The notes beneath the pieces are model-generated. The model worked only from the letters and a program-made list of their open reading frames with translations, had not been told where the DNA came from and did not search any database. A DNA stretch of 62,022 nt from a virus (lineage: Duplodnaviria > Heunggongvirae > Uroviricota > Caudoviricetes), in the IMG/VR virus record IMGVR_UViG_3300033489_000001, positions 1 through 62,022 of that record, one strand, 5' to 3'. Positions 1 to 62,022 of the stretch are shown in pieces. The translations under genes were made by a program, and so were the position numbers. Numbering within the stretch: position 1 is the stretch's first letter; every line of letters starts with the position of its first letter.

Positions 1-127
1 ACGCCATACCTATCTAAAGTTGTTTGACGTACCTTCTCTTTAACAGACTCGGCTTGAATAGCGTAAGGGACGCCATACCTATCTAAAGTTGTTTGACGTA
101 CCTTCTCTTTAACAGACTCGGCTTGAA
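1..127. repeat. 69-bp tandem coding repeat (23 aa, QAESVKEKVRQTTLDRYG)
   Basis: acgccatacctatctaaagttgtttgacgtaccttctctttaacagactcggcttgaa occurs at positions 1 and 70. Confidence 0.9.
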
Positions 128-1172
128 GCACATATTCAACGCCATAGTTAGCCTTGACAGTTTCAACGAGCTTGGCATATATCTCTGGGCTCTGTAAAGG
201 ATGTTCAACCCCATATCTCTCAAGGCAAGTATGTTCTCGTTTTTCTAAGAACTCAGCCAAAAGTAAAGGATGTGTTGCACCATATTTACGAATAAAAGTA
301 GCAACAGTTTTTTCCCAAAACCCATCAATCTTAGCCGGATGATCTACCCCATATTTCTCTATAAGAACTGCCCTGATCTCAGACTTACCTTGCTCAGAAG
401 CAAAGTAATACGTTCCGTAGTGTTCAAACGTGGTTTCAAGTTGACGCCGCCGGACATCAGGATCTTGATTTGTCCATTCAACCCCCCAGCGTTCAAGGTT
501 AGTTTGACGGGCTTTCTCAACTACTTCTTCCGAACAAGAGGGAGCAGGGCCACCATATTTTTCTTGGTTCGTCTCTGCAATCTTTTGTCTAATAACCGGT
601 GCAGCTAAAATTTCTTCGCTACCGTACCTCTGCAAGTTGGTAGATTGGGTTTTTGCCCTAATCTCAGGAGATTGATTAGGATTTTCAACACCATATTTAG
701 CAAGATTTGTCCGTCGTATCTTTTCCTGAGTCTCTGGTTTTGAAAAGGTGTTGTCTTTCCCGTAAAAGATAGTCCGCTTACCTACCAAAGATTCTTGCAC
801 CTTTTCAAAAATTATTGACTCCTTTGAGAAGACATTCTCGGCTCCATAACGCTCTTTGATCGTAGCTTTACGGCGCTCTTCGGCTTCTTCTATAAGACGG
901 GGGTGTGTAATACCTTCTCCATGCTTGGCTTGAAGGGTCTCAGCCATACGAGCCATTTGAACCGTGCCACGATGGCGAGACTTCCATACCTCACAAACAG
1001 AGCGATGACGCTTCATCTGCGTAAGCGAGGTAGCTTCATGCCCGCAAAGACAAACCCTAGGCGCGGTATCCCCTAATTGAGCTTGCCAACCCGAACACAC
1101 CGCCTTGTGCCGAGCGTTGATGCTATCAGAATTTGGAAAATGAGTTTGACAGTAGGGGCAGGTAACTGGCAT
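1..1172 (-). CDS. Partial CDS running off the left edge: N-terminal Cys/His zinc motifs, then many ~23-aa 'KYGVENP' repeats typical of phage homing-endonuclease-associated proteins
   Basis: Not in the ORF track. Manual translation from ATG 1172 gives MPVTCPYCQTHFPNS...TNLAKYGVENPNQSPEIRAKTQSTNLQRYG...CLERYGVEHPLQSPEI, with no stop seen before the edge. Confidence 0.75.
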   Translation of the reverse strand, partial: MPVTCPYCQTHFPNSDSINARHKAVCSGWQAQLGDTAPRVCLCGHEATSLTQMKRHRSVCEVWKSRHRGTVQMARMAETLQAKHGEGITHPRLIEEAEERRKATIKERYGAENVFSKESIIFEKVQESLVGKRTIFYGKDNTFSKPETQEKIRRTNLAKYGVENPNQSPEIRAKTQSTNLQRYGSEEILAAPVIRQKIAETNQEKYGGPAPSCSEEVVEKARQTNLERWGVEWTNQDPDVRRRQLETTFEHYGTYYFASEQGKSEIRAVLIEKYGVDHPAKIDGFWEKTVATFIRKYGATHPLLLAEFLEKREHTCLERYGVEHPLQSPEIYAKLVETVKANYGVEYVLQAESVKEKVRQTTLDRYGVPYAIQAESVKEKVRQTTLDRYG

Positions 1173-1178
1173 ACTGCC

Positions 1179-1206
1179 AGTATAACTTAAAAGGAAACAA
1201 TGTCAA
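1179..1206 (-). promoter_or_regulatory. Sigma70-type promoter, probably giving a leaderless mRNA
   Basis: TTGACA-16 nt-TATACT, 6 nt before ATG 1172. Confidence 0.65.
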
Positions 1207-1235
1207 GTATATACAAAAAACCACCGGCATCCCCC

Positions 1236-2150
1236 TCACATGAATTTTCTGGGACTTAAAATTCCTTTTCCCAAAAATGGGCCGAAACTCGACCTTATGC
1301 CCATTCCGAAGCGGGGCTGCTGTAAGCCTTTGACTACATTGATCGTCAGTTTGGCTTGAGTCAGTTGTTTTTCGAACTGCTCAGAGGCCGCCTGATAGGC
1401 CCCCTCGTATTTACTCGACTTATCCAAGTCCAACGAAACGCCACCTATCGAATAATTAAATTCGTCCGCAATCCAATTAATTCTCAACGCCTGTAAGGCG
1501 TGCATCATCGCACCGGTGAGGAGCAAAGTTCTCCACTCGGGGCGAAATGCGACCATCTGGTCTATGCTGGAAAAAGGCGTCCGGGGCGGGGATGCAGAGA
1601 TCATATCAAGTGACCTCAAAAGGTACTCTTGCATCTCAATATCTTCCCAAATGTACCCAAAAACCCGGCTAAATTGCTGAATTGTCTCTTCATGAGTTGG
1701 TGGCCTGAAATGATAATTTCTGTCCGGATTATTGTCCCGACATAAAATTCTCAATCGTCCCATCAAATCAAGCTCGCCCACGGTGGCATTGATGGCGCTG
1801 CCGGTGATCATACTGGCACTATTGGTAGAGAGTCCGGCTTTATCTATAATTGAAAACTCTTGGACTACTTGTTGAACCGAACCCCCAATGATTTCCCGGA
1901 AAGTCCACCGAATACGATAATCTCCCAAGTTAGCGTCTAGGGGTGCAATGATAGAGGCAAAATATTCCCCTACAGAGGGGTTAGCCGGTGTCCTTATAGG
2001 AACCCCAACCAAGACTTCTTGACCCGTTGTGAAGTCATACAGGGCGTAAGAAATCTCGGCAGCATTGACGGGGGTATTGACCGCGTTGACCAAAAAGATG
2101 TTCAGGTCATTACGCCCTAGTTGCTGCCCTCTGTAATAAGTTGTGCTCAT
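1236..2150 (-). CDS. Virion structural protein, possibly neck/head-tail adaptor with an N-terminal Ig-like domain
   Basis: N-terminal domain resembles the C-terminus of 4599..5417 (ISYxLY...VGxY...RW). Helical C-terminus contains FNYSIGGVSLDLDKS. Confidence 0.5.
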   Translation of the reverse strand: MSTTYYRGQQLGRNDLNIFLVNAVNTPVNAAEISYALYDFTTGQEVLVGVPIRTPANPSVGEYFASIIAPLDANLGDYRIRWTFREIIGGSVQQVVQEFSIIDKAGLSTNSASMITGSAINATVGELDLMGRLRILCRDNNPDRNYHFRPPTHEETIQQFSRVFGYIWEDIEMQEYLLRSLDMISASPPRTPFSSIDQMVAFRPEWRTLLLTGAMMHALQALRINWIADEFNYSIGGVSLDLDKSSKYEGAYQAASEQFEKQLTQAKLTINVVKGLQQPRFGMGIRSSFGPFLGKGILSPRKFM

Positions 2151-2156
2151 TTTTTA

Positions 2157-2486
2157 CTAGACTATATCCTTCATAACTCTTTGAGCCAAAGAGACAGCTT
2201 TATCAGCTTGCTCCATGAGTCTTAGTATATTTGTGCTTCCTCCTGAAAGGGTAATACCGGCCCCTGACCTATCTAATAAACGTATGTACATCTCAGTTAA
2301 TCCAATAGATTGACGTGTAGACGCTAAATTTTGATCGATGCCCTGCAAAGTTGATACTGGATCTGGCATTGCCAAAACTTCTTGACCAGCCATTTTTAGA
2401 GCTTGTTCAAAAGCCGTACGGGGATTGAAAGCTTTACGTTCTTGCTTAGCAAGGGCTTGTTCAAATGCGATACGGGAATTCATCAA
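2157..2486 (-). CDS. Small protein with two copies of the NxRxAFEQAL tag (putative internal head protein)
   Basis: MNSRIAFEQALAKQ...FNPRTAFEQALKMA. Confidence 0.7.
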   Translation of the reverse strand: MMNSRIAFEQALAKQERKAFNPRTAFEQALKMAGQEVLAMPDPVSTLQGIDQNLASTRQSIGLTEMYIRLLDRSGAGITLSGGSTNILRLMEQADKAVSLAQRVMKDIV

Positions 2487-2989
2487 TAACCCTCCCTAAT
2501 TGCCTGCGTAATTTCGTGAGCGAGCTTAGCATCCACGGGATGTACAAGATCACGAAGCGCTTGTAGTGAAACGGATTCAGTTTCCCTCTTTGTCCAACCT
2601 AAACGTTTAGCAATGCGCTCGTGCAACTTGTCCATGTCATATCTTGCTAAGACCTGTTCGAAAGCCGTACGGGGGTTCATAACTTCCTTCTTTCCCGCCT
2701 CTAACTCTGCTCCATGCTCTGGATCAAGTTCAAGTAGAAGGGCTTGGAACTCCCCAACATGCGTCTTCTCTTCTTTAGCAACATCAAGTAGAACTTCTCT
2801 TACTCGCTTATTCTGAGTGCCCGAAGCCATTTGTTCATAAAGGCTCACAGCATCAAGCTCAGCAATTATGCTCAACCGTAAGATTTCTCTATCAAGATCC
2901 TCTGACCTAACTTTATGCAGATCTATGGGGATGTCGGCTAACATAGCGGTCTTGGCTAGAGCTTGTTCAAATGCTTTACGTGGGTTCAT
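2483..2989 (-). CDS. Encapsulin-associated ferritin-like (EncFtn/Flp-type) domain flanked by MNPRxAFEQxL tags
   Basis: EILRLSIIAELDAVSLYEQ...VLLDVAKEEKTHVGEFQALLLELDPE matches the ferroxidase pattern ExxA...Y...EExxH of encapsulated ferritins. Confidence 0.85.
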   Translation of the reverse strand: MNPRKAFEQALAKTAMLADIPIDLHKVRSEDLDREILRLSIIAELDAVSLYEQMASGTQNKRVREVLLDVAKEEKTHVGEFQALLLELDPEHGAELEAGKKEVMNPRTAFEQVLARYDMDKLHERIAKRLGWTKRETESVSLQALRDLVHPVDAKLAHEITQAIREGY

Positions 2990-3003
2990 AGGTATTTCAC
3001 AAA

Positions 3004-3312
3004 TCAGTATTGTCCATATTTGTAAAGTATATCGCCTGCGGCCTGGGCTGGCGTTTCAGGTAAGAATGTGACCGTCTTTCTAGATTTGTCGGCAGCTATA
3101 AAATCTGCTTTCAGCCACATAAACCCGCGTCCTTTATCAATCCAAAAAAGTTTGGCTTTATGCCTACCTTGTGGCTCCATCTCTACGAGTTCTTTTTCAA
3201 CCTGTTGCTTGAACTCATCATAGAGTCCGCTCATTCTACGAGCCATGGTCCAGTCTTTATTATCAGCCGCTTGTTTTACAAGGGCTTGCTCAAATGCCTT
3301 ACGAGGGTTCAT
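3004..3312 (-). CDS. Tagged small protein (putative internal head protein)
   Basis: Begins MNPRKAFEQALVKQAA. Confidence 0.7.
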   Translation of the reverse strand: MNPRKAFEQALVKQAADNKDWTMARRMSGLYDEFKQQVEKELVEMEPQGRHKAKLFWIDKGRGFMWLKADFIAADKSRKTVTFLPETPAQAAGDILYKYGQY

Positions 3313-3315
3313 AGA

Positions 3316-4605
3316 TCAATCTCCAAACTCTTTCTTATTCACGGCAGCATCTAGATGTTTTTGTTGAACGCGCAAGTTAGATAAAGCTTTATCGTTCTTA
3401 TCTCCGTGAGCTTTCTCAATTTGTTTATTAACAAGATCTTGATGCTTACGAAGTTTTTTCAAGGGCCACTTAACCATGTGACTAATGACCTTTTCAGTTT
3501 GCGTCTTCGTTAATTTAGTCAAATCTTTTGGAAGATCCGAAAAGTCATCTTTTGCTTCAGTTGAGGATCCTTTTTCTTTCTTGACTGTATGTTTAGACTT
3601 ATCCGCTCCTGGATGTGCTTTCAGATAGTCAGCTTTAGCTTCCTCAGAGGGGAATTCCATCGCAACCCGCTCTATAAGAAGAGCATGTTCAAAAGCCATG
3701 CGAATACTTGCACTCTTCTTACGCTTTTTAGCCTTAGGTTCATCCTGCTCATATAAATCGGTCAGGTACTTGGCCAGCCTATCTAAATCTTTTTTATCAT
3801 GCTCATCAGCAACTGGGTCATCTTTCAGCGCTTTAAGCTCACGTGCCGCCCCTAACAACTTCTCACGAGGCACAGGCTTTCCATTTGCAAAACTAGCACC
3901 AACTTCCGTCAAAGTTGGGGAATCAGGACTCTGCCATTCCCGAAGTTTACGACCGGTATCTTTATGATGTTCTGCCGGTGTGAAATTCTCTGGCCCAAAT
4001 TCCTCTTCTTCTCTTTTCCTTTTTTCTTCATCCCCAGAAGGTTTCTCTTTACCTTTAGAAGGTTCTTCAGTCTTCTTCACTGTATGCTTAGCTTTGTCCG
4101 CTCCCGGATGCTCTTTAAGATACTCGGCTTTGGCTTCTTCGGTTGGGAACTCCATTGCTTGCTTAAGGGCTTGTCCTTTTCGTTTATAGATTAAAGTTGT
4201 AGTAGTAAAGCCGCCTTCGGTTTGCACAAGGCTATAACCAGCATTCTCTAAACGAAGTTTTTCACGCTCAGCTTTCGTAATACTTCTAGGATCATCCCAA
4301 TTTATCTTGATTTCCTTTAGTTCGGTAACCCCTTGTTTCTCTAACGCTTGTTCAAATGCTGTTCTAGGATTCATAGGTATCTCCAAATTAGCAGATTTGG
4401 GTTTTTCTTGAGGGATATCCCTAACCGCCATGACCTCATCATCATTAATCTTCTCAATTTGTTTCTTGACTTTATTTCTATGATCTTCACAGACAGGAAT
4501 ATAAGCCCGGCCATCCGCCCATATATAGCCTTTAGTAGCAGGATTTTTACAATACGAACATTTTTGAGGCTCGTCTATATTTCCTGCGTAATGATCCATT
4601 AGCAC
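3316..4605 (-). CDS. Modular, highly charged polyprotein-like protein with internal tags and a duplicated module
   Basis: N-terminal CxxC...CxxH finger; internal MNPRTAFEQALEKQG and IRMAFEHALLIERVA; two copies of MEFPxEEAKAxYLKxHPGADKxKHTVKK. Confidence 0.7.
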   Translation of the reverse strand: MLMDHYAGNIDEPQKCSYCKNPATKGYIWADGRAYIPVCEDHRNKVKKQIEKINDDEVMAVRDIPQEKPKSANLEIPMNPRTAFEQALEKQGVTELKEIKINWDDPRSITKAEREKLRLENAGYSLVQTEGGFTTTTLIYKRKGQALKQAMEFPTEEAKAEYLKEHPGADKAKHTVKKTEEPSKGKEKPSGDEEKRKREEEEFGPENFTPAEHHKDTGRKLREWQSPDSPTLTEVGASFANGKPVPREKLLGAARELKALKDDPVADEHDKKDLDRLAKYLTDLYEQDEPKAKKRKKSASIRMAFEHALLIERVAMEFPSEEAKADYLKAHPGADKSKHTVKKEKGSSTEAKDDFSDLPKDLTKLTKTQTEKVISHMVKWPLKKLRKHQDLVNKQIEKAHGDKNDKALSNLRVQQKHLDAAVNKKEFGD

Positions 4606-5417
4606 TCATCCCATCCGTACTTACAAGCTCGAGGTAAAGTGTCACCAGGAGCGGGGCATGTTATCGAATCCTCTACTCGAAAGTAGCAATCTTTTTCCAC
4701 TATAGGATTACTAAAAGTTCTTTGGTATTTCCACCTAACAGCCCAAAGACCGGGCTGACCACATTCCCCAGCAGTCCCCGTGACATAATAGCATCCCACT
4801 CCTGAGGAAGCCGGAATGCGCCCGGAGGGACCTATTTGTTTTAGAGTACAACCTCTCTGCATTTGGTACAAAGTGTAGCTTATATTCACAGGGCCAAAAG
4901 GATTCCCAAAACGGTCTACAACGGAAAATTCTAAATCCCCCCGTGTAAATACATGGCTCCAACGAAAAGCTGTTGAAACCGTTGGGACTTCACAAATAGG
5001 TAGCGGAACATGAATAACTTCCATGTAAGCCGCAACAACTGCAACACCAAAAATAGGCTCAGGTATTGAAAGGGCTAAGTTACTAGAACCCCAAGTATAT
5101 CCCGAAAGGCCAATACTACGTCGCAGATCCCCTGTTATATTGCCGCTACCTACCGCAATTCCGGCGATTCCCATCAAACGAGCATCAATCAAAGCACCGG
5201 CACCAAGTAAGAAGCCGGACATATTAAATACCGCTTGAGTGCTTGCAGAAACGCTTGCAGAGCCAACTAGAGACTCTACAATCTCGTGCTTCAAGCTAGC
5301 TGAAGAACCGGCCGAACTTCCCCCTGTAGCCGCCCCTGAAAGACACGTAAAAACAGCTAACGACCCGTGTATGGTTGCTGATCCAGTTGCTGTTCCATTG
5401 AGATCATAAAGAGACAC
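4599..5417 (-). CDS. Virion fibre/structural protein (Gly/Ser/Ala-rich repeats plus C-terminal Ig-like domain)
   Basis: Amino acid composition; C-terminal domain is paralogous to the N-terminus of 1236..2150. Confidence 0.5.
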   Translation of the reverse strand: MSLYDLNGTATGSATIHGSLAVFTCLSGAATGGSSAGSSASLKHEIVESLVGSASVSASTQAVFNMSGFLLGAGALIDARLMGIAGIAVGSGNITGDLRRSIGLSGYTWGSSNLALSIPEPIFGVAVVAAYMEVIHVPLPICEVPTVSTAFRWSHVFTRGDLEFSVVDRFGNPFGPVNISYTLYQMQRGCTLKQIGPSGRIPASSGVGCYYVTGTAGECGQPGLWAVRWKYQRTFSNPIVEKDCYFRVEDSITCPAPGDTLPRACKYGWDEC

Positions 5418-5436
5418 ATGAGTTCTCTCTTATTGT

Positions 5437-5778
5437 CTACTTTTGAAGAAAACGTGAAGCTACACGTTCAGTAAGAAGAACCCGTTCGAAAGTTTTGACC
5501 GGATCTACCGTCTCGTTCGCAGTCTTTTGCACTATTTCTCTAGCGCCATCAACAAGGAGTTTTTTCACTTTAAGAATATTTTTTCTATGCTCTTCTATCC
5601 AGTTCTGTATATCTTTTGGGGGAATACAGACATCTTTCATAGATCGAAGCCAATGTTCGAAAGTATCTAAGCTACTTAATTGCCCCTTGACCGAAGCTAT
5701 GCTGTCTACTAACTCAGCCAACAATTCCGAAGGGACTAAATCACGACTCAGTTTAACTTCTTTACTTACAGCCTTCAT
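5437..5778 (-). CDS. Hypothetical protein with a C-terminal tag variant
   Basis: Ends VDPVKTFERVLLTERVASRFLQK. Confidence 0.6.
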   Translation of the reverse strand: MKAVSKEVKLSRDLVPSELLAELVDSIASVKGQLSSLDTFEHWLRSMKDVCIPPKDIQNWIEEHRKNILKVKKLLVDGAREIVQKTANETVDPVKTFERVLLTERVASRFLQK

Positions 5779-5782
5779 AACA

Positions 5783-6166
5783 TTAAGATTCTTGAACTAT
5801 AAGTTGCCCAGAAGCGAATTTCACTTGATCTGAAGCTAATACCAATCGTGGAGTGCTCAAGTTACCAAAATACAGTACATTTCCCCCCGAACTAGTATCC
5901 ATGAGGGAAAAGGCTACAATAGTGTTCCAAGTTGCAGAAGCCACAGGAAATAAAACATCTGATACATTTGAAACTTGACCATTATTAGGAGTGGTAACAA
6001 TTACTGTCTGCCGACCGTACCCCCCACCTGTAACTTCAGTACCACCTCCTCCAACTCCAGGCGCTACTGTATATAAAGCCACCCAAATTGTAGACGGGGG
6101 CGTAAATGGAGTATTGCAAAGTGCAACGTTTAAAAGGTTGTTAGAAAGATAATAGGTCTTGGGCAT
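5783..6166 (-). CDS. Small tail/fibre structural protein (paralog of 7661..8059)
   Basis: VALYTVAP..GGTEVTGGGYGRQ...FPVASATW...LYFG pattern typical of phage minor tail proteins. Confidence 0.65.
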   Translation of the reverse strand: MPKTYYLSNNLLNVALCNTPFTPPSTIWVALYTVAPGVGGGGTEVTGGGYGRQTVIVTTPNNGQVSNVSDVLFPVASATWNTIVAFSLMDTSSGGNVLYFGNLSTPRLVLASDQVKFASGQLIVQES

Positions 6167-6181
6167 ATTTAAAATCCTTGC

Positions 6182-6595
6182 CTAACAATCGCAGTTCCCA
6201 CCTTGTGGTTTGATAAATGAAGCATGGATCCCCGACTCCATGACAGGGACGCCTTGAACCACATCAAAATCTTGAGCGGAAATCTGTTGACCTGAAGGAT
6301 AACTCAAGAGATTGCGCCAGAAACCCAAGGAATTAGGTCTAAACCTAACATTATAAAACCCTGGATGTCCCGCTATTTCGTTAAAATAAATATTGCCCGA
6401 TACCACTTGAGCATCGGTTACCCCAATACCGGAAATCAATGGCCACGGTTGAAGAAGGTTACTATAAAAAATTTGAGAGACTAACGAAGATGGGATAAGT
6501 CCAGTAACTCTGGTATAGCCATCTGACAAGAAGAAATCCACTTGATCCAACACCACTTGGTTCGCTTGAACAATTCTTCCACGAGTAGTCGCCAT
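6182..6595 (-). CDS. Hypothetical virion protein (Ig-like)
   Basis: Beta-strand-rich sequence (EIAGHPGFYNVRFRP) within the structural cluster. Confidence 0.5.
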   Translation of the reverse strand: MATTRGRIVQANQVVLDQVDFFLSDGYTRVTGLIPSSLVSQIFYSNLLQPWPLISGIGVTDAQVVSGNIYFNEIAGHPGFYNVRFRPNSLGFWRNLLSYPSGQQISAQDFDVVQGVPVMESGIHASFIKPQGGNCDC

Positions 6596-6747
6596 TAGCT
6601 CTTAGTTTTCTCTTTAGGTACACGCTTCTCATTCATAGCAGAGGCTTTTCCAGACAAAGAAGCTGTCACAGCCATTATCCTAATAGGTTTTATAGAAGCA
6701 CTAGAAGAACCTTCAATTTTTGTAGTAATATTAATGATAGTCATAGA

Positions 6748-7560
6748 TTATAGCCCTTCCCGTCTTCGGTTGGGTAAAGGTGAACCTACAGAATACGAAG
6801 GACGAAAAGGAGCAGGCGGAGAAATTCGAATTGTAGGTACAGTTAAGGGTCTAGCTGAAACTGGTATTTGCGGCCCACGAGAGACATTTGTGACGGTAAC
6901 ACCTGCCGGTACAAATGTCATGAAAGAGTTACCTAAGATAGCCGTACTTACAGCAAAATTACTGTTAGCTGAAGCCCCTAAAGCAGATTCAGCCAAGAGG
7001 GATGTATGTAGAGCAGCAGTAAGATTAGCTGAAGCCCCTAAAGCAGATTCAGCCGGGAAAGATAAATTGTCAGTATCAAACTCACTTGCTGCCGCTATAA
7101 CAACAGACCCACCAACCATTGCAGTGTTGGCTGAATAAACTACCTTACCTGTCGGAGCAATAGATGACTCCCCGGCCATTGTTGTAACTACTGCATAGGT
7201 TACAGTTGGACTTTCTGTTACAACTGAATCTCCGAGCATTGAAGAGACGGCTGAATAAACTACCTTACCTGTGGGGACAACAGATGCCTCACCTTCCATT
7301 GTTGTAACAATTGCATAAGTTGCAGTTGGACTCTCTGTTACAACTGAATCTCCGATCATTGAAGATGTAGAAGCATAAATTACTGTAGCATTCAAGATTA
7401 TACTTGAAGCCCCCTCAATAATAGCATCCGGAATGTATCTTGCCCAGGGATCTACCGTAGAATCCCCCGGCAAAGTACTAGCTATAGCATAAGTTGCAGT
7501 AATACTACTCGTAGCATCTGAGGAGGCTACAAGAGACGCATTAATCTGTACAATACCCAT
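6748..7560 (-). CDS. Ser/Thr/Ala-rich repetitive fibre-like virion protein
   Basis: 20- and 40-aa internal repeats (MxGDSVVTESPTxTYAxVTTMxGE). Confidence 0.6.
   Translation of the reverse strand: MGIVQINASLVASSDATSSITATYAIASTLPGDSTVDPWARYIPDAIIEGASSIILNATVIYASTSSMIGDSVVTESPTATYAIVTTMEGEASVVPTGKVVYSAVSSMLGDSVVTESPTVTYAVVTTMAGESSIAPTGKVVYSANTAMVGGSVVIAAASEFDTDNLSFPAESALGASANLTAALHTSLLAESALGASANSNFAVSTAILGNSFMTFVPAGVTVTNVSRGPQIPVSARPLTVPTIRISPPAPFRPSYSVGSPLPNRRREGL
7129..7365. repeat. 120-bp imperfect tandem coding repeat; a 60-bp-period repeat also lies at about 6965-7054
   Basis: ggctgaataaactaccttacctgt at 7129 and 7249; ttagctgaagcccctaaagcagattcagcc at 6965 and 7025. Confidence 0.85.
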
Positions 7561-7598
7561 AGGCTCTCTACCTTTCCAACTACCTTGCAGTTGGTTCT

Positions 7599-7642
7599 CT
7601 AACCAAGAGAAACTTGTTTAGCAACTAATTTCTCTTGGTTAG
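7599..7642. promoter_or_regulatory. Perfect 14-bp intergenic inverted repeat (terminator, processing site or operator)
   Basis: ctaaccaagagaaa-16 nt-tttctcttggttag. Confidence 0.55.
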
Positions 7643-7660
7643 CACACAAAGCATGAGATC

Positions 7661-8059
7661 CTACGATTCCGATACGACCAACGCATCAATAGCGAAATTC
7701 AAAACGTCGCCTATGCCAACGTCCTTGGCCGTTCCCAAGAGACCGAAGTACAGTTGGTCATCTGTTCCGATAACGGCACTTGAACAGATTGCGGCAGCTT
7801 TGACGTTACCCCAAGAGGCACCAGCCGCTGCGAACGTAACCGCCGCAGCGTGGTTCATTGTTGAGCCAGCCGAAGGGGCAGCAAAGGTCACGGGCAGACG
7901 AACATATGTATCAGACCCTATCACTTCAGTCCCCTGCGTGGTCGCAGTCGGAGCCGTTGTGTAAAGAGCTACGTAAACCACCGCATCAGAGACGTACGCA
8001 ATATTTCTAAGCACAGCACTGAGAATTAGATTGGCTAGAGTTTCTTTTTTGGCAGCCAT
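7661..8059 (-). CDS. Small tail/fibre structural protein (paralog of 5783..6166)
   Basis: VALYTTAPT...GTEV...YVRLPVTF...LYFG. Confidence 0.65.
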   Translation of the reverse strand: MAAKKETLANLILSAVLRNIAYVSDAVVYVALYTTAPTATTQGTEVIGSDTYVRLPVTFAAPSAGSTMNHAAAVTFAAAGASWGNVKAAAICSSAVIGTDDQLYFGLLGTAKDVGIGDVLNFAIDALVVSES

Positions 8060-8215
8060 GATTTTTTCCTTATTCTTAGAGGTTCAAAAATCTGATTTGA
8101 TCTTTGGCCGACTAAAAAACCCGGCCGTAAAATTAGGAATACACTTTAAAGAAATATCTAAAGATTATTCATTCCCTCCCTTAGGAAGATTAGACACAAA
8201 TCTTTCCCCCTCTTA

Positions 8216-8470
8216 TCAAGTCATGTGGCATATACTTTTCAAGCTCTTTAAAGCGTAGGCATAGGGTTGTGCTGCCACTTTTCCCGTGTTGTTAAACCAT
8301 GCAGTCTTTAGTCCATCTACATCAGCAATGGCAGTATCAAACACGAAATATATTCGATCTCTTTCCCGATCCGTCCGTTTCATCTCCACACCAGCGGTTT
8401 GCAAATAAGCGGCAAAATAGAGGTCTGGTGTCCGGAACTCTCCGGGACTAGACTGAATTTTATTCGACAT
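8216..8470 (-). CDS. Small DUF5659-like protein
   Basis: FRTPDLYFAAYL...RIYFVFD pattern. Confidence 0.55.
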   Translation of the reverse strand: MSNKIQSSPGEFRTPDLYFAAYLQTAGVEMKRTDRERDRIYFVFDTAIADVDGLKTAWFNNTGKVAAQPYAYALKSLKSICHMT

Positions 8471-8577
8471 ATTTAAATCCTCATCTGAGCGCTGTTAAAC
8501 GCTAATTTCATTTAATCCGGGATACAGATATACATTTGGATTTTATTTACATTTACATTTTAGTTTCAACCTAGTTA

Positions 8578-9741
8578 TCAGGTAACAGTGAATCCCACAT
8601 TCGGGGTCAAACCATGAGGATCACTTAGCACAACACCCGAAGCTAAACTTGTGTACTGAACGATCACCTTAGAGCCCACAACGCCAAGGGTGTTCAATAA
8701 GGAGGCCGGAATTACAATTTGAGTAGCCGCGACTTTGCCCTGTGTGCCGCCCGTAAGAGTGCTCTCAATGATCGCCTGATAGAGCTTCACATAACGAGAA
8801 CCATCTGCGGAGGTCACCCTAACTACTGTGGCTTCTACCTCAGAATTAACCGTTCCCGCACTCCCCAAATTGGTTCCCGTAATGGTGATATCCCCACCGT
8901 TCGGAACATTGTGAACCGCACCCGTAATCACAGTCAAAGGAGCTACAAAAGGCGTAACCCCATCATCTTGAACCACTGAGATTGCAGGCCCATTGGCAAG
9001 TGCCGGATTACGGTTCGGATCGGGATTGTAAGTAGCCCCAAGGAAACCATGGAGCATACCTACTTGGAAACTCTTGATTGCCACGTCCGTATCCACAAAA
9101 CGGGGAGCAATCGTATCCGCTAATCCATTAAGCTGAGTGCTAGTTGCACCTACACCTACATTTGTCACAAGCGTAGCTGTAGAAACATCTAACGCTCCAA
9201 GCACCGGATTGAGAGCAGTGATAACCGTTGCCACATCCGGGACCGTGAAGTCATCACCCAACACATTGAAGCCTACAGGAGTATTAATAGTAGAGTTGGC
9301 AACAACGTCTACCTCAATATAGCTATCCACCCCCGGAACTCCGCTTTGGAGAACCAAGTGCGTTCCCGCATTACTCAAACGAACGCTTGCATTAAGCCCC
9401 GCTGTAACGATAGCCGCGTTGATCGCGACTACAAGTGCAGCCCCGGAGGCATAAACACCGTTAGCTACCGTAACTGTGGTAAAAGCTGTTGGGGCAGGAC
9501 TAATCCTGGCCATGAGGGTGTGCGTACCAGCAGCAATCGTAGCACCTGTTGAAACGTTCACAGTACCTATGATGCCTGCTGGAATCACAGCTAAAGCGTT
9601 CCCAACATTCGTTGGGTCTGGGCGTCCAAACCGCCGCTCTTGCCCTCTTGGCTCGGTTGGCGGATCATATTGACTAATAGTTTCGAGATCCATGATTGAG
9701 ACTGGACCCGGCATGTCACCACGAATAACTCCAACGCGCAT
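8578..9741 (-). CDS. Virion structural protein (Val/Thr/Gly-rich, C-terminal IPT/TIG-like domain)
   Basis: GDITITGTNLG motif; has an SD and lies in the structural cluster. Confidence 0.55.
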   Translation of the reverse strand: MRVGVIRGDMPGPVSIMDLETISQYDPPTEPRGQERRFGRPDPTNVGNALAVIPAGIIGTVNVSTGATIAAGTHTLMARISPAPTAFTTVTVANGVYASGAALVVAINAAIVTAGLNASVRLSNAGTHLVLQSGVPGVDSYIEVDVVANSTINTPVGFNVLGDDFTVPDVATVITALNPVLGALDVSTATLVTNVGVGATSTQLNGLADTIAPRFVDTDVAIKSFQVGMLHGFLGATYNPDPNRNPALANGPAISVVQDDGVTPFVAPLTVITGAVHNVPNGGDITITGTNLGSAGTVNSEVEATVVRVTSADGSRYVKLYQAIIESTLTGGTQGKVAATQIVIPASLLNTLGVVGSKVIVQYTSLASGVVLSDPHGLTPNVGFTVT

Positions 9742-9743
9742 AT

Positions 9744-10121
9744 CTAGACTCCTGTTGTTTCGTTATTTGTAAATTTTCCGCGTACCTGGTCCGTTTTCAA
9801 CAACCGAAGGACCGCTCCGTAATCAGAATAGAACCCTGAAATGGATTTGAGAAATCTAAGTTGGTCCGCTTTCCAAGCAAAACCCGCTTCTCTGACCCAA
9901 ATCCGCATACGCTGCATATACTTAAAATACTTCGATGCATTTTCGAGCAATTTAAATTCATCCCGAGCCAACTCAAGATTTCCATACCGTGATCGGATGT
10001 CTTTGAGAATGAGCTGGACTTGCCGCAAGAGGAAAAGATCCGTTGGACGCCAACGCTGATGAACAGCTTGAAACGTAGAGCCCTCTTGCTCCAAGATCCA
10101 TGGAATGTATTTATATTGCAC
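9744..10121 (-). CDS. Hypothetical protein
   Basis: Fills the gap between co-oriented genes. Confidence 0.5.
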   Translation of the reverse strand: MQYKYIPWILEQEGSTFQAVHQRWRPTDLFLLRQVQLILKDIRSRYGNLELARDEFKLLENASKYFKYMQRMRIWVREAGFAWKADQLRFLKSISGFYSDYGAVLRLLKTDQVRGKFTNNETTGV

Positions 10122-10136
10122 ACCAAAACTTTCCTA

Positions 10137-10766
10137 TTACGATAGAACTACGACCGCTGTAAGCTGCTCGTTGGCAAGCACCTGGGCAAAACTGGTGGCC
10201 AATGCCACGCCCGGAATCAAAGCAGCCGGAACTACGATGGAGCCCGCAGCTACCACGCCACCTGGGGTTGCTAAGATTTGAACCGAAGTCACAGTGACAG
10301 CACCCGTACCCGTAATGATTACGGTAGTAATGTCCGGCAAAACCGATAAAAATGTCCCCGAAGTGCCTATAGTCAACGTCAGGTCACCTACGCCGGGAGC
10401 ACCAAGATCAGCCACCGATAAAGTTGGGGCTGTAAGAAGAGAGGCCGTAATGGGCGTCACAGTAATGAGCGGAGCCGCCGCCGGATTATGCTGAAGCCCG
10501 TAGATCTTCCCCTTCCCCTCTGATAAGGTTACCCGTTGGGTCTTGTTAAGATCTATGTAACCAGCGATTAAAGGAAACCCCTCAGCCGCCCTAGTACGCG
10601 GAACGTAACAAGGCTGCTTGGGCTTTCCAATAATGCCATCACGAACGTAAGCCTTAGGATCCGCCGTAGAACCAAGGCGGTGATATGATTTATTAGGAAG
10701 CCCATCATCAATATCGTCTACGAGAATGGGGCCTTGGACAGTCTGATTGTGGATTAACCTTAACAT
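10137..10766 (-). CDS. Virion structural protein; C-terminus resembles that of 8578..9741
   Basis: GDLTLTIG...IVVPAALI versus GDITITG...IVIPASLL; SD GAGAGG. Confidence 0.5.
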   Translation of the reverse strand: MLRLIHNQTVQGPILVDDIDDGLPNKSYHRLGSTADPKAYVRDGIIGKPKQPCYVPRTRAAEGFPLIAGYIDLNKTQRVTLSEGKGKIYGLQHNPAAAPLITVTPITASLLTAPTLSVADLGAPGVGDLTLTIGTSGTFLSVLPDITTVIITGTGAVTVTSVQILATPGGVVAAGSIVVPAALIPGVALATSFAQVLANEQLTAVVVLS

Positions 10767-10853
10767 GAATACCTCTCTAGGTGTTAAACCCTTTTGTGAA
10801 AGCGGTATAATAAAAGAAAAGCGTGCTCACTATTTACCAAACCAATAAGAATT

Positions 10854-11294
10854 TTAAGCCTTTTCCCTTTTTCGCGGCTTAGTCTTTACTTTTTCAACCC
10901 TTTGTTTAGCCCCGCGCCATTCAGCCTCTTCTTGAATACGCTTCCGTTCAGTCTCTTCCCGTTCAGCTTCTTCTCGTTCAGCCTCTCGTTCGGCTTCCTC
11001 TCGAATACGCTTTTCTTCAATTTCTATGAAACCGTTAATAACCGCGAACATCACGCTGCTCATAGCCGAAAAAGCATGAGCCTGAGCTTCCGCTGCCGCC
11101 GCTTGCATTCTCAAAGTGTTAGCTTGAGACAAGCAAGTTTGCCTTCGTTGTTCCGCCTCTTGCCAAATTTGCAGCAAGGTCTGCTCATAGGTTCCAAAAG
11201 ATTCGGGAGTCATATACCCGATTTTTTGAAATTCTAAGAGTCGTTGGCGCAACCTAAGTAAATCTTGTTGCGCTTTTACGTTGCTCTCATCCAT
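10854..11294 (-). CDS. Coiled-coil hypothetical protein
   Basis: Helical sequence with a Glu/Arg-rich C-terminus. Confidence 0.6.
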   Translation of the reverse strand: MDESNVKAQQDLLRLRQRLLEFQKIGYMTPESFGTYEQTLLQIWQEAEQRRQTCLSQANTLRMQAAAAEAQAHAFSAMSSVMFAVINGFIEIEEKRIREEAEREAEREEAEREETERKRIQEEAEWRGAKQRVEKVKTKPRKREKA

Positions 11295-11560
11295 TTTTTA
11301 TTCCCATCTGGTTCTTGTTTTATCTGCTTTTTACTGTTCGCCATGTCATTTGCAATTATGAGGCATGGTTCACAATATATTCCGTCTACAGCTGGTCTTT
11401 TTTTGCTTATCACTTGAAAAAAACGAGTTGAAACCTGCTTATTTGATTCTTTCTGAAGGAAGGTTGCAGATGCCACATGACCAGATTTACACCAGTAGTC
11501 TTGCGGAGGGTTCACCTGTTTAATAGTTAGATCGGTTTTAAGTATTTCAACTCCGCTCAT
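11276..11560 (-). CDS. Small Cys-containing hypothetical protein
   Basis: CxxxH and CxxC motifs; co-oriented with neighbours. Confidence 0.5.
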   Translation of the reverse strand: MSGVEILKTDLTIKQVNPPQDYWCKSGHVASATFLQKESNKQVSTRFFQVISKKRPAVDGIYCEPCLIIANDMANSKKQIKQEPDGNKKWMRAT

Positions 11561-11612
11561 AACTTTTTTCCTTTGCTAAGTTTTATCCTAAATCATCGTA
11601 TTCAACTCCCAA

Positions 11613-13121
11613 TTACTGTAAAATAAAATAGTTGATGTGATCTTTAGCTTTGATCTTACTGTAGGGGGTAATCTGAGTTGTGCTCGTTTCCTGGTAATCA
11701 TCTCCATTAACAACGGTGCCAGGGTCCCTCAATAAACCCCGCCAAAATACCCACAAATTTTGACCATTACCCGTTCCATCCAACGTATAGGTAATGCCTC
11801 CGGGAAGGGTGTGAGGTACGTTAGCGTTCACATCGACAGAGAGACGTTCAATGGTTCGAACAACCGAAGAAGCTACGATAGCGTTTGAAAGAGCCTGAAG
11901 TGATGCCGTGATAGTCTGACCATCAGTTAATACCGACCCCGTGTAATCTCTGTTCCCGATTTGCGCGTTGAGTGTATTTAAAGCCTCAACAACTGAGGGA
12001 GTTACGTCTGGAAGATTTACAAAAGGATAATAATTACCGGTGTTTGTAAGCTTTCCAGCAAGACTTTTATCCCCATCGTTCATCCCAATGGTAACTTGAA
12101 TATCGTCGATATCCTGACGAAGGTCACCAGTTTCTTCAATTCCTAAAGATAGGACAGTACGAAAAGCATTATCCGAAAGTTGATCTAAACGCTGAAAATA
12201 ACCGTAGAACAAATCAATGCTTGTTGGGAGAGCTGCCTCCCATGTATATGCGGTAGACGACGCGGAAATATCTCCTCCATAAGGCACCGAATAGAAAACC
12301 ACTTGAACACTATTTGGAGAAGCCGAAACGCCCCCTCTCGTAATACCATAAATTTTCTCACCAGCATGAAGACCAGCTTGAACTTCAAATTGTGTACCAT
12401 CAGAGGGATCTAAAATTTCAACGTAACATGAAGGATAATCACCTGTGTAAGGAGCAGCATCAAAAACCGGAACTCCGGTTTTGTCTACAGAATCTGAATG
12501 TTTTAAGTTCCCTGCACTTGTGATCGTAATGTAAGTGTTGGTCGCGGCTACTGTTGCAGCCGAAAACTTTCGATTAATAATGAAACCCCGAGCATCGGTA
12601 GTTTTGCTGGCAATGTTAGTTAGATTAGCCGGAACGTTCGTACCAATCGCCGTTGGACGTTGATACAACGGAATGGCTGCATCATAAGACGCCCCCTTAA
12701 TTGCCTGCCGATCAGTTCGCTCAAAATCCAGGTCATCATTCAAACAATACGCCCGCCGTTCAACCCAAGAAATGAACCCATTATTAGGATCAGGAGCTGA
12801 ACCACCAGAGTTAGAAATAATAATGCTTGAAGCTGAAATGTAAGAAATGATTAAAAAGGTGCCATTATTTCCGGGTAAAGTTGCCCCGGACATTGAAAGA
12901 AAATTCCCCACGGAGTTAGCTGTCATACCGGTCAACCCAGCAATGGTTGATGACCCTCCAACTGCCGTTGTAACTGATGCAGCCGACCCTAACTGTCCAA
13001 CGAGTGGCTCACCTAAACCTCCAGTTTCATCTGTTAGAGTCCGAGTTGCGCTTTGCTCAAAAGAACCTTGAATGTCCAAGATTTGATCAAGAGCGTTGTA
13101 GCGTGAATATTGAGGGGCCAT
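11613..13121 (-). CDS. Tail fibre/baseplate-associated structural protein
   Basis: Contains NNGTFLI, SVVEALNTLNAQIG and a C-terminal VFWRGLL...DDYQET module shared with its neighbours. Confidence 0.55.
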   Translation of the reverse strand: MAPQYSRYNALDQILDIQGSFEQSATRTLTDETGGLGEPLVGQLGSAASVTTAVGGSSTIAGLTGMTANSVGNFLSMSGATLPGNNGTFLIISYISASSIIISNSGGSAPDPNNGFISWVERRAYCLNDDLDFERTDRQAIKGASYDAAIPLYQRPTAIGTNVPANLTNIASKTTDARGFIINRKFSAATVAATNTYITITSAGNLKHSDSVDKTGVPVFDAAPYTGDYPSCYVEILDPSDGTQFEVQAGLHAGEKIYGITRGGVSASPNSVQVVFYSVPYGGDISASSTAYTWEAALPTSIDLFYGYFQRLDQLSDNAFRTVLSLGIEETGDLRQDIDDIQVTIGMNDGDKSLAGKLTNTGNYYPFVNLPDVTPSVVEALNTLNAQIGNRDYTGSVLTDGQTITASLQALSNAIVASSVVRTIERLSVDVNANVPHTLPGGITYTLDGTGNGQNLWVFWRGLLRDPGTVVNGDDYQETSTTQITPYSKIKAKDHINYFILQ

Positions 13122-13199
13122 GTTATAAAGTCTCCTTTATAACTTCGGCCAAACAAGGAATCTTCATTCCTTGTTGTGATGCCATCCGTAAGCCACGGA
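13122..13199 (-). ncRNA. Putative omegaRNA scaffold hairpins overlapping the tnpB 3' end
   Basis: Three consecutive stems: 13185-13199, 13152-13175 (10 bp) and 13122-13143 (9 bp). Confidence 0.45.
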
Positions 13200-14268
13200 C
13201 TAAAATTTCTCTTGCTGAATTGTGATCTCTCCCTATTGAAAGACCACAATTAGGACAGAGGTGCCAACGATCTCTTAAGGTCTTAGGAACCTTAGTCCCA
13301 CACCGCGAACAATCCTGCGTAGTGCCCCTTGGATCAACCGCAACGACCGTCTTCCCAGCCTCTTCCGCTTTGAAATTCAGGCAAGCAGCATATATGGCCC
13401 AAGCAGCATCATGTATGGATTTGGGTTTAGCTTTATTAGACTTAGCCATCCCTTTGATGTCCAAATCCTCAATAGCTACTAGGTCATATTTAGAGACTAC
13501 CTCCTTAGCTAACTTTCTAGCAAAATCTAGGCGTTGGTTATGGGTATGTTGATAAGCCTTACTGACCAAAAGCTTAGCTCTCTTACGAGAATTGGATCTC
13601 TTGTTTTTCTTATGAACCAGCTTCTGCTGCCTATAGGCTATAAGAGCTTCTGATTTTTGGAAGAATCTTGGATTCTTAACCTCAGACCCATTGGAATGGA
13701 CAGCAAAATGAGTGAGGCCTACGTCTATACCGATGGCAGTCTTGATCTCAACTTTGGGAAGAGCCACACTCAAGTCACAAACGATAGAGGCTTCCCAACC
13801 CTTACAGGTTTTTCGAACGTGGGCTTCTAGAGGGGTTCCTTTGAGCGGCCGATAAAGATGAAGTCTGACTTGGCCAAATTTTGTAATTGTAAGGAGATTT
13901 CCCTTTATTATGGGACTCGGAAAGCTGAATGAATCGTAACGATCTTTGCCCTTGAATCGAGGGAATCCTGGCTTTTGGCCCTGTTTAATTCGTCTAAAAA
14001 AAGCCTTATAGGCCTTGTCTAATCGGTTGAGAGGAGATCTAAGAATAATAGCCGCGATAGATCCATAACCTTCAAGATCAGCTTCACGAAGCTCCGTTAA
14101 ATCTTTGTGCTGATCATACCTTGAAACGGTCTTCTTTTGCTTTCGGTAGGCCTCCCGTCTCTGCTCAAGGGCTGCATTATAGAGTCTTTGACAATTTAGA
14201 CGGATTTCATCTAAGCCAGCTTCTTCTTGCTGATTTAATCGAAGAGGATATCTGAAAGCTCTAATCAT
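13123..14268 (-). CDS. tnpB: IS200/IS605-family RNA-guided endonuclease TnpB with intact RuvC
   Basis: N-terminal AFRYPLRL...LYNAALE; RuvC GIDVG, IEDL and RDHNSA; zinc finger CSRCG...CPNCG. Confidence 0.93.
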   Translation of the reverse strand: MIRAFRYPLRLNQQEEAGLDEIRLNCQRLYNAALEQRREAYRKQKKTVSRYDQHKDLTELREADLEGYGSIAAIILRSPLNRLDKAYKAFFRRIKQGQKPGFPRFKGKDRYDSFSFPSPIIKGNLLTITKFGQVRLHLYRPLKGTPLEAHVRKTCKGWEASIVCDLSVALPKVEIKTAIGIDVGLTHFAVHSNGSEVKNPRFFQKSEALIAYRQQKLVHKKNKRSNSRKRAKLLVSKAYQHTHNQRLDFARKLAKEVVSKYDLVAIEDLDIKGMAKSNKAKPKSIHDAAWAIYAACLNFKAEEAGKTVVAVDPRGTTQDCSRCGTKVPKTLRDRWHLCPNCGLSIGRDHNSAREILVRGLRMASQQGMKIPCLAEVIKETL

Positions 14269-14273
14269 GATTT

Positions 14274-14804
14274 TTAAACTCGCTGATAGTTAGCTAACAA
14301 ACTTGATCTGTTAATTGGCGCAAACGTCAAAAGGTTTATTGTATCATAACCCGTACCTACACCCCCTGATTCCTCCACCCAGTAATCCCCTGCACCTGGA
14401 TTCAGCACACTGGTTTGAGTAAGTCTACGACCATTGTGCCACAATTCTATAGTCCTGCCTGAGACTGTAAGATCATGTTTAAAATGATCTGGGGTAGTAC
14501 GAAAAACTCGATTAGCACCATCTTTAGGGCCTACTAATGAAACTCCAACCCTAACTGAAACGGCACTACTAGACGCAGACAGATCCTTGAGAGATAAAAT
14601 TCCAGAACCTAAGAAATCATCATACCAGTGCTCTGAACTTGTCTCCCCAAAAATGATTTGCCGAATGCGGCTTAGAAAAAATACTTGAAGCTCTTCTTGC
14701 GTGCCAGAAGAGATAAGAGCATTTAGAATAGCCGCCGAATCTTGTTGATCATCTGTATCGTCCGTTCTTCGGATGCTATTATAACGTTTGAGTGTGGTTG
14801 CCAT
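14274..14804 (-). CDS. Virion structural protein (paralog of 14807..15133)
   Basis: Shared GPxDGxN...NGxRL...DYxVxESGGVGTGYDTI motif. Confidence 0.6.
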   Translation of the reverse strand: MATTLKRYNSIRRTDDTDDQQDSAAILNALISSGTQEELQVFFLSRIRQIIFGETSSEHWYDDFLGSGILSLKDLSASSSAVSVRVGVSLVGPKDGANRVFRTTPDHFKHDLTVSGRTIELWHNGRRLTQTSVLNPGAGDYWVEESGGVGTGYDTINLLTFAPINRSSLLANYQRV

Positions 14805-14806
14805 TT

Positions 14807-15133
14807 TTAGGGCACTCTCAAAATGTAATCAGCAAAAAGATGATCGTTAAATACTGGCGGGGGCACTAACAAGATAATCGTATCGTACCCAGTTCCTACA
14901 CCTCCCGATTCAGAGACTAAGTAATCATCAATGAGAGCCAAGCGGCTACCATTAAAATAAACTGAAATGTCTAAAAAAGGTAAGTTGTGAGTAAACTTCT
15001 CTAGGCCAGGAGTGTGGTAGGAGACATTAATTCCATCCCGTGGTCCAACAAGATTTTGACCTACCCGATAGCGGCTAACAGCGATGAATAGCTGTTGCGC
15101 AATCTGAAGGGATAGCTGATTGATAAGATACAC
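14807..15133 (-). CDS. Virion structural protein (paralog of 14274..14804)
   Basis: ESGGVGTGYDTI motif. Confidence 0.6.
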   Translation of the reverse strand: MYLINQLSLQIAQQLFIAVSRYRVGQNLVGPRDGINVSYHTPGLEKFTHNLPFLDISVYFNGSRLALIDDYLVSESGGVGTGYDTIILLVPPPVFNDHLFADYILRVP

Positions 15134-15154
15134 AAGTTTAGCATCTCCTGAGGT

Positions 15155-15778
15155 TTACCGTGGGAAAGCAAGAGTAAAGGTAGCTGAAAACGATACAGCA
15201 CCCCCAACTCCTTGCACATAAAGAGAACTCTGCGCCCCACGAAGGTTTATGCTCTGTACCCCTACTTTAGGCAGGACTGTCAGCATAGGGTCACCATCTA
15301 TAGCCCCTACGAGAAGATTGTTACTACCATCTTCATTAACTATCCGAAAATCTTCCATACTGGGTAAATCAAGTTGTAAAGGAGCTGCTAAAGGAGCTGA
15401 ACCTTTGATAGTCACAATACCCGTGCCATGATGTGCTGCATCAGGTAAAACTAGAGTTGGAGCGCCCGCTGTACCTTCTACTGCTCCAACCACCGGAACA
15501 AATTTAAGCCAAAATGACTTAGCATCTGGAATGCTGTATGTTGCAGGATTGAAAACAATGCGAACTTTTCCTGTGACTGGTTGAGTTTCAATAACATTTC
15601 GATTCACGCTAGGATCTAAATACCCAACGTTTGTCGAAGTCATCATTGTTGTGAAAACAGCAGTATCGAAGTTAGCACCCCATTTGAGACGATAACCATC
15701 CACGCCACCACTCAAGAGAGGGGTATCTATATCTACGATGTTCGGCCGTCTACGTCTGATACTAAAAAGTCTGTTCAT
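15155..15778 (-). CDS. Hypothetical virion protein
   Basis: Beta-rich sequence; translationally coupled to the upstream gene. Confidence 0.5.
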   Translation of the reverse strand: MNRLFSIRRRRPNIVDIDTPLLSGGVDGYRLKWGANFDTAVFTTMMTSTNVGYLDPSVNRNVIETQPVTGKVRIVFNPATYSIPDAKSFWLKFVPVVGAVEGTAGAPTLVLPDAAHHGTGIVTIKGSAPLAAPLQLDLPSMEDFRIVNEDGSNNLLVGAIDGDPMLTVLPKVGVQSINLRGAQSSLYVQGVGGAVSFSATFTLAFPR

Positions 15779-16230
15779 TGTGAGACCTCTTGCTTGATAT
15801 GCTTTTCGTAAGTTTTGGCACTTTTAGTTGCCGCTTCAACTGCTGTTTTAATTCCGTGCTCCCTCTTTACCTCTGCAAAGGTAGAATCATATGCGGCATC
15901 TCTAGCCTCACCCCAAGATGAAGCGATTTGACCTTCAAAGTTAGGTTGCAATTTACTAGGCCGAACGTGATCCTTCTCTCGTTGAGCCATCACCTTTCGG
16001 TGCTTTGCTCGATAGGAATTCTCCTTCTCCGCTTTACTTGTAAATCCGCCCGATGGCCCATCTTTGAGCACAAAATCTACCCCGATAGGATCAAACACTA
16101 ACTCAACTTGACTCCCACAAGTGCAGTCTAAACGAAGCTCCCCTTTTTCCACAAGACCATATTGATCAAACGTCAACTTGCGGATTTCTTGCTTCTGACA
16201 AACTTTACATTTGGTTGTATATTTAGGCAT
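15775..16230 (-). CDS. FmdB-like zinc-ribbon protein
   Basis: MPKYTTKCKVC...CTCG...FVLK..GGF pattern. Confidence 0.6.
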   Translation of the reverse strand: MPKYTTKCKVCQKQEIRKLTFDQYGLVEKGELRLDCTCGSQVELVFDPIGVDFVLKDGPSGGFTSKAEKENSYRAKHRKVMAQREKDHVRPSKLQPNFEGQIASSWGEARDAAYDSTFAEVKREHGIKTAVEAATKSAKTYEKHIKQEVSQ

Positions 16231-17108
16231 TACTTTTTTCTCTTACTGCCTTTAGGTATCGGAATTTCCCATTTATTAATATGTGACAACACAGCCGCGA
16301 CGTGCTTACATACTTTGTTTATTCCATCAGGGTCTTTAATAACCGGAACACTTGCTGTACCACGAGGTTTACCATCTAAGTAGTCTTCGGTCTTTGCATG
16401 GTACTCGGGTCCAAGCCAACGCCAGGCGGGGCAAGAGCACTTTATGTCTAAATCCATCTTAGGAATTTTTGTGATGTTTCCCTTCCGAAAAGCTTTGATC
16501 TTAACAATTTTAGGGCCATTCCCGCAATCAACTGAAAAGATCCACCGCAAATTATTGACATCAACCCTGCTGACAGTTACCGCACAATGAGCCCCACGCT
16601 CAACGAATTTAGGATTTAAGCCCTCCGTGATAGGCCCCGTGCGAAGAGCAAGCTTCGTTATCCGATCTCCAGGTAAATGAAGCTCAGGGGCTCGAGACAA
16701 CTCCCAAAGATCTACTACAAATTCTGCCGATGCTGACTTGGTATTAGGAATGCCATCCCGATATGGGTAACGAGTTTTTGGGCTCCTTTCATCCCATTCC
16801 CCTTTACCAAGATAACCAATTCCATCATGCTTATCTGCGTTATCCTCTCGAGTATCAATACGTTCACGATCAACTAATAAGTCGTCGGCATAATCGGTAC
16901 GATAAATTGGTTCATCCTTAGCCCCATCGAAATCACGAGTATCATCTTCAGGTTTGGCATACGTGGCTGAGCCTGGGATCGAATTTTCTAAAGGCAAGCC
17001 TTTATCGCTAGGGCCTCCAGAAGGGAGCCCCGACTCAGCTACAGTTGGAGAAAACCCCTTCCCATACGCGGGTCTAGAAATCAAAGGCTGTACTAAAGCG
17101 CTTTTCAC
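16230..17108 (-). CDS. SWIM zinc-finger protein with acidic N-terminus
   Basis: CSCPAW...CKHVAAVL. Confidence 0.65.
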   Translation of the reverse strand: MKSALVQPLISRPAYGKGFSPTVAESGLPSGGPSDKGLPLENSIPGSATYAKPEDDTRDFDGAKDEPIYRTDYADDLLVDRERIDTREDNADKHDGIGYLGKGEWDERSPKTRYPYRDGIPNTKSASAEFVVDLWELSRAPELHLPGDRITKLALRTGPITEGLNPKFVERGAHCAVTVSRVDVNNLRWIFSVDCGNGPKIVKIKAFRKGNITKIPKMDLDIKCSCPAWRWLGPEYHAKTEDYLDGKPRGTASVPVIKDPDGINKVCKHVAAVLSHINKWEIPIPKGSKRKK

Positions 17109-18752
17109 TTACCCCTTCCAATCAAATGCTGCCTTAAAATCATCTTTGTGTTCTAAAGTCTGCTGTTTCCACTTCTTAGCGTCTTCAGGACTCATATTCT
17201 GAGTAGGGTCAGCAGGTTTGCCCTCTTCAAAACGCGAACGCTTAGCCTCCTCCGCTGTTGGTTCTCTTAGTGTCCCAAAAGAAGCGGCCTTAAACTTATC
17301 TTTGTTTTTATCGTGCTCTGCCCACCACTTCTTAGCATCTTCAGGGGTCATGTTCTCAGTAGGATCAGCAGGCTTGCCTTCCTCAAAACGAGCCTCTATT
17401 TCGACATCAGCCTCGTGTTCCGAAGCGGCCTTATCGCGACGTTCTTCCGTTGGAATAGTAGTCTTTAGCTCTCTGCTGAGGCCCTCTAACGTTCGAGCTA
17501 CTCCTCCCATGACACTATCTAATTCATAAAGGCTCTTTTTCGATTCTTGAGCCCGCCTAAGAGCTGAATCAGGCATACCGGTCAATGGGCCTATACGCCC
17601 TATATGACCAGTTATAGCGTCTTCTAGAGCTTGGCTCATTGTCCTACTGGCACCTCGACACATGAACAAATTTTCGGCCGTCTGATTCAAAGCTTCTTGA
17701 AACTCTTTTGCCGATACGCCCGAGCCGTGTTCTTTATTCTTAATCTTGAGAGGGCCAAAAGTGGCCGTACGTTCCCCACCGGCTGCCGACACATCTATAG
17801 AGTCTGCCAAGATGCGCCGAAGCGTTGAAGCCAGCACTAACCGACTAGGAGGCTCCGGATTAGTTGTATCTAAGAAACTTTCCGCCAATCCACGCAAGGT
17901 AGAAGCAATCTCATTACGCTCAGTAGCCGTCTTTGTTTGCCCTTCTAACCGCGAAATGAGATTAGCTAGCCCCTCCGTATCTACGCGCCCTGTAGCTTCC
18001 GTAGAGGCCGCTAAACGCTCCAATTGAGCTACAGCCTCAGGGATTCTTATTGTCTTACCCTGACGCAGATTAAGTTTCTTTTTGGTTGAAGAAAACCATT
18101 CTTCCATGGCTTCCTCAACAAGGTCAGCCCAATCAGTATCAGGTAAATCTGAAACGGGTTTATATTTCTCTAACTTTGACGTAAACGAAGTAAGATTGCC
18201 TGCTCGCATACGAGCAAGTGCTATCATAGCGTTTGCTACGGTCCTCTCAAGAACATCCTCAGTCTCATGTTTCAAATAAGGTAAAATTACCCGGCGAAAA
18301 GCTTCTTCGGCTTTATTATCAATTGCAGAGGTAGAATTCGCTTCCTTAGTTTGTGACCTTCGTTGTACCCGTCTGACCCGAACCTCTTCAAGAGCCTTCT
18401 CTAATTCATCGACCTTCTCTGGACGCAAATCGTCTTTGATCTCCTCATAATCTAACTTGGATGCTCCTAAAGCCGCAGCACTAAGAGCTTTATCCATCCG
18501 TAGTAACGTGTCCGGAATGGCATAAATTAGATTAGCGGCTACCTCAAAAAAACGATCACGATACTCTGACTTGTTAACAAGATTGACGGCCTCGTCAATA
18601 TACTTTTTGAGTTGAGAACATCGAAGACGAGCATCACCTAGTTCCTCGAGGAGGTAAACTGAGATCCCACTGCCAGTCTTAATCACTTTGGTGGAAGTGT
18701 CACTAGCTTCTTTTTGTTGAACCGGGCCACGTCGCAAACAAGAGTCGGTCAT
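17109..18752 (-). CDS. Helical putative internal head protein with a duplicated C-terminal module
   Basis: Two copies of RFEEGKPADPTxNMxPEDAKKW...KDxFKAA; many K/R-x-A sites; SD GGAGG. Confidence 0.55.
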   Translation of the reverse strand: MTDSCLRRGPVQQKEASDTSTKVIKTGSGISVYLLEELGDARLRCSQLKKYIDEAVNLVNKSEYRDRFFEVAANLIYAIPDTLLRMDKALSAAALGASKLDYEEIKDDLRPEKVDELEKALEEVRVRRVQRRSQTKEANSTSAIDNKAEEAFRRVILPYLKHETEDVLERTVANAMIALARMRAGNLTSFTSKLEKYKPVSDLPDTDWADLVEEAMEEWFSSTKKKLNLRQGKTIRIPEAVAQLERLAASTEATGRVDTEGLANLISRLEGQTKTATERNEIASTLRGLAESFLDTTNPEPPSRLVLASTLRRILADSIDVSAAGGERTATFGPLKIKNKEHGSGVSAKEFQEALNQTAENLFMCRGASRTMSQALEDAITGHIGRIGPLTGMPDSALRRAQESKKSLYELDSVMGGVARTLEGLSRELKTTIPTEERRDKAASEHEADVEIEARFEEGKPADPTENMTPEDAKKWWAEHDKNKDKFKAASFGTLREPTAEEAKRSRFEEGKPADPTQNMSPEDAKKWKQQTLEHKDDFKAAFDWKG

Positions 18753-18795
18753 ACGAGTCCTCCAAGTCTATTAAACAAGATCATTGAAGAAACCT

Positions 18796-18843
18796 CAAAA
18801 AATGAAAACGTGGAGAGCACCAAAAAACCTGGACTCCCCACGT
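18796..18843 (-). terminator. Probable intrinsic terminator
   Basis: Minus strand acgtggggag...ctctccacgt followed by tttcatttttt. Confidence 0.55.
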
Positions 18844-18866
18844 CATCGAATTTTTAAACCGCAATC

Positions 18867-20000
18867 CTAGTGGGCTTGAAAAGCTTCTGGAAACTCCGCT
18901 AGTAATTTAGCTTTAAATTCGTCAGATTCAGCAACAAATACAGCTTTTATTATATCTGGACGATCTTCAAAATCAGCTTGGAGACGAGCTAATTTCTTTT
19001 TTGGAGAGGCCGCAAAGTCATAGGAATCAGGGAAGTCAGGACATATAGTACGAGCCATCCTCACTCTAACCTCCACCGTTCCGTCCTGAATCATTGGTGG
19101 CATTTTCACAGATCTTGGATGCGGCTCGGGCTTAGTGCGCTCAGGCCCATTTGTATTCTTAAACGTAATCCCATCTTCTACTAAGGTGGATTGTTTAGCA
19201 CTACCCCCTGTACCAGATAAATCTACGGTCTCAATACCACCCCCAACTTTCTGTGTAAGGTTTATCCCCTCTTGCTCTTTAGCTTGAACTGTTTTGATCG
19301 TTGCTACTGTAACCGGTTGTTGATCAGCATCTACATAGCGAGAACGCAAAGTACTTTTTTGATTTAAATAAGCCTTGCGATCAACAGGAGTCATACGTGC
19401 CAACATCTCTTCTTCTGTGACCCCTTTTCCAGGCTCAATTTGAATGTTTTCCGCCGCCCTAATTGCTGCCCCTGCTGACCCTGCTGTTAATGAAGTTTTT
19501 CCAGCATCCGCAGCAGTCTTTAGAGAACGAACCGGAATCCCACCTTGATCCTCTATAACCTCTGTAGTACCAGACCTTTTTCCTGTAATTTTTGCCTTGT
19601 TTTGTTCTCTGGTTGACTTTGCATGATCAGCCGAACTCATTACAACGCGCTCATCGGTCTCAGTTATAACCGTCTCAAAAGGCTTGGATTTCCCATCATC
19701 TGTTGGAGGACGAACCTTAATGTTTGCTGATACGGGCCTACCATAACTGGCGTTCCCCTCCTCATATTCAGAAGTAAGCACTAACCACTCTGCCGAAACT
19801 GCACTTCTTAACTGAGGAAACGGATACTTCGCTCCAGCATACTCCACGGTAGAACCATCAAAAAGCACTTCTGAGTCTTTAGCCACCGTTACGTTGAAAG
19901 CCCCAAGAGCAAAACTGCGCGTGGCTGTGAAACTCTGATATTCCCCTGATTTAAATTTAATCTGCTCCATATTTTTATCTCCATTAATCTCTCTGTACAA
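18867..20000 (-). CDS. Hypothetical protein; N-terminal domain shared with 48952..49386 (true start probably MEQIKF)
   Basis: TATRSF...FDG.....G.K..xPxL..A....WL present in both proteins. Confidence 0.6.
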   Translation of the reverse strand: MYREINGDKNMEQIKFKSGEYQSFTATRSFALGAFNVTVAKDSEVLFDGSTVEYAGAKYPFPQLRSAVSAEWLVLTSEYEEGNASYGRPVSANIKVRPPTDDGKSKPFETVITETDERVVMSSADHAKSTREQNKAKITGKRSGTTEVIEDQGGIPVRSLKTAADAGKTSLTAGSAGAAIRAAENIQIEPGKGVTEEEMLARMTPVDRKAYLNQKSTLRSRYVDADQQPVTVATIKTVQAKEQEGINLTQKVGGGIETVDLSGTGGSAKQSTLVEDGITFKNTNGPERTKPEPHPRSVKMPPMIQDGTVEVRVRMARTICPDFPDSYDFAASPKKKLARLQADFEDRPDIIKAVFVAESDEFKAKLLAEFPEAFQAH

Positions 20001-20050
20001 CTAAAAACCAGACAACAGTCTCCCCTTATGATAAAAGATAAGTAGATTAA

Positions 20051-20698
20051 TCAAATAGCCCAATTTACAGGATGTCCCCCGAGGGCTCGATTAATTTTTG
20101 AAAAAGGACGGCTACCAAAAAAGCCATTAGAAGCGCTCATAGGACTCGGGTGAGCAGACTCTATAACAACATGCTTTTTTGTATCAATAAGGGAAGACTT
20201 ATCTCTTGCATACCGTCCCCAAAGAACAAAAACCATGGGACGATCCCGATCACTAAGAATCCGAATCACAGAATCCGTAAACTTTTCCCAACCCTTACCT
20301 TGATGAGATCCCGGTTCACCTTCTCGAACTGTCAAAACGGAATTAAGTAAAAAAACGCCTTGTTGAGCCCATTTAATCAAATGCCCGTGCGTAGGAATAG
20401 GGACCCCAAGATCGGCTCGCAATTCCTTATAAATGTTCTGCAAACTTGGTGGGGTTAAAGTTCCGGGCAATACTGAGAAGCTCAACCCATGTGCTTGCTT
20501 AGGTCTATGATAGGGATCTTGCCCAAGAATAATCACACGAACTGCGTCAAGAGATGTCACATTGAACGCAGTAAATACAAACCCCGGCGGAGGGTACACA
20601 ATGCCCTCAGCTCGCTCTTGCTTTACAAACTCTAATAGATCTTTGAAGTAAGTTTTCTCAAACTCAAGCGCAAGAGCTGTCTTCCAAGAAGCATCCAC
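20051..20698 (-). CDS. ung: Uracil-DNA glycosylase, family 1
   Basis: GQDPYH, AHGLSFSV, PPSLQNIYKEL, LLNSVLTV, HPSPMS. Confidence 0.96.
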   Translation of the reverse strand: MDASWKTALALEFEKTYFKDLLEFVKQERAEGIVYPPPGFVFTAFNVTSLDAVRVIILGQDPYHRPKQAHGLSFSVLPGTLTPPSLQNIYKELRADLGVPIPTHGHLIKWAQQGVFLLNSVLTVREGEPGSHQGKGWEKFTDSVIRILSDRDRPMVFVLWGRYARDKSSLIDTKKHVVIESAHPSPMSASNGFFGSRPFSKINRALGGHPVNWAI

Positions 20699-20728
20699 AT
20701 AACGGGGCTACACCAACTTAAGCCCCCT

Positions 20729-21667
20729 CTACACAAAGTTCAGCGGCATTATTGTGTTAAACAAAACATCCGGCCAAAGACCTAACAGCTTAGCTTTGAC
20801 CCTGAAGTTATCATAACGATCATTCCCATCGGGTCGATCGTGCCAAGCACCATAATCTTGAGTGCCTATCTTGCGTATAAGAGCGCCCGGTAGTGCAGCA
20901 ACGTTCTTGGTCTCTGAAAGAACCTCGGTAAGACACTTTGCTGCAAGGCCAGGAGCATTCACACTGGCCGAATGGTAAAAGCACATAGCCAAATCAATAC
21001 TAGGAATATGAATAGGGTCGTCCAACGTAGATAAATTAGGTATCGTTATGGCCTCTATCGTCTCCACAGTGGATTGAAACATCGCCTCATAAGCCTTACG
21101 TTCCAACGCAGCATATCCATTTACCAAATAAGATAAAGCATATTCCGTCTGAGCTTTATAAGTTGTGGGATCAGAAAACAAGTTGTGAAATAACATAGCC
21201 CACTTGTCCGCTACACCTCTATTTGAACCTGTCTCTGGAACAACGCCATTTACCGGGGCAACCATATTCCTAATCTGCCTTCCGGTTATAAGGGAGCCTC
21301 CTTTTATACTTCGCAGCTTACCATCTTTGGCTAAGAAACAACCCGCTTGTTTGAAAGCTTCGAGCAAAGGAGCAAGACTAGCATTACCATCAGAGACACT
21401 AACCTCTATGGCTCTAAGGAGGGAAAAGAGCGGACCTTGTTCACCTGTACTTGGAAAGTTAGCTATCCAATGAAAAGGGCCACCAGAAATCCCACACCCG
21501 TCGTAGCTTTGGACTGTTCCCCATTTTCCCGCTTCCAATTGAGAGGTGAGATAAAAAGCCCTGTGTAAATGGCTGTTCTTGTCCCCCTCCGCCAATAGAA
21601 CCGGGACATCGCCCCTTATAAGAATGCCGGAATACTTGTTGTATTTGTACCACTTACTGATGCTCAT
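20729..21667 (-). CDS. Putative lysozyme-like peptidoglycan hydrolase/endolysin
   Basis: E-x(8-9)-YD..GISGG..HW motif reminiscent of phage muramidases. Confidence 0.45.
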   Translation of the reverse strand: MSISKWYKYNKYSGILIRGDVPVLLAEGDKNSHLHRAFYLTSQLEAGKWGTVQSYDGCGISGGPFHWIANFPSTGEQGPLFSLLRAIEVSVSDGNASLAPLLEAFKQAGCFLAKDGKLRSIKGGSLITGRQIRNMVAPVNGVVPETGSNRGVADKWAMLFHNLFSDPTTYKAQTEYALSYLVNGYAALERKAYEAMFQSTVETIEAITIPNLSTLDDPIHIPSIDLAMCFYHSASVNAPGLAAKCLTEVLSETKNVAALPGALIRKIGTQDYGAWHDRPDGNDRYDNFRVKAKLLGLWPDVLFNTIMPLNFV

Positions 21668-21697
21668 AATTCAGCAAGTGGGATAAAAGATTATGAG

Positions 21698-22345
21698 CTA
21701 AGTGCAAAGGAGTTTTCTAGCTATGACACGAGTCTCACCCCTTAAAAATCTGCCCACTGTAGAATGATCAACACCAAACTTATCCGCAATTTGCCGGTGG
21801 GTAAGGCCCTTACGTGCCAAACGCATAATACTAACAAGATCTGCCTTTGTTAGTTTAGTCCTGGGATTTTTCGTATCCGAATGATAAATACGAGGGGGTA
21901 ATGTTCGATCTAATTCCTTTTCATTAATTACGGGGAAGGAATTTTTTAAATATACGATAGCTGATTTAAATCTTGCCACATCATCGTCAAAATAACCTAA
22001 ACCCCTATTACAACGGCTACATAATAGACCTCGAATGCGCCCTGTAGCATGACAGTGATCTACCACCAAACGTCTAAACCGTAAAGATTTTCCAGATCCC
22101 CCACAAATTGCGCATACGCCACCTTGAGCAGCCAATATCCTGTCATACTGCTCTTGGCTAATTCCAAATCTAGACTTTATACGATTAGCAGAGATTTTAG
22201 AAGCATCCATTTTATACTTCAATCTCGTGCAAACCTTACAATAAGGAGAACACTCACTAGATTTTGTAGCGTGCCCATAAAAAGCATCAAACGGCTTAGT
22301 ATCCCCACAGATTGGGCAACGTTTCATTCCATAATGGTTACGCAC
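21698..22345 (-). CDS. Endonuclease VII-family HNH homing endonuclease with C-terminal HTH
   Basis: QGGVCAICG...LVVDHCHATGRIRGLLCSRCNRGLG. Confidence 0.88.
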   Translation of the reverse strand: MRNHYGMKRCPICGDTKPFDAFYGHATKSSECSPYCKVCTRLKYKMDASKISANRIKSRFGISQEQYDRILAAQGGVCAICGGSGKSLRFRRLVVDHCHATGRIRGLLCSRCNRGLGYFDDDVARFKSAIVYLKNSFPVINEKELDRTLPPRIYHSDTKNPRTKLTKADLVSIMRLARKGLTHRQIADKFGVDHSTVGRFLRGETRVIARKLLCT

Positions 22346-22428
22346 ACGTAACCATTAGCACGCTCTATTAGTTATGCAAAGTGTGTCCGACCGCTTCCTT
22401 GCCATCGGGCTAACACAGTTTGAGCGGT

Positions 22429-23073
22429 TTAGTGACCATAACCGAAAGCGGTTTGATACTTAGGTTTACCATCCCATTTGGATGCCCAACTATAAGAATT
22501 AATCTTTACCCCATGCCCCGGACTCACTCTCCTACGAAGAACCGGACCATGATAGGAGCTAGGAACAGGTACTACATAATCAGCCCCCCGCTCCTCTTTA
22601 ACAACTTTACCGCCAATTTGTCGAATGGCTACCATCTGCGACCCTAAAATCTCAATCACTTCAAAGAAGTCAACGTGCGTTTCGTCATACCCCCAACTAG
22701 AATCAAGAATGTCTCCTACGTTGAATTCATGTTTAAACTCACGACGCTCTTGTAGCTTCCTATTCTTATCCTCAAGAACGCTTTTACGAGATGCAATGGT
22801 TTCTTTAATACTACGATCCCGATCCGCTTCACTACGAAAAGCGTAATGCCAAAGAGGTTTGCTCTGCTTCCCAGCAAAAGCAATGGCGTAATACTTGATC
22901 CCTTTGTCAGTCTCAACTTCATACGGCCAAATAGCTAAGTCTGTACCCTCAGGCAAAATTGGGTCTTTCCCACGAGCTTGCTGAGGTAAATAAGATTCTC
23001 GAGGCATAAAAAAGCGTCCTACCGCTTCTTCTTGCCATCGGGCTAATACGGTTTGAGCAGAGGGAGTTGCCAT
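22429..23073 (-). CDS. Hypothetical protein with SWGYD motif and N-terminal TVLARW tag-like segment
   Basis: GDILDSSWGYDETHVDFFEV; N-terminus MATPSAQTVLARWQEEA. Confidence 0.6.
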   Translation of the reverse strand: MATPSAQTVLARWQEEAVGRFFMPRESYLPQQARGKDPILPEGTDLAIWPYEVETDKGIKYYAIAFAGKQSKPLWHYAFRSEADRDRSIKETIASRKSVLEDKNRKLQERREFKHEFNVGDILDSSWGYDETHVDFFEVIEILGSQMVAIRQIGGKVVKEERGADYVVPVPSSYHGPVLRRRVSPGHGVKINSYSWASKWDGKPKYQTAFGYGH

Positions 23074-23096
23074 GCTCTAGGAAAAAAATGAAAAGA

Positions 23097-23693
23097 TTAG
23101 ACTGGTTTTAAGTCCTCAGACGACTTACAAATATAGCAATAACGCCGGGTATTGTTTTCGGAAGTATCCACATAAGAATTCCCACAACTACAAACTTTAT
23201 GCCGTGCTTCTTCCCGACAAGTTGGACACCGTACAAATGTTTCGGTAGGAGCCCTAAGAAATTTTTTGCTGCACGTTTGACAAGTTCGCCAACCAGTCTC
23301 TTTGGAATCTCTGAAATAAGTAAGGTCTGTTGCAAGACCGGTTCTAAATAGTTTTTCTCTCCTACGATGTTCAGGGCAACAGAACTTCATACTATTTTGA
23401 GTTGAAGTGTCTACAAAAACCTCTCCACAATGGCGATATTCACAAACCTTTGTCCGGCCTTCCACCTCAGAAGCGGCTTGACAAGAAGGACAAAATTTGA
23501 AACTTCCAAAAGCGGAAGTCTGCCATGAAGAGCCACACTTTTGACACTTAAAAGTTCTTACCCCACTCACTGGATTAGCTTGGCGATAAAGAGTCCGCCT
23601 ATAACGTGCGTAACAAGCTTCATTATGAAACAAGTTACTACGTCTAACTGCCCAAAATCCAACACCACAACCTTTACATATAACTGCTATCAT
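23097..23693 (-). CDS. Cys-rich multi-zinc-finger protein
   Basis: Numerous CxxC pairs and a repeated VDTSxxNxxxxC motif. Confidence 0.65.
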   Translation of the reverse strand: MIAVICKGCGVGFWAVRRSNLFHNEACYARYRRTLYRQANPVSGVRTFKCQKCGSSWQTSAFGSFKFCPSCQAASEVEGRTKVCEYRHCGEVFVDTSTQNSMKFCCPEHRRREKLFRTGLATDLTYFRDSKETGWRTCQTCSKKFLRAPTETFVRCPTCREEARHKVCSCGNSYVDTSENNTRRYCYICKSSEDLKPV

Positions 23694-23714
23694 TTTCGGT
23701 AATTCCGACCATTT

Positions 23715-25661
23715 TTATGTTCTTTTCTGAAAAACTAACAACGGTTCCGTTCGCGCCTCTTGACCTATACTACCAATAGGTAAGGCTAAAGTTGAGATGT
23801 GAATAAAATCGGATTCCTTTGCGAACACTGTTAATTCATCCGCTATAGGATAAACAATATTCTGCATCTTGATATTTTTAGTGTTTACACAAAAAATCCC
23901 CCCTGGTTTAAGATAAGACTTAGATTTATTTACCAATGGGTGCAGGAAGTTTTCCACCCAAGCTGTCCAAGTTAGATAGCGTACCCAACTTTGTTTTACA
24001 TCATCCGAATAGCGCTCAACACAGTAATACGGAGGGCTAGTAAATACCAAATCCACTTGGGTGGTAGCATTAAGTGAAACATCTTCAAAAGCTTCATTAA
24101 TCAAGGTTAAAGAATTTGAATCAAAAAAAGAAGACAACTGTTTAAATGCTTCTGGTGCTTTTGGATGAGGCTCTATTCCAATATAACGCCTACCTGAAGC
24201 TAAAGTACCTGATGCCCTGCCCCCATAACCTGCGCAAGGATCAAGTACTACTCCATTTTCCGGACAAAAATGATCAACAATGGCTTTAGCCAAAGATGGT
24301 CTGAAATTCGTTGGCGCATGACTAATAGCTTGAATAGCTCTAAATATTCGTTTTACCGATAATCCGTGTCCTCTCCCCCATTGAAAATAAATAGCTTGTC
24401 TTAAAAGTTCCGGATTTGCCCAAGCCTGTCTAACAGAGGTTCCTCGGTAATATCTTGCATCAAATCGATAAGGAAAGCATTGGTTGCAAATAGAATAACC
24501 AGCTTGAGAAACCTTCTTGAATAACCCGTCAACATCCAAATAAGTAGGAGCTTTTCGTAATTGGTTAGCTTCTAGCAATAAAGATGCATGATCCCAGATT
24601 GTAACCGGAAACTCTACTTGCAAAAGGATATTTACTATATTTGACGCTTGTTCATAAATATCATCATCTTCCTCAGTGATAACCTGTTCTGCAATCAAGG
24701 AATCCACTTCTTCTATCGAAAGAATTGTTCTCTTTGGAGGCCTCCCAGCCTTATTACGCTCAAACCCATATTTATCTAATGCACGTCTAAGATTACTTCT
24801 TGGAACACCTAAAATCTTAGCAATTCTATCCGCAGGAATTCCTCGTTCAACAAAAGGTTTGATTGCATCTTTTGTTAAAATGTTTCTAGCCGAAGGCCCC
24901 CGCTTGCGAGATTTAAGTTCCAACTTATAGGACATGCAAGACGGGACATGTGGTGCAATCAAATCAACAAACTTAGTGATGGCATCACGTCCTCCAGCTA
25001 TACGAACAGTCGATTCTCCACCTTCCCCATAAATTCTTCCATCAAAACCAAATATAGACAGAATGTGGATTTGAACTTTCTGACTCCCTAAATCGGGACC
25101 AATAGCAAACCTTACATAAGAATCATTTTTCGAGCCATCGTCCAAATACCACACGGCAAGGGCAAGGGCATCAACCACTTTGGGGTCAAGAAGTTTAACG
25201 GTTTTATTTCCAAACCCTTCCGGATAAAACAATTTCCAATATGGTTTGAACACTCTGGCTGCATGAGTCCTAAATTGAAATCCTTTGTGTTTACCCTTGT
25301 TATGAGGAGTTAACTTCTGAACAGAAAAAGGCTCGAATTCTTTAACCTTCCACTCCAAATACCGTTTCTGCTGAATAGAATGAAACTCACAAAAACTAGC
25401 TGTATCTTCACCTGTGGAATACAGTCTACCATCACCAAGCATAGATCCAACTAAAATGGATTGCAGGCGACTTGATAGTAAAAGTGGTAAATTTAATCGA
25501 TCAGATTTAAGTATAGTCTGAATACCATACTTCTGACGTAGACGACTTATAGTTGTTTGTGTAGCACCATATTCCTTAGCTATCTGAGTATCAGTAAGAC
25601 GTTCATCTAAGTATAATTGACGTAAAATCTCCTCTGAAATAAATTGGCCACGAGCCGTCAT
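23715..25661 (-). CDS. LAGLIDADG homing endonuclease fused to an amino-DNA methyltransferase (start moved to ATG 25661)
   Basis: LAGLIDADG motifs ILVGSMLGDG and ALAVWYLDDGS; MTase motifs VLDPCAGYGG and VFTSPPY; promoter directly upstream of ATG 25661. Confidence 0.85.
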   Translation of the reverse strand: MTARGQFISEEILRQLYLDERLTDTQIAKEYGATQTTISRLRQKYGIQTILKSDRLNLPLLLSSRLQSILVGSMLGDGRLYSTGEDTASFCEFHSIQQKRYLEWKVKEFEPFSVQKLTPHNKGKHKGFQFRTHAARVFKPYWKLFYPEGFGNKTVKLLDPKVVDALALAVWYLDDGSKNDSYVRFAIGPDLGSQKVQIHILSIFGFDGRIYGEGGESTVRIAGGRDAITKFVDLIAPHVPSCMSYKLELKSRKRGPSARNILTKDAIKPFVERGIPADRIAKILGVPRSNLRRALDKYGFERNKAGRPPKRTILSIEEVDSLIAEQVITEEDDDIYEQASNIVNILLQVEFPVTIWDHASLLLEANQLRKAPTYLDVDGLFKKVSQAGYSICNQCFPYRFDARYYRGTSVRQAWANPELLRQAIYFQWGRGHGLSVKRIFRAIQAISHAPTNFRPSLAKAIVDHFCPENGVVLDPCAGYGGRASGTLASGRRYIGIEPHPKAPEAFKQLSSFFDSNSLTLINEAFEDVSLNATTQVDLVFTSPPYYCVERYSDDVKQSWVRYLTWTAWVENFLHPLVNKSKSYLKPGGIFCVNTKNIKMQNIVYPIADELTVFAKESDFIHISTLALPIGSIGQEARTEPLLVFQKRT

Positions 25662-25669
25662 AGTTGACC

Positions 25670-25698
25670 AGTATAAACTGTCCAAAAGTACCTGTCAA
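25670..25698 (-). promoter_or_regulatory. Sigma70-type promoter (near-leaderless)
   Basis: TTGACA-17 nt-TATACT, 8 nt before ATG 25661. Confidence 0.75.
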
Positions 25699-25814
25699 GT
25701 AATAAGACATAGGCAACCCTCCGTACTACGACCCCAACGCCAGGTCAACTGTATTTTACGTTGGAATAGTCAAATTTAACAAAATATTCGGGGGATTATC
25801 CAACCTTGGAGCAT

Positions 25815-25857
25815 TTAAAATCGAAAGGCCCAATCCGTTACCAGACTGGGCCTTTTC
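25815..25857 (-). terminator. Terminator-like hairpin downstream of the major capsid gene
   Basis: aaaggcccagtc-loop-gattgggccttt, then cgatttt. Confidence 0.65.
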
Positions 25858-25891
25858 GTTGGATTCTTTAGTCTTTTCGCTTAGTTAACTA

Positions 25892-26770
25892 CTAGACACG
25901 AGTGATAACTACGCGGGTTAAACCACGCGGGTTGAACGCGCCCAGACCCAGATTCTCGAAACAACTGAAGCCAATTGTCCGAGCCTTTGGATCATCTGCC
26001 GACAAAACGGTGATCTCGGTGCGCACGGGTATCCTGCCGAATTGTTCGGGTTCGCAGCAAACATAGGCGAAGCCAGCCGGGACGAGCCTGGACGTGATAA
26101 TCTGGGCACCCCACAGAACGGATTGGAGGCCGGTCTTGAGCAGAGTGGCCTGACTCTCGATATCCAAGATGTCACGACCGAACTTACGGATGTCTGCGTA
26201 ATCCACGGAATTCATGTATACACGAGCTACACGAAGGTCATGGCGTTCTACCTCAGCAAACGCATCGGCAAGAACCGCAGGCGAGATCGGAGCAACCACC
26301 GGAACATCCGGGTTGGTTTGCGCCGGTAGCGTATCGTAACCCGAGATAGCAATGCTATCCAGGATTGCGAAAGCACGCTCATCTTCCGCCGCCTGAATCT
26401 GAGCCTTTGCCAAATCCTGAGCACGTTCGATTAAGTCGAACCGACGTTCTTTGATTTGGGTCAGCGGGATTTCAGGGTTAGAAGCGATCTCAAACAAGGG
26501 GAAGATCACGCGGCGTGGCTTCTGGATAGCAAGAATATTCTCGCCTTCCTCACCCACAACGTAAGCGGTCACATCCGGGTCCTTGTCATAGATCGGCAGG
26601 GCACCGTCCGGAAGCTGTTCGACCAGGAAGGTCTTACGACCAACGGCCGAATAGTCACGGCGGAGACGTAACGGTTGGATCATTGAAGCAGCGAGTTTTG
26701 CACGACCGGCAGCGGTCTTGATATACTCACTGATAACTTGCTGTTTGACTTCGTTGGATACTTGTCCCAT
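25892..26770 (-). CDS. Major capsid protein, HK97 fold
   Basis: Lies after protease, scaffold and decoration genes; GC-richer, apparently biased codon use; HK97-like segments (GRKTFLVEQL, VYMNSVDYADI, LWGAQIITS, GLGAFNPRGL). Confidence 0.85.
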   Translation of the reverse strand: MGQVSNEVKQQVISEYIKTAAGRAKLAASMIQPLRLRRDYSAVGRKTFLVEQLPDGALPIYDKDPDVTAYVVGEEGENILAIQKPRRVIFPLFEIASNPEIPLTQIKERRFDLIERAQDLAKAQIQAAEDERAFAILDSIAISGYDTLPAQTNPDVPVVAPISPAVLADAFAEVERHDLRVARVYMNSVDYADIRKFGRDILDIESQATLLKTGLQSVLWGAQIITSRLVPAGFAYVCCEPEQFGRIPVRTEITVLSADDPKARTIGFSCFENLGLGAFNPRGLTRVVITRV

Positions 26771-26782
26771 TTTTTATGCTCC

Positions 26783-27445
26783 TTATACCCTTAGGTCAAA
26801 CACTAGGAGTGACGAGTTAGCATCTGGAGCAACCTTGACTATACCGATTACGGTCACATCGTAAGTCGCCGGAGCTGTTGGAACAGCCGGGACCGTAACG
26901 TTATATTCATAGGCGTCCGTTATTTCGTTACAGATAAAGCCGTTGCAAGAAGCATACAGCTTATCTCCAACGTGGTAGGTGACGGGGTCACCAGGGGTAA
27001 GAGCACCAGCGCCAAGTAGATTCTTGGTCTCATAGATCGAAACACCGACGCATGAACCGCTACCGCAGACATACGCCCCGCGTCCCGAAGCTACACCTGG
27101 TGTGTTCTCAAAGGCATTCCCAAGGGCATCATTGATATAGATACCGAGGGGACGATAGCCAGCGGTATAAGCACCAGAGGGCTTGATGGGGCCACCGTGC
27201 ATGTTGTTACCTGCAAGGGGCCGTGTGAACGCTATAGAACCACCAAGGACACCTACCTTAGTGATACCAGCTAGCGTCGTTGAGACGGTCGCGGGATCGG
27301 TGACTACAGGAGGATTGGCCTGTGTAAACGCATCCGCTGCCAAGATACCCACCGCGTTGCGGGTAACGACATGGAGGAGTTGTACACGACCAGAAGTCTC
27401 CCTAAAATCACCCGAACTTTGACCGCCGATGGCAAAAGCTGTCAT
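26783..27445 (-). CDS. Head decoration/cement protein
   Basis: Directly upstream of the MCP; strong SD; YET...TYHVGDKLYAS.NG motif. Confidence 0.65.
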   Translation of the reverse strand: MTAFAIGGQSSGDFRETSGRVQLLHVVTRNAVGILAADAFTQANPPVVTDPATVSTTLAGITKVGVLGGSIAFTRPLAGNNMHGGPIKPSGAYTAGYRPLGIYINDALGNAFENTPGVASGRGAYVCGSGSCVGVSIYETKNLLGAGALTPGDPVTYHVGDKLYASCNGFICNEITDAYEYNVTVPAVPTAPATYDVTVIGIVKVAPDANSSLLVFDLRV

Positions 27446-27541
27446 AATGACTTCTCTCCTTCACGGGCGTTAAAGATTGGGGTGGTTTACATTTGATTTA
27501 ATCTGATATGCCGCAACTCTCAGAGGAGAGATTTGGAAAAC

Positions 27542-28876
27542 TTATTTGATACCAAAAGCATCCCGGACATCGGGAGCTGTCTGCCAAAGAGCAGATAGTG
27601 ACTCGATGGTAGCGTTATCGGACTTAGCACCGGCACCACCTAGCTTTGCAACTCCAGCAGTAGGACGAGTGCCTACCGTACGGGTAGACGCTGTACGAAT
27701 TGATGCTTGCTTCTCTTGCTCTTGCTCTTGTCCTTTACCTTGATCTTTTTCTTCCTGACTATCATCTTGAGCAAATAAGGTTCGCAGAACTTCATCCTCA
27801 GCACCTAGGTCATCCACTCCAACGTCCATCGGAGCTGGGTCCATCTGAATGTCCCCTTCAGCTAACCCACAACCGGCAAGCATTTGATCCAACACTTGTG
27901 CATCTTGCTGAGCTTGCTGTTGTTGATCCTGAACGGGAGCTTGAGCAGGAGTTTGCTGTTGAGCCTGCTGTTGTTGATCCTGAACAGGAGCTTGAGCAGG
28001 GGCTTGAACAGGGGCTTGTTGCTGTTGAGCTTGCTGTTGCTGCATAGCTTGCTGAATCATCTGTTGAACTTGCTGAGCTACTTGCTGTTGCTGAGCCTGT
28101 TGGCTCTGTTGTTGCTGTTGAGCCTGTTGCTGTTGATCTTGAGCAGGGGCTTGAGCAGGGGCTTGTTGTTGCTGTTGAGCCGTCTCAACCATCTGCTTGA
28201 TTTGCTCTTGAGCCTCAGCGAGCTTTCCGGCCTGAATTTGCTGAATCACCTGTTGCGCCATTTGCTGCATCTCGCCAGCTGTCTTGGCGGGCCAATTCTT
28301 GTTGGATTTCTCGTTTTGATCGTCTTTCTTGCCCTTAGCTTCTTCAGCTTGCTTTTCCTGACCCTGACCCTGATCCTTGGTATCGTCTTTCTTATCTTCT
28401 TCCTGCCCAGCTTGCTTCTCTTGCTCTTTGTCTCCGTCTTTGTCGTCATCTTCATCAGCGGCCATGCGCTTATGAGTATTGATCAACTCTTGATCCGGAA
28501 GGTGCATCAAAGCCACGGCCTGATCTTCGATAGCTTCCGTTGAAGCTTGCTTCAACATGAGCTGAGCTACCGCAATACAAAGATCAGCTTTCTTGAGCAA
28601 GACCTCTTTCGATGCCGTCTTCTCAGTATGATTAAATGTGTCAGGACGTACTTGGGGCATCCCAATCTCATCCCTGGCCGTTTGGTCATCCTTATACTCA
28701 GTCTCCCACGTATTCGGTGAGTGAACATCCTCAGCAAATGCTGATGGATCACCCGAAACATACTTATCCCAAGGAGGTTGAGGATGTTCCTGATTCATTG
28801 TATATGGGTCCGCTGTTTTTAGGGCAGCAAACTTAGTCTGAACTTCTTGACAATTCCAAGTTGAACGTTCACGCAT
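27542..28876 (-). CDS. Prohead scaffolding protein with a Gln-rich low-complexity core
   Basis: Lies between protease and MCP; acidic/Q-rich; short C-terminal helix LSALWQTAPDVRDAF. Confidence 0.7.
   Translation of the reverse strand: MRERSTWNCQEVQTKFAALKTADPYTMNQEHPQPPWDKYVSGDPSAFAEDVHSPNTWETEYKDDQTARDEIGMPQVRPDTFNHTEKTASKEVLLKKADLCIAVAQLMLKQASTEAIEDQAVALMHLPDQELINTHKRMAADEDDDKDGDKEQEKQAGQEEDKKDDTKDQGQGQEKQAEEAKGKKDDQNEKSNKNWPAKTAGEMQQMAQQVIQQIQAGKLAEAQEQIKQMVETAQQQQQAPAQAPAQDQQQQAQQQQQSQQAQQQQVAQQVQQMIQQAMQQQQAQQQQAPVQAPAQAPVQDQQQQAQQQTPAQAPVQDQQQQAQQDAQVLDQMLAGCGLAEGDIQMDPAPMDVGVDDLGAEDEVLRTLFAQDDSQEEKDQGKGQEQEQEKQASIRTASTRTVGTRPTAGVAKLGGAGAKSDNATIESLSALWQTAPDVRDAFGIK
27890..28270. repeat. 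Coding poly-Gln / QAPAQAPVQDQQQQAQ repeats
   Basis: Repeated gcttgagcagg and ctgttgttg units. Confidence 0.85.
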
Positions 28877-28937
28877 GACAGGTTCCTTTTCTTATTCTGG
28901 GCAAGTTAGCTTTACAATAAAAGATTTATAGAAAGAT

Positions 28938-30398
28938 TCACGACCGTCCCAGGGCATATAAGCGACCTTTTTCTAACAATTGGGCCGCTTCATTACCTGT
29001 TACCCTTCCGCCTAATACCTGACGACAAGCCGCCAAGTATGTCTCTACATCTTCATATGGGCCTGTCCCGCCCACACTAAGGACAGTCCTATAAACTCTC
29101 TTTTCACCGGCTATAGATGATTTTTTAGTCATCAAATCCAAAACTCTAGATACGGCTAAGATTTCCCTACCGTTAAAGCCTGCTTTTTTCACCAGAGGCC
29201 AACCTCCATGATTATGAAGGATTAGGCCATAAAGAACTCTCTTACCTTCTTTTGATTTTCCAACAAAAGAAAACACCAAATTAGCAACTTTACGCCATTT
29301 TGGTTGTTGTATTGCCGATCGAATTAGAGATTCGTTCTGTTTATTAGGATTCGCATCCCGAACAGCATTCACTTCCCCCTTACTAATTTCTTTACGTACT
29401 CTCTCTATTACTTGTTCCCGTAAAGTGTTAGTTAGATCTGCAACGGCTTTTTGAATTGGGTCTTCTTCTTTAGATTGTTCAGGTGTCGGCCCACTCTCCG
29501 ATGGAGGATCATCTGCCCACTTTTGATAAGCAGCCTTGAGCATGGCATTAGGGTCAACTACTGGAGGGGGTAGCGTAAATGCCATGTGCATTTTATCTTC
29601 TACCTCTTGAATTTCTTCAGCCGAAAGGATGCTTCTAAGAACTGCACCTCTAAATGCTGGATTAGCAACCCATGACGCTTCTATAAAGCGCACTGAGGAT
29701 GGATCTCGGAAGTTCCCACACAGCTCTGCGGTCTTAGTTTTATGGCCTAATTCATTTACGAATTCTTGGCCTTTAAAAAACTTAACACAATTGCAAAGTT
29801 GAGTCTCGTCGAGGGCTACATTCCCACATTTTGTACACGTCGTAGTCGCTGTACTGCAACCCATCGACAAAGTACCAAGCTGGCCGTTCTTGATAGCCCT
29901 AATCAACGAGGCGTGTTTCAACTCATTGGCAATCAAGATATCTATATATATAGAATCACCAACATCCCGAGCCGCCGCATCAATAATACGACCTCTTGAT
30001 AATTCAGGAATTTGCACATGCTCTACGTAGCTGAATGCACCAATGAAAGTCTTGAATGTAGTAAGCAGAAGCTTACGCTCGAACGAGTCGTTATTATTGT
30101 TAATAAAATTAACAGTGTTAGGAGTGATATAGTAATCAGAATACTTCCGATCGATTTCAAAACCATCTATGAAATGCCGACCTAGTGGAGCTAAAGAGTT
30201 CTCAACATCTACAGAAGCCACGATAGTCGCGTGGCTCAACATATACTTAGATGGATCGTACTCTTGAAGAATTATCTGAGCAGTTTTCTTCTGAAAATCT
30301 GGAGCAGGGATCACTGCATTACGACGCAAAATGTCCCATTCGGCAAATTTAATGTCGGGCTTTTGCAGCGTTGCTCTAGCGTATTTGAGAAAGGCCAT
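28938..30398 (-). CDS. Prohead (maturation) protease, HK97/herpes assemblin-like, with a zinc-ribbon insert
   Basis: NNNNDSF, YVEH, GRIIDA, LSMGC, CTKCG...CNC and FIEASWVANPAF. Confidence 0.85.
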   Translation of the reverse strand: MAFLKYARATLQKPDIKFAEWDILRRNAVIPAPDFQKKTAQIILQEYDPSKYMLSHATIVASVDVENSLAPLGRHFIDGFEIDRKYSDYYITPNTVNFINNNNDSFERKLLLTTFKTFIGAFSYVEHVQIPELSRGRIIDAAARDVGDSIYIDILIANELKHASLIRAIKNGQLGTLSMGCSTATTTCTKCGNVALDETQLCNCVKFFKGQEFVNELGHKTKTAELCGNFRDPSSVRFIEASWVANPAFRGAVLRSILSAEEIQEVEDKMHMAFTLPPPVVDPNAMLKAAYQKWADDPPSESGPTPEQSKEEDPIQKAVADLTNTLREQVIERVRKEISKGEVNAVRDANPNKQNESLIRSAIQQPKWRKVANLVFSFVGKSKEGKRVLYGLILHNHGGWPLVKKAGFNGREILAVSRVLDLMTKKSSIAGEKRVYRTVLSVGGTGPYEDVETYLAACRQVLGGRVTGNEAAQLLEKGRLYALGRS

Positions 30399-30412
30399 AA
30401 AAGATCTTAAAT

Positions 30413-30604
30413 TTATTCCTGGCTCAATTGCTTTGATGTGCTCTTCGCTTTTACACGATGATCATAAGTATGTTTGTACTCATTGTGCTTCTGTAACCGA
30501 CTTTGGATCCAATCAGCTGCGTCATATAAACCACGACGATTGGCCAAGACCACTAGGTCTTTAAGTTGATCCGTTACAGACCTCTGATCAGGCATCATTA
30601 CCAC
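30413..30604 (-). CDS. Small hypothetical protein
   Basis: Translationally coupled between co-oriented genes. Confidence 0.4.
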   Translation of the reverse strand: MVMMPDQRSVTDQLKDLVVLANRRGLYDAADWIQSRLQKHNEYKHTYDHRVKAKSTSKQLSQE

Positions 30605-31323
30605 TCTACCGGCTCCCCTTGCGGTCCAAGAATGTCCGTTACTTTAATAAGGAATAAGTCCCTTGGACACGCGAACAGACGAATCCGAGCACCCTTATCC
30701 ATCTTATAGGTTGTCCTACGCATTCGTGTTGCACACTTAGGACACACCGGTCTTCGTGCTTGCATATCTTCTAACGTAGCTCGATATTGACGGTTTTGAG
30801 CAATCCAATAGGCAGCAATTTTTACCGCGTGCTGTCGGATTCTGAGGTCAGTTAGATTAGACGCTACACGATAGAACTTAGAAACTTCATCCCGAAGGGA
30901 ATCATCGGAAATGCCTTGTGCAGAGTAACGATGCCAAAGATTGTCATAAGCGGCAACTTCTTCAGATCCCTGACTCCATACTCTGGCTAACTCATGATAG
31001 AATCCAGCGGGTAGAGCCGAACCTCTCCAAGGATTTGAAGAAGCCCACTTTGAACGAGCTTTCTGAATATCATAACTCGAATAGGACTGATCAAACTCCG
31101 GGGGAAGCCAAGTTGAAATCTTAGGATCAACCCTAACGATTTCATCCGGGGACATACGTTCGTTAGCGTAAGGAAATTGCACGTCCACCTGGCCCAAACC
31201 TCGATGAACCGCTGTTACACGGCCCACAAAGGGAGACAGAGAATAGCCCCTAGCTCCTGGAGCAAAGCGCTGTACAATGTCCCCTTGGCTAAAGTCTTTT
31301 ACCAATTTCCAGAGATTGATCAC
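30598..31323 (-). CDS. Hypothetical head-region protein (SH3-like N-terminus, C-terminal zinc ribbon)
   Basis: GRVTAV..G.VDVQFP; CPKC...CPRD. Confidence 0.55.
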   Translation of the reverse strand: MINLWKLVKDFSQGDIVQRFAPGARGYSLSPFVGRVTAVHRGLGQVDVQFPYANERMSPDEIVRVDPKISTWLPPEFDQSYSSYDIQKARSKWASSNPWRGSALPAGFYHELARVWSQGSEEVAAYDNLWHRYSAQGISDDSLRDEVSKFYRVASNLTDLRIRQHAVKIAAYWIAQNRQYRATLEDMQARRPVCPKCATRMRRTTYKMDKGARIRLFACPRDLFLIKVTDILGPQGEPVEW

Positions 31324-31370
31324 AAGTTGAGCCTCTTAAAAACGGGTTCTACTTTAAACGCAAAAAATGT

Positions 31371-34169
31371 TTACGGAGCAAGCGGGCGGCCGGTTGAAGA
31401 CTTACCATGATGAACAGCCGAAGACTGATCATCTCCATAAGCCTTCATGTAGGGCTCATTTGCCTCGGTCTGAATCGGAGCCATCGGATTACGGAATGCA
31501 TCCATGTACCCTTCGTCCGCATCCTTCTGGATTACCTCAGCCGTCTTCCCAATAAGCTGAGCCTGACGAATGGTAAGAGACTTCTCACCGTAGGCCGCTT
31601 TCTCCAAGTCGTCAGCAATCTTGTCGATCTCGTTTACGATAGCCTTAGCTGCCGCAAACTTGATGCCCCAAGCTTCGTGCTTTTCCTGTACCACAGCCGC
31701 TGTGCGATCCAAACGGGCAAGAAATTGATCAACAATTTGACTATTCAATTCTACTTTAGACATCTTTTCCCTCACTGTTTTTGAGTTAGCCGTAACCGTC
31801 AATAAAGTCTCGTCTTGAGGCTTTGCAGCCAAACGAGACAAAAGATTGTTATATAAAGTCGGATGAATTGCATGATCGTAATTTTCACTACGAAGCGCAA
31901 GATCAAGAGCAGCTCTTATTTGTGTATCCCTAACTATCCCCTCAATATTAGTGGACAATACGGGCGTCTTGAGCCATTCCCGAGCAACTTTCAATAACCG
32001 AGTAAAATCTTGCTCGGTTAGATCCCTAGCACTAGGTTGTTCCCAACCTGGATAGGGATGGACCTTTCCGGGGGCCACACCCCAATAAACAGCGTTACGC
32101 TTCATATTATCCATCGTAAAAGGATTGGAATAAGTAAAAAAAGAATTAAAAAGATAACGTGACGCTACTCTGGCAATAATTTCATTCCTGGCGGTTCTCT
32201 TCTTGAAGGAATCCCAAAGCTGCCCTGCTGACTCCTCTAACTGTTGAGGCTTTTTACGCTTCAAATCATATCGGGGCGGTTTTATAGGCTCTTGAGGCTC
32301 AAAAATTCCTCTAACTATTAACCGATCAACACCGGAAGGAGGTGGTTCAAGCTTTGGGTCAAAAGTTGATTGAACCAAATAGTTGGCCTGTTCTTTATTA
32401 AAATCTCTTTCCGCTTTTTCCTTCTCTTTTTGATACTTACTCAATGTCCTCTTGTGCTTCCTAAGAGCTTTATCGTAATAATGATTGTCCTCCACATCTA
32501 AACGTTCTTGAACTTCTGGTACTTTCTCAGGAACTAAAGCCCTAAGCTGCCGCAATACCCGCTCTTGAAAAGTTATAGCGGTGTCCTGCATAGTGGTGCC
32601 CTCAGGGTAACGTTCCGTCCGTTTCCTGAGCATATTCATAGCGTCACCCAAACCCCTAGCAATCTCTCTCGACGGCTGTTGCTCAGAAATAGCATCCTTT
32701 GACTCAGGGTCTAAAAATTGTCTACGCGCATCCTGATAATCCCGAGCTTGAAAATAAGCCACGGCTACTTTTTTTGCCGCAGGGTCTTTATCTGTTGCCT
32801 TCAAAACTTTTTCTATAGTTTGTTCTGAAAGAGGCTTATCCTCAGTTAATTCAAGAGCCTTATAGAAGAGCTTTCCCGCTTTTTCAGAAGCTCTCCTATC
32901 ACGATCTGTGGGAGATTCCTTATGCCCCGATAACGTAAAATCGGCTAAATCATCGGCTAAATCTTTAGGAACCCCGGCATTAGCTTCAAAACTTCGTGCA
33001 ATAGCACTTCGAGCCCCCAAACTCATAGCTAACGTTTGAATTTGATGTTTGCGGAGCGCTTTGGTTTGCTCAACCTCAGGCAAATCTTTATAAGGGACTT
33101 CTTCCCCTCCCTTATTTATAGCCGTCTTCGGAGGTGCAACTTTATTAGGATCTGTTGTATATACCTTAGAGATACTCTCACGAACTTTGTCAATAGCATT
33201 CAACCTTACAGGGAGAGCCCGAGCGGTATGGTAATCAGAAATTAAGGTGCTAACCTCATCCGGATGTATAGGAGGCCTAACCAACATCAAACTCACAGCG
33301 GTCTCTGTTGGAAAAGTTTGAATCAGTTGCCTCTGCGCGGCACTCAACTCATCCCTGGTATAAGGACGGGATGGAGCCCCCGGAGCTATCTCTGGTTTGA
33401 ACTCTTCAGGTGTCTTGGACTTGGTTTCCTTAGGTACCTTGGGCTTAGTTTCCTTTTCTTTCTTAGCTTCCGGTTCCTTAGTCTTTTTAGGTTTCTTAGC
33501 TTCTGGAAGTTCCTTAGTTAAAAGAACACGCTGCAAATCTCCCATGGTCTTGATACCCTTAGGAGGAGTTCGACCACGCATAAACTGACCTATTGGAGTA
33601 TCAGGGGCTGATTTTGCCCACTGAAACATATCGGACTCAGGGGTTGTAAAATCTTTAAGAATGGAAGCAAATTCAGGATCGTCTTTAGCTAGCTCATTAA
33701 GAGCTAGCTTTGTCTCAGGGTCCGATAATTTTTTACCCTCTTCTCCTTTTGACGGTTTTTCTTCTAAGGGTTTCTTCTCCTTAGTAGGTGTTTTCTCCGA
33801 AGATTTTTCCTCTTCTTCTACTGTTTCATATTCAGCAGGTGAACCTTTCACGGTCTCCGGACTAACCCAACCTATCCAACCCGTATCCTTCTTAATAACC
33901 TTGACCTTACCCTCGGATTCGGGCTTACCTTTCGCCCAACGATTAACAATTCGGGCAGAAAGAGAGCCCCCAATGGTCTTATAATTCCGGGATAAATCGT
34001 GATCCCCTTTCAAATCGTGATCAGAATCCACATCCTGATCACGATCCGATTGCATCTCTTCCCTACGCCGGTCGGGACGAGGAGGTTTAACTTTAGGGCT
34101 CTCCCGTACTAAACGTTCAGCCTCTTCGTTCTCACGTTCCAGTTCAGTCTTTGTTGCTAAGCGCCACAT
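31371..34169 (-). CDS. Large charged putative internal head protein (possible internal start near MDNMKRN)
   Basis: Lys/Glu-rich; contains RIVNRW and RVASRY tag-like motifs; lies in the head module. Confidence 0.55.
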   Translation of the reverse strand: MWRLATKTELERENEEAERLVRESPKVKPPRPDRRREEMQSDRDQDVDSDHDLKGDHDLSRNYKTIGGSLSARIVNRWAKGKPESEGKVKVIKKDTGWIGWVSPETVKGSPAEYETVEEEEKSSEKTPTKEKKPLEEKPSKGEEGKKLSDPETKLALNELAKDDPEFASILKDFTTPESDMFQWAKSAPDTPIGQFMRGRTPPKGIKTMGDLQRVLLTKELPEAKKPKKTKEPEAKKEKETKPKVPKETKSKTPEEFKPEIAPGAPSRPYTRDELSAAQRQLIQTFPTETAVSLMLVRPPIHPDEVSTLISDYHTARALPVRLNAIDKVRESISKVYTTDPNKVAPPKTAINKGGEEVPYKDLPEVEQTKALRKHQIQTLAMSLGARSAIARSFEANAGVPKDLADDLADFTLSGHKESPTDRDRRASEKAGKLFYKALELTEDKPLSEQTIEKVLKATDKDPAAKKVAVAYFQARDYQDARRQFLDPESKDAISEQQPSREIARGLGDAMNMLRKRTERYPEGTTMQDTAITFQERVLRQLRALVPEKVPEVQERLDVEDNHYYDKALRKHKRTLSKYQKEKEKAERDFNKEQANYLVQSTFDPKLEPPPSGVDRLIVRGIFEPQEPIKPPRYDLKRKKPQQLEESAGQLWDSFKKRTARNEIIARVASRYLFNSFFTYSNPFTMDNMKRNAVYWGVAPGKVHPYPGWEQPSARDLTEQDFTRLLKVAREWLKTPVLSTNIEGIVRDTQIRAALDLALRSENYDHAIHPTLYNNLLSRLAAKPQDETLLTVTANSKTVREKMSKVELNSQIVDQFLARLDRTAAVVQEKHEAWGIKFAAAKAIVNEIDKIADDLEKAAYGEKSLTIRQAQLIGKTAEVIQKDADEGYMDAFRNPMAPIQTEANEPYMKAYGDDQSSAVHHGKSSTGRPLAP

Positions 34170-34216
34170 CTATACTAAAGGTAAACATAGAAAGATTAGA
34201 TTCCTAAGCTCTAATC

Positions 34217-35326
34217 TTAAAGAGAAGTAATAACTGATCTTTGATCCCACCCACGAGGGATGTCTTTTGATCGCATAAACCTTAAAACTGTCATGCGACC
34301 GACACCTAAAGTTCTAGCTATTGAAGAAATTGACATATTCTCATCATATAAATTAATAAACTTTTTCACTAAAGTAGCATCTGCAAACTTTTTAGGACAC
34401 CCAATAGGTGTTGCGTAATTCAATCCTGAATTATTCAATCGTCTCCTAATAGCCGATGGTGAAACAAACAATTCTTTGGCTGCACGTTTAATCGGAATCC
34501 TATCATTATGCATAGTAACTTGGTATTGTTTTGTAACCTTTAAATCTAGTAGCCTTTTCTCAGATTCTAAAAATTTAGGATGTAACTTATACTCCATACA
34601 AAGATGAATGTACGGTCTAACTAGTTCCAAAAATTTGAGAGCAGCTACCTCCCCCCTAATCTCAAAACGACCTGCACTACCCCTTAGTCCTTCAATCCAA
34701 ATTGGATTAAATCCAAATTTTTCCAATATAGAATGGCACGTTTTTTTACTATCTATGTCTAATCCAAAAGCTAAAGACGGCCACCACCCTGCCGAACCGT
34801 CATCCATATACCAAACAGCAAGGGCAAAAGGATCTACTAATTCTATAACTTCAGACTTAAACCTCTTGTTCCTTTCTCCAAAAGAATAGAACAAGTCATA
34901 GTAATAGTTAAGGCAAGCATGGGATCTGGTAAAGAATGAAACATAAAAAACCTTAACCCCATCTTCACGAACGTAGAAAGAATTTCTTTCATAGATAGGA
35001 TGAGGCGCCCATTCTTCCCCCCATATAGCCCGCTTCCACTCTAAATACGAAAGTTGCTCAGGGCAATGCCCCTCTTGATATCGAGCACTACGAGGATACT
35101 TTAGCATCCCCCCATCACCCAGCATAGATCCAATAAGTAATGACTTTAACTCACCTTGAATCTCAGGTAAACAATATCTATCAGTGCGATTTAAAGTAGG
35201 GATTTGAAACTTTCGCCTCCAATACCATACTTTGTTGGAACCAACTCCTAACAAATCAGCTATCTGATCACTAGTTAGTTTTTCAATTAGGCACAGATGT
35301 TCAAGAAGATTTTTATCAATTTTCAT
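34217..35326 (-). CDS. Free-standing LAGLIDADG homing endonuclease with HTH domains
   Basis: LLIGSMLGDG and ALAVWYMDDGS. Confidence 0.88.
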   Translation of the reverse strand: MKIDKNLLEHLCLIEKLTSDQIADLLGVGSNKVWYWRRKFQIPTLNRTDRYCLPEIQGELKSLLIGSMLGDGGMLKYPRSARYQEGHCPEQLSYLEWKRAIWGEEWAPHPIYERNSFYVREDGVKVFYVSFFTRSHACLNYYYDLFYSFGERNKRFKSEVIELVDPFALAVWYMDDGSAGWWPSLAFGLDIDSKKTCHSILEKFGFNPIWIEGLRGSAGRFEIRGEVAALKFLELVRPYIHLCMEYKLHPKFLESEKRLLDLKVTKQYQVTMHNDRIPIKRAAKELFVSPSAIRRRLNNSGLNYATPIGCPKKFADATLVKKFINLYDENMSISSIARTLGVGRMTVLRFMRSKDIPRGWDQRSVITSL

Positions 35327-35328
35327 CC

Positions 35329-38300
35329 CTAGTAACGGCTTTCCGGATCTTCCTCTTTCTTAGGAAGCACTTTAAGCTTTAAAGCTTGGATAATGCGATC
35401 CCCCACATTGGTCTCATCTACAATCTTTTGCGCCACTGAACTATAAATCCCTCTAAGCACTTCGTTGAACAAGGCGTCATTAACCGTAAATAAGTCCTTC
35501 TCCAACCTGACTCTAGTGTCATCCGCATCAATATTAAATAATTCCAACAAGACGGTTATATCTATCGATCCCTTCTGGTAAAGGTTAAATAACGCATCAT
35601 AAGTATCCTGCGAATCACGAAGCGGAAGCCGCGTGAAAGACAACCTAGGAAATAATACAACCTCTTCCCCCCAAGCATTTTTCTCAACAAACCCCTTGCG
35701 ACGTGCAACGGGCTCGAAGAGATAGGTCTCTACATATTCTTGCACCATTTCACGCAAGAATAAGTAACGAGTATTAATGACTTCTAGCTTGAGCCTATCC
35801 CCTGCATATAAAGTTTCACCCGAAAGCAAACTTTCAGTTACCCCAAGTCCAGAATAAAGCTGCTTATCCGTTATCTCATACTCACTAGCAAGATCTAATA
35901 AACGATCTCGAGCCCCCATTTCTTCCCAATGAACTTCATAGTTGGTGACAATTGAGTAGTCGGGGTCTACGAGGGCCAAATCTACCTGCTCTCTCAAATC
36001 TAAGACATCCATTTCAGAGATTCGATCAGCCCATACAATTCGCTTAGGTGTCATGGCTCTTGAAGCAATTTGTGTCTGAGCTTGCCGAAGCTTATCGCGA
36101 TACATGAGAACCCTAAGGCAATTTCTAGTGGCTACCCAAGAAGCGAAAAAAGTATGATCCTCATGTACATTTAAACTGTAAATCAATCCCTCATGATGTG
36201 CTTCATTAACTTTTGAAACACGATAATACAAACGGTTATTATACAAAACATGCCTAGAACCAGATTTACCATCTTTCCAAACAATTGGATTTTCTTTCTT
36301 AGCTAAGAAACCCGAATCAAAAAAGTTTCTAACTGTAGGGGCATGAGAAAAATGAATTGAATATGATGGTTTAGCCCAAGCTAAAGTTCCATTGGGCTGT
36401 TTAACCCAACGGCTTTTAGTAGGTTTAGTCTTTGAAGCCGGAATGCCTAATGACAAACAAAGCAAAAGTAATTGATCAGCTAAGATTAAGTTAGAATTAC
36501 TTAGTCTAACGCTAATGCAACCCCACTTCTTTACTATCACGTCCCCGTCAGAATCGACAAAACCCCTAAGTAAACCATACAGAAATTCTTGTGGAGCATC
36601 ATAGATCCATTCCGGTAAATGTTTATCATCACCATTATACCCAAAATTCGAGCTAACCCATCTAGCAAACACATCATGACAATACGCAACTAAATGCATA
36701 GATGAAGATGAAACACTATCTCTCCATTTAGCTCCTAACTTCTCTAAAACAGGCCAGATATGTCCCATAGAAAGGACTGAAAGAGATTCCTTTTCACTAT
36801 AGACTAAATTAAATAACTCCCCTAATGTAACTTTAGTGATATAACCATCACCGAGAAAATAGCCCAACAAATAGCCCAGATCAGAATCTAACTTAAGCCA
36901 CCTGGGAAATGTTTGTTCAAAGTTTACTTCAGAAGAGACTCTAATTTTGTTCAAATTGGGTGGAAAGATAATTTGTTTACCTTTAGTAACCGTAACACCA
37001 TATCCAAGTTGAATAAGATCGTATCGTAATTCTTTAAGAGTTATACTTTTAAGCCCAAACTTTTCACAAACTTGAGCTGACCGCATCTGGACTGGAGAAT
37101 CAATCGTTTCTGCCCATGCAAGAAGTTCATTTAAATCCTCTAACCGTCCTAACTTTTTAGGATTCGTCTCATCACGCTGATATTTTACAGTGAAATTATT
37201 CTCATCTTTTTCAACAACTCTTAGATTAAGAACAGAGCTATTGCCTGATCTCTTAGCGGTATAAACAGACGAAGCTCCATCTATAAAATCTGCTAGATCA
37301 AATTCAGTAATTGACTCAGATAATGGTACTTGAGGTACTTGTAAACAATCTCCTGATCTAATGTTCTCTGCTAGTACATCAACCAAAGTGCCTTTTCGAA
37401 GAACCTGATACTTATGGTCTCTGGTGCAACCAATTGGAGGGTACACTTTTGAGATATTAAGCAAAGAAACCAATTCTGATATCTTTCGCACACCAATTTC
37501 AAATTCACACCAATGTCCAGAAGCACTGAGAACAAAATCAGTATCAGGATCTAACTCCTCTATAGGTACCTGTTGAATCAACCCTTCCCTTTTAATTAGA
37601 ATCAGGGTTCCAGGTAGATGGCATCTGTCCAGTATACTCTGCCCTAAATCCTCCCCGGCCCCTTTTCTTCCCGACATATAATAGCAAAAAGAGCCTTCAT
37701 CCGGATCTGTTCCAAGAGGAATTAGTTTTCCTTGCTCAAGATGCTCACGCACCTCTTCTGGAATCTCTTCGACCATCTCCTCAGCAAAGGCATCCCCCGC
37801 CTTTGCTTGATTGATAAGAGCACGATCCTTATCCGCTGGAATCAATTCAATACGCATTTTGTCAGTAAACGAATAGGTCGTAATCTTAACTTGATCAATA
37901 GGCAAAACAATAAGGCGGTCCCAACCCTTATAATGCTTCTGGTAGTATGCTAACTCTTGATCCTCATAGTCTTCGCTCCTAACCAGATCAACTCCAGGCT
38001 CCTCTTTTGCCTCCCCTTCATCTGTAATAACTGACTTGACGCCATTTTGCTTTTTTTCATATCCAAGATCGGCCGGAACATCTACAGTTGAATCTTCAGC
38101 CCAACAGAATACGCCACCGTCAAGCCAATAGTGATGCACCATTGTAACGAGTCTTTGGAACAGCTTGATTCGCTTACACATTCCCGTGAAAAACCAAAGA
38201 ATATATTCAGCGTAATCATGGGGATCTTTAAACCCTTTTGGACAAGTGATTGGTTTAGGTATAGCCAATCTAACTTTGGATAAAGGTAGTTCCGTGTGTA

Positions 38301-38631
38301 AATCTATAGACTGTCCTACAATGGGGTCAGTATTATAGAAGTGCCGGTAGATCTCTCGTTTCTCACGAAGAGACTGAGGTAACTCTAAGAAATCAGTGGA
38401 TAATTGAGGAGAAAAGAACTGGCCTTGACTGGATAATGCCGTATTTCCCGCCCCAAAGCCTTCAAAACCCCCAAAATTAGCGAGACGTTGGATCCTCCTG
38501 GCTGCTTTCTCTTTAGGGGTTAAATTGCTGATCGGACCTTTCGCAATATAGGGAACATGCGAAGACCCCAATTGCGGAATATTAATCGCAGAATGAATTG
38601 AACGAGTATTTGTAAATTTAGCCATCATCAC
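35329..38631 (-). CDS. Portal protein containing an intein
   Basis: Portal-like segments YRHFYNTDPIVGQSIDLHTELP, GQSILDR/CLR..., GLGVTESLLSGE; lies downstream of the terminase. Confidence 0.8.
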   Translation of the reverse strand: MMMAKFTNTRSIHSAINIPQLGSSHVPYIAKGPISNLTPKEKAARRIQRLANFGGFEGFGAGNTALSSQGQFFSPQLSTDFLELPQSLREKREIYRHFYNTDPIVGQSIDLHTELPLSKVRLAIPKPITCPKGFKDPHDYAEYILWFFTGMCKRIKLFQRLVTMVHHYWLDGGVFCWAEDSTVDVPADLGYEKKQNGVKSVITDEGEAKEEPGVDLVRSEDYEDQELAYYQKHYKGWDRLIVLPIDQVKITTYSFTDKMRIELIPADKDRALINQAKAGDAFAEEMVEEIPEEVREHLEQGKLIPLGTDPDEGSFCYYMSGRKGAGEDLGQSILDRCHLPGTLILIKREGLIQQVPIEELDPDTDFVLSASGHWCEFEIGVRKISELVSLLNISKVYPPIGCTRDHKYQVLRKGTLVDVLAENIRSGDCLQVPQVPLSESITEFDLADFIDGASSVYTAKRSGNSSVLNLRVVEKDENNFTVKYQRDETNPKKLGRLEDLNELLAWAETIDSPVQMRSAQVCEKFGLKSITLKELRYDLIQLGYGVTVTKGKQIIFPPNLNKIRVSSEVNFEQTFPRWLKLDSDLGYLLGYFLGDGYITKVTLGELFNLVYSEKESLSVLSMGHIWPVLEKLGAKWRDSVSSSSMHLVAYCHDVFARWVSSNFGYNGDDKHLPEWIYDAPQEFLYGLLRGFVDSDGDVIVKKWGCISVRLSNSNLILADQLLLLCLSLGIPASKTKPTKSRWVKQPNGTLAWAKPSYSIHFSHAPTVRNFFDSGFLAKKENPIVWKDGKSGSRHVLYNNRLYYRVSKVNEAHHEGLIYSLNVHEDHTFFASWVATRNCLRVLMYRDKLRQAQTQIASRAMTPKRIVWADRISEMDVLDLREQVDLALVDPDYSIVTNYEVHWEEMGARDRLLDLASEYEITDKQLYSGLGVTESLLSGETLYAGDRLKLEVINTRYLFLREMVQEYVETYLFEPVARRKGFVEKNAWGEEVVLFPRLSFTRLPLRDSQDTYDALFNLYQKGSIDITVLLELFNIDADDTRVRLEKDLFTVNDALFNEVLRGIYSSVAQKIVDETNVGDRIIQALKLKVLPKKEEDPESRY
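36121..37623 (-). mobile_element. Intein (~501 aa) with LAGLIDADG endonuclease in the portal
   Basis: Starts CHLPGTLI; contains CTRDH, LGYFLGDG and LRGFVDSDG; ends ATRN followed by extein Cys. Confidence 0.88.
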
Positions 38632-39028
38632 TGTCCGAAGAGGTTTCTGTAAGAGCCTCTTCTATATAACCTTGAATCAAAGATTCCATAGGGCTCCCAG
38701 CCTCTACCAATGGAGCTTTCTCTTGCTTCTCTAAAGGTGCCGGTCTTTCAATCACCTTTTCAGGTAAAAGCTTTAATATTCGAGCTGTTCGATCATTCCG
38801 CCGCAAAATCTGTTCAACAGCCCCAGCAAATTTGGTCACGGTATTAGCGTAAGTTATATAAATTGCAGTACTATCGTCTGAAGGAGCCCTCCTAGCACGC
38901 TGATACAAAGAACGCGCCAAATGATGCAATCTAACACCTCTGACACGAATCTCAGTCTGAAGAGAAGAAATCTCCGAAAAGACCTCTTCAGAAGACATGT
39001 GATCAGGATTTTGTAAGATAACGGTCAT
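38618..39028 (-). CDS. Hypothetical helical protein
   Basis: Co-oriented ORF within the head operon. Confidence 0.55.
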   Translation of the reverse strand: MTVILQNPDHMSSEEVFSEISSLQTEIRVRGVRLHHLARSLYQRARRAPSDDSTAIYITYANTVTKFAGAVEQILRRNDRTARILKLLPEKVIERPAPLEKQEKAPLVEAGSPMESLIQGYIEEALTETSSDSDDG

Positions 39029-39033
39029 TTATA

Positions 39034-39576
39034 TCAGAGATTCGTTTGTATGTTTAAAAAGAATTGATTGATCGCCATAGGGGCTTGAATCACAAAACCT
39101 GTAAAGAAGTTAGTTGGGACCTCTTTTTCCTTGGTCCAAAGACCTCTTAAAGAAAAATACAGAGGATCTTTAGGAGCATACACCAATGGAACGAGAGGCC
39201 CACCGCCTATCCGTGAAGCATACGTGTACTTCTCATATGAAGAAGTTGAGATAACAGCATTCCCGGCCAACATCACACCAGTATTGTAGACAAGCTGGTT
39301 TTGAGTTGAACTTACATATTGATCCGCTGATTCATCCGACCCCCAAATCATGAGCCCACCATAAAGCCCATTTGAGTAACTAACTACTGGGAGTTCATTG
39401 TCTGAATCAATCCATTGAACGCCTTGCCCCCCTGGCCAACCTCCAGCAATCATAACGTCATCAATCTCAACAATATGGGTATCTCCTTTACCAAAAACCA
39501 CGCAATCCCGACCTCGAATTATGTCTAATCCTTTGAAATCAATTTGGAACGAACCTGATGGAGGAGGAAAAGGCAT
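39034..39576 (-). CDS. Decoration-like virion protein, paralog 3
   Basis: Shared GWxGGQ...YGG...WGSxE..DQ...EKYT...FSxRGxWT. Confidence 0.6.
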   Translation of the reverse strand: MPFPPPSGSFQIDFKGLDIIRGRDCVVFGKGDTHIVEIDDVMIAGGWPGGQGVQWIDSDNELPVVSYSNGLYGGLMIWGSDESADQYVSSTQNQLVYNTGVMLAGNAVISTSSYEKYTYASRIGGGPLVPLVYAPKDPLYFSLRGLWTKEKEVPTNFFTGFVIQAPMAINQFFLNIQTNL

Positions 39577-39578
39577 AA

Positions 39579-40106
39579 TTAAATCGCCGTTTGAATTGTT
39601 AGATAATAATTGTTTTCAGGCCCTGGAGCCTGAACAACTGAACCAACAAAAAAGTTGTTTGGCGCTCTAAGATCTCCTGAGATTGTCCACTCATCAAAAG
39701 GCGCAAGTTGAGAGGTCCACAAACCTCTGTTTGAAAAAGTCAATCGTTGCCCAACCGTATAAACATTGGGAACTAGAGGCGGAAGAATTCTCGACTGTAA
39801 TGTATATTTTTCATACGCAATAGTTGAAATAATCCAAGTCCCAGTACACGCTAAGCCAAACCCATATTTAGGTTGGTTATCTGTGTAAGCTGAAAACTGA
39901 TCCGCTTGTTCAGAACTCCCCCAAAGGAGAAAACCACCATATGTCCCATCGGAGAAGGTAGCTAAAAAGTTAGCATCAGGAGAAGGGATCCAAGTCACAC
40001 CCTGCCCTCCAACCCAACCTGCTTGTAGCATAGCCGCATCAAGCATGACAGGAATAGTCAAGTCTTTCACAAAGACAATAACATCTCTCGTGCGTGAGAC
40101 TTCCAT
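39579..40106 (-). CDS. Decoration-like virion protein, paralog 2
   Basis: Same motifs as the flanking paralogs. Confidence 0.6.
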   Translation of the reverse strand: MEVSRTRDVIVFVKDLTIPVMLDAAMLQAGWVGGQGVTWIPSPDANFLATFSDGTYGGFLLWGSSEQADQFSAYTDNQPKYGFGLACTGTWIISTIAYEKYTLQSRILPPLVPNVYTVGQRLTFSNRGLWTSQLAPFDEWTISGDLRAPNNFFVGSVVQAPGPENNYYLTIQTAI

Positions 40107-40115
40107 TAGTTACCT

Positions 40116-40637
40116 TTAAATACTCACTTGAATTGTCATATAGCCATTTCGTTCCGGAGTTGGACGTTGCGCTACAAAACCGACAAAATAATTGTTAGGT
40201 GCCCTAAGATCTCCAGACAATGTCCATTCGTCTTCTGAAGTCCAAAACCCCCTCAAACTGAAGACCAATCTATCGCTTGCATAATAAATTATCGGAACAA
40301 GAGGCCCCCCTCCTATACGAGAAACATAGGTGTACTTTTCAAAAGCTGTAGTGCCTATAAGCCAACCGCCCGCTCCAAGCGTGACATACTTATATGCTGG
40401 TTGGTTTCGAGTCATACTTGTAAATTGATCAGAAGACTCTGACGAACCCCACAAAGCAAACCCTCCATATAAACCATCAGAGAGGTCAGCAAGCATTTGG
40501 TCTTCTGTTGAGGGGACCCATTGAAAACACTGCCCACCTTGCCAACCTAAGGTTGCAGCTCTGTCCGTAACTGCAACGGTGAAAGTTGCGCCTTTATTGA
40601 ATATAATTACGTCACGTGTGCGAAGAATTTCTGGCAC
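40116..40637 (-). CDS. Decoration-like virion protein, paralog 1
   Basis: Same motifs as the downstream paralogs. Confidence 0.6.
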   Translation of the reverse strand: MPEILRTRDVIIFNKGATFTVAVTDRAATLGWQGGQCFQWVPSTEDQMLADLSDGLYGGFALWGSSESSDQFTSMTRNQPAYKYVTLGAGGWLIGTTAFEKYTYVSRIGGGPLVPIIYYASDRLVFSLRGFWTSEDEWTLSGDLRAPNNYFVGFVAQRPTPERNGYMTIQVSI

Positions 40638-40647
40638 TCTAATTTCC

Positions 40648-40908
40648 TTAGACCAAGTTATCCGATTCTTTCTTGCGCTCCGGCATCTGGCCCCATCCGG
40701 TAATGATTGTCTTGAGAAGTTCTATCTGAACCTGATCTCCGTCCGCGAACTTTTCCCAAGAACCCCCGCACCTTCGGAATACCGATCGCAAAGCTAGATA
40801 ATCTCGAGGTTCTATCAACATATCTTCAGAGATCATATGTTGAACCATTTGGCAGATAACTTTGTTCGCAAATATTTTTGGTGGTTGTAAAATTTCGCTC
40901 ATAAACAC
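40648..40908 (-). CDS. Small hypothetical protein
   Basis: Directly follows the terminase. Confidence 0.5.
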   Translation of the reverse strand: MFMSEILQPPKIFANKVICQMVQHMISEDMLIEPRDYLALRSVFRRCGGSWEKFADGDQVQIELLKTIITGWGQMPERKKESDNLV

Positions 40909-42963
40909 TCACCTGGCTCTCATTCTCAATTTAAGTCCAAGATTCCTGGGTAAAGTACGTTGTGAAAAGCCTCCGTGTTTTAGCGCTCGCATTGTTTGAT
41001 AATGCCCTACGGTCATTCTTACTCCAGGATTAACATAAGAATTTTCACTCGGGCCATAAATATGCTTCTCATTACGCATACGTTCGGAAGTCAGCCATAC
41101 CGAACGCACATAAGCGTCACCACGGTCATCATGGTGCCCAATTGTTTGTGGGGCAGAAACGACAACGATGTTTCGAGACATTTGTTGCGCCTGTAGCTCT
41201 AAAAGTTCGGTGACGAAAGTAGAATGCTTAGCACCTTGCCCTACCGGAAAATCGTACAAACGCAGACTCTTATCGAACATTAACATTTTGGTGTTTTGAT
41301 AAATACGGGAAGATAATTCTCGCTGGAAATACTCGCTCTTAAATTGTGTCAGACCTTTCTTTAAAAGGGCCTGTTCCAAAGGAATGCCGTTCCATCTATC
41401 AAACAAACCATCCGTTATATGAAAACGTTTTGTGAGCGTCCAGATGCAATTAGCAATCTCATCAAAATCCAAACGTTCTACATTGCCCAGAAGTTTACAA
41501 TAGTCCGTTGTAAAATGATTTCCTAGATGAGGATTGGATACACGCCAATCTATACCCGCCTGCCAATACTCGTGATAAACTAAAATAATTTTCCCACCCA
41601 CGGCACAAGTAATTACAATAGCTGTACCGTCTCCCATCAACCCAATATCAATCCCCATTTGATAGGGATACCTTGGAGTTCCAATTAGTAGGGGGCGTAG
41701 ATTAGGATCTACACATTCCATTAAATCCACTTCACGCTCAATCCATCCTCTAACACGATCAGAGAACTGAGCCCCGTGTTCTGTCATGAATACGGCAGGA
41801 TCAGCGTGATATTTTTGTACGTAGTAAGAAGCAGGGAGGGTTGGATTTATTTCCCAAGTCGGCGCTTGAATTGCTAAGATGTTTTCTGACCCCGGTCCCC
41901 GGCTCATTGCCAAATGAAATAGGTCGTAAAACTTGCCACTCTTGTTTAGCGGAGACGAAATTGTAATGACCCGTGACTCAACGGGGTAGGTCTCTCCGCT
42001 TGATTTCTTCATAGGCATACCATCCTCTCCCTTAGGAGAGAAAGCAGCCGTAGAAGGCGTTACAGCGTCATAGATGTCTTTAGCCGATGACTGGCCCTGG
42101 TCTTGATAGTGGGCCATCTCATCCATGATGACCACGATATTACCAGAACCACGTAAACCTTTCGCAATGCAACTCTTGAAAGTTACACGTAATGTGGCCT
42201 TGCCGTTGAAGCTGACAAACTTACCGTTTTGATGCCGCGCGGTCGGACCAAACCGTTCAATATCATAGGGAGTTCTAAATTGAATATGCGATTGCGTATT
42301 GTTCGCAATGTGAGACCTGAAATACTCACACTTCGCTAAGTGAGTAGTCACCTCATTAAAAAGAATACCCGCCTGATCCTTGTCCGTAGCTACCGAAATG
42401 ATTTGAATACGGTTCCCGTTAGGCAAGCCGTAGTACTGTTGCGGGTTATATAAGTTCAGTAAACGATAGACTTCATAAGATGCGAAGATGCCGGACAAAC
42501 TAGTCTTTCCACTGCGTCTACCGAGAGCAAGAACAAGTTCACGTCGTTCGTGATCTTGTTCATTGATGTTGCAACGACCCTCACTGTAAAGATATTGAAG
42601 GTATTCTCTTTCTGTGAAACGATAAAGAACCTTGGACGCAAACATATCAGGAACGTCAATAGTCTTTACATGTTCCTCTAGAGGGATACCGTAGTAGAGC
42701 TTAACGATGAACCGTTGGGCGGGGAACAACTTCATCGCCAAACCCCACGATTGCTCAATGTACTCTAAAATATTAAAGATACGAGGTTGAAACGGACGAA
42801 CCTCGTCAACAACAAGCTCCCCCGGATTAAGAATAGCTTCTACTTGTTGTTGATCTAAATCAAGTTGCCTTTGTTTTTGCTCAACAGCTAGCTTAGCCCG
42901 AGTACCTGCATCTCGGATAAGCGCTGAAATTCCTCCTCCATAATTCTTCCGTATTGCCGCCAC
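40909..42963 (-). CDS. terL: Terminase large subunit
   Basis: Walker A LGRRSGKT; Walker B VIMDE; coupling motif ISSP; nuclease motifs MGIDIG and HDDRGDA. Confidence 0.9.
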   Translation of the reverse strand: MAAIRKNYGGGISALIRDAGTRAKLAVEQKQRQLDLDQQQVEAILNPGELVVDEVRPFQPRIFNILEYIEQSWGLAMKLFPAQRFIVKLYYGIPLEEHVKTIDVPDMFASKVLYRFTEREYLQYLYSEGRCNINEQDHERRELVLALGRRSGKTSLSGIFASYEVYRLLNLYNPQQYYGLPNGNRIQIISVATDKDQAGILFNEVTTHLAKCEYFRSHIANNTQSHIQFRTPYDIERFGPTARHQNGKFVSFNGKATLRVTFKSCIAKGLRGSGNIVVIMDEMAHYQDQGQSSAKDIYDAVTPSTAAFSPKGEDGMPMKKSSGETYPVESRVITISSPLNKSGKFYDLFHLAMSRGPGSENILAIQAPTWEINPTLPASYYVQKYHADPAVFMTEHGAQFSDRVRGWIEREVDLMECVDPNLRPLLIGTPRYPYQMGIDIGLMGDGTAIVITCAVGGKIILVYHEYWQAGIDWRVSNPHLGNHFTTDYCKLLGNVERLDFDEIANCIWTLTKRFHITDGLFDRWNGIPLEQALLKKGLTQFKSEYFQRELSSRIYQNTKMLMFDKSLRLYDFPVGQGAKHSTFVTELLELQAQQMSRNIVVVSAPQTIGHHDDRGDAYVRSVWLTSERMRNEKHIYGPSENSYVNPGVRMTVGHYQTMRALKHGGFSQRTLPRNLGLKLRMRAR

Positions 42964-42967
42964 ATAA

Positions 42968-43591
42968 TCACCGAACTAAATCTGCTGCCTTAGCTTCCCA
43001 ACCATCTAACTCGGTCTGAAGACGATTAAAAAACAAATCAAGTTCTTCAGGGCTTAAAGTTTCTTCAGCTACACTACGAATAGCCTCAATCCACAGCTTG
43101 AAGATTTTCTGAAACTTCTCCCCATAGACATTTATCTGCTCAAATCCGATTTTCCGCATCTCCATTTCGATGTCGGCAATCTTCTTAAGAGCATCAATGC
43201 GGCGTCCCGAAACCGCAGTTATATCCTTCCCCATTTGTTCAAGAAGAAGCCGCTGGTACCCCAAAGAAGCTGCTTCACGTGCAACCTCAGACTTGAGCGT
43301 AACTAGAAGTGCAATAGGATCCCCCCCGGAGGCACTCTTAACTACGGAGTCATTTTTAATAAAATCTGTTCGTTCCTCAAGGGTCTCTTCGTAGTACTTT
43401 ATATCCTCTGCGGTTGGTTTATTGAATCTACTACCAGGAGGACGAGTACGAGTTCCAGCCGCCCTTCCACCTGAATCCGCCGTTGCCCCTCCAGGCATGA
43501 ACAACAACTTAGTGGCTTGACGAGGAATCTCCGGTGGCTTCTCAGGAGGATTGTCCAATAGTAAATCACCTTGTTTGTCTAATGCGTTCAT
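42968..43591 (-). CDS. Possible terminase small subunit
   Basis: Helical protein immediately upstream of terL; call is positional only. Confidence 0.4.
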   Translation of the reverse strand: MNALDKQGDLLLDNPPEKPPEIPRQATKLLFMPGGATADSGGRAAGTRTRPPGSRFNKPTAEDIKYYEETLEERTDFIKNDSVVKSASGGDPIALLVTLKSEVAREAASLGYQRLLLEQMGKDITAVSGRRIDALKKIADIEMEMRKIGFEQINVYGEKFQKIFKLWIEAIRSVAEETLSPEELDLFFNRLQTELDGWEAKAADLVR

Positions 43592-43599
43592 AATTGACT

Positions 43600-44061
43600 T
43601 TACCCCCCTACCGGCGGAGTATCTCCGCCCCCTTGTGTCTCGATAAGGTACTGACTCAGGTCACTGACCGTTTCGTACCCTTTGTCCTTCGGGATTTGCT
43701 TGTTTATAGCCTTACCCATGTCTTGGTAATCAGTGCTATCTCCCGGCCAACCTTTGTTAACATAATCAAGAACGTTCACATTTTTTGGTAGTGGCTTGAA
43801 TACATCTTGAGGACGTAAATCCCTCCGATTTGGCTTTAGGCTTTCAGGGGTAACTTCTTCGGTCTTCGCATAGTCTTTAACCGTTTCACGTGAAAACCCT
43901 TTAGGTTTATTGATAGGGGTAACCAATTCCTTAGTCTCCCTACGAGCCCCCGAAGGCTGATCAGCCAACCGCTGAAAGCGAGCTGCTACACGTAATACCG
44001 CTATAAATTTGTCCAAGAAACAGTTTCCTTTTCCTCTAGAGATTAACTTTTCCCGTTCCAA
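43600..44061 (-). CDS. Hypothetical protein with RVAARF tag-like motif near the N-terminus (start uncertain)
   Basis: VLRVAARFQRLADQP. Confidence 0.5.
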   Translation of the reverse strand: MEREKLISRGKGNCFLDKFIAVLRVAARFQRLADQPSGARRETKELVTPINKPKGFSRETVKDYAKTEEVTPESLKPNRRDLRPQDVFKPLPKNVNVLDYVNKGWPGDSTDYQDMGKAINKQIPKDKGYETVSDLSQYLIETQGGGDTPPVGG

Positions 44062-45976
44062 ATTGAATCGTTGTAGGATTGGAAACCGAAGCTTCTTTCA
44101 CTTCAACGTTCATTGGATTCTGCATCTGAAACTCAGCTAATGTTGAAGCAGCATTATTGACTAACGAAGCGTATGAGACATTCGTTGAATTTCCTGACGC
44201 AAGAACCTCTCGCTGTTGAGCTACCTTATCCACATAAGGAGGTTCATCTACCAACGCCTTGTTTATCTTTGAACAAAATCCGTTACGAGTTTGATGAACA
44301 CAACTTCCGCATTTATCCCCTTGCTTAACGTAACCAACAAGGCGGGTTCTATGTAAACGGGCAGCCTCATCGCATCCTTGCCCGTAATCACCATAAACAG
44401 AGGGGTCTACATAGAAGATCCCTTGTAGCCCCTGCTCAGCAAGAATCGGCCGAAGTTCGTTCGTTGCCGCAACAAGATCCCGAACCTCAAAACGAGTCTT
44501 GAGAGCCGTTAAAAGGTCCTGACCATATAAACCCTCATTCATGTAACGGGATGCTTGTTTAGCAAGGTCCCGGCGCGTCAAGCTGCTAGCTACATGCTCC
44601 ACCGTCTGTCCATGAAAGCCCTGCATAAAGCCCATGCGAGCGGGAGCCACTTGCGGTAATGAAGCTCCCTTAGTAGCCTCATGAATAGCCCTGAGCGCCT
44701 TTCCGGGCGTCTCTCCCCAACTTGCAAGCTTATCCCACGGCTGCAAACGCCCGGCCGTCTGATGCTCTAAAAGAACGGCTTCCACCGTAGCCTCTGTGAG
44801 GATATCAGCCACCTTCTTTATAAGGGGCTTCCCATAAAGTAGACAGCGGGTCTTATTATAGATACACGATCCGCACTTCTCCCCGGCCACAATCGCTCGA
44901 ACGCTGGGGTTGTGCTTGGCAAGGAGGTCAGCCCCCTTATGGCAATCATCAAAACTGGCTTGTTTTGTATAGATAACTCCGTACAAACCAACCTCATCAA
45001 AAGTCGGTTTCCAATACGCTTGAGATCTGATCAAAACATCTGTGTTAAACGCCAACTTTAGCGATTTAACTAAATCAGAACGAGTAAGCCCTTTAACCAT
45101 TTCATGATGTAAAAAAGCTTCGACAGCTTTTCCTTCTAACATTCGTGAGTCCAAAGCTGCCTGCTTTGAATTAACAAGAGAGACTGCCTGCTTGCCTATA
45201 CCTGGCCCCTCGTAAACATCAGGAGAAACGTTTGCATGAGGGGCAAGAAAAGCTAATTGGATACGTTCCTTTGGACTAGAAGTTGAAGCCTGAACCACAC
45301 GTCCTCTAGCCGCTTGTTCAGCCTCTACTTTTGCAGCTAAAGACTCTGAGTAAGGAACCTCAACTTTGATCTCTTTATGAAAAACTCCGCAATGGGAGCA
45401 ACCAGAAGATTTCGTAGCACAAGCGCATCCGGTACATGCTTCTTTTGCCAAAACGAATTTGGCCTCGCTCGCATATTTACGAACGAAATCAGCGGAAACA
45501 CCACCTTGAGCACAATGAGAGAAATCTGATGCAGAAACATAAAGGCCACCAAGTAATCCTCGTTCCTTTAGGACTTCTGCTAAAACTGTTCGATTTTCGC
45601 GAAGAGGTTCGAGCCCAAATCGTTTTACCAACTCATCACGAAAGCGATCAACATTTGAGGAGCGCATCAACGCAAAACGAGCAACCTTGCGGATCTCTTC
45701 CGCTTGAACACGAAGCTTCCCGTATGCTTGTGACATATCTCCCATAGTCTTTGGATCCTTAATCCCAGGAGTCACCACAGTAACAACGTTAGGAATCAGA
45801 TAGGTAGTAGGAGACTCCCCTTCACGATTCCATAAAGCTTCAAGATCAGGTTGAACGTCAAGATTCTGCTTAGGTAGAGTATCCAGTTCCCGATACTCTT
45901 TTTCATCTACGTCAAGCCAATCAAAATTAGCAACGGAGGCGTCTTTAATAAAATTGCTGAGATCTAGTTCAGACAT
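44036..45976 (-). CDS. Protein with three Cys-rich repeats (metal-binding), putative virion protein
   Basis: Three copies of GLxGxxY...C...CxxC...C. Confidence 0.6.
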   Translation of the reverse strand: MSELDLSNFIKDASVANFDWLDVDEKEYRELDTLPKQNLDVQPDLEALWNREGESPTTYLIPNVVTVVTPGIKDPKTMGDMSQAYGKLRVQAEEIRKVARFALMRSSNVDRFRDELVKRFGLEPLRENRTVLAEVLKERGLLGGLYVSASDFSHCAQGGVSADFVRKYASEAKFVLAKEACTGCACATKSSGCSHCGVFHKEIKVEVPYSESLAAKVEAEQAARGRVVQASTSSPKERIQLAFLAPHANVSPDVYEGPGIGKQAVSLVNSKQAALDSRMLEGKAVEAFLHHEMVKGLTRSDLVKSLKLAFNTDVLIRSQAYWKPTFDEVGLYGVIYTKQASFDDCHKGADLLAKHNPSVRAIVAGEKCGSCIYNKTRCLLYGKPLIKKVADILTEATVEAVLLEHQTAGRLQPWDKLASWGETPGKALRAIHEATKGASLPQVAPARMGFMQGFHGQTVEHVASSLTRRDLAKQASRYMNEGLYGQDLLTALKTRFEVRDLVAATNELRPILAEQGLQGIFYVDPSVYGDYGQGCDEAARLHRTRLVGYVKQGDKCGSCVHQTRNGFCSKINKALVDEPPYVDKVAQQREVLASGNSTNVSYASLVNNAASTLAEFQMQNPMNVEVKEASVSNPTTIQFGTGKVNL

Positions 45977-45977
45977 A

Positions 45978-47663
45978 TTAGCCTTTTCCTACAAAAGGGC
46001 CTTGAATTGGGCCTCGTTGATAAACGTAATCTTCCCGCATCTCATGTGTGTCTGGGCTCCATTTTATATAAGGCTGATACCCTTGCTCATACCGTTCACT
46101 TACGCCCGGTTGCATATCAAGAGGGTATTCATAATCCTTCTCTACGGTAGTAGGGAGTTCAGAGTCAGAAAACAGCTCTTCTTCGCCAAAATCAAAAGTT
46201 TCAGCGTTGACTTCATTATCCCCTTTATCTCCGGGATAATAATCGGAACGCGCTACTGAGGGTAAAGCATCAGTTGGAAGTACTGAATTTGGAACGGAAG
46301 CTGTTTTCCATCTTCCACCCGATAAATTAGTTTTTTCATAACGGGAGGGTAAAGGTTCAATCTGAACGTCTTCTGCTTCTTTGATGATCGCTTCTGCCGT
46401 TTCGGCGGTTAACCTAGTTCTTTCAAATACAGCAGGGGTCTTACATTCTCGAACTGGAACTCCCTGTTGAAACCCTTTTCCGGCTAATCTATTATGGCCA
46501 ACAGATAACTCTACCGCCGGAGTTGAATCATTTTCATCATGCTCATCGTCATGTAATTTACCACCAGGATCAGAAGGTAACTCTGCGTATGGCCCGTAAA
46601 CTTCCTTCCCATCGGAATCGATATTTCCATAGCCCTCGGTACCCTGCCCGTGGGCATCATTACCCTCTCCATAACCAAGGCCGAAATCCCGGCCCTCAGT
46701 CGGAGTATTATCAGTAAGGACTCCCGGCATAAAGGAGCTAGAGTTCTTAGTGTTATCGCTTACAGGAGAAACTAATTCGTTGTCCCATTCACTTTGATAA
46801 ACGTAATCGTTTCCAACACCCTCATCACGGCTCCACGCATCTTCAAGCGGGCCAGATTCTTCACGGTTGTAAGAACCGAAAGGGCCGGTCTGATCTACAT
46901 CGCCACGGTCCAAATGCTGAACACGAGGCCCTGATTCACACTCAACGGGTACGGAAGAGTTGGCTCGAAAATAAGTGTAGTGCTCCGATGCCTGTTTAGT
47001 GCGATGAGGATCTACATAACTATCCGCTACGTTCTTACCATCAGGAAGCTTTGTACCCTCCTCACCTTCTTCCATCTTGGCTCGGGGTCCCTCTGCTTCA
47101 GCCTCTTCTAAATTATCTTCAACCTCTTCTTCGGGGTTATCTAAAATACGTTCGGCGTCTCCAACAAGACGCTCAACATCCTCAATATCGCTTTTTTCCA
47201 ACTCGGCAAGTTTCGGTTGCCAATGCTCTGCATGTAATTCATCGTGAATAGTATCCGAAACAGCCGAAAGATTCTCGCAAGCGTCATAAAGAGCTTTACG
47301 AATATCTTTCACGGCCATCACGTAACCACGGCCTCCAACAAGTCCGTCCGGTGAAACCGTAGAAGATTTGATTTTTGTGAATTGCCTGTGCGCTGTTAAA
47401 GCGTGTCCTAATGCCACACTCATTGCCCATAACGTTTTTGCTAAAGGCTTAAGCGCCTTAGGGTCATAAGTATAACCCTTAGGAATAGCTCGTTTAAGAT
47501 GCCCCCCTACTTCATGATCAATGGGATTAGATTTCGGAGGGAACTCACCTTTTTTTGGAAACTCACCAGCCTTGAATCCGGCAATTCTTAATTGAAAGTC
47601 AAGCTGTGCTTCCCGCAAATTCTTATCCAATACCGCCCGTGTTTTATTTCGCGCGTCGGTCAT
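45978..47663 (-). CDS. Acidic putative head/scaffold-like protein
   Basis: Helical N-terminus; long acidic low-complexity C-terminus with K-x-A-S sites. Confidence 0.5.
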   Translation of the reverse strand: MTDARNKTRAVLDKNLREAQLDFQLRIAGFKAGEFPKKGEFPPKSNPIDHEVGGHLKRAIPKGYTYDPKALKPLAKTLWAMSVALGHALTAHRQFTKIKSSTVSPDGLVGGRGYVMAVKDIRKALYDACENLSAVSDTIHDELHAEHWQPKLAELEKSDIEDVERLVGDAERILDNPEEEVEDNLEEAEAEGPRAKMEEGEEGTKLPDGKNVADSYVDPHRTKQASEHYTYFRANSSVPVECESGPRVQHLDRGDVDQTGPFGSYNREESGPLEDAWSRDEGVGNDYVYQSEWDNELVSPVSDNTKNSSSFMPGVLTDNTPTEGRDFGLGYGEGNDAHGQGTEGYGNIDSDGKEVYGPYAELPSDPGGKLHDDEHDENDSTPAVELSVGHNRLAGKGFQQGVPVRECKTPAVFERTRLTAETAEAIIKEAEDVQIEPLPSRYEKTNLSGGRWKTASVPNSVLPTDALPSVARSDYYPGDKGDNEVNAETFDFGEEELFSDSELPTTVEKDYEYPLDMQPGVSERYEQGYQPYIKWSPDTHEMREDYVYQRGPIQGPFVGKG

Positions 47664-47665
47664 AA

Positions 47666-47932
47666 TTAACCTTTAAGAGGCGCACCATTATCATCGAAGA
47701 GGCGTTCGATAAAAAAGTTACCATCGGCCTCTTTTTTGAGAGCCCAAAGGTCACGATTACTTTTATGAATTAGGGTCTCCGCTGATAAACGCACAAACCC
47801 TGCCAAATCTCTAAGAGACGCTACTTTTACCCGTCCCTTTGCATTCAAGATGTGCGCTTCACGCTGAAATAAAGCATCTAACCCCGTTCCGCCTGCTGTT
47901 TGGATTTGTCCAAGATCAAAATCTAAAGCCAT
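47666..47932 (-). CDS. Small conserved-looking protein (start probably MALDFD)
   Basis: TLIHKSNRDLW...IERLFDD; ATG lies 8 nt after the upstream stop. Confidence 0.55.
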   Translation of the reverse strand: MALDFDLGQIQTAGGTGLDALFQREAHILNAKGRVKVASLRDLAGFVRLSAETLIHKSNRDLWALKKEADGNFFIERLFDDNGAPLKG

Positions 47933-47940
47933 AATTTGCC

Positions 47941-48837
47941 TCACGAAATATTGAGGGTTACTACAACATCCACACACATGTTTGAACTGTACCCGGTGAT
48001 CCTAAGTGTCTCCGTATAGCTGCCCGGCCCCATGGAACTCGCTGGAGCCACTACGACGATAATTGGTTGGGAAGCTCCTCCATTGATAGATCCGAAAACT
48101 GGAGCAAAGCTAACTAACCACGGAACGCCAACCAACTTGCGAATCTGATAGTCTAAAACAGAAGTCGCCAAACCAGTGTTGGTAAGCAAAATCTGTTGCG
48201 ATGGGATCGGCGGGAAGTCCCCCGTCAACGGTGCCGCCACATTGAACGAAAGGCTCGTAGGAACCGGAGTAATCACAGCCTTCGGCCGTACAACGATGCT
48301 CACAGGAATTACTTGCGGACTGTTTGGGGCAGCAGCGCTTTGAACCGTCAAACTAGCCGGATAAGGGCTGCCCACGGCCAACAAATTGGTGCTGTCTGCT
48401 GAAACATCAAAACTGCCCGAAGCATGAGCAACTAAACTGTCCACATTGGCTGGCATCGGGAAAACATACGGAACCGATGACGTAACCGTAGCCGCCAACA
48501 ATGACCCCAATATCCCGTTGTTCGTCAGAAGCACCGATTTGGCTACGGAAACCCCCCGGCCCTCGTCTGTAATGAAATCCAGGCTCGTAGGGCTCAGTAA
48601 AATGCTTGGCGTGTAGGCTTGGCGAACGTCTTCAATGGAATCCGCCATTGACTGCACGACCTCTCCAGGAATCGGAATTGAATCCCGTAAGAGGCCGTAA
48701 GGCGTAATTACGTCCCGAATTTGAGTGGTCGCGACCGCTTGGGATACATCCACACGGGTTGTCCATTTCCATACGCCACTTATTAGAGTGACTTGGAATT
48801 GGTAGTCTTGAAACCTAAGTAGGGGTTGACTAGACAA
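47941..48837 (-). CDS. Virion protein with two BACON/Ig-like domains
   Basis: Two copies of PTSLxF...LLTNxG...; WLVSF...GSYTETL. Confidence 0.7.
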   Translation of the reverse strand: MSSQPLLRFQDYQFQVTLISGVWKWTTRVDVSQAVATTQIRDVITPYGLLRDSIPIPGEVVQSMADSIEDVRQAYTPSILLSPTSLDFITDEGRGVSVAKSVLLTNNGILGSLLAATVTSSVPYVFPMPANVDSLVAHASGSFDVSADSTNLLAVGSPYPASLTVQSAAAPNSPQVIPVSIVVRPKAVITPVPTSLSFNVAAPLTGDFPPIPSQQILLTNTGLATSVLDYQIRKLVGVPWLVSFAPVFGSINGGASQPIIVVVAPASSMGPGSYTETLRITGYSSNMCVDVVVTLNIS

Positions 48838-48841
48838 AAAA

Positions 48842-48859
48842 GTGATCCTCTAGGATCAC
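48842..48859. promoter_or_regulatory. Palindromic operator-like site in the divergent intergenic region
   Basis: gtgatcct-ct-aggatcac. Confidence 0.4.
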
Positions 48860-48951
48860 ACTCTATAAAAGAAAACCCTATAATTCCAGAAAGCTTTCCT
48901 AATTGTAGGTGTAACTAACATCAAGGTACGTTCCACCACGAAAGGATCTAC

Positions 48952-49386
48952 ATGGCTATCCTTCAATGGTTTAAAAATCATCGCTATACAGCAACTCGAT
49001 CATTCCAAATAAGTTGTTATCTGGGCGTTGACGAAGAAAAACCTGAAGCAAAAATCTTTAAAGTGCATAAAATTTCTAAAGGGGAAACCCTCTATTTTGA
49101 CGGCACTATAGCTCGATACGGAGAAGAGAAGTTTAATTACCCAAACTTAGCAAAGGCTATCCAAGACGGCTGGCTCACGCCTTGGTATAAGTATCAAAAA
49201 GATAGCCCGAAATACGGTCGCCCAGCCAAAGCTCCAATAGTTCTCACGCCTGCTATAAAGGGAAAAATCTTTGATGATCCAGAAGAAGAGCGTAGAAAGT
49301 TCGACCAGGTCATCAACCAAGCTCTCCCTTCGGATCAAACTAAAGATGTTTTAAAGAAAGGTGAGACCTCTGAACCTAAAAGCTAA
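48952..49386 (+). CDS. Hypothetical protein; the only convincing plus-strand gene, sharing a domain with 18867..20000
   Basis: SD AAGGA; YTATRSF...YFDG...PNL..AI..GWL. Confidence 0.7.
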   Translation: MAILQWFKNHRYTATRSFQISCYLGVDEEKPEAKIFKVHKISKGETLYFDGTIARYGEEKFNYPNLAKAIQDGWLTPWYKYQKDSPKYGRPAKAPIVLTPAIKGKIFDDPEEERRKFDQVINQALPSDQTKDVLKKGETSEPKS

Positions 49387-50483
49387 GCCCAGTTCTCGTA
49401 GCGCCCTATCTTGTAAACTAAAGAGACGCCAACTCCAAACTCTTTGGCAATAACTTTGCGGGGAACCTTGGCCTTGATCTTTTGCCGAATGATCTTGACC
49501 TTCTCTTCATCTAGCTTCCCAGAACGGCTTGAAGGTTTCCTTGCCCGGTTCACTTCGGTCTTAGTAGCCCAGTGGCAGTTAGCGGGCCAGCCTTTTGCGA
49601 GGCACTCAGGGCACTTCCCGCAAGAGTAATGACCATCGCGAATGATCCTGATGGTTACGTGCTCCTTAGTAGGCTTCTTACCCAGGTCTTCAAAGAAGGC
49701 CTCAAAGTCATCCCGCCACCGCTGGCACATGGTAACGCCCTTAGCCCCATAGTCACAGTAGCGATCGGATTTAGGGTTGAAGCAACGAGTCTTGATATTT
49801 CCCCAAGTGCGGTATTCAGGCGTCTTGGAGCCGCCATGGTCATAGTTAAAATGAGAGGGGCCAGTTATAACAGGTCGTTTGTTCTTTTGCTGTTGGCTTC
49901 GAGTAGCCCAGCGAATGTTACCAGGGGCATAGGGGCCATCATTGTCAATTCTGTCTATACTATGCTTAGGTGACGGGCGTAGGCCAACGTATTCAAAGAA
50001 AGCTGTAAAGTCATGAATCCAAGGCTCATAAATTGTGATACCGCGCCCTCCCCATCTAGGATAGTTTGAGCTTTTAGGATTCAAGCAACGGTCTTTCATT
50101 GCTGACCAAATTCGGTATTCTGGAAGATGAATCAAACCGTGTTTGAAATTAGTTTTCCTATTATGATCTGGTTCCCGTAAAGTTACATTGCTCGTTCCTA
50201 ATGCCCGTCTATTGGCCGCCTGAGTATCCCAATCGACCCAAGCGACGTTTCCTGGCACATACCCAAGGCCATTTTTAAGCCGATCCAAAGAATGCTTAGG
50301 GGATGGACGAGGGCCAACATGTTCAAGAAAGGCCAGGAAATCGTGTTCCCATTCAGGAGCAATAGTAATCCCCCGGCCACCATAATACGGGTATGCCCGG
50401 TGATTTGGGTTTAGACAACGGGCTTTGATCTGACTCCAACAAGAATATTCGATAGTCTTACCAAGGCCATGTTTTAAGTACAT
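49383..50483 (-). CDS. HNH-type homing endonuclease with three tandem nuclease-like repeats
   Basis: Three copies of HG...EYxxWxxxKxRCxNP...GxxGxT...W..DF.AF, with SIDRIDNDGPYAPGNIRWAT. Confidence 0.8.
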   Translation of the reverse strand: MYLKHGLGKTIEYSCWSQIKARCLNPNHRAYPYYGGRGITIAPEWEHDFLAFLEHVGPRPSPKHSLDRLKNGLGYVPGNVAWVDWDTQAANRRALGTSNVTLREPDHNRKTNFKHGLIHLPEYRIWSAMKDRCLNPKSSNYPRWGGRGITIYEPWIHDFTAFFEYVGLRPSPKHSIDRIDNDGPYAPGNIRWATRSQQQKNKRPVITGPSHFNYDHGGSKTPEYRTWGNIKTRCFNPKSDRYCDYGAKGVTMCQRWRDDFEAFFEDLGKKPTKEHVTIRIIRDGHYSCGKCPECLAKGWPANCHWATKTEVNRARKPSSRSGKLDEEKVKIIRQKIKAKVPRKVIAKEFGVGVSLVYKIGRYENWA

Positions 50484-50489
50484 GACCTA

Positions 50490-50518
50490 CTTATACCCCA
50501 AAGAAGCCATTGAGTCAA
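50490..50518 (-). promoter_or_regulatory. Sigma70-type promoter (leaderless)
   Basis: TTGACT-17 nt-TATAAG, 6 nt before ATG 50483. Confidence 0.6.
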
Positions 50519-50597
50519 GTAAACTATTTCAAGATCTATTCAAAATGTTGTAAAACTCTTTTCTACAGTCAATTTCATTAGAAATCCAAAAAACCTT

Positions 50598-51224
50598 TTA
50601 TTCACAACGATCTAGGCCTCTATTTGCCCACTGTGGGAGACAAACGGATCGAAGTATGTTAAAATTTTTGGAAGATATGGAAGAAAAGATTTTCTCGTAA
50701 GGTCTATATCTTTCGTTTTTATCAGATTCAACTTGAAGAGTTTCAACGGCTTTGAAGAAGCGATGTCTAACCCGCCCCTGGGTCAATTTGAGTCTACTAG
50801 CAACTTCTGATTGACAAGTCGTTTGCCACATCCCCACCAAAATATTAATATCAATAAGCTCGAAAATCTCAGCTAAGTCCTTCCGCATCTCCTCTTCGGA
50901 AACTGTTGGAATGGACAGCAAAAATTTTATACGTTGAACTCCCCTATCCAAACGATAACTCACAGCTGCCTGGGTGACCGAAAAGATCTCAGCGATGTCG
51001 GCTTGGCGCTTCTTACACATGTAGTAAAGATAAATCAGGTCAGCTTCCCGATCAGGTATTCGGGATAAGAGAGGCATGATGAGCGTGTCATAGTCATCGG
51101 TGGAAAACAACACTTCCATCTCTGGATCATATTCTTCACGTTCATCAAGAGGTTCAACTTCGATCGCGGCAAAGCGGTTAGCTAATTCAGCGGGGTCTAC
51201 GGGGATAACATAGCCACTCGACAT
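50598..51224 (-). CDS. Transcription factor with two sigma70 region-4-like HTH domains
   Basis: IPDREADLIYLYY...QADIAEIFSVTQAAVSYRLDRG and QSEVASRLKLTQGRVRHRFFKA. Confidence 0.7.
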   Translation of the reverse strand: MSSGYVIPVDPAELANRFAAIEVEPLDEREEYDPEMEVLFSTDDYDTLIMPLLSRIPDREADLIYLYYMCKKRQADIAEIFSVTQAAVSYRLDRGVQRIKFLLSIPTVSEEEMRKDLAEIFELIDINILVGMWQTTCQSEVASRLKLTQGRVRHRFFKAVETLQVESDKNERYRPYEKIFSSISSKNFNILRSVCLPQWANRGLDRCE

Positions 51225-51248
51225 TCCTACCTGTTCCTAATTTCTTGA

Positions 51249-52655
51249 TCACAGTTGATCATTAGCAGAATTAAGCATTTCGCTCTCTGTTAATAACGGT
51301 TTTCCGTTGTAACTAGAGTCTTGGTTGAGCAGTCCCAACCGTGACCCAGTCCTTCTAACAAGAATCTCCTTTACCTGCCTGAAAGGCGTGTAAAGCTTGA
51401 TCTCAGGATCGTACATTCTTGCTAAAATGTTCTGAGCCGCGTTTTGATCAGCATCTAATACCGCCCCGTCGAAACAGTAAAATTTATCCCCAGATCTGGT
51501 CCCTAATAAGAAACCATTTCTAGAGTCCATTTGCGAGGTATAAGCTGCATTAACCAAAACAACCGTAGAACCTCTACGGTGAGAAACTGTGTTAATGGCT
51601 TGAACTAAAATACCTTTAACCCAAGCAGATAATCGTCTTGACTGATCTTTACTTTGTAACCTTTTGCTTTTAATAGGTGAAGTTAGATCCTCTACAGCGA
51701 TGATGCTTGCTTTATCAACAATTGAATGAGCCGCTTTAAAAACCAAATTGTGAACATTAGAGGTGTGCTTCTTCTTTTGAGAGTCAAGTTTTTTCCGCCC
51801 CAAGTTGTTAGTTAGTATATTGTCGCGCTTCTTGGGGTTGTTACTCTCACTATGCTTTTCTGCTAAAGATTTGAGCTTGTTACGTCTCTGATATCTTAAC
51901 TTTAAACGATCTGATTCGGTGGGTAAAAGATTTCCTAAACCTTTTCCATGCCTTTTCCCATTAGAATCAGTAAATGCTTCAGTGTAACCTTTATCAATCC
52001 CTAATGTTTGATCCCCACAAGGCTTTATAGAGCAAACTTCTTTTTCATCAACGGCATAATGTATTTCTACCCTATTGTTTTGTAAGATTAGCCGTAAGGT
52101 TTTTTGAGGTTCTACTAATGTATTTAAAGGAACAGCAATTCGTTTACCTCTCTCTAAACTCATTACCCTAAGCCAAGCTTTACCCTTACAAGAAAATGTA
52201 GTGTAACTTCCTGGTATAAAAAGAATTTGATTATTTACCGTAGTCTTACCGTGCTTAAAATTCTTTCGCATCAACCTTCTTAGGTAGGACTCTTCGTTCC
52301 ATCTATCGGTTTTTAGTAAAGTATATAGGCGTTTCTTCTCTGCTTCATTCTTAGTATGCTTATGAATTATTTTGCGAACTTGAACCTTGGATGCTTCCCG
52401 ATACGCAACAATATCTCCCCAAACATCGGCTAGGGTGGCTTTCCACAACCTTGCCGGAACATTAAATTTCTTCCCCTCCTCTAACCATTCATCCCGAACT
52501 TGACGATCCCCCTCAAAATTTAATCCTGCTAAAGAGCCGAACTGCCTCCAAACCTCAGTGCGAATTAAACCAAGGCGGGCAGCAAGCTCAGTCAACTGAT
52601 CAAACTTGCCTTGGTTCAAATTCTTACTAAAAGCTATTCTGGTTACCTCACTCAT
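51249..52655 (-). CDS. tnpB: TnpB-family RNA-guided endonuclease (RuvC intact, zinc finger degenerate)
   Basis: LGIDKG, AVEDL, VNAAYTSQ and DADQNAAQNI. Confidence 0.88.
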   Translation of the reverse strand: MSEVTRIAFSKNLNQGKFDQLTELAARLGLIRTEVWRQFGSLAGLNFEGDRQVRDEWLEEGKKFNVPARLWKATLADVWGDIVAYREASKVQVRKIIHKHTKNEAEKKRLYTLLKTDRWNEESYLRRLMRKNFKHGKTTVNNQILFIPGSYTTFSCKGKAWLRVMSLERGKRIAVPLNTLVEPQKTLRLILQNNRVEIHYAVDEKEVCSIKPCGDQTLGIDKGYTEAFTDSNGKRHGKGLGNLLPTESDRLKLRYQRRNKLKSLAEKHSESNNPKKRDNILTNNLGRKKLDSQKKKHTSNVHNLVFKAAHSIVDKASIIAVEDLTSPIKSKRLQSKDQSRRLSAWVKGILVQAINTVSHRRGSTVVLVNAAYTSQMDSRNGFLLGTRSGDKFYCFDGAVLDADQNAAQNILARMYDPEIKLYTPFRQVKEILVRRTGSRLGLLNQDSSYNGKPLLTESEMLNSANDQL

Positions 52656-52821
52656 TTTTCTATTCGTTTTGAAACGCTCAACTACAGATAAAAAATAACG
52701 GGTTTATTTAAGCCCCAAGACAAGAAAAGGTTCAATTTGTCTTGAGTTGAGGCGGGGCTAATCCTAGAAAGCTTCTTTAGAGGCTTCCCCTGATTTTTAG
52801 AATACTTAGGTATTATAGAGA

Positions 52822-54630
52822 TCAGGAGTCAGACGGAAAAAACGCATCTAGGAGGGAGTCAGTCTTTATCTCTAACTCTTTAAGTCTAGATTCAATTTCT
52901 ATCTTTAGAGAAGGGTTATTAACCTGATTTGGATTTGATTTGATCTGGTTAAACTCTACATCTCTGAGAGTCAACAATTCCACATTATCACGGATCCGCT
53001 GTTCATTTTGCCGCAGCTTAGTAACTTGATTTTCACTTAATCCGGCAAGGTTCGATGTTAACAAGGTAAAAACCGTCCCATACAGTTTGATCAATTTTGA
53101 CGCAGTTTTCAAGCCAAAACCCGTAACTCCAGAAATATTGTCCGAGCTATCCCCACTTAGTGCTCTAATGTGTACGATAGACGTAGGAGGTACTCCATAC
53201 TCTGACTTTACCAGACTAGGTTCGTATAACTTTTCCTTACTCAAACCTACAGTGGGGCACAACAAATGAGTAAACTCGGACACGAGCTGAAGCATGTCAC
53301 GATCAGTAGAAACAATAATGTTTAGGCTACCTTGCAACGGACCTCGAACCAAAGAAGCTATCACATCGTCCGCTTCTTCTTTAGCGTTATAGGCTTGCGA
53401 AATCCCAAACAAAGGGAGGGCATCTCGCAACCAATCTATCCCAAACGAGTCTCCAGCACTCCCCGTCCGGGCTACTCGGTTACCCTTATATTCAGGATAA
53501 ACGGCCTTGCGCCGTTGAGAGGAACCATCCCAACACACATAAAAGTGCGCTTTTGGAAATCGTTTTTTATACGATCCAAGACTTCTCAAGAATCCTACAA
53601 TAGCCCCCGTGGGTCTGCCTTTAGAATCAGTAAGAGTACCCAAGCCAGGGGCGTAAGCACATCGAATAAAAAGTTGAGTCCCGTCAACAACCAAATTCAC
53701 AGTGGATTCCGTCATGTTTTTCATGTCCCAATATAAACTACTGAGTTTTGTATAGGCATTTGAAAGTAACGTTACTTCTTTATATTTACTAACTACAGGA
53801 CTCCAATCCGGCAAAGCAGTGTTAGAAACCAAGATTTGATTTTGTAAAGTAACCCCGGAACACAACTGATCAAAATCATTAAATTTACGTAAGATCGGCC
53901 CAAATTCAATCTGTTTTTGATAGGCTCGTATGAAGAAATACACCTCTCTACTTTGACTCAACCATTTATTCCACTGCGTAAAGTTTTTAAAATTGTCATG
54001 AATACCCTCAAAACCATTTGAGGGCCATTCAACTAACCTAAGGGCCATCTTTGCCCAATTTGAAATGGAATTGAAGTTAGAGAGATAGACAACTTGGAGC
54101 GGTTTGGACTTTAACCTAAGGAATGCCCTGGGCAAAGTCACCAAGCGATCGGTAGATCGTAATTGAATATGAACTACCACGGAATCCTGCTCAGGAATTT
54201 CTTCGCGAACAACGGCTGAAATATTCTTATAGGGACCAGAAGTAATAACTACCGTATCATTGATCTCAATCCCCTGATCTACCTCTACTTTTATTTGAGA
54301 TTGAAGATGATTGATCTCAGACAAAGAGACCATGGCAAGGCGCTTGTCTTTTTTATTTCCGGTTGGAACATACAAAGGCCCCAGGACATATTTTGTATCT
54401 ATTAAACGAGCGTAATGTCCTTCAGGATGCAGATGTTTAACAAAAGCATAACCTTCCATCAAATAATGAAAAACTCGTTGATCCCCTCTCTGAACAACCG
54501 AAGCCGGAACAAAAACCTCTGCATCCTTGATACGATGTTTAATTGAAGCCCGCACCATATCAGGATCTTCATTTTCGGCCTTAGAGTTAAGCTCTAATAC
54601 CACCCATTGTGTGTCTTCAAGCATTGACAC
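52822..54630 (-). CDS. NusG-like (NGN+KOW) domain fused to a PolA/FEN-type 5'-3' exonuclease
   Basis: NusG: WVVL...EVFVP...LMEGYAFV...VVITSGPYKN. Exonuclease: VVDG, WDG...RRKAVYPEYKGNR, EADDVIA, STDRDMLQL, LSGDSSDNISGVTGFGLKTA. Confidence 0.88.
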   Translation of the reverse strand: MSMLEDTQWVVLELNSKAENEDPDMVRASIKHRIKDAEVFVPASVVQRGDQRVFHYLMEGYAFVKHLHPEGHYARLIDTKYVLGPLYVPTGNKKDKRLAMVSLSEINHLQSQIKVEVDQGIEINDTVVITSGPYKNISAVVREEIPEQDSVVVHIQLRSTDRLVTLPRAFLRLKSKPLQVVYLSNFNSISNWAKMALRLVEWPSNGFEGIHDNFKNFTQWNKWLSQSREVYFFIRAYQKQIEFGPILRKFNDFDQLCSGVTLQNQILVSNTALPDWSPVVSKYKEVTLLSNAYTKLSSLYWDMKNMTESTVNLVVDGTQLFIRCAYAPGLGTLTDSKGRPTGAIVGFLRSLGSYKKRFPKAHFYVCWDGSSQRRKAVYPEYKGNRVARTGSAGDSFGIDWLRDALPLFGISQAYNAKEEADDVIASLVRGPLQGSLNIIVSTDRDMLQLVSEFTHLLCPTVGLSKEKLYEPSLVKSEYGVPPTSIVHIRALSGDSSDNISGVTGFGLKTASKLIKLYGTVFTLLTSNLAGLSENQVTKLRQNEQRIRDNVELLTLRDVEFNQIKSNPNQVNNPSLKIEIESRLKELEIKTDSLLDAFFPSDS

Positions 54631-54650
54631 ACTGATTTACACTGAAATTT

Positions 54651-57389
54651 TCATTTCCGCAATAAAGGATCCAACCTTTTTTTCAAGAATTGTTCAAAAA
54701 TTCTGCACCATTCTTCGGGAGGCATCTCCTTAATCTCTTTAATCTCGGACTTAGATTTGGCACGTTGTAAAGACTCCTCTTTTGGTTTTGCCATTCTTGG
54801 CAAGGGGGTATTCACAACCAAAAGATCGGTTTCCGAAGGTTCCGTTTGATCCGCAAGATCATTAGAAGTAACTGGTTCTGGACTGCTTACTTTTGATTCT
54901 TTTAAAGTTACTACTTGAAGAACGGCGGGCTTAGCCACCTGTTGTGCTTGCCCATCTACCATAATCGGTTTAGCTGCTTGTTGTGCTTGTTCCACGCTTG
55001 CAAAGACCACGGGAGGGGTTGGGTTATCTAAAGGTAGATTACCGGGAGTTTGGGAGAAAACGACCACATCTCTAACTAGACTTATTTTGGTTGTGTATTT
55101 AGAACCCAAAAACCAATAAGCAAACTTCACAACGTTGGCCTGATATTTAGCATAAATTTGCTCAGCCAACCCTCTATCAACTAACGAAAAATTCGCATGT
55201 ATTTTATTAACCACGCGATATGTATTCATCGCCGCTTCGGCTATACCCGCAGACACTTCCTCAGGAGCAACCTGTTCACACGCTTGGTCTATCAACTCGA
55301 TAGCTTGCGTTGGATTACCTAAACTCAACAAAATCTTGTAATATAATGTAATTACAGATAAATGGAGGTACTCCCGCACGTTACTCGCAGTTATGGGACC
55401 TAATTGAGAAATCATCTCCAGTTTATTTATTACGTCCCGAATATGCCCTCCTGAATGATCGATAACTGCATAGATGGCATCATCTTCATATTGAACTTTT
55501 TCAGTTTCCAAAATTATACGCATCCGTTTAAGGATCTCTTCCCTAGTAACCTTACGGATTGTGTATTCCTCACAGCGTGAACGAATGGCACCACGAATCT
55601 TTTCGGCCTCAGTGGTGCAAAACATCCCAATCATTTTTTTATCTTCGAGCGGCTTAAGCAATACATCTTGAGCCGCTATGCTCATACGATGAGCTTCATC
55701 AAAAAGGTAGATACGCTTAGGAGCATTGATCAAGACATAAGGCAACTCTTCGATGATCGCTCTAGCGTGATCAATTGTTCCCTGGCTGGCAGCATCCCGC
55801 TCTACGAACGGACCCGGTTGTCCCTCTAAAATAGTTGTGCAGTTATCACATTTATTGCAAGGCTCAGGATTAGTCTTGTCAAGATCTTGACAAAGCATTG
55901 CCCTGGCAAGAATACGCGCAATAGTCGTATTATGATTCATAAACCCGTTAGCTGCAAACATCTCTCCTTCAGGCACATTAAGATCAAACACTTCACATTT
56001 TCCCGACGTGATGCTTTCTATAGAATCAAAAAAATACCCACTATCTAACAACGACTTGAAATGCCCCTGAGGATCATACTCAGAAAATTCATAAACAATT
56101 TTCTGAACATGGGACATAGTGCAAATACCTGTTTGCGATGCGTTTGCAAAAAATACCCTAGCACCTTTACGCGCTAACTCCTCAGGGAAATTATTGTAAA
56201 ACGACTTAATCCAGGTACTTTGGTGAGGCACTACCTCTCGAATATTAGTAGTTACTCCTTTGCCTTTTGCATGACGCTGCTTGATTAAATCTACTAACTG
56301 CTGCCTCTTTCGTCTGGAGATAAAACCTATCTCTTTTTGAAATACCTCACGAAAAGGACCAGGAATACGAATACGCCAATAAATCCCATACTTCTTGTGT
56401 CGTTTGGAAAACCTACGTGAAACAACTCCAAAAGACAGCAATAAAAGTTGTAACTGACGACCCAATACTTCCGACTTTGTCAAAGCTTCTATTGCATAAC
56501 CTGACACAGAACCATCACATTCAAAATAAGCTCGCAAAAATTCACGTATCACCTCTTTCGGAGATACCATCACAGACCAAGGAACAACCTTACCTCCCGC
56601 TGTAGCGTACCCCAACCCAATTTGTTCTAAGAAATAACGTGCTTTAATTCCAGATAACCGCAAAGATTCTAAAGACTTTCTGCGCTTATCTGGAGTTCTA
56701 CCTACGTGTCCAATTAAACTACAACCTAATCTAACAATGTCCTCCTTAACATCTTTCTCTGCACAAGCAATACTTATATAGGTACGACTCGTGGCACTCC
56801 CATCTCCAATAATATAACCTATAAGACGACCCCACTCCGGAGTCAAAACACTGGGGACTTCGAAAGATTTAGAATTAGTAGCGTGTGGGAGAGGAACGTA
56901 GCTCTTTAGAAGGGATAAATCCGCACCCTCCCCAAAGACTCCACCACGAATGATACAGGCTATGTCCCCTTCTTTCAAATCCCCTAGACACCTCCACTCA
57001 ATACAACCAGATTCCCCTAAAACCCGAATTCGATGATTCAGAGTGCCCTCTAACTCTAACCCTAAATGAGTTTTGATATGGACAGTCTCTTGAACTCCGC
57101 CTCGATATGAATAAGCAGTTGTGCTCTCCAAATTATTTTCTTGGAGAACTTTAACCGCCAAGGGGTCAATTTTACGAGACCCCATTAAATCCAAAATCTG
57201 GACTGTACCCTTTGAAGAAGGGATAAGAGTGTCTCCGCTAATACATTTGCCCCGTCCGAAGGCTCCGGCAAAAATGTAACTAGTATCAAAGGCCGTCCCA
57301 TTCTTTAGCCGGGACTTAAGAAGTTGGACGTTTCCTTCTTGACCTAAGACATCAGAGAATTTTATAGGTCTATGGCGAATATCCCACAC
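54651..57389 (-). CDS. dnaX: DNA polymerase III gamma/tau-like clamp loader containing an intein
   Basis: RHRPIKFSDVLGQ; GxxGRGK/TT; zinc motif C...PCNKCDNC; DEAH; IRSRC. Confidence 0.9.
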   Translation of the reverse strand: MWDIRHRPIKFSDVLGQEGNVQLLKSRLKNGTAFDTSYIFAGAFGRGKCISGDTLIPSSKGTVQILDLMGSRKIDPLAVKVLQENNLESTTAYSYRGGVQETVHIKTHLGLELEGTLNHRIRVLGESGCIEWRCLGDLKEGDIACIIRGGVFGEGADLSLLKSYVPLPHATNSKSFEVPSVLTPEWGRLIGYIIGDGSATSRTYISIACAEKDVKEDIVRLGCSLIGHVGRTPDKRRKSLESLRLSGIKARYFLEQIGLGYATAGGKVVPWSVMVSPKEVIREFLRAYFECDGSVSGYAIEALTKSEVLGRQLQLLLLSFGVVSRRFSKRHKKYGIYWRIRIPGPFREVFQKEIGFISRRKRQQLVDLIKQRHAKGKGVTTNIREVVPHQSTWIKSFYNNFPEELARKGARVFFANASQTGICTMSHVQKIVYEFSEYDPQGHFKSLLDSGYFFDSIESITSGKCEVFDLNVPEGEMFAANGFMNHNTTIARILARAMLCQDLDKTNPEPCNKCDNCTTILEGQPGPFVERDAASQGTIDHARAIIEELPYVLINAPKRIYLFDEAHRMSIAAQDVLLKPLEDKKMIGMFCTTEAEKIRGAIRSRCEEYTIRKVTREEILKRMRIILETEKVQYEDDAIYAVIDHSGGHIRDVINKLEMISQLGPITASNVREYLHLSVITLYYKILLSLGNPTQAIELIDQACEQVAPEEVSAGIAEAAMNTYRVVNKIHANFSLVDRGLAEQIYAKYQANVVKFAYWFLGSKYTTKISLVRDVVVFSQTPGNLPLDNPTPPVVFASVEQAQQAAKPIMVDGQAQQVAKPAVLQVVTLKESKVSSPEPVTSNDLADQTEPSETDLLVVNTPLPRMAKPKEESLQRAKSKSEIKEIKEMPPEEWCRIFEQFLKKRLDPLLRK
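55929..57245 (-). mobile_element. Intein (~439 aa) with LAGLIDADG endonuclease, inserted in the DnaX Walker A (GK/T)
   Basis: Starts CISGDT; contains GTLNH, IGYIIGDG and LRAYFECDG; ends NHN followed by extein Thr. Confidence 0.92.
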
Positions 57390-57410
57390 AATTTATTGTT
57401 TCTAGTGGGA

Positions 57411-57893
57411 TTAAGGAGTAGTCGATTGCGTTACTTCTTCAGCCACTTCCTGAACTCGAGCTTCGACGTTCAAGCGCTGAGCCACCTCAACCATACCTTG
57501 TAACGCTTCGGTCCAAGCGCCGTGACGGTGAAGGATGCTAGTGAACTCTTGTACGTCAGGCGTACGCATTGACCACTTCATATCCCCTGTCTCTTCATCC
57601 TCAACGCCAGTGCAACTTTCCAGAAGGTGATCAACAAGGGCTGCACGTTGGGGCTCTGAAGCATCATTCCAACAATCCGCCGCAACCTCGATAATAAAAT
57701 CCTTCTCCAGCAAAAATTCCCAAGCGCCACTTACTCGCTTGGCCTTTCCTAAAATAGGGCGTCCATTTTTTTGTCCGGCTTTATCCACAAAAATATATTG
57801 CATCCTAGCCGTAGCCAGCTCTGAGTGGTACGTTGGCAGAATACTAGCAGCAATTTCTTCTACCCTTTCAGCGTTTCCGTATAATCTTGGCAT
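57411..57893 (-). CDS. Putative phage metallopeptidase-like protein with a degenerate HExxH
   Basis: DFIIEV...W...QRAALVDHLLESC...PDVQEF..I..RHG. Confidence 0.6.
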   Translation of the reverse strand: MPRLYGNAERVEEIAASILPTYHSELATARMQYIFVDKAGQKNGRPILGKAKRVSGAWEFLLEKDFIIEVAADCWNDASEPQRAALVDHLLESCTGVEDEETGDMKWSMRTPDVQEFTSILHRHGAWTEALQGMVEVAQRLNVEARVQEVAEEVTQSTTP

Positions 57894-57929
57894 TTTTAGT
57901 AGCTCCTTGTTGCAGAAGGTTTCTTCCCT

Positions 57930-58643
57930 CTACACCTTTTTAATTAAAAATGAATCGGATTGTGCCATTGCCGAGCGAATAAAAGGAACCACCTGAGCAT
58001 CCCCCCATGCTTCCCACAATTCACCGGGGTCCTTCATTTGCTTTCCATTCACCCTAGGATAGGAAATTATGGTCACCTCAAAATCTTTTTCATACCTTGC
58101 TTTAAAAGTCTTACATCCGCTCCGGCCGGTTGAATCCATATCATACCCAAGCCAAACCCGCTGAACCAAGCGCCGAAGAAGCGCCACTGTTTGCGGGGTT
58201 GTGTAAGCCGTAATAGTAGCAACCACGAAAGAAAGGGCTCGCTGAACCGGGAACAAGTCAAAAGCTCCCTCTACCAAATAAACCGACTGGGAGACCCACA
58301 TAGATTCAATCGCCTGGCTTAGACCAAACAAACAAGGTTCACGACGATCCAAAAAATAATCCATATACCCAATACGTTCTCTGACCACGTGCCTAAACTG
58401 AAATCCCCGGACCTCCCCGAGGGTGGTTGTTAATGGAAAAACAAAGACATCATCTAACTTTTTTCCGTTCTGAGACCAATCCAAGAAATGTTTAGGTACC
58501 CCTTCTGGAAGTTCTTTATTTAAATGGCCAAGCTTAAACAAATCTATCTGATCGTCAGACACGCCACGAGACAACAACGCATCTCGTTCACGATTTGTGA
58601 GACGCGAAGCTGAAAACTCGATCAAATCTTGAACCCACGTCAC
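57930..58643 (-). CDS. DnaG-like primase catalytic/TOPRIM domain, lacking the zinc finger
   Basis: LSRGVS...FKLG; FPL...GFQFR; LVEGAFD; YDMDSTG; KDPGE. Confidence 0.8.
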   Translation of the reverse strand: MTWVQDLIEFSASRLTNRERDALLSRGVSDDQIDLFKLGHLNKELPEGVPKHFLDWSQNGKKLDDVFVFPLTTTLGEVRGFQFRHVVRERIGYMDYFLDRREPCLFGLSQAIESMWVSQSVYLVEGAFDLFPVQRALSFVVATITAYTTPQTVALLRRLVQRVWLGYDMDSTGRSGCKTFKARYEKDFEVTIISYPRVNGKQMKDPGELWEAWGDAQVVPFIRSAMAQSDSFLIKKV

Positions 58644-59179
58644 AGGCAGACCAATATAAAGGCCGCATTTACTTGTTGAGCCGAGATCCCCACATACTCT
58701 CCCGTTCGAGTGTAGTATCCGGCAACTTGAGGTTGAGCCACAAGCAAAGCTTTTCCAGGTAGATCTAACGAGAATATGCGCAACTCTTTAAACTTTTCCT
58801 CAATTTTAAAATCAAAAGGTACCACTAAAGACTTAGGAACTAATCCATTTTGAGTCATTTTTTCAATGGCTTCGGGTATAGAACCAGTAGTATTACTCCA
58901 ATCATACCTTACTCCTTCACGATTAAGTACCCGAAAAAATTCTTTCAATAAATCTAACTCCTGATCAATAGGGCATTCTGAAAAACCATAACGAACGTAA
59001 CCACCGCTTGCTACCCGAGTTCTTACAAAGGTTCCTCGCATGTTAGTCACTAACAGAGGTTCTACATTAGCCTCATCAATAACTTCCATTTCCCCTAATG
59101 CCGGAACTGAAAAACCCACCGCCCCCGCACGGGGACGGTGCCTCTCCACAACAAACAATTGAGACAAGACGGACAACAT
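58640..59179 (-). CDS. Hypothetical protein
   Basis: Translationally coupled to the primase gene. Confidence 0.55.
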   Translation of the reverse strand: MLSVLSQLFVVERHRPRAGAVGFSVPALGEMEVIDEANVEPLLVTNMRGTFVRTRVASGGYVRYGFSECPIDQELDLLKEFFRVLNREGVRYDWSNTTGSIPEAIEKMTQNGLVPKSLVVPFDFKIEEKFKELRIFSLDLPGKALLVAQPQVAGYYTRTGEYVGISAQQVNAAFILVCL

Positions 59180-59269
59180 TTGAATTTAATCAACCGTAGA
59201 AAGTATTGTAGCTGTAATAATAAAAATAATTATAGTTGGCACATAAGCTATCAGTACAAACAGCATTTT

Positions 59270-59803
59270 TCAATCTTTAGGTCTCGGAATAGGGATCGGA
59301 CGGGGCCGCGTAAGACCTCCTGTAAGCACGTCCGGACGAATTTGAATAAATCGGAGCCATAAAGCTTTCCACCACGGAAGTACAGGCATCGTTTCAGATC
59401 CTAATGCCCAAAGAAGTCCATAAACCTCAGGCAAGTACTCCTTTACCCAATCAAGGTCTTTAATCTGGGCATAGAATTTTTTGCTGATGGATTCAGACGT
59501 ACTAACTAATACAAAAGAAGAGCAACGTTGAGCGTCAATAGTATCCTCACAAATAGTGCCATCCCATTGTTCAGGGTTTTCAGAACCCAACAAGCATAAT
59601 CCTATAGTAGGAGCATTGGGATCATCTAGCCGATTGTATTTTTCATTGGGTTCCCCTTCAACTTCTTTCCTGGTATCCAATCCTTGCTGATGGTTGTACT
59701 TACAATTGCGAGGTAGCTGAGCACATGCTTCAGTAATTTGCTTATCCACTTCTTGCGTAAGCAAATATCGAATTCGATTCTGAACTTCATCTTCAGCTTT
59801 CAT
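59270..59803 (-). CDS. Hypothetical Cys-containing protein
   Basis: Co-oriented ORF with five Cys residues. Confidence 0.55.
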   Translation of the reverse strand: MKAEDEVQNRIRYLLTQEVDKQITEACAQLPRNCKYNHQQGLDTRKEVEGEPNEKYNRLDDPNAPTIGLCLLGSENPEQWDGTICEDTIDAQRCSSFVLVSTSESISKKFYAQIKDLDWVKEYLPEVYGLLWALGSETMPVLPWWKALWLRFIQIRPDVLTGGLTRPRPIPIPRPKD

Positions 59804-60478
59804 TCAGCTATTCTCCCGCTGCAACCGGAAGCAACGCATTCCATCATCAGTTAAAACCTCAGATCCTCTATACCCGATCATAGCGTGATCAAGAAAAGAA
59901 TCCTTTTGGGTTACAAGCAAGATAGTTATTCCGGTTTTTAAAGCCAGTTGTCTTAAAAAGACTCCTGTTTGATCTATATACTCATCAGAATTCACAGCGC
60001 CTAATGTTTCGTCAAGTACTAACAAGGGCCATTTTTTCAACCGACGTAATGCTAACATCCGCAAAATCAATGAAGCAATGCTTGCAGGACCTCCTCCGAA
60101 CGACTCTAAAGGATGCCCTTTTATTTTCATCCACTGCGTATCTTGACGGATATAAAAATCAATAGCCATCTTATTATATCGTTGGGACACCTCTGCTTCA
60201 AAAGACAAATCCTGATCGACAAAAATAGTGTGTAAGCCCTCTGTGATCACACTCTCAATTGACCGAATATGGCCCATCACGAGCTGATCCATAAGGGCTC
60301 GGAATAACTCTCCTACCTTAGATAAAATGTCCAATTTACAGGTGAGATCAAATATCTCCTGCTCGCGCAAAGCTAACTCATGTTGAAGTTGACCACGCAA
60401 AGCTTGAAGGCCGGAACAGGTTTCCCTGAGGGTTCTAACTCTTAATCTAGTCCGGGAGCGAAACGGGTCACTCGGCAT
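59804..60478 (-). CDS. Rad50/SbcC/SMC-like ABC ATPase, C-terminal half only (start probably MPSDPF)
   Basis: Coiled coil followed by ESFGGG, LLVLDE and ILLVTQ; no Walker A. Confidence 0.7.
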   Translation of the reverse strand: MPSDPFRSRTRLRVRTLRETCSGLQALRGQLQHELALREQEIFDLTCKLDILSKVGELFRALMDQLVMGHIRSIESVITEGLHTIFVDQDLSFEAEVSQRYNKMAIDFYIRQDTQWMKIKGHPLESFGGGPASIASLILRMLALRRLKKWPLLVLDETLGAVNSDEYIDQTGVFLRQLALKTGITILLVTQKDSFLDHAMIGYRGSEVLTDDGMRCFRLQRENS

Positions 60479-61731
60479 ACATGCATTCCTTCTGGTACAT
60501 CTTGTACACCTTCTATACCCGATGCTGCACCACACACCACACCCTCCTCAGACACACGAAACTCATCAATCGTTCGAAACATGACTAGTGCTTTTGTCCG
60601 CTGACCACCCGCTGGCAAGATCATGATTCTGAATTCAACCCATGACCCCTCTGCTCCCCCAAATATATGGAGCATGTGTTCAACGTTAACGTTCGTAATC
60701 AACTCCTCCATAATTTTAATTTCTGTAAATTTATTTTCCTTATCTTCTTCAAGGGGAACCGTCAAACTATTAATAGTGGTTCCCTCATCCACGCTAGAAA
60801 ACCAGAATTCCTTCTTTGAAGGATCAAAATGAAACCGAATCTTCTTCTTATCTTTATGCAACCCTTCTCGCATATACTGTAATTGCAGAGACATGGCCTT
60901 CCAACCTACTCGAACAACAATTTGATCATTCTTACTATAATAAGAAAACTTTTGGTAGGTTTCTGAGTGATGAGGCCATCCCACCACATCATTATTCTCG
61001 TTTATGACGTATGTACACTTATCCGTTTTATACACGCGCAAAGATCCTGATGATTGGGCTAGAAACGCTTCAAGCAAAGGTAAATGCTGCCATGGAGCGG
61101 TCAAACCTTTTCCAACAAAAGCATCACTATGGAAATAGCACGCTTCAACTCCATTAGAAGCAAAAAGATAGCCACTGGCTTTTTTGGCTAATTCTGGATC
61201 CTTTTCGTCCCCAAAAACCTGGACCGTCTTATAGAACTCGTGTGCAACAGGTTCCTTTTCTTTTGCAGCAAAAGATTTAGCCATGCCCAGAGCTAATTGT
61301 AAAATCTTAATACTAAATACCTTGGGTTGCTGAGAATCTATTGCAGCTCGAATGTCCTTCTCAAACGAATTCATTGATCGTGGATCAAAAGACGGGCGGT
61401 CAACTACTCCAACCGTCCCATGGGTATGTCTAACCTTGAAAACTTTCCCTTCCTCCGTAGCCACAAACGCAATTGGCCCGGAAATGCAACTGAGTGTACC
61501 GATATAGTCAGAAGGGTACATAAAAAACCCGGCTCCTTCTACATCGGAGATGGAGAAACTAGAACGAGCTTCGTGTCCCCCATTCTTAGAATAGATATGA
61601 CATCTGTCCCCACCCACTACGAACAAGTAGCCTCGCTCTTGTTCCGCCAAAACCTGAGGACTGACAATAGAAGCCATTTTAAGGGCTTTGTTTAATTGAT
61701 CTGCATCGACTGTAAATTTGATCTCCGTCAT
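60442..61731 (-). CDS. DNA polymerase III beta/sliding-clamp-like protein (start probably MTEIKF)
   Basis: IKFTVDADQLNKAL N-terminus; LFASNG; size; neighbouring dnaX and primase. Confidence 0.55.
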   Translation of the reverse strand: MTEIKFTVDADQLNKALKMASIVSPQVLAEQERGYLFVVGGDRCHIYSKNGGHEARSSFSISDVEGAGFFMYPSDYIGTLSCISGPIAFVATEEGKVFKVRHTHGTVGVVDRPSFDPRSMNSFEKDIRAAIDSQQPKVFSIKILQLALGMAKSFAAKEKEPVAHEFYKTVQVFGDEKDPELAKKASGYLFASNGVEACYFHSDAFVGKGLTAPWQHLPLLEAFLAQSSGSLRVYKTDKCTYVINENNDVVGWPHHSETYQKFSYYSKNDQIVVRVGWKAMSLQLQYMREGLHKDKKKIRFHFDPSKKEFWFSSVDEGTTINSLTVPLEEDKENKFTEIKIMEELITNVNVEHMLHIFGGAEGSWVEFRIMILPAGGQRTKALVMFRTIDEFRVSEEGVVCGAASGIEGVQDVPEGMHVCRVTRFAPGLD

Positions 61732-61744
61732 AACCCAACCTTCC

Positions 61745-62014
61745 TTATTTTTGCTGAAACATCGAAAGAGCTTGTTCAACTTCAGTTAGCTCTTTATCCA
61801 ATTTTACTACCATTTCTTCTAACTCTTTTCTAGCCTTGTCCCGTTCTTTAGCAATATTCTTAGGATCAAATCCTGCGGCTCGTATTTCTTGGACAATAGT
61901 AGCCAACTCCTCTTTCTTAGCCTGCAATTGACCAGCTAAACCAGCCTTTTTTTGAATAACCGCATTATGCCTTCGTTGTAGTTCATCAATCTTTTTCTTA
62001 ATGTCATCGGACAT
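61745..62014 (-). CDS. Small coiled-coil protein
   Basis: Heptad pattern throughout. Confidence 0.6.
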   Translation of the reverse strand: MSDDIKKKIDELQRRHNAVIQKKAGLAGQLQAKKEELATIVQEIRAAGFDPKNIAKERDKARKELEEMVVKLDKELTEVEQALSMFQQK

Positions 62015-62022
62015 CGATTTAT

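Follow-up and report, generated by a model that had tools for sequence, protein, structure and literature searches.

A recurrent N-terminal peptide as a candidate head-targeting address in an uncultured phage G-like huge phage

The closest described counterparts of the locus analysed here are the capsid targeting sequence (CTS) carried by the T4 internal proteins IPI–III and by Alt (Mullaney & Black; review PMC3012670), the signal in the N-terminal 30 residues of P1 DarB (PMC9024508), and the N-terminal propeptides of head and ejection proteins in the giant phages phiKZ, 201phi2-1 and SPN3US, which are cut after A-X-E by gp175 or gp245 (PMC10052503, PMC7411985). The particle proteome of phage G contains a ferritin-like protein along with many enzymes (10.1101/2024.12.16.628780). 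Within the 411,618-bp genome of an uncultured phage, represented here by a window of 62,022 nucleotides (positions 1 to 62,022 of IMG/VR record IMGVR_UViG_3300033489_000001), we find a peptide tag, (M)NPRxAFEQ(A/V)L, in six canonical and two variant copies that all lie at 2.4–5.5 kb on the minus strand. The reading we favour, to which we give a probability of roughly 0.45, is that this tag serves as an N-terminal address peptide that would load proteins into the phage head in a T4-like manner.

As in T4 and P1, a short N-terminal peptide is common to otherwise unrelated, fast-changing proteins, some of the genes lie in head-gene neighbourhoods and there is a candidate Glu-type protease site within the tag; the cargo of the wider leader family described below recalls T4 Alt in that it includes an ADP-ribosyltransferase and nucleic-acid enzymes. 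Unlike the T4 CTS, whose sequence is MKTYQEFIAE, the tag shows no similarity to it (on direct reading, MNPRKAFEQAL shares only M1 and the F at position 7), belongs to a phage with a phage G-like HK97-type major capsid protein (MCP), often heads in-frame nested cistrons and stands within a three-part leader that has a folded mini-domain; and packaging and cleavage, known for the T4 signal, would be predictions for the tag. The propeptides of phiKZ, 201phi2-1 and SPN3US resemble it in coming from giant phages, in their A-x-E motif, in their N-terminal placement (about 20 residues and longer) and in the large multi-site protein encoded beside the protease, but they are not one conserved portable tag, and the relationship to their protease is a weak fold match only (Z 6.5). 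Encapsulins share an HK97-fold shell protein and the logic of short peptide plus cargo; the loading peptides of family 1 are C-terminal with a G-S-L-type motif, whereas the tag is N-terminal, helical and without such a motif, and the mini-ferritin cargo gene lies 23 kb from the MCP gene (25.9–26.8 kb) rather than adjacent to it.

The tag stands at translation starts

Reading of the ORFs together with a six-frame scan places the tag copies where the initial annotation had them, about eight in five ORFs:

3280..3312, minus strand: N-terminal tag MNPRKAFEQAL of ORF 3004-3312 (102 aa), with an SD-like GGAG upstream
2957..2989, minus strand: N-terminal tag MNPRKAFEQAL(AKTA) of ORF 2483-2989 (168 aa); the 15-aa tag abuts the native Met of the EncFtn module
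2678..2899, minus strand: EncFtn-type mini-ferritin domain, aa 31-104 of ORF 2483-2989, with Pfam and PDB matches
2648..2680, minus strand: second tag MNPRTAFEQVL in ORF 2483-2989, heading a 53-aa C-terminal module, with AAGGAAG 4 nt before the ATG
2451..2483, minus strand: N-terminal tag MNSRIAFEQAL of ORF 2157-2486 (109 aa)
2397..2429, minus strand: tandem second tag FNPRTAFEQAL, without Met, in ORF 2157-2486
4342..4374, minus strand: tag MNPRTAFEQAL at aa 78 of ORF 3316-4605 (429 aa), with GGAG 8 nt before the ATG
5440..5508, minus strand: C-terminal variant VDPVKTFERVLLTERVASRFLQK of ORF 5437-5778, with the second leader segment RVAxRF

ORF 3316-4605, in which a Cys-rich 77-aa N-terminal module precedes the tag, also holds the variant copy IRMAFEHALLIERVAMEF, and the variant TFERVLLTERVASRFLQK forms the C-terminal end of ORF 5437-5778. 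In the six-frame scan of the 411,618-bp genome, the pattern [AT]FE[QRH][AV]L matched eight times at 2414–5493 and once, as a weak look-alike, in the other ~406 kb. A degenerate DNA pattern of the tag matched six times in the window, for which 100 shuffles gave an expectation of 0.00; genome-wide it gave six matches plus one with two mismatches, and a reversed control gave none.

The DNA copies had been said to diverge at synonymous sites, and comparison of the tags bears this out, with 68 synonymous versus 21 non-synonymous codon-pair differences. Because differences reach 0.52 at third codon positions against 0.12 and 0.11 at first and second positions, while the flanks (61–69% different) are close to random, selection acts on the tag as a peptide. 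These figures weigh on the highly improbable reading that the tag is a portable gene-start cassette, either mobile SD–ATG–leader DNA or a gene-capturing recombination hotspot, with the peptide incidental. Modules do shuffle at tags, and SD-like sites precede 27 of 30 of them, but the codon-position bias, the excess of synonymous differences, the 27 nt upstream (69% different, near random) and the missing Met in some tags all count against a cassette, which we disfavour.

Of the 37 genuine tags in this phage and related ones, 21 are no more than 12 aa from the first start and about 32 have a Met immediately before them; some have no Met at all. At 12 of the 13 in-frame tags that appear internal to an ORF there is an SD-like site, compared with 11.2% of 1,567 control internal ATGs. 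With their own SD and ATG in 12 of 13 cases, the internal copies indicate that the tag is better read as essentially an N-terminal leader than as an internal linker, and the tag–cargo–tag–cargo strings initially described dissolve for the most part into in-frame nested cistrons. In-frame internal ATGs with their own predicted ribosome-binding sites, inside a longer ORF of the head-assembly region, are likewise a feature of lambda C/Nu3 and P2 gpO, and long and short products with a common C-terminus would result here as well; unlike in those genes, the internal start here carries a conserved leader peptide, and the arrangement recurs along several ORFs. On the head-targeting reading, every tag–cargo unit would be an independent cistron with an SD and ATG to itself, and loss of an upstream stop codon would allow both a fused and a short form to be produced.

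The tag is found at translation starts, grafted onto complete foreign domains and at the site of module shuffling, in keeping with the earlier proposal of a portable, selected peptide at the head of interchangeable modules in a virion-gene region. The same modules recur behind tags in different combinations: a module of the ORF 3004-3312 type is separate in this phage and in contig L136 follows another module as an in-frame fusion, and the module INWDDP..GYSLVQTEGGF, which follows the tag in ORF 3316-4605, stands in P0017 behind a tag that itself follows an EncFtn module. The claim that the tags precede unrelated domains holds in so far as the cargos have no mutual similarity and one is an EncFtn module; most cargo folds are undefined, and a Pfam domain is present in only one.

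In ORF 2483-2989 the tag joins precisely onto the native Met of an entire 93-aa mini-ferritin of the EncFtn type. The domain matches Pfam Rubrerythrin (1.3e-8), EncFtn-like (27.1 bits against a cut-off of 27), PDB entries 5n5e (2.9e-23) and 2e0z (2.9e-22), and also M. xanthus EncC and EncB, and the alignment keeps the ferroxidase E / ExxH pattern (AELDA...EEKxHVGEF). Set beside known EncFtn proteins (PDB 5n5e, 2e0z, 5da5), it shows the same E...ExxH pattern and, counted by eye over 74 residues, ~60% identity to P. furiosus EncFtn. Relatives of the EncFtn type number more than 7,800, mostly of ~93 aa, and the closest homologs are for the most part cellular proteins of 93 aa that stand alone, from CPR bacteria and DPANN archaea. 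ORF 2483-2989 has neither an encapsulin shell as partner nor an encapsulin-type loading peptide, and its nearest homologs stand alone. Since EncFtn-like proteins are mostly free-standing, this cargo lends encapsulation weak support and does not by itself imply it.

Head and neck genes around the tag cluster

The tag and leader genes are situated among head and neck genes, of which the following bear on the argument:

1236..2150, minus strand: head-tail connector-like gene bounding the cluster, homolog of Tunturiibacter phage Tunturi_5 gp319
4599..5417, minus strand: untagged conserved gene (272 aa) within the cluster, whose C-terminal domain is similar to the N-terminal one of ORF 1236-2150
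25892..26770, minus strand: major capsid protein (phrog_2522, 3.6e-49)
28938..30398, minus strand: prohead maturation protease (phrog_18299, PHROG head maturation protease, 1.3e-9)
31371..34169, minus strand: 932-aa protein adjoining the protease, with ARIVNRW at ~aa 72 and ARVASRY at aa 666

The tag cluster, at 2.2–5.8 kb, is flanked by Gp80-type head-fibre-like genes and a head–tail connector homolog (Tunturi_5 gp319 is annotated 'head-tail connector protein') and lies ~20 kb from MCP, scaffold and protease. Homologs of the 272-aa gene adjoin leader ORFs in four other contigs (L194, L198, L201 and L207), and in relatives some tagged ORFs are far from head genes. The MCP is 39% identical to gp27 of Bacillus phage G and 46% identical to the Tunturi_5 MCP. 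For the protease, an AF2 model (pLDDT 75.7) has T4 gp21 (5jbl) as its best structural match (Foldseek E 0.02); VIA aligned 123 residues of the pair at Z 6.5 and rmsd 3.8, only ~0.7 Z above unrelated entries. The protease matches no Pfam family, and the Pfam family of T4 gp21, PF03420, has no match in this genome, nor in the control genomes, which makes its absence uninformative. Homologs of the adjoining 932-aa protein keep RV[AV]AR[FY] at both positions across the clade, and those in L195 and L199 carry a full leader near the N-terminus.

The K-x-A/G tail reported behind the tag is present in the window as AKTA, VKQA, EKQG and LKMA; judged by eye, x-K-x-[AGS] stands in register in ~45% of ~45 tags, and K-x-A extends the hydrophobic stripe of the tag helix. 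All six canonical tags contain A-F-E, fitting the A-x-E motif of the phiKZ and SPN3US propeptides, and A-[MIT]-[ED] stands just before FPTEE in the wider leader. A cut after K-x-A is only one possibility; A-F-E, the other candidate site, obeys the A-x-E rule that holds for prohead proteases of giant phages. MCP, scaffold and protease have no tag-like site, and the tag therefore shares no cleavage motif that would tie it to the protease. A common cleavage motif at the MCP N-termini of relatives was considered and rejected, there being no conserved Glu site; these N-termini conserve only [IL][KR][TS]AAGR, which may be structural.

It is quite improbable, in our view, that the tags are processing sites or linkers only, in polyproteins that the prohead protease, or some other one, cuts after A-F-E or K-x-A, and with no targeting role. 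Such a role would agree with A-x-E recurring in every canonical tag and before FPTEE, with SPN3US gp245 cleaving after A-X-E (PMC10052503), with T4 gp21 as the protease's best structural match and with the module that is fused in L136 and separate here. Most tags, however, are truly N-terminal, where a cut would free only 8–15 residues; internal tags retain an SD and ATG that a pure cleavage site does not need; and ten conserved residues exceed the needs of known prohead-protease sites.

On the head-targeting reading, the tag would form an N-capped amphipathic helix of 14–15 residues (M-N-P-R-K-A-F-E-Q/E-A-L-x-K-Q/T-A/G) that marks a variable set of small proteins for the assembling head, whether prohead core or inner capsid surface, in the mode of the targeting sequences of the T4 internal proteins and P1 DarB. 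We infer that the tag would bind a head component and be removed by the gp21-like protease after A-F-E or K-x-A, with delivery to the host. The MCP is an unlikely receptor, since the MCP of LR745208.1 is 83% identical and that phage has no tag.

A wider composite leader family

Rather than being a stand-alone invention, the tag opens a composite leader of far broader occurrence, NPRKAFEHALLxxRVAxRF-AMEFPTEEAxxYLKxHPxADxSKHTVKK, found at E<=1e-3 in 1,252 representative proteins, mostly at aa 10–60 (more than 1,250 protein clusters, clustered at 50% identity). Whatever its function, the FPTEEA..HTVKK leader is a large conserved family new to Pfam and PHROGs, where the tag-bearing ORFs and leader proteins match no family apart from the EncFtn domain and weak MHB matches. 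Its copies in this phage are:

3577..3726, minus strand: composite leader copy in ORF 3316-4605, IRMAFEHALLIERVAMEFPSEEAKADYLKAHPGADKSKHTVKK (core-motif HMM 5.1e-18)
4072..4221, minus strand: first FPTEEA..HTVKK core motif of ORF 3316-4605 (core-motif HMM 1.5e-18)

The core-motif HMM finds two core motifs in the whole genome, both in this ORF. An AF2 model of the leader shows a confident 50-aa mini-domain (pLDDT 84–96) followed by a disordered linker; fold searches returned nothing below E 0.2 in BFVD, a VIA-wide list filled by helical cargo, and only meaningless sub-structure matches in ESM Atlas. For head targeting, the tag would be the lineage-specific first segment in the order helix, RVAxR[FY], FPTEEA..YLKxHP..KHTVKK mini-domain and disordered K/E-rich linker, a leader that huge phages with the same prohead protease family place on enzymes and toxin-like domains.

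The same model bears on a reading that we consider unlikely, in which the tag is a docking helix that gathers tagged proteins on a hub, not necessarily the capsid. The helix of a full leader would pack in cis on its mini-domain, helix-only tags would bind the mini-domains of ORF 3316-4605 in trans, and the product would be a multi-protein complex such as a neck/head accessory or a cytoplasmic factory. AF2 indeed packs helix 4-22 on the 26-50 mini-domain (pLDDT 84–96), this phage has six helix-only tags but just two core motifs, which share a single protein of that cluster, in the related genome G001 14 tags accompany three core motifs that sit together in one 1,013-aa protein of its cluster, and the core motif is low-copy (0–4 per genome). 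Two tagged genomes (G002 and G019), however, have no core-motif match, and the model is compatible with packaging, as the hub itself could be a packaged adaptor.

A motif scan of this genome and its relatives finds the tag in one narrow sub-clade only, whose ~400-kb phages have a capsid protein like that of phage G. Neither blastn of the region nor tblastn of the leader found cultured relatives among 50,697 phage records, and LR745208.1, Tunturi_5 and phage G lack the tag pattern. A bacterial origin of the tag was considered and rejected: the genome contig scan gave 53 matches, of which ~40 are a penicillin-binding-protein motif of Blastocatellia, NPRLAFEQAFPPGSAIKPF, where YT of the tag pattern reads as Phe, and the remainder are scattered chance matches.

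At 16 of 51 leader-bearing viral loci, a homolog of the protease, scaffold, MCP or connector is found no more than 6 kb away. The core motif was rejected as a general neighbour of the protease, with only 6 of 78 protease loci having it within 10 kb. In the same 78 loci RVxx[RK][FY] occurs 73 times (10 times in a reversed control), both N-terminally and within the large protein adjoining the protease.

A broader and decidedly tentative possibility is that these phage G-like huge phages have an undescribed modular address-label system, loading a shifting assortment of enzymes, toxin-like effectors and even a mini-ferritin into the capsid for co-injection. Its parts might be, though this is doubtful, interchangeable helices (NPRKAFEQAL, RVAARF/Y, LIRLAHxNPELR and VAxELLxVAKEL) with or without a mini-domain, which could be the conserved 27-residue Tyr/His/His unit FPTEEAxxYLKxHPxADxSKHTVKK; a true virus would then, speculatively, be using cargo loading of the encapsulin style, and the NPR tag would be one young, lineage-specific label. 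If the label loads heads, genomes would reveal which proteins uncultured huge phages inject (ferritin, topoisomerase IB, zeta-type kinases, ADP-ribosyltransferases and nucleases), a 15-residue handle and a 50-residue folded leader would become available for packaging foreign proteins in large capsids, and the question of how phage capsids and encapsulins arrived at common cargo and a common loading logic would gain a concrete case.

The same cargo families (topoisomerase IB, zeta-toxin kinase, OAS-like and ferritin or ferritin-like) occur under different leader versions, and further leader-tagged cargo includes ADP-ribosyltransferase, GH-E nuclease, HEPN and GNAT. The weak MHB (haemophore) matches fall on the YLxxHP stretch in 12 of 144 proteins.

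Tag cluster and its genomic setting

The window covers the first 62 kb of a virus record that spans 411,618 bp, with direct terminal repeats and a G+C content of 44%, and nearly all genes in the window lie on the minus strand. The peptide MNPR(K/T)AFEQAL (the NPR tag) occurs in five consecutive ORFs at 2.1–5.8 kb (2157–2486, 2483–2989, 3004–3312, 3316–4605 and 5437–5778), where the initial annotation had placed it. Searching all six frames of the complete genome with [AT]FE[QRH][AV]L returned eight matches at 2414–5493 and one weak match elsewhere. The back-translated DNA pattern matched six times in the window, where shuffled sequence predicts 0.00 matches, and the same pattern read backwards, as a control, gave none in the whole genome.

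Head genes and a neighbouring endonuclease-like gene
25892–26770: major capsid protein (MCP), phrog_2522 (3.6e-49)
27542–28876: scaffold-like protein, Gln-rich
28938–30398, minus strand: head maturation protease, phrog_18299 (1.3e-9)
31371–34169: 932-aa protein adjoining the protease, with ARIVNRW at about aa 72 and ARVASRY at aa 666
3–1172, minus strand: DUF7487/homing-endonuclease-like protein (also at 5888–7165 of contig L001, from phage G001, and 1143–2576 of contig L040, LR745208.1 352–372 kb)

The tag cluster lies in virion-gene territory, though not adjoining the capsid gene: it sits about 20 kb beyond the MCP, scaffold and protease genes on the same strand, flanked by two Gp80-type genes (Pfam 'podophage GP4 fiber I', PHROG 'head protein') and by ORF 1236–2150, a homolog of Tunturi_5 gp319, a 'head-tail connector'. 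The C-terminal domain of ORF 4599–5417 (272 aa) is paralogous to the N-terminal domain of ORF 1236–2150 (26–31%, cross tblastn). In this phage and relatives, the gene next downstream of the connector encodes the DUF7487/homing-endonuclease-like protein with its KYGxENPxQ repeats; in L040 the ORF 1236–2150 homolog is in two pieces with an endonuclease-like ORF between them, and the second piece appears to hold an intein-like insert. The same virion-gene region also holds a TnpB-like gene (13123–14268, minus strand; OrfB_IS605 3.8e-23, Cas12f1-like TNB 2e-17).

The MCP is 83% identical to that of the uncultured phage LR745208.1, 46% to that of Tunturiibacter phage Tunturi_5 and 39% to gp27 of Bacillus phage G. 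Beside its gene, a 656-aa ORF (23715–25685, minus strand) combines, by eye, repeats of HTH-like character with a methyltransferase-like motif (TSPPY) at the C terminus; it is possibly a mobile insert encoding an endonuclease or methylase. The protease has 1,426 homologs, its family was located on 497 viral stretches, and it matched no Pfam family; its AF2 model (pLDDT 75.7) best matches T4 gp21, weakly (Foldseek E 0.02; VIA Z 6.5, rmsd 3.8, 123 aligned). Four cysteines invariant in the family (C181, C188, C191 and C202), in an insert at aa 181–202, suggest a zinc ribbon within the protease domain, and a helical domain of about 170 aa forms the C terminus.

A scan of related phages, as the initial annotation had proposed, recovered the NPR tag pattern in G001 (398 kb, 14 copies), G002 (416 kb, 9) and the fragment G019 (5), with 0 in every control, but in none of 17 other huge phages with the same protease family, nor in LR745208.1, Tunturi_5 or phage G. 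Some tagged ORFs of G001 and G002 lie outside the main cluster. Four metagenome contigs (L118, L136, L143 and L155) also carry the tag, L136 being fully syntenic with window 3.0–20.7 kb. Bacterial matches were rejected as a penicillin-binding-protein motif: in Blastocatellia/Pyrinomonadaceae penicillin-binding proteins (L041–L092) an invariant GRLRAVVNPRLAFEQAFPPGSAIKPF stretch surrounds the SxxK active site, and for a search by DNA pattern it resembles the tag. In an 877-aa ORF of G001 (L001 1192–3825), what looks by eye like an intein (..VGDRVLS...VHNC) contains a LAGLIDADG-like insert.

Peptide selection, start sites and module borders

Among the six canonical copies, pairwise differences at codon positions 1, 2 and 3 were 12%, 11% and 52%, and differing codon pairs were synonymous in 68 cases and non-synonymous in 21, the latter concentrated at one free position. 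The flanks are near random (69% different over 27 nt upstream, 61% over 15 nt downstream). Since third positions vary, first and second are conserved and the flanks have diverged, selection acts on the peptide, as the initial annotation had suggested; these same differences disfavour a DNA-level start cassette, which we consider very unlikely. The conserved unit exceeds ten residues, with the extended consensus M-N-P-R-K-A-F-E-Q/E-A-L-x-K-Q/T-A/G. Folded as a helix, it would present one hydrophobic stripe (A5, F6, A9, L10 and A14) behind an N-P cap. By eye, x-K-x-[A/G/S] follows 'AL' in register in roughly 45% of some 45 tags.

Across this phage, its relatives and metagenome contigs, 43 distinct matches less 6 unrelated chance matches left 37 tags. 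The first start codon lay within 12 residues in 21 of them, and 11 of the remaining 16 had a Met at most 3 residues upstream. Thirteen Met-preceded tags have an upstream frame open for at least 13 codons and thus look internal, yet 12 of these 13 carry a Shine–Dalgarno-like site (GGAG, GAGG, AGGA or AAGG at −17 to −4), against 176 of 1,567 (11.2%) ordinary internal ATGs of this genome; so do 15 of the 17 tags that follow a stop. On this contrast, the 'internal' tags probably serve as translation starts, or did so until very recently. The initial annotation had described strings of alternating tag and cargo; the long ORFs with internal tags are real but are better read, given these sites, as in-frame nested cistrons, like lambda C/Nu3, which could yield both fused and short products. 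Copies without Met exist (FNPRT at 2429, tandem second copies in relatives, ASINPRK in L136), so the tag is tolerated internally too.

ORF 2483–2989 carries an encapsulated-ferritin (EncFtn)-type domain whose best PDB matches are Pyrococcus furiosus EncFtn (5n5e, 2.9e-23) and the encapsulin fusion of the same species (2e0z, 2.9e-22), followed by Myxococcus xanthus EncC and EncB; in Pfam it matched Rubrerythrin and, barely reaching the cut-off, EncFtn-like. The domain's relatives at E ≤ 1e-3 number more than 7,800; stand-alone proteins of about 93 aa from Patescibacteria, DPANN archaea and Actinomycetota make up most of them, and these start MLSQIPIDL and end ..KKEV. The phage ORF reads MNPRKAFEQALAKTA, then MLADIPIDL...KKEV, then MNPRTAFEQVL, then a 53-aa module; a complete foreign protein therefore carries a 15-residue tag immediately before its native Met. 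Three database proteins (P0016–P0018) have the EncFtn unit and tag followed by three different modules, one of which (INWNDP..GYSLVQTEGGF) also stands behind the tag of ORF 3316–4605, and the module of ORF 3004–3312, a separate ORF here, follows another module in L136 as an in-frame fusion. Tags thus stand where one independently shuffled unit ends and the next begins. On NPR-tagged cargo a single further Pfam domain was seen, DUF5661 (2.2e-14), in an ORF of G001 (L030 2324–2947; MDPRRAYEEAL...).

A composite leader and its cargo

Homologs of ORF 3316–4605 place the tag within a larger leader. Its full form there is NPRKAFE[HQ]ALL[VI]xRVA[SA]R[FY]..AMEFPTEEAxxxYLKxHPGADKSKHTVKK, after which comes a linker rich in K and E. 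A six-sequence profile searched against 1.84 billion representative proteins matched 1,252 at E ≤ 1e-3 and 180 at E ≤ 1e-10, with the motif mostly at residues 10–60 of proteins of 60–400 aa; the family is absent from Pfam and PHROGs. Within the core, Y, H and A are invariant and F, A, L, P, D, H and V nearly so, and four kinds of amphipathic helix precede it (NPR/AFEHAL..RVAxRF; LIRLAHxNPELRxxLLPLL; VAxELLxVAKEL; RVAARF alone). An AF2 model of the leader protein P0181 has a long helix (4–22) packed on a small alpha/beta unit (26–50; pLDDT 84–96), then disorder (55–80), then cargo. The most conserved core residues are Tyr, His and His (Y-x-x-x-H-P ... H, as at window 3577–3660 and 4072–4155), and weak matches to Pfam MHB (mycobacterial haemophore, haem-binding) cover the core stretch in 12 of 144 leader proteins; a metal or haem site is possible.

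This genome has only two copies of the core motif, both in ORF 3316–4605, and related huge phages have 0–4. Pfam domains on leader proteins include topoisomerase I, ferritin, zeta toxin, HD/RelA-SpoT, GNAT, ADP-ribosyltransferase, GH-E nuclease, HEPN and OAS-like. The middle segment RVxx[RK][FY] (18 occurrences against 5 in the reversed control) lies near the N terminus of topoisomerase IB and also in a zeta-toxin-like kinase, an OAS-like protein and a DUF2442–DUF4160 fusion, so the same cargo families occur under different leader versions in different phages.

Leader loci, head genes and a candidate role

Head-gene homologs lie within 6 kb of the leader at 16 of 51 viral leader loci. The leader is near protease, scaffold or MCP homologs in L195, L199, L200, L210, L217, L228, L229, L240 and L241, standing between protease and scaffold in L217, and near homologs of ORF 4599–5417 or ORF 1236–2150 in L194, L196, L198, L201, L207 and L213. 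Homologs of the 932-aa protein in L195 and L199 contain the full leader. Across 78 protease loci, homologs of the 932-aa protein keep RV[AV]AR[FY] at both positions; these loci hold 73 copies of RVxx[RK][FY] (10 in the reversed control), many of them at residues 3–14 of small proteins. Against a tight link to head genes, the core motif lies within 10 kb at just 6 of the 78 loci.

Our best reading, at a probability of about 0.45, is a capsid-targeting leader. Two rivals, a helix that docks tagged proteins on a hub protein and tags that serve as processing sites and nothing else, we hold unlikely, the second slightly more so. The leader helix would bind a component inside the prohead, more likely the scaffold or the 932-aa protein than the MCP, because the MCP of LR745208.1 is 83% identical and that phage has no tag. 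Cargo would be enclosed in the head; clipping of the leader, with A-F-E| and K-x-A| as candidate sites, and exit of the cargo together with the DNA are both possible. Leaders shared at the N terminus that direct proteins into the head are already known, with precedents in the T4 capsid targeting sequence (PMC3012670), the N-terminal 30 residues of P1 DarB (PMC9024508) and the SPN3US N-terminal propeptides cleaved at A-X-E (PMC10052503); phage G particles reportedly hold a ferritin-like protein and many enzymes (10.1101/2024.12.16.628780). The leader sequence family, its three-part build, the nested-cistron arrangement and the EncFtn-type graft were not found in the libraries and literature searched for them.

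Helices of the LIRLAHANPxLR type also occur at the extreme C terminus of 429-aa and 1,293-aa proteins in two protease-clade contigs (L257 and L259), and the C-terminal tag variant of ORF 5437–5778 is comparable; such labels are therefore not strictly N-terminal.

What the first reader, a model, noticed from the sequence alone, without database searches (positions are those of the whole stretch)
2483..2989. Encapsulin-type ferritin domain as an apparent cargo of a phage HK97 capsid
Seen: residues ~17-103 carry the EncFtn/Flp ferroxidase pattern (IIAELDAVSLYEQ...EEKTHVGEF...LDPE), sandwiched between two tags. Known: this family is normally loaded into, or fused to, family 1 encapsulins, which share the HK97 fold with phage capsids. 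The MCP here is compact (292 aa). Inference: the phage has captured an encapsulin cargo and retargeted it to its own head, perhaps to sequester iron, protect packaged DNA from Fenton damage, or deliver it to the host. This would be a functional bridge between virus capsids and encapsulins.
Basis: partly seen in the sequence, partly recalled or inferred. Interest (0 to 1): 0.8.

Follow-up and report, generated by a model that had tools for sequence, protein, structure and literature searches.

The report
Leader-tagged encapsulin-type ferritin in huge phage
A 411-kb phage encodes a genuine encapsulin-type "half-ferritin" iron oxidase flanked by two copies of a short peptide leader shared with neighbouring genes, so it is probably loaded into the phage head as phage T4 loads its internal proteins, though packaging is not shown.

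Summary
ORF 2483-2989 (minus strand, 168 aa) reads leader (1-11), complete two-helix EncFtn-type ferritin (16-103), second leader (104-114), small helical domain (118-168). The best solved match is the Pyrococcus furiosus EncFtn domain that is fused to an encapsulin shell (E 7.6e-24). All iron ligands are conserved, and every top fold match is an EncFtn.

The closest relatives (about 70% identity) are abundant shell-less 93-aa proteins of CPR bacteria and DPANN archaea. They are not encapsulin cargo with a targeting peptide, and the phage genome has no encapsulin gene.

The leader (invariant P-R-x-A-F-E) occurs only in a variable gene islet. That islet is shared by three phages whose capsid proteins are 95-96% identical to one another, and two of them lack the ferritin. 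This resembles the T4 internal-protein locus and its capsid-targeting sequence.

In other viral contigs the same ferritin carries T4-like leaders shared with neighbouring genes, or is fused to a portal protein or to DUF2213. Head loading is therefore likely but unproven, and direct binding of the leader to the capsid protein remains untested.

This scan has noted the same theme on other phage DNA before.

The parts
2483..2989 (-). 168-aa ORF (P0001): leader 1, EncFtn-type half-ferritin, leader 2, small helical domain. Its stop codon overlaps the next gene's ATG (TGATG).
2957..2989 (-). Leader/tag 1, residues 1-11 (MNPRKAFEQAL); predicted helix
2681..2944 (-). EncFtn-type two-helix ferritin domain, residues 16-103. 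It is colinear with the whole cellular protein of about 93 aa, including that protein's own start (ML..IPIDL). Iron ligands are E44, Y51, E74 and H77.
2648..2680 (-). Leader/tag 2, residues 104-114 (MNPRTAFEQVL), at the junction between the two modules
2486..2638 (-). C-terminal helical domain of about 50 aa, function unknown. In the related phage LR745208.1 it is a stand-alone ORF of about 53 aa (56% identity).
2157..2486 (-). 109-aa tagged protein with two tandem leaders at its N-terminus
3004..3312 (-). 102-aa tagged protein with an N-terminal leader
3316..4605 (-). 429-aa multi-module protein with an internal leader (coding 4342-4374) and a divergent copy (IRMAFEHAL, near 3693). It also carries a repeated motif, FP(T/S)EEAKA.YLK.HPGADK.KHTVKK.
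5437..5778 (-). 113-aa protein ending in a divergent tag-like motif (VKTFERVLL); upper edge of the tag islet
5783..6166 (-). Gp80-like fibre protein (PF23140, E 5e-37), immediately upstream of the islet. A paralogue lies at 7661-8059. The same synteny is seen in sister phages G001 and G002.
25892..26770 (-). Major capsid protein, 292 aa, phage G type HK97 fold
28938..30398 (-). Head maturation protease candidate (phrog_18299, E 1.3e-9, residues 100-253). Related to capsid maturation proteases of cluster C mycobacteriophages and Gordonia phages.
27542..28876 (-). Gln-rich 444-aa protein between protease and capsid genes; scaffold candidate by position only
   Evidence: sequence and position only

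Best explanation
The ORF encodes two cargo modules, a complete EncFtn-type di-iron ferroxidase and a small helical domain. Each is preceded by an 11-residue leader, M-N-P-R-(K/T)-A-F-E-Q-(A/V)-L.

I read the leader as this phage clade's counterpart of the T4 capsid-targeting sequence. It would take the protein into the assembling prohead core. The head maturation protease would then cut it after the invariant Glu (an A-x-E site). This would release a free half-ferritin of about 100 aa inside the head. That protein would dimerise or oligomerise to form its iron sites.

Its likely job is to oxidise Fe(II) near the 411-kb DNA, in the capsid and/or on ejection into the host, and so limit Fenton damage.

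Shown: the domain identity and intact ligands; the shared leader under peptide-level selection; the variable islet; and the repeated association of this domain with head-addressing devices in other phages.

Inferred: head targeting, cleavage after Glu, ejection, and the protective role.
For: Domain identity (see the observation check):
- Best solved match 5n5e, E 7.6e-24; every top fold hit is an EncFtn structure.
- The ligands E44, Y51, E74 and H77 are invariant across 48 homologues.

The leader:
- 24 distinct copies in 4 phage lineages share an invariant P-R-x-A-F-E. The sequence after it diverges completely.
- Copies within the window differ mostly at synonymous sites; for example, two copies differ at 5 nt and 0 aa.
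- The leader sits at N-termini and at module junctions. P0002 and P0122 have tag-ferritin-tag architectures, and G001 has a 1014-aa protein with three internal leaders.
- The invariant block ends at Glu with Ala at P3. This fits the A-X-E site cut by the SPN3US prohead protease (PMC10052503).

The locus:
- Sister phages G001 and G002 have 95-96% identical MCPs and the same flanking fibre gene. They carry 14 and 10 tag-pattern matches but different modules and no ferritin.
- More distant relatives (MCP 86-90% identical) lack the islet.
- This matches the variable T4 internal-protein locus, whose 10-aa capsid-targeting sequence loads proteins into the head and is cut off (PMC9026906).

Other phages:
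- In other IMG/VR contigs the same module has 9-14-residue leaders ending in x-x-E, for example MKKTLNFDDFLNE and MKNFYEFMKINE. Adjacent small ORFs share these leaders.
- One such record has a Gp23-family capsid gene.
- The domain is also fused to a portal-like protein (L040) and to DUF2213 (L042).

Analogue: phage G virion proteomics reports a Dps-type ferritin-like protein (PMC12484599). It is unrelated in sequence.
Against: - There are no virion data for this uncultured phage.
- The islet lies about 20 kb from the head-assembly genes and next to fibre genes, not in the head module.
- The protease is not demonstrably of the T4 gp21 type. Pfam and PDB sequence searches gave nothing and its model was unusable, so cutting after Glu is only an analogy.
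- The leader motif is absent from the scaffold candidate, the MCP and the protease, so no shared processing site links it to known head proteins.
- Cultured relatives (phage G, Tunturi_5) lack the tag, so no proteome can be transferred.
- EncFtn proteins have no storage cavity, and a DNA-filled head leaves little room for mineral, so the proposed role is speculative.
Confidence: 0.5

Rival explanations
1. Cytoplasmic auxiliary gene. The ferritin works free in the infected cell to manage iron or oxidative stress late in infection. The shared leader serves some other purpose, such as docking to another phage structure, a chaperone or a regulator.
For: - The closest relatives are free cellular proteins with no shell.
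- The islet is not in the head module.
- In the related contigs L004-L009 the tagged ferritin lies next to an actin-like (Volactin) gene, which could point to another destination.
Against: - It does not explain why the same module has acquired different short N-terminal leaders ending in Glu in several phage lineages, sharing them with neighbouring genes.
- It does not explain the fusions to portal-like and DUF2213 proteins.
Confidence: 0.22
2. Encapsulin-style loading. The leader binds the inner face of the compact HK97-fold capsid protein directly, as encapsulin targeting peptides bind their shell.
For: - The domain's closest solved relative is fused to an encapsulin shell.
- The MCP is small and has no delta domain.
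Against: - The leader is N-terminal or internal, helical, and unlike known encapsulin targeting peptides.
- It is confined to phages with at least 95% identical MCPs. Phages whose MCPs are 86-90% identical lack it, so it does not track the shell protein.
- In T4 the equivalent signal is described as taking proteins into the scaffolding core (PMC9026906, PMC10229621).
Confidence: 0.1
3. Structural use. The EncFtn module is used as an oligomerisation hub (dimer or decamer) that organises internal or fused proteins, and iron chemistry is secondary.
For: The domain is embedded in many multi-domain proteins: topoisomerase IB, NUDIX, PrimPol, InPase, portal-like. In those a multimerising unit would be useful.
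Against: All four iron-site residues are invariant in the tagged and the fused copies alike. That argues for retained metal binding.
Confidence: 0.1
4. The repeated tag is only a recombination scar or a translational feature of the DNA and has no function as a peptide.
For: - Modules are shuffled at tag junctions.
- A Met is kept 1-2 residues before most internal tags, which suggests gene fusions.
Against: - Copies differ mainly at synonymous positions while the peptide is invariant.
- The motif is kept across lineages of different base composition.
Confidence: 0.03

Closest known systems
Pyrococcus furiosus EncFtn domain fused to the encapsulin shell (PfV; PDB 5N5E, 2E0Z) and other EncFtn-encapsulin fusions
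   Same: - Same two-helix half-ferritin; 54-56% identity in the fold alignment.
- E 7.6e-24 by sequence, with the same Glu / Tyr / Glu-x-x-His ligands.
- Six metagenomic relatives carry Linocin_M18 after the domain.
   Different: - Here there is no shell fusion, and the genome has no encapsulin gene.
- The module is preceded and followed by a phage leader.
- In the tree the phage copies do not group with the encapsulin fusions.
Short shell-less ferritin-like proteins (s-FLP; e.g. Nitrosomonas europaea NE0167, PDB 3K6C; PMC11202242)
   Same: - Length of about 93 aa, no targeting peptide, no encapsulin neighbour.
- The phage domain is colinear with them from their start Met to their GKKEV end, at up to 71-77% identity to metagenomic members.
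   Different: The phage copy has an added N-terminal leader and is fused through a second leader to another module.
T4 capsid-targeting sequence and internal-protein (IPI/IPII/IPIII) locus
   Same: - A short N-terminal leader of about 10 aa shared by otherwise unrelated small proteins.
- The leader ends in Glu.
- The genes lie in a variable locus whose content differs between close relatives (PMC9026906).
   Different: - Different leader sequence.
- The leader is also used internally, between modules of polyproteins.
- The capsid (phage G type) and the protease lineage are different.
- No experimental evidence of loading or cleavage.
A-X-E propeptide processing by the prohead protease of giant phage SPN3US (PMC10052503)
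   Same: The invariant A-F-E of the leader fits the A-X-E (P3-P2-P1) site.
   Different: The protease here could not be assigned to that family. The invariant block is longer (P-R-x-A-F-E) than a bare cleavage site.
Dps-type ferritin-like protein gp346 reported in the phage G virion proteome (PMC12484599)
   Same: A ferritin-superfamily protein reported in particles of a phage with the same type of capsid protein; proposed there to protect DNA.
   Different: - It is a four-helix Ferritin/Dps domain (PF00210) with no sequence similarity to this protein.
- It is encoded among replication genes and has no leader.
- That proteome also lists ClpP and ClpX, so carry-over is possible.

Membership tests
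EncFtn / encapsulated ferritin (Pfam PF22277; NCBIfam TIGR04535, NF058679) | Two-helix half-ferritin fold | tested here: met
   AF2 model pLDDT 87.7 with helices 29-57 and 61-88. Top Foldseek hits are 5n5e, 5da5, 7s8t, 3k6c, 5n5f.
EncFtn / encapsulated ferritin (Pfam PF22277; NCBIfam TIGR04535, NF058679) | Ferroxidase-centre ligands Glu, Tyr (+7) and Glu-x-x-His (+30), as at the R. rubrum positions E32/Y39/E62/H65 | tested here: met
   E44, Y51, E74 and H77 are invariant in 48 homologues. The spacing is identical. The PDB titles of the E32A, E62A and H65A mutants appear.
EncFtn / encapsulated ferritin (Pfam PF22277; NCBIfam TIGR04535, NF058679) | Score above the curated family thresholds | tested here: inconclusive
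   Pfam EncFtn-like 27.1 against 27 (just met). TIGR04535 48.1 against 125 and EncB_fam 65.2 against 90 (not met).
EncFtn / encapsulated ferritin (Pfam PF22277; NCBIfam TIGR04535, NF058679) | Association with an encapsulin shell: a C-terminal targeting peptide, a fusion, or an adjacent shell gene | tested here: not met
   There is no targeting peptide; the C-terminus is leader 2 plus another domain. No Linocin_M18 is found in the 411-kb genome, while the control genomes were positive.
EncFtn / encapsulated ferritin (Pfam PF22277; NCBIfam TIGR04535, NF058679) | Decamer assembly and ferroxidase activity | not testable with these tools
   Needs purified protein.
Short shell-less FLP (s-FLP) | About 90-100 aa EncFtn-like unit without targeting peptide or encapsulin neighbour | tested here: met
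   The domain (residues 16-103) is colinear with the stand-alone proteins of about 93 aa. Contexts L010 and L011 have no encapsulin.
Rubrerythrin proper | Four-helix di-iron domain in one chain plus a rubredoxin-like domain | tested here: not met
   Only the first half of the Pfam Rubrerythrin profile is matched (positions 1-78 of 137). The model has one hairpin and no rubredoxin domain.
T4-type capsid-targeting sequence / internal proteins | Short leader shared by unrelated small proteins encoded in a variable cluster | tested here: met
T4-type capsid-targeting sequence / internal proteins | Leader ends at a prohead-protease site with Glu at P1 | tested here: inconclusive
   The invariant A-F-E fits A-X-E, but the protease's family and specificity are unknown.
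T4-type capsid-targeting sequence / internal proteins | Proteins present in the virion, processed, and ejected | not testable with these tools
   The phage is uncultured, and the cultured relatives lack the tag.

The most novel reading that the evidence does not exclude
EncFtn-type ferroxidases are a recurrent internal cargo of large phage heads. They would have been recruited independently through at least three addressing devices: the P-R-x-A-F-E leader here, T4-like leaders ending in x-x-E, and direct fusion to portal or DUF2213 head proteins. If so, iron-oxidising cargo inside HK97-fold shells is shared between viruses and encapsulins and may have passed from one to the other.
Probability: 0.35. 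Interest if true: 0.8.

Novelty: new variant of a known kind. Interest (0 to 1): 0.62.

Why it matters
Encapsulins are thought to descend from HK97-type phage capsids, but no shared cargo has been described. A ferritin of the encapsulin type carried inside real phage heads would be the first functional link between the two.

It would also add a new class of phage internal or ejected protein, concerned with iron or oxidative protection of very large genomes.

The 11-residue leader would be useful in itself as a candidate portable loading signal for phage G type capsids. It also gives a direct way to list the internal proteins of an uncultured clade of huge phages.

I found no paper in the searched library that reports EncFtn proteins in phage heads.

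Tried and rejected
- Complex prediction with the MCP (alignment A2) and a 32-residue leader peptide (alignment A3) returned no answer (score 0.00, controls not run). It counts neither for nor against binding.
- The structure model of the protease (residues 1-300, 42-row alignment) had pLDDT 43.5 and was unusable, so no fold assignment was made. Pfam, NCBIfam and PDB sequence searches of the protease gave nothing.
- I looked for a resemblance between the leader and the scaffold candidate's C-terminus (RDAF against RKAF). That C-terminus is not conserved in phage G or Tunturi_5, so I dropped the idea.
- I asked whether tag presence follows protease divergence rather than MCP divergence. Protease identities form a continuum (60-83%) and only G001 and G002 carry the tag, so the test was not decisive.
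- Pfam and PHROG searches of ten other tagged modules, and PHROG searches of ten other fused forms, found no informative families.
- The C-terminal domain gave no informative Atlas match.
- Phage G gp346 is not a homologue.
- The tag is absent from LR745208.1, phage G, Tunturi_5 and Eggerthella phage LE2-3.

Full report
**What is there**

The window is the first 62 kb of a 411,618-bp virus record with direct terminal repeats. Nearly all genes are on the minus strand.

The major capsid protein (25892-26770, 292 aa) belongs to the phage G type. It matches phrog_2522 at E 3.6e-49. It is 39% identical to Bacillus phage G gp27, 46% to Tunturiibacter phage Tunturi_5, and 83% to the 485-kb metagenomic phage LR745208.1. 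More than a hundred metagenomic clusters, on contigs up to 620 kb, are 84-96% identical to it. This is a true huge-phage capsid gene. A head maturation protease candidate (28938-30398, phrog_18299) and a Gln-rich scaffold candidate lie upstream of it. The genome has no encapsulin gene.

**The ORF**

ORF 2483-2989 (minus strand, 168 aa, P0001) has four parts:
- residues 1-11: MNPRKAFEQAL;
- residues 16-103: a two-helix ferritin-like unit;
- residues 104-114: MNPRTAFEQVL;
- residues 118-168: a small helical domain.

The ferritin unit hits Pfam Rubrerythrin (35.7 bits) and EncFtn-like (27.1 bits, cut-off 27). It also hits NCBIfam EncB_fam (65 bits) and TIGR04535 (48 bits), both significant but below their trusted cut-offs.

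Against solved structures the best sequence hits are the P. furiosus EncFtn domain (5n5e, E 7.6e-24) and the same domain in the PfV encapsulin fusion (2e0z). M. xanthus EncC and EncB follow. The AF2 model (pLDDT 87.7) finds only EncFtn structures at the top of a PDB fold search.

E44, Y51, E74 and H77 are invariant across 48 homologues. Their spacing matches the R. rubrum ferroxidase-centre residues; the PDB titles of the mutant structures appear.

**Where the module came from**

A search of 5.8 billion proteins returned thousands of stand-alone proteins of about 93 aa. They come from Patescibacteria, DPANN archaea and Actinomycetota and are about 70% identical over the domain. The phage domain is colinear with them from their own start (MLSKIPIDL...) to their GKKEV end. 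A whole small gene was therefore captured and a leader was added in front of it.

Two long cellular contigs that carry such genes have no encapsulin nearby. The family also includes EncFtn-encapsulin fusions (six checked). It further includes fusions to topoisomerase IB, NUDIX, PrimPol and InPase domains.

In a tree of 133 domain sequences (93 columns, weakly resolved), the five tag-bearing phage copies fall together among stand-alone and fused forms. The encapsulin fusions cluster elsewhere. The likely source is a shell-less short ferritin-like protein, the class reviewed as s-FLP in PMC11202242. It is not a cargo that carried an encapsulin targeting peptide.

**The leader**

In the 411-kb genome, sequences within three substitutions of NPRTAFEQAL occur six times, all within 2157-4605. 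Two more divergent copies lie at about 3693 and 5490. The coding pattern for P-R-x-A-F-E occurs 5 times in the window against 0.06 expected.

Copies differ mostly at synonymous positions. For example, two copies with identical peptides differ at 5 nucleotides. Selection therefore acts on the peptide.

A scan of IMG/VR found the leader in three more contigs. Together with metagenomic relatives this gave 24 distinct copies, with an invariant P-R-x-A-F-E, a nearly invariant Asn before it, and unrelated sequence after it.

The leader stands at N-termini and at junctions between modules. Examples are tag-ferritin-tag-X in P0002, X-tag-ferritin-tag-Y in P0122, ferritin-tag-Y in P0003 and P0004, and a 1014-aa protein with three internal leaders in G001. 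None of the other tagged modules matches a known family.

**The locus**

Phages G001 (398 kb, complete) and G002 (416 kb) have MCPs 95-96% identical to this one. They have the same Gp80-like fibre gene directly upstream of the tag cluster. They carry 14 and 10 matches to the tag pattern. Their modules are different and they have no ferritin.

Eighteen other long contigs with MCPs 86-94% identical show only background counts. In three complete genomes among them, the genes that flank the islet here lie next to each other or nearly so. LR745208.1, phage G and Tunturi_5 also lack the tag. The islet is therefore an accessory cassette region that turns over quickly.

**How it most likely works**

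The closest known system is the T4 internal-protein locus. There, a 10-residue N-terminal capsid-targeting sequence takes unrelated small proteins into the prohead core and is removed by the prohead protease. The set of internal proteins varies between related phages (PMC9026906, PMC10229621).

The invariant block of the leader ends at Glu with Ala at P3. This fits the A-X-E site of the SPN3US prohead protease (PMC10052503). Leaders placed between modules would then act as release sites.

I therefore propose head targeting followed by cleavage after E8 and E111. This would free a half-ferritin of about 100 aa and a domain of about 57 aa. This step is inference. The protease could not be assigned to a family, and there are no virion data.

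**Independent support from other phages**

The domain occurs in 38 IMG/VR loci. In at least a dozen of them it has a short N-terminal leader ending in x-x-E placed directly before the native start. Examples are MKKTLNFDDFLNE, MKNFYEFMKINE, MKKYEEFKKMNE and MEKRISTYDEFVNE. From my own knowledge these resemble the T4 sequence MKTYQEFIAE.

In several loci the adjacent small ORFs share the leader. For example, MDKKTLNFDDFITE and MKRTKDFDTFTE flank the ferritin gene in L037. One such record has a Gp23-family capsid gene above the Pfam cut-off, and three have weak Peptidase_S77 hits.

In L040 the domain forms the C-terminus of a portal-like protein (Phage_portal_3, E 5.8e-8, just under the cut-off). 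In L042 it is fused to DUF2213. From my own knowledge, DUF2213 is a family of phage head modules.

Eggerthella phage LE2-3 has a 948-aa protein with the domain, three genes upstream of its capsid gene.

Notes from earlier stages of this scan describe the same theme in other phages. I tested two of their claims here: leaders of the T4 type, and fusion to portal or head proteins. Both held.

**Function**

The iron ligands are intact in all tagged copies, so metal chemistry is probably retained. A role in limiting iron-dependent damage to a very large genome is reasonable, whether in the head or at entry into the host. It parallels the Dps-type protein reported in phage G particles (PMC12484599). 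That protein is not homologous, and that proteome also lists cytoplasmic proteins. I rate the protective role at about 0.3.

**Verdict**

The module is an EncFtn-family protein of the shell-less type. The leader system is a new variant of the T4 capsid-targeting principle in a phage G type clade. Head loading is likely but unproven.

Noticed in passing
L040:3442-5220 and L042:4985-6112 (IMG/VR contigs): In L040 the EncFtn-like domain forms the C-terminus of a portal-like protein (Phage_portal_3, E 5.8e-8). In L042 it forms the N-terminus of a DUF2213 protein. Both are direct fusions to head proteins in other phages.
   Followed up: partly
L037:5546-6520; also L034, L025, L041, L031: The ferritin gene and its neighbours form clusters of small genes that share T4-like N-terminal leaders ending in x-x-E, much like a T4 internal-protein locus.
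   Followed up: partly
window 3316-4605; L016:9480-12521: The motif (A/V)MEFP(T/S)EEAKA.YLK.HPGADK.KHTVKK occurs twice in the 429-aa tagged protein and several times in the 1014-aa tagged protein of G001. It matches no known family.
   Followed up: no
L004:4049-5071; L140:7719; L141:7959; L142:10070: An actin-like gene (Pfam Volactin in L004-L007) is conserved a few kb from the position of the tag islet in this clade of huge phages. In L004-L009 it directly follows the tagged genes.
   Followed up: no
window 23715-25685: One 656-aa ORF combines HTH domains, a LAGLIDADG endonuclease domain and an N6/N4 DNA methylase domain. It lies just downstream of the capsid gene.
   Followed up: no
window 13123-14268: TnpB-like gene (phrog_506, E 3.8e-85) within the structural gene block. 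A similar gene sits beside the tagged ferritin in L004.
   Followed up: no
P0391, P0396, P0400, P0429 (relatives of the protease at 28938-30398): Some homologues of the head protease in related phages are 620-690 aa long and carry intein domains (PF14890, PF05203).
   Followed up: no
P0265, P0245, P0195, P0229, P0206, P0164: The same half-ferritin domain is embedded in large proteins with topoisomerase IB, NUDIX, PrimPol or InPase domains. These architectures recall the polyvalent proteins of phages and plasmids (PMC5512222).
   Followed up: partly
L001 (LR745208.1), several intergenic sites: A repeated DNA element is scattered between genes of this related 485-kb phage. In one frame it translates as LTTLSV(W/R)GGDFL(V/A)KS.
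   Followed up: no
window 3-1172: An ORF that runs off the window edge encodes a DUF7487 protein (E 3.3e-55) with internal repeats of about 30 aa (RYG...E...). It is followed by a 304-aa protein (1236-2150) that is conserved in relatives lacking the tag.
   Followed up: no

What the first reader, a model, noticed from the sequence alone, without database searches (positions are those of the whole stretch)
52822..54630. NusG-5'-3' exonuclease fusion protein
Seen: one uninterrupted 602-aa ORF with NGN+KOW domains (aa ~1-175), a helical linker, and a complete PolA/FEN-type 5' nuclease with its acidic catalytic motifs intact (aa ~310-560). Known: NusG/Spt5 rides on elongating RNA polymerase, and 5'-3' nuclease 'torpedo' termination is described for Xrn2/Rat1 and archaeal FttA. 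FEN-type nucleases remove primers and RNA:DNA hybrids. Inference: the phage tethers a 5' nuclease to RNAP, possibly for torpedo-like termination or host shut-off, R-loop removal, or coupling late transcription to replication. Its position beside the clamp, clamp loader and a sigma-4 protein fits the last idea. I do not recognise this fusion from characterised proteins.
Basis: partly seen in the sequence, partly recalled or inferred. Interest (0 to 1): 0.8.

Follow-up and report, generated by a model that had tools for sequence, protein, structure and literature searches.

The report
Huge-phage NusG-like factor fused to flap nuclease
A 411-kb uncultured phage, like well over a hundred relatives, joins a divergent copy of the RNA-polymerase-riding factor NusG to its only DNA flap nuclease in one protein, always next to a sigma-region-4 gene, which points to an undescribed and testable link between phage transcription and DNA replication.

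Summary
One intact ORF on the MINUS strand (52822..54630, 602 aa; the likely start is the ATG at 54624) has four parts: a NusG/Spt5-type NGN+KOW module (aa 8-176), a variable four-helix spacer (177-309), a complete Pol I-type 5' nuclease/FEN (310-565), and a conserved hydrophobic C-terminal peptide.

It is not an assembly artefact. More than 120 protein clusters and 48 viral loci carry the fusion. It is absent from cellular genomes and from cultured phages.

New here: the invariant unit is NusG-like gene -> double sigma-4 gene. FEN is absent from that locus, lies between the two as a separate gene, or is fused. The fused forms make one clade with a few secondary breaks. The FEN is the genome's only one, and its tail resembles a beta-clamp-binding motif. 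The phage encodes its own beta clamp and clamp loader in the same gene array, and no RNA polymerase or sigma region 2 was detected.

Best reading (inferred): the NGN module docks on host RNA polymerase together with the sigma-4 partner, and so tethers the clamp-binding replication nuclease to transcription, with a logic like T4 or Mu. Torpedo termination is unlikely. No paper in the library describes it.

The same scan has already found this fusion in at least six other huge-phage genomes.

The parts
52822..54630 (-). NusG-like/FEN fusion gene, 602 aa as listed (stop at 52822-52824). The probable true start is the ATG at 54624 (600 aa).
54295..54609 (-). NGN domain (aa 8-112), with the invariant GYAF (60-63) aligned to NusG GYVL and RfaH Y54/F56
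54103..54294 (-). KOW beta-barrel (aa 113-176), the most conserved part (66% mean pairwise identity)
53704..54102 (-). Variable four-helix spacer (aa 177-309): 18% mean identity, 97-178 aa in relatives
52936..53703 (-). Pol I-type 5' nuclease/FEN (aa 310-565) with all nine carboxylates, the arch K/R and the H3TH
52837..52854 (-). C-terminal peptide LLDAFF (aa 593-598; family consensus [IL]LxAFF), a candidate beta-clamp-binding motif
50598..51224 (-). Partner gene: a 208-aa protein with two sigma-70 region-4 HTH units and a conserved N-terminal DPxELxxRF peptide. It lies directly downstream of the fusion in relatives.
51249..52655 (-). TnpB-like gene inserted between the fusion and its sigma-4 partner. 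It is absent at this place in relatives.
54651..57389 (-). Clamp-loader ATPase (DNA_pol3_delta2) interrupted by a LAGLIDADG intein. It lies directly upstream, and in relatives its end overlaps the fusion's start.
60442..61779 (-). Divergent beta-type sliding clamp (start probably at residue 17)

Best explanation
The gene encodes a two-module protein specific to a clade of uncultured huge phages.

Shown: the N-terminal 176 residues have the NGN+KOW architecture of the NusG/Spt5 family. The C-terminal half is an apparently active Pol I-type flap endonuclease / 5'-3' exonuclease and is the phage's only one. The two are joined by a poorly conserved helical spacer of 97-178 residues. The protein ends in a conserved hydrophobic peptide of the kind that binds beta sliding clamps.

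Inferred:
(1) The NGN module binds the beta' clamp helices of the host RNA polymerase, because no phage polymerase is detectable.
(2) It acts together with the double sigma-4 protein that is always encoded next to it, which would hold the beta flap. This makes a phage-specific transcription module at the head of the co-directional structural (late) gene block.
(3) The FEN half works on nicks, flaps and RNA primers on replicating phage DNA and holds the phage beta clamp through its tail.
(4) The fusion therefore tethers RNA polymerase to clamp-loaded, replicating DNA. This couples late transcription to replication, as T4 does with gp55/gp33/gp45 and Mu does with MuC and the beta clamp. At the same time it places a nuclease that can remove RNA:DNA flaps where the two machineries meet.
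For: Architecture:
- FEN.
- NGN+KOW.
- NGN, KOW and FEN are equally constrained (57, 66 and 57% mean identity), while the spacer is 18%.
- The Tyr that is near-universal in NusG paralogues and lies on the presumed beta'-clamp-helix surface (RfaH Y54), and the RfaH-type Phe (F56), are invariant here as Y61 and F63 (PMC2871177).

Link to transcription:
- A sigma-4 gene follows in 48 of 48 fused loci, in 12 of 12 loci with NusG-like alone, and in 10 of 11 split loci (the eleventh ends at the contig end).
- One lineage has NusG-FEN-sigma4 as a single 840-aa ORF.
- Another phage contig has a complete sigma70 fused to the same NusG-like module.
- No RNA polymerase beta or beta' and no sigma region 2 were detected in the 411-kb genome.

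Link to replication:
- It is the only FEN in the genome, and PolA has no 5' nuclease.
- The gene is embedded in the array clamp, ATPase, primase, clamp loader.
- The clamp is of the beta type.
- Free-standing FENs of the sister clade end in [FY]SLFD, and the fused ones end in [IL]LxAFF. This compares with the QLSLF clamp-binding motif (PMC5397184).
- In this genome, L[FL]D.[LF] tails occur at 6 of 560 C-termini against 0.13% of interior windows.

Position: the gene lies at the replication/morphogenesis border, with the large terminase 10 kb downstream on the same strand.

Precedent for clamp-coupled late transcription: PMC7892883 and PMC12867686.
Against: No binding or activity was tested, and no complex could be modelled with these tools.

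The clamp-like tail belongs to the FEN module. The stand-alone NusG-like proteins and the sigma-4 partners carry no such tail, so clamp coupling cannot be a general property of the NusG-like/sigma-4 pair.

Heritable secondary fissions exist (the L010+L053 sister pair; the L011 cluster of five), so the covalent link is not essential.

The spacer is long and poorly conserved, which also fits two independent activities on one chain.

The tail consensus [IL]LxAFF is only loosely like QL[SD]LF, and my genome-wide pattern was widened after I had seen the tail.

Sequence scores to curated NusG models are far below their cut-offs.
Confidence: 0.42

Rival explanations
1. Two independent jobs on one chain. 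The NusG-like module acts on RNA polymerase (for example as an RfaH/LoaP-like processive antiterminator for the long late operon). The FEN removes Okazaki primers at the fork. The fusion only ensures co-expression, or is a tolerated accident of neighbouring genes.
For: - The spacer is long, variable and poorly conserved (18% identity, 97-178 aa).
- pTM of 0.53 despite high pLDDT suggests no fixed arrangement between domains.
- Split forms exist in a sister clade and as secondary breaks.
- Twelve loci keep NusG-like plus sigma-4 with no FEN between them.
Against: - The fusion has been kept across a clade that has diverged to about 34% identity, in 39 of 44 sampled rows.
- Where the halves are split, they stay adjacent and in the same order.
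- A spacer of 97-178 residues is present in all 34 aligned fused proteins, and the N-terminal half keeps it after secondary fission.
Confidence: 0.25
2. Co-transcriptional removal of RNA:DNA hybrids. The NGN module parks the FEN at the upstream edge of the elongation complex. There it cuts 5' RNA flaps of R-loops, or mRNA that the replisome has used as a primer after co-directional collisions, and so protects a genome whose genes run almost all one way.
For: - FEN/Pol I 5' nucleases remove RNA primers and flaps (established knowledge; PMC7824862, proposes this role for jumbo-phage flap nucleases).
- The NGN site on RNA polymerase is beside the upstream DNA (PMC7819879).
- All 62 kb of the window is transcribed from one strand.
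Against: No direct evidence. This reading does not explain the obligatory sigma-4 partner or the clamp-type tail.
Confidence: 0.18
3. Torpedo-like termination or host shut-off: the nuclease degrades nascent RNA 5'->3' and dislodges RNA polymerase, as Xrn2/Rat1 does.
For: Only the analogy of a 5'-3' nuclease tethered to a NusG/Spt5 factor (papers listed).
Against: - The domain is a bacterial Pol I/FEN type, whose nearest structures are FenA, ExoIX, T5 FEN and Taq. It is not an RNase J, beta-CASP or XRN enzyme.
- It is the sole FEN of a phage whose PolA lacks one.
- It carries a clamp-type tail and sits in a replication array.
Confidence: 0.04
4. The NGN-KOW module does not bind RNA polymerase. 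It has been recruited as an adaptor for another partner (a replisome protein, the ribosome through KOW, or the sigma-4 protein alone).
For: - The module is very divergent from cellular NusG.
- KOW is the best conserved part, and KOW domains bind varied partners (PMC7819879).
Against: - All known NGN domains bind the same RNA polymerase elements (PMC7819879).
- The Tyr and Phe of that surface are invariant.
- Fusions and synteny link the module to sigma domains, which are RNA polymerase subunits.
Confidence: 0.1

Closest known systems
Specialised NusG paralogues (RfaH, LoaP, UpxY, ActX/TaA) and housekeeping NusG/Spt5
   Same: NGN followed by KOW, with the same fold and order. The conserved Tyr of the RNA-polymerase-binding surface is present, and the Phe is RfaH-type. 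Like these paralogues, it is encoded by a horizontally mobile genome, next to a long operon that it could serve.
   Different: Scores are far below every curated model (TIGR00922 30 bits against 135.7; LoaP 24 against 125; UpxY 16 against 100). It carries a helical spacer and a nuclease, which the NusG review read here does not mention for any NusG relative. It always has a double sigma-4 gene as neighbour. No recruitment element is known.
Bacterial/phage Pol I-type 5' nucleases (Pol I N-terminal domain, FenA, ExoIX/Xni, T5 D15, T4 RNase H)
   Same: Both Pfam domains, all nine carboxylates, the arch Lys/Arg and the H3TH are present. The best structural matches are FenA, ExoIX, T5 FEN and Taq.
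   Different: It is fused at its N-terminus to a transcription-factor module instead of at its C-terminus to a polymerase, and it ends in a clamp-type peptide.
T4 late-transcription complex (gp55 + gp33 + gp45 clamp) and Mu MuC with the host beta clamp
   Same: Proposed logic only. One part sits on the beta' clamp helices and one on the beta flap. A clamp-binding peptide is held on a linker. Clamp and clamp loader genes lie alongside, and the genes sit at the replication/late border (PMC7892883; PMC12867686).
   Different: No homology to gp55, gp33 or MuC was tested or seen. The clamp-helix binder would be an NGN domain rather than a sigma-2-like fold. The clamp peptide sits on a nuclease. Stand-alone NusG-like relatives have no such peptide.
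Eukaryotic/archaeal FEN1 with its C-terminal PIP box on PCNA
   Same: A flap nuclease that ends in a short hydrophobic clamp-docking peptide (own knowledge; 8yjv PCNA-FEN1 appears among the fold matches).
   Different: A different FEN subfamily, a beta-type clamp, and an extra NusG module.

Membership tests
NusG/Spt5 family | NGN alpha/beta domain fold | tested here: met
   RfaH NGN 8pen_P Z 9.6, rmsd 3.4, 97 of 101 residues; Spt5 NGN 3lpe Z 7.8; 1nz8 Z 7.6. The Foldseek top 25 are all NusG/RfaH/Spt5.
NusG/Spt5 family | KOW beta-barrel directly after the NGN | tested here: met
   2xhc NusG KOW Z 11.2, rmsd 1.2, 56 aligned. Both domains together match 4zn3 Spt5 (Z 10.7, 141 aligned) and 1m1g NusG (Z 9.9, 149 aligned). 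Pfam KOW is weak at 0.0064.
NusG/Spt5 family | Sequence match to family models | tested here: inconclusive
   Below the curated cut-offs: PF02357 15.7 bits against 22.2; TIGR00922 30.2 bits against 135.7. However, the family profile finds 2lq8 NusG at 4.4e-8, and hhalign to E. coli NusG is collinear over 141 columns with E 4e-4.
NusG/Spt5 family | Conserved Tyr on the beta' clamp-helix-binding surface (RfaH Y54) | tested here: met
   Y61 is invariant in 34 of 34 sequences and aligns to the Tyr of NusG GYVL. F63 is invariant at the RfaH F56 position (PMC2871177).
NusG/Spt5 family | Binds RNA polymerase elongation complexes | not testable with these tools
   No complex modelling or assay was available.
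Housekeeping NusG, RfaH, LoaP, UpxY (named subfamilies) | Reaches the NCBIfam cut-off of the subfamily | tested here: not met
   nusG 30.2 bits against 135.7; LoaP 24.4 against 125; UpxY 16.1 against 100. It is therefore filed as a separate phage clade of the family, not under any named subfamily.
Pol I-type 5'-3' exonuclease / FEN | 5_3_exonuc_N and 5_3_exonuc domains above the gathering score | tested here: met
   96.4 bits against 34.3, and 56.2 bits against 40.
Pol I-type 5'-3' exonuclease / FEN | Two-metal-site carboxylates and arch Lys/Arg | tested here: met
   D316 D368 E419 D421 D422 D443 D445 D494 D497, plus Y381 K382 R385. They align to Taq and M. smegmatis Pol I and are invariant in the family.
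Pol I-type 5'-3' exonuclease / FEN | Flap endonuclease / 5' exonuclease activity | not testable with these tools
   This needs an enzyme assay.
Clamp-coupled late transcription (T4 gp55/gp33/gp45 type; Mu MuC type) | Homology to gp55, gp33 or MuC | not tested
   None appeared among the Pfam, PHROG or NCBIfam matches of the fusion or its sigma-4 neighbour. No dedicated search was made.
Clamp-coupled late transcription (T4 gp55/gp33/gp45 type; Mu MuC type) | Clamp-binding motif on the transcription factor | tested here: inconclusive
   A conserved [IL]LxAFF tail in the fused forms, [FY]SLFD on the free FENs of the sister clade, and enrichment of L[FL]D.[LF] at C-termini in this genome. There was no binding test, and the stand-alone NusG-like and sigma-4 proteins have no tail.
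Clamp-coupled late transcription (T4 gp55/gp33/gp45 type; Mu MuC type) | A sliding clamp and loader available to the system | tested here: met
   Beta-type clamp at 60442-61779 (Atlas feature score 0.95, TM 0.69-0.77; profile to 1vpk 6.3e-8) and clamp loader at 54651-57389.

The most novel reading that the evidence does not exclude
The NusG-like module, the double sigma-4 protein and the clamp-binding FEN together form a new kind of phage late-transcription apparatus. An NGN domain, rather than sigma region 2, holds the beta' clamp helices. The sigma-4 protein holds the beta flap and reads DNA. The phage beta clamp, loaded at replication nicks that the FEN recognises, activates or licenses transcription. 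This would be a sigma-2-less, replication-gated system, convergent with T4 gp55/gp33/gp45.
Probability: 0.15. Interest if true: 0.9.

Novelty: new variant of a known kind. Interest (0 to 1): 0.72.

Why it matters
NusG/Spt5 is the only transcription factor conserved in all life. In the NusG review read here and the other papers searched, its relatives are never reported to carry a nuclease.

A large, globally distributed clade of huge phages has fixed such a fusion, using the phage's only flap nuclease. They keep it beside a sigma-4 protein, a beta clamp and a clamp loader.

If the NGN module does ride on host RNA polymerase, this is a ready-made physical bridge between transcription and replication or repair. 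It could show how giant phage genomes with very long one-way gene arrays time late expression and avoid R-loops and collisions between transcription and replication.

The wider NusG-like/sigma-4 gene pair (about 70 loci here) is itself an undescribed phage transcription module. All parts are small soluble domains, so the predictions can be tested directly.

Tried and rejected
- Internal start at MKNMTEST: no Shine-Dalgarno sequence upstream, and the Met is absent in distant relatives. A minor free-FEN product cannot be excluded.
- The 'split' gene in L007 is a single in-frame TGA inside an otherwise continuous frame. I do not count it as a two-gene form.
- The conserved ~300-aa gene after the sigma-4 gene (47941-48837) is not the clamp. 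It has no Pfam or PHROG match, and the Atlas lead is weak (0.77, Ig-like).
- GenBank phages match only the FEN half (580 records, none covering 80% or more). The sigma-4 partner hits a single unannotated 485-kb 'uncultured phage' record.
- The GGTGTA promoter-like motif noted elsewhere in this genome is not enriched in this window (13 found, 18 expected). I did not use it.
- A phage RNA polymerase or sigma region 2 was not found (PF00562, PF00623, PF04542 even at E<=10, and a sigma70 protein query). The PF00940 search had no working control, so a T7-type enzyme is not excluded.
- The spacer has no fold assignment. The fold searches were filled by the KOW and NGN domains.
- Residue-level RNA polymerase contacts could not be taken from the cryo-EM preprint text.
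- Literature: six searches and targeted reads found no description of a NusG-nuclease fusion. JGI's automatic name '5'-3' exonuclease/transcription antitermination factor NusG' shows that pipelines see both parts.
Full report
WHAT IS THERE

The stated coordinates hold one uninterrupted 602-codon frame, but on the minus strand. The window is the first 62 kb of a 411,618-bp virus record with direct terminal repeats. Almost every gene in the window is on the minus strand. The Met at residue 3 is invariant in 34 relatives, so the ATG at 54624 is the likely start.

THE NUCLEASE HALF

Residues 313-557 match both Pfam 5'-3' exonuclease domains well above threshold. They also match Pol I and stand-alone 5' nuclease models in NCBIfam. 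A family profile finds M. smegmatis Pol I (5.5e-45), Taq, FenA, ExoIX and T5 FEN. Foldseek on the AlphaFold model (pLDDT 85.8) gives the same set.

The residue-by-residue alignment to Taq and M. smegmatis Pol I shows all nine active-site carboxylates, the YK..R arch residues and the GD..D...G.G H3TH segment. All are invariant in the family. It is the only PF02739 match in the genome. The phage's family-A DNA polymerase lies 250 kb away and has no such domain. So this should be the phage's primer and flap nuclease.

THE NusG-LIKE HALF

Single-sequence scores are weak: TIGR00922 3.4e-7, LoaP 2.6e-5, Pfam KOW 0.006, PHROG 'transcription antiterminator' 1.5e-4. Four independent lines agree, however.
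- The family profile hits T. maritima NusG at 4.4e-8.
- hhalign to E. coli NusG is collinear over 141 columns.
- A model of residues 1-310 (pLDDT 89.9) has only NusG, RfaH and Spt5 chains among its best Foldseek matches.
- An aligner that does not depend on Foldseek gives NusG KOW Z 11.2 (rmsd 1.2 A), RfaH NGN Z 9.6 (97 of 101 residues) and two-domain matches to Spt5 and Aquifex NusG at Z about 10.

The invariant GYAF (60-63) aligns with NusG GYVL. [quoted passage not shown] The Phe corresponds to the RfaH-specific F56 (PMC2871177).

It reaches no curated subfamily cut-off, so I file it as a separate, phage-specific clade of the NusG family.

SPACER AND TAIL

Residues 183-309 are four long helices. 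Across 34 relatives NGN, KOW and FEN are 57, 66 and 57% identical on average. The spacer is only 18% identical and 97-178 residues long.

The protein ends in SLLDAFFPSDS, and L594, F597 and F598 are at least 90% conserved.

IS THE FUSION REAL AND CONSERVED?

Yes.
- More than 120 clusters (at 90% identity) of 536-690 residues cover 98-100% of the query, down to 38% identity, on contigs up to 549 kb.
- An HMM tally of all proteins retrieved gave 169 with NGN-KOW plus FEN.
- 48 IMG/VR or assembly loci carry it.
- Among one genome for each of 185,579 prokaryote species, only the FEN half matches (PolA). The exceptions are three contigs of 2.6-7 kb in MAGs that look like phage fragments.
- No cultured phage in GenBank has it.

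THE WIDER PATTERN

Scanning all fetched loci with my own HMMs shows that the constant unit is a NusG-like gene followed by a gene for a ~210-residue protein with two sigma-70 region-4 units. There are three states:
- (i) NusG-like then sigma-4, with no FEN between: 12 loci, on contigs up to 619 kb.
- (ii) A short NusG-like gene, a separate FEN gene, then sigma-4: 7 loci.
- (iii) The fusion, then sigma-4: 48 of 48 loci.

In this window a TnpB gene and an HNH gene have been inserted on either side of the sigma-4 gene. Relatives lack them there.

A maximum-likelihood tree of the NGN-KOW module puts all 39 fused rows in one clade (UFBoot 95, SH-aLRT 85). That clade also holds four broken genes and one sigma70-NusG-like protein. 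States (i) and (ii) form the sister clade. The root rests on a very long E. coli branch, so 'single origin with a few losses' is the parsimonious reading, not a proof.

The breaks differ in kind. L007 is one in-frame TGA. L010 and L053 are sister rows that share a break at the spacer/FEN border, with an ATG five codons before the VVVDG motif in L010. L011 belongs to a cluster of five proteins from several samples. Heritable fission therefore happens, and the N-terminal half keeps the spacer.

LINKS TO RNA POLYMERASE

Besides the synteny, one lineage has NusG-FEN-sigma4 as a single 840-residue ORF. An 18-kb phage-like contig encodes a full sigma-70 factor (regions 2-4) with this same NusG-like module at its C-terminus (45% identity, 2e-27). 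That is a single sequence, so it needs caution.

The genome has no detectable RNA polymerase beta or beta' and no sigma region 2. The target should therefore be the host enzyme.

LINKS TO THE REPLISOME

The gene array reads clamp, ATPase, two small genes, Toprim primase, metallopeptidase, clamp loader, fusion, sigma-4, then the structural genes and terminase. The 445-residue ORF at 60442-61779 is a divergent beta clamp: Atlas feature score 0.95 with viral and bacterial beta-clamp clusters, TM 0.69-0.77 over 364 residues, and a family profile that hits T. maritima beta at 6.3e-8.

The tail belongs to the FEN. Free FENs of state (ii) end in [FY]SLFD, close to the QLSLF clamp-binding motif (PMC5397184). 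Stand-alone NusG-like proteins stop just after the KOW domain, and the sigma-4 proteins have no such tail.

In this genome L[FL]D.[LF] occurs in 6 of 560 C-termini against 0.13% of interior 16-residue windows. I widened the pattern after seeing the fusion's tail, so this is supportive only.

HOW IT PROBABLY WORKS

Shown: the domain identities, the intact active site, conservation, synteny, and the presence of a clamp and loader.

Inferred: the NGN module binds the host polymerase. The sigma-4 partner binds the beta flap. The tail binds the phage clamp. The chain therefore ties transcription to replicating, nicked DNA.

T4 does this with gp55 on the clamp helices, gp33 on the flap, and clamp-binding motifs on linkers (PMC7892883). 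Mu does it with MuC and the host beta clamp (PMC12867686).

I give this 0.42. The main rival (0.25) is that the two modules work independently and the link is only tolerated. An RNA-polymerase-tethered R-loop or primer remover is 0.18. A non-polymerase partner for the NGN-KOW module is 0.10. Torpedo termination is 0.04.

NOVELTY

The parts are known and the combination is not. None of the huge- or jumbo-phage papers, nor the NusG family review, that I searched or read mentions it. JGI's pipeline names both COGs.

Earlier follow-ups in this same scan reached the same verdict on at least six other genomes.
- the three-state NusG-like/sigma-4 module and its tree;
- assignment of the clamp-type tail to the FEN;
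- identification of the phage beta clamp;
- the sigma70-NusG-like fusion;
- the invariant Tyr and Phe of the polymerase-binding surface.

Noticed in passing
window 54651-57389 (-): The clamp-loader ATPase carries a LAGLIDADG intein (Intein_splicing plus LAGLIDADG_3, inserted before the DNA_pol3_delta2 part). The same gene is 915 aa with an intein in L006, but 478 aa without one in L004 and L005.
   Followed up: partly
window 51249-52655 (-) and 49383-50483 (-): A TnpB-like gene and an HNH endonuclease gene sit on either side of the sigma-4 gene. They interrupt an array (fusion, sigma-4, ~300-aa gene) that is contiguous in relatives. A hairpin-rich 166-nt spacer (52656-52821) lies between the fusion's stop and tnpB.
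   Followed up: partly
window 60442-61779 (-): A divergent beta sliding clamp that Pfam and NCBIfam DnaN models miss entirely. It was recognised only by Atlas features and structure and by a family profile against 1vpk. The likely start is at residue 17.
   Followed up: yes
window 50598-51224 (-); A3; The sigma-4 partner has a strongly conserved N-terminal peptide, [VIM]DPxE[LI]xxR[FY]S, followed by an acidic stretch. It is kept in all three architecture clades, so it is a candidate docking peptide of unknown partner.
   Followed up: partly
L009:3612-5237 (P0175): A complete sigma-70-family factor (regions 2-4) fused to the phage-type NusG-like module, on an 18-kb contig with Ku and a helicase. 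It is a single sequence. If real, sigma and an NGN domain would compete for the same polymerase site within one chain.
   Followed up: partly
genome C1: 202803-203216, 274495-274905, 279459-280145, 284672-285364, 293311-293790: Five further ORFs end in L[FL]D.[LF] tails, four of them followed by acidic residues. This is about an eight-fold excess over interior windows, so they may form a network of clamp clients in this phage.
   Followed up: partly
window 59804-60535 (-): A 243-aa ATPase (phrog_15167, 9.5e-14) overlaps the end of the clamp gene. It is possibly a second clamp-loader subunit.
   Followed up: no
L007:3864-3869: A single in-frame TGA in the spacer of an otherwise intact fusion gene (RL*DW, where relatives have RLGDW). 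It could be a sequencing error, a recent pseudogene or read-through.
   Followed up: partly
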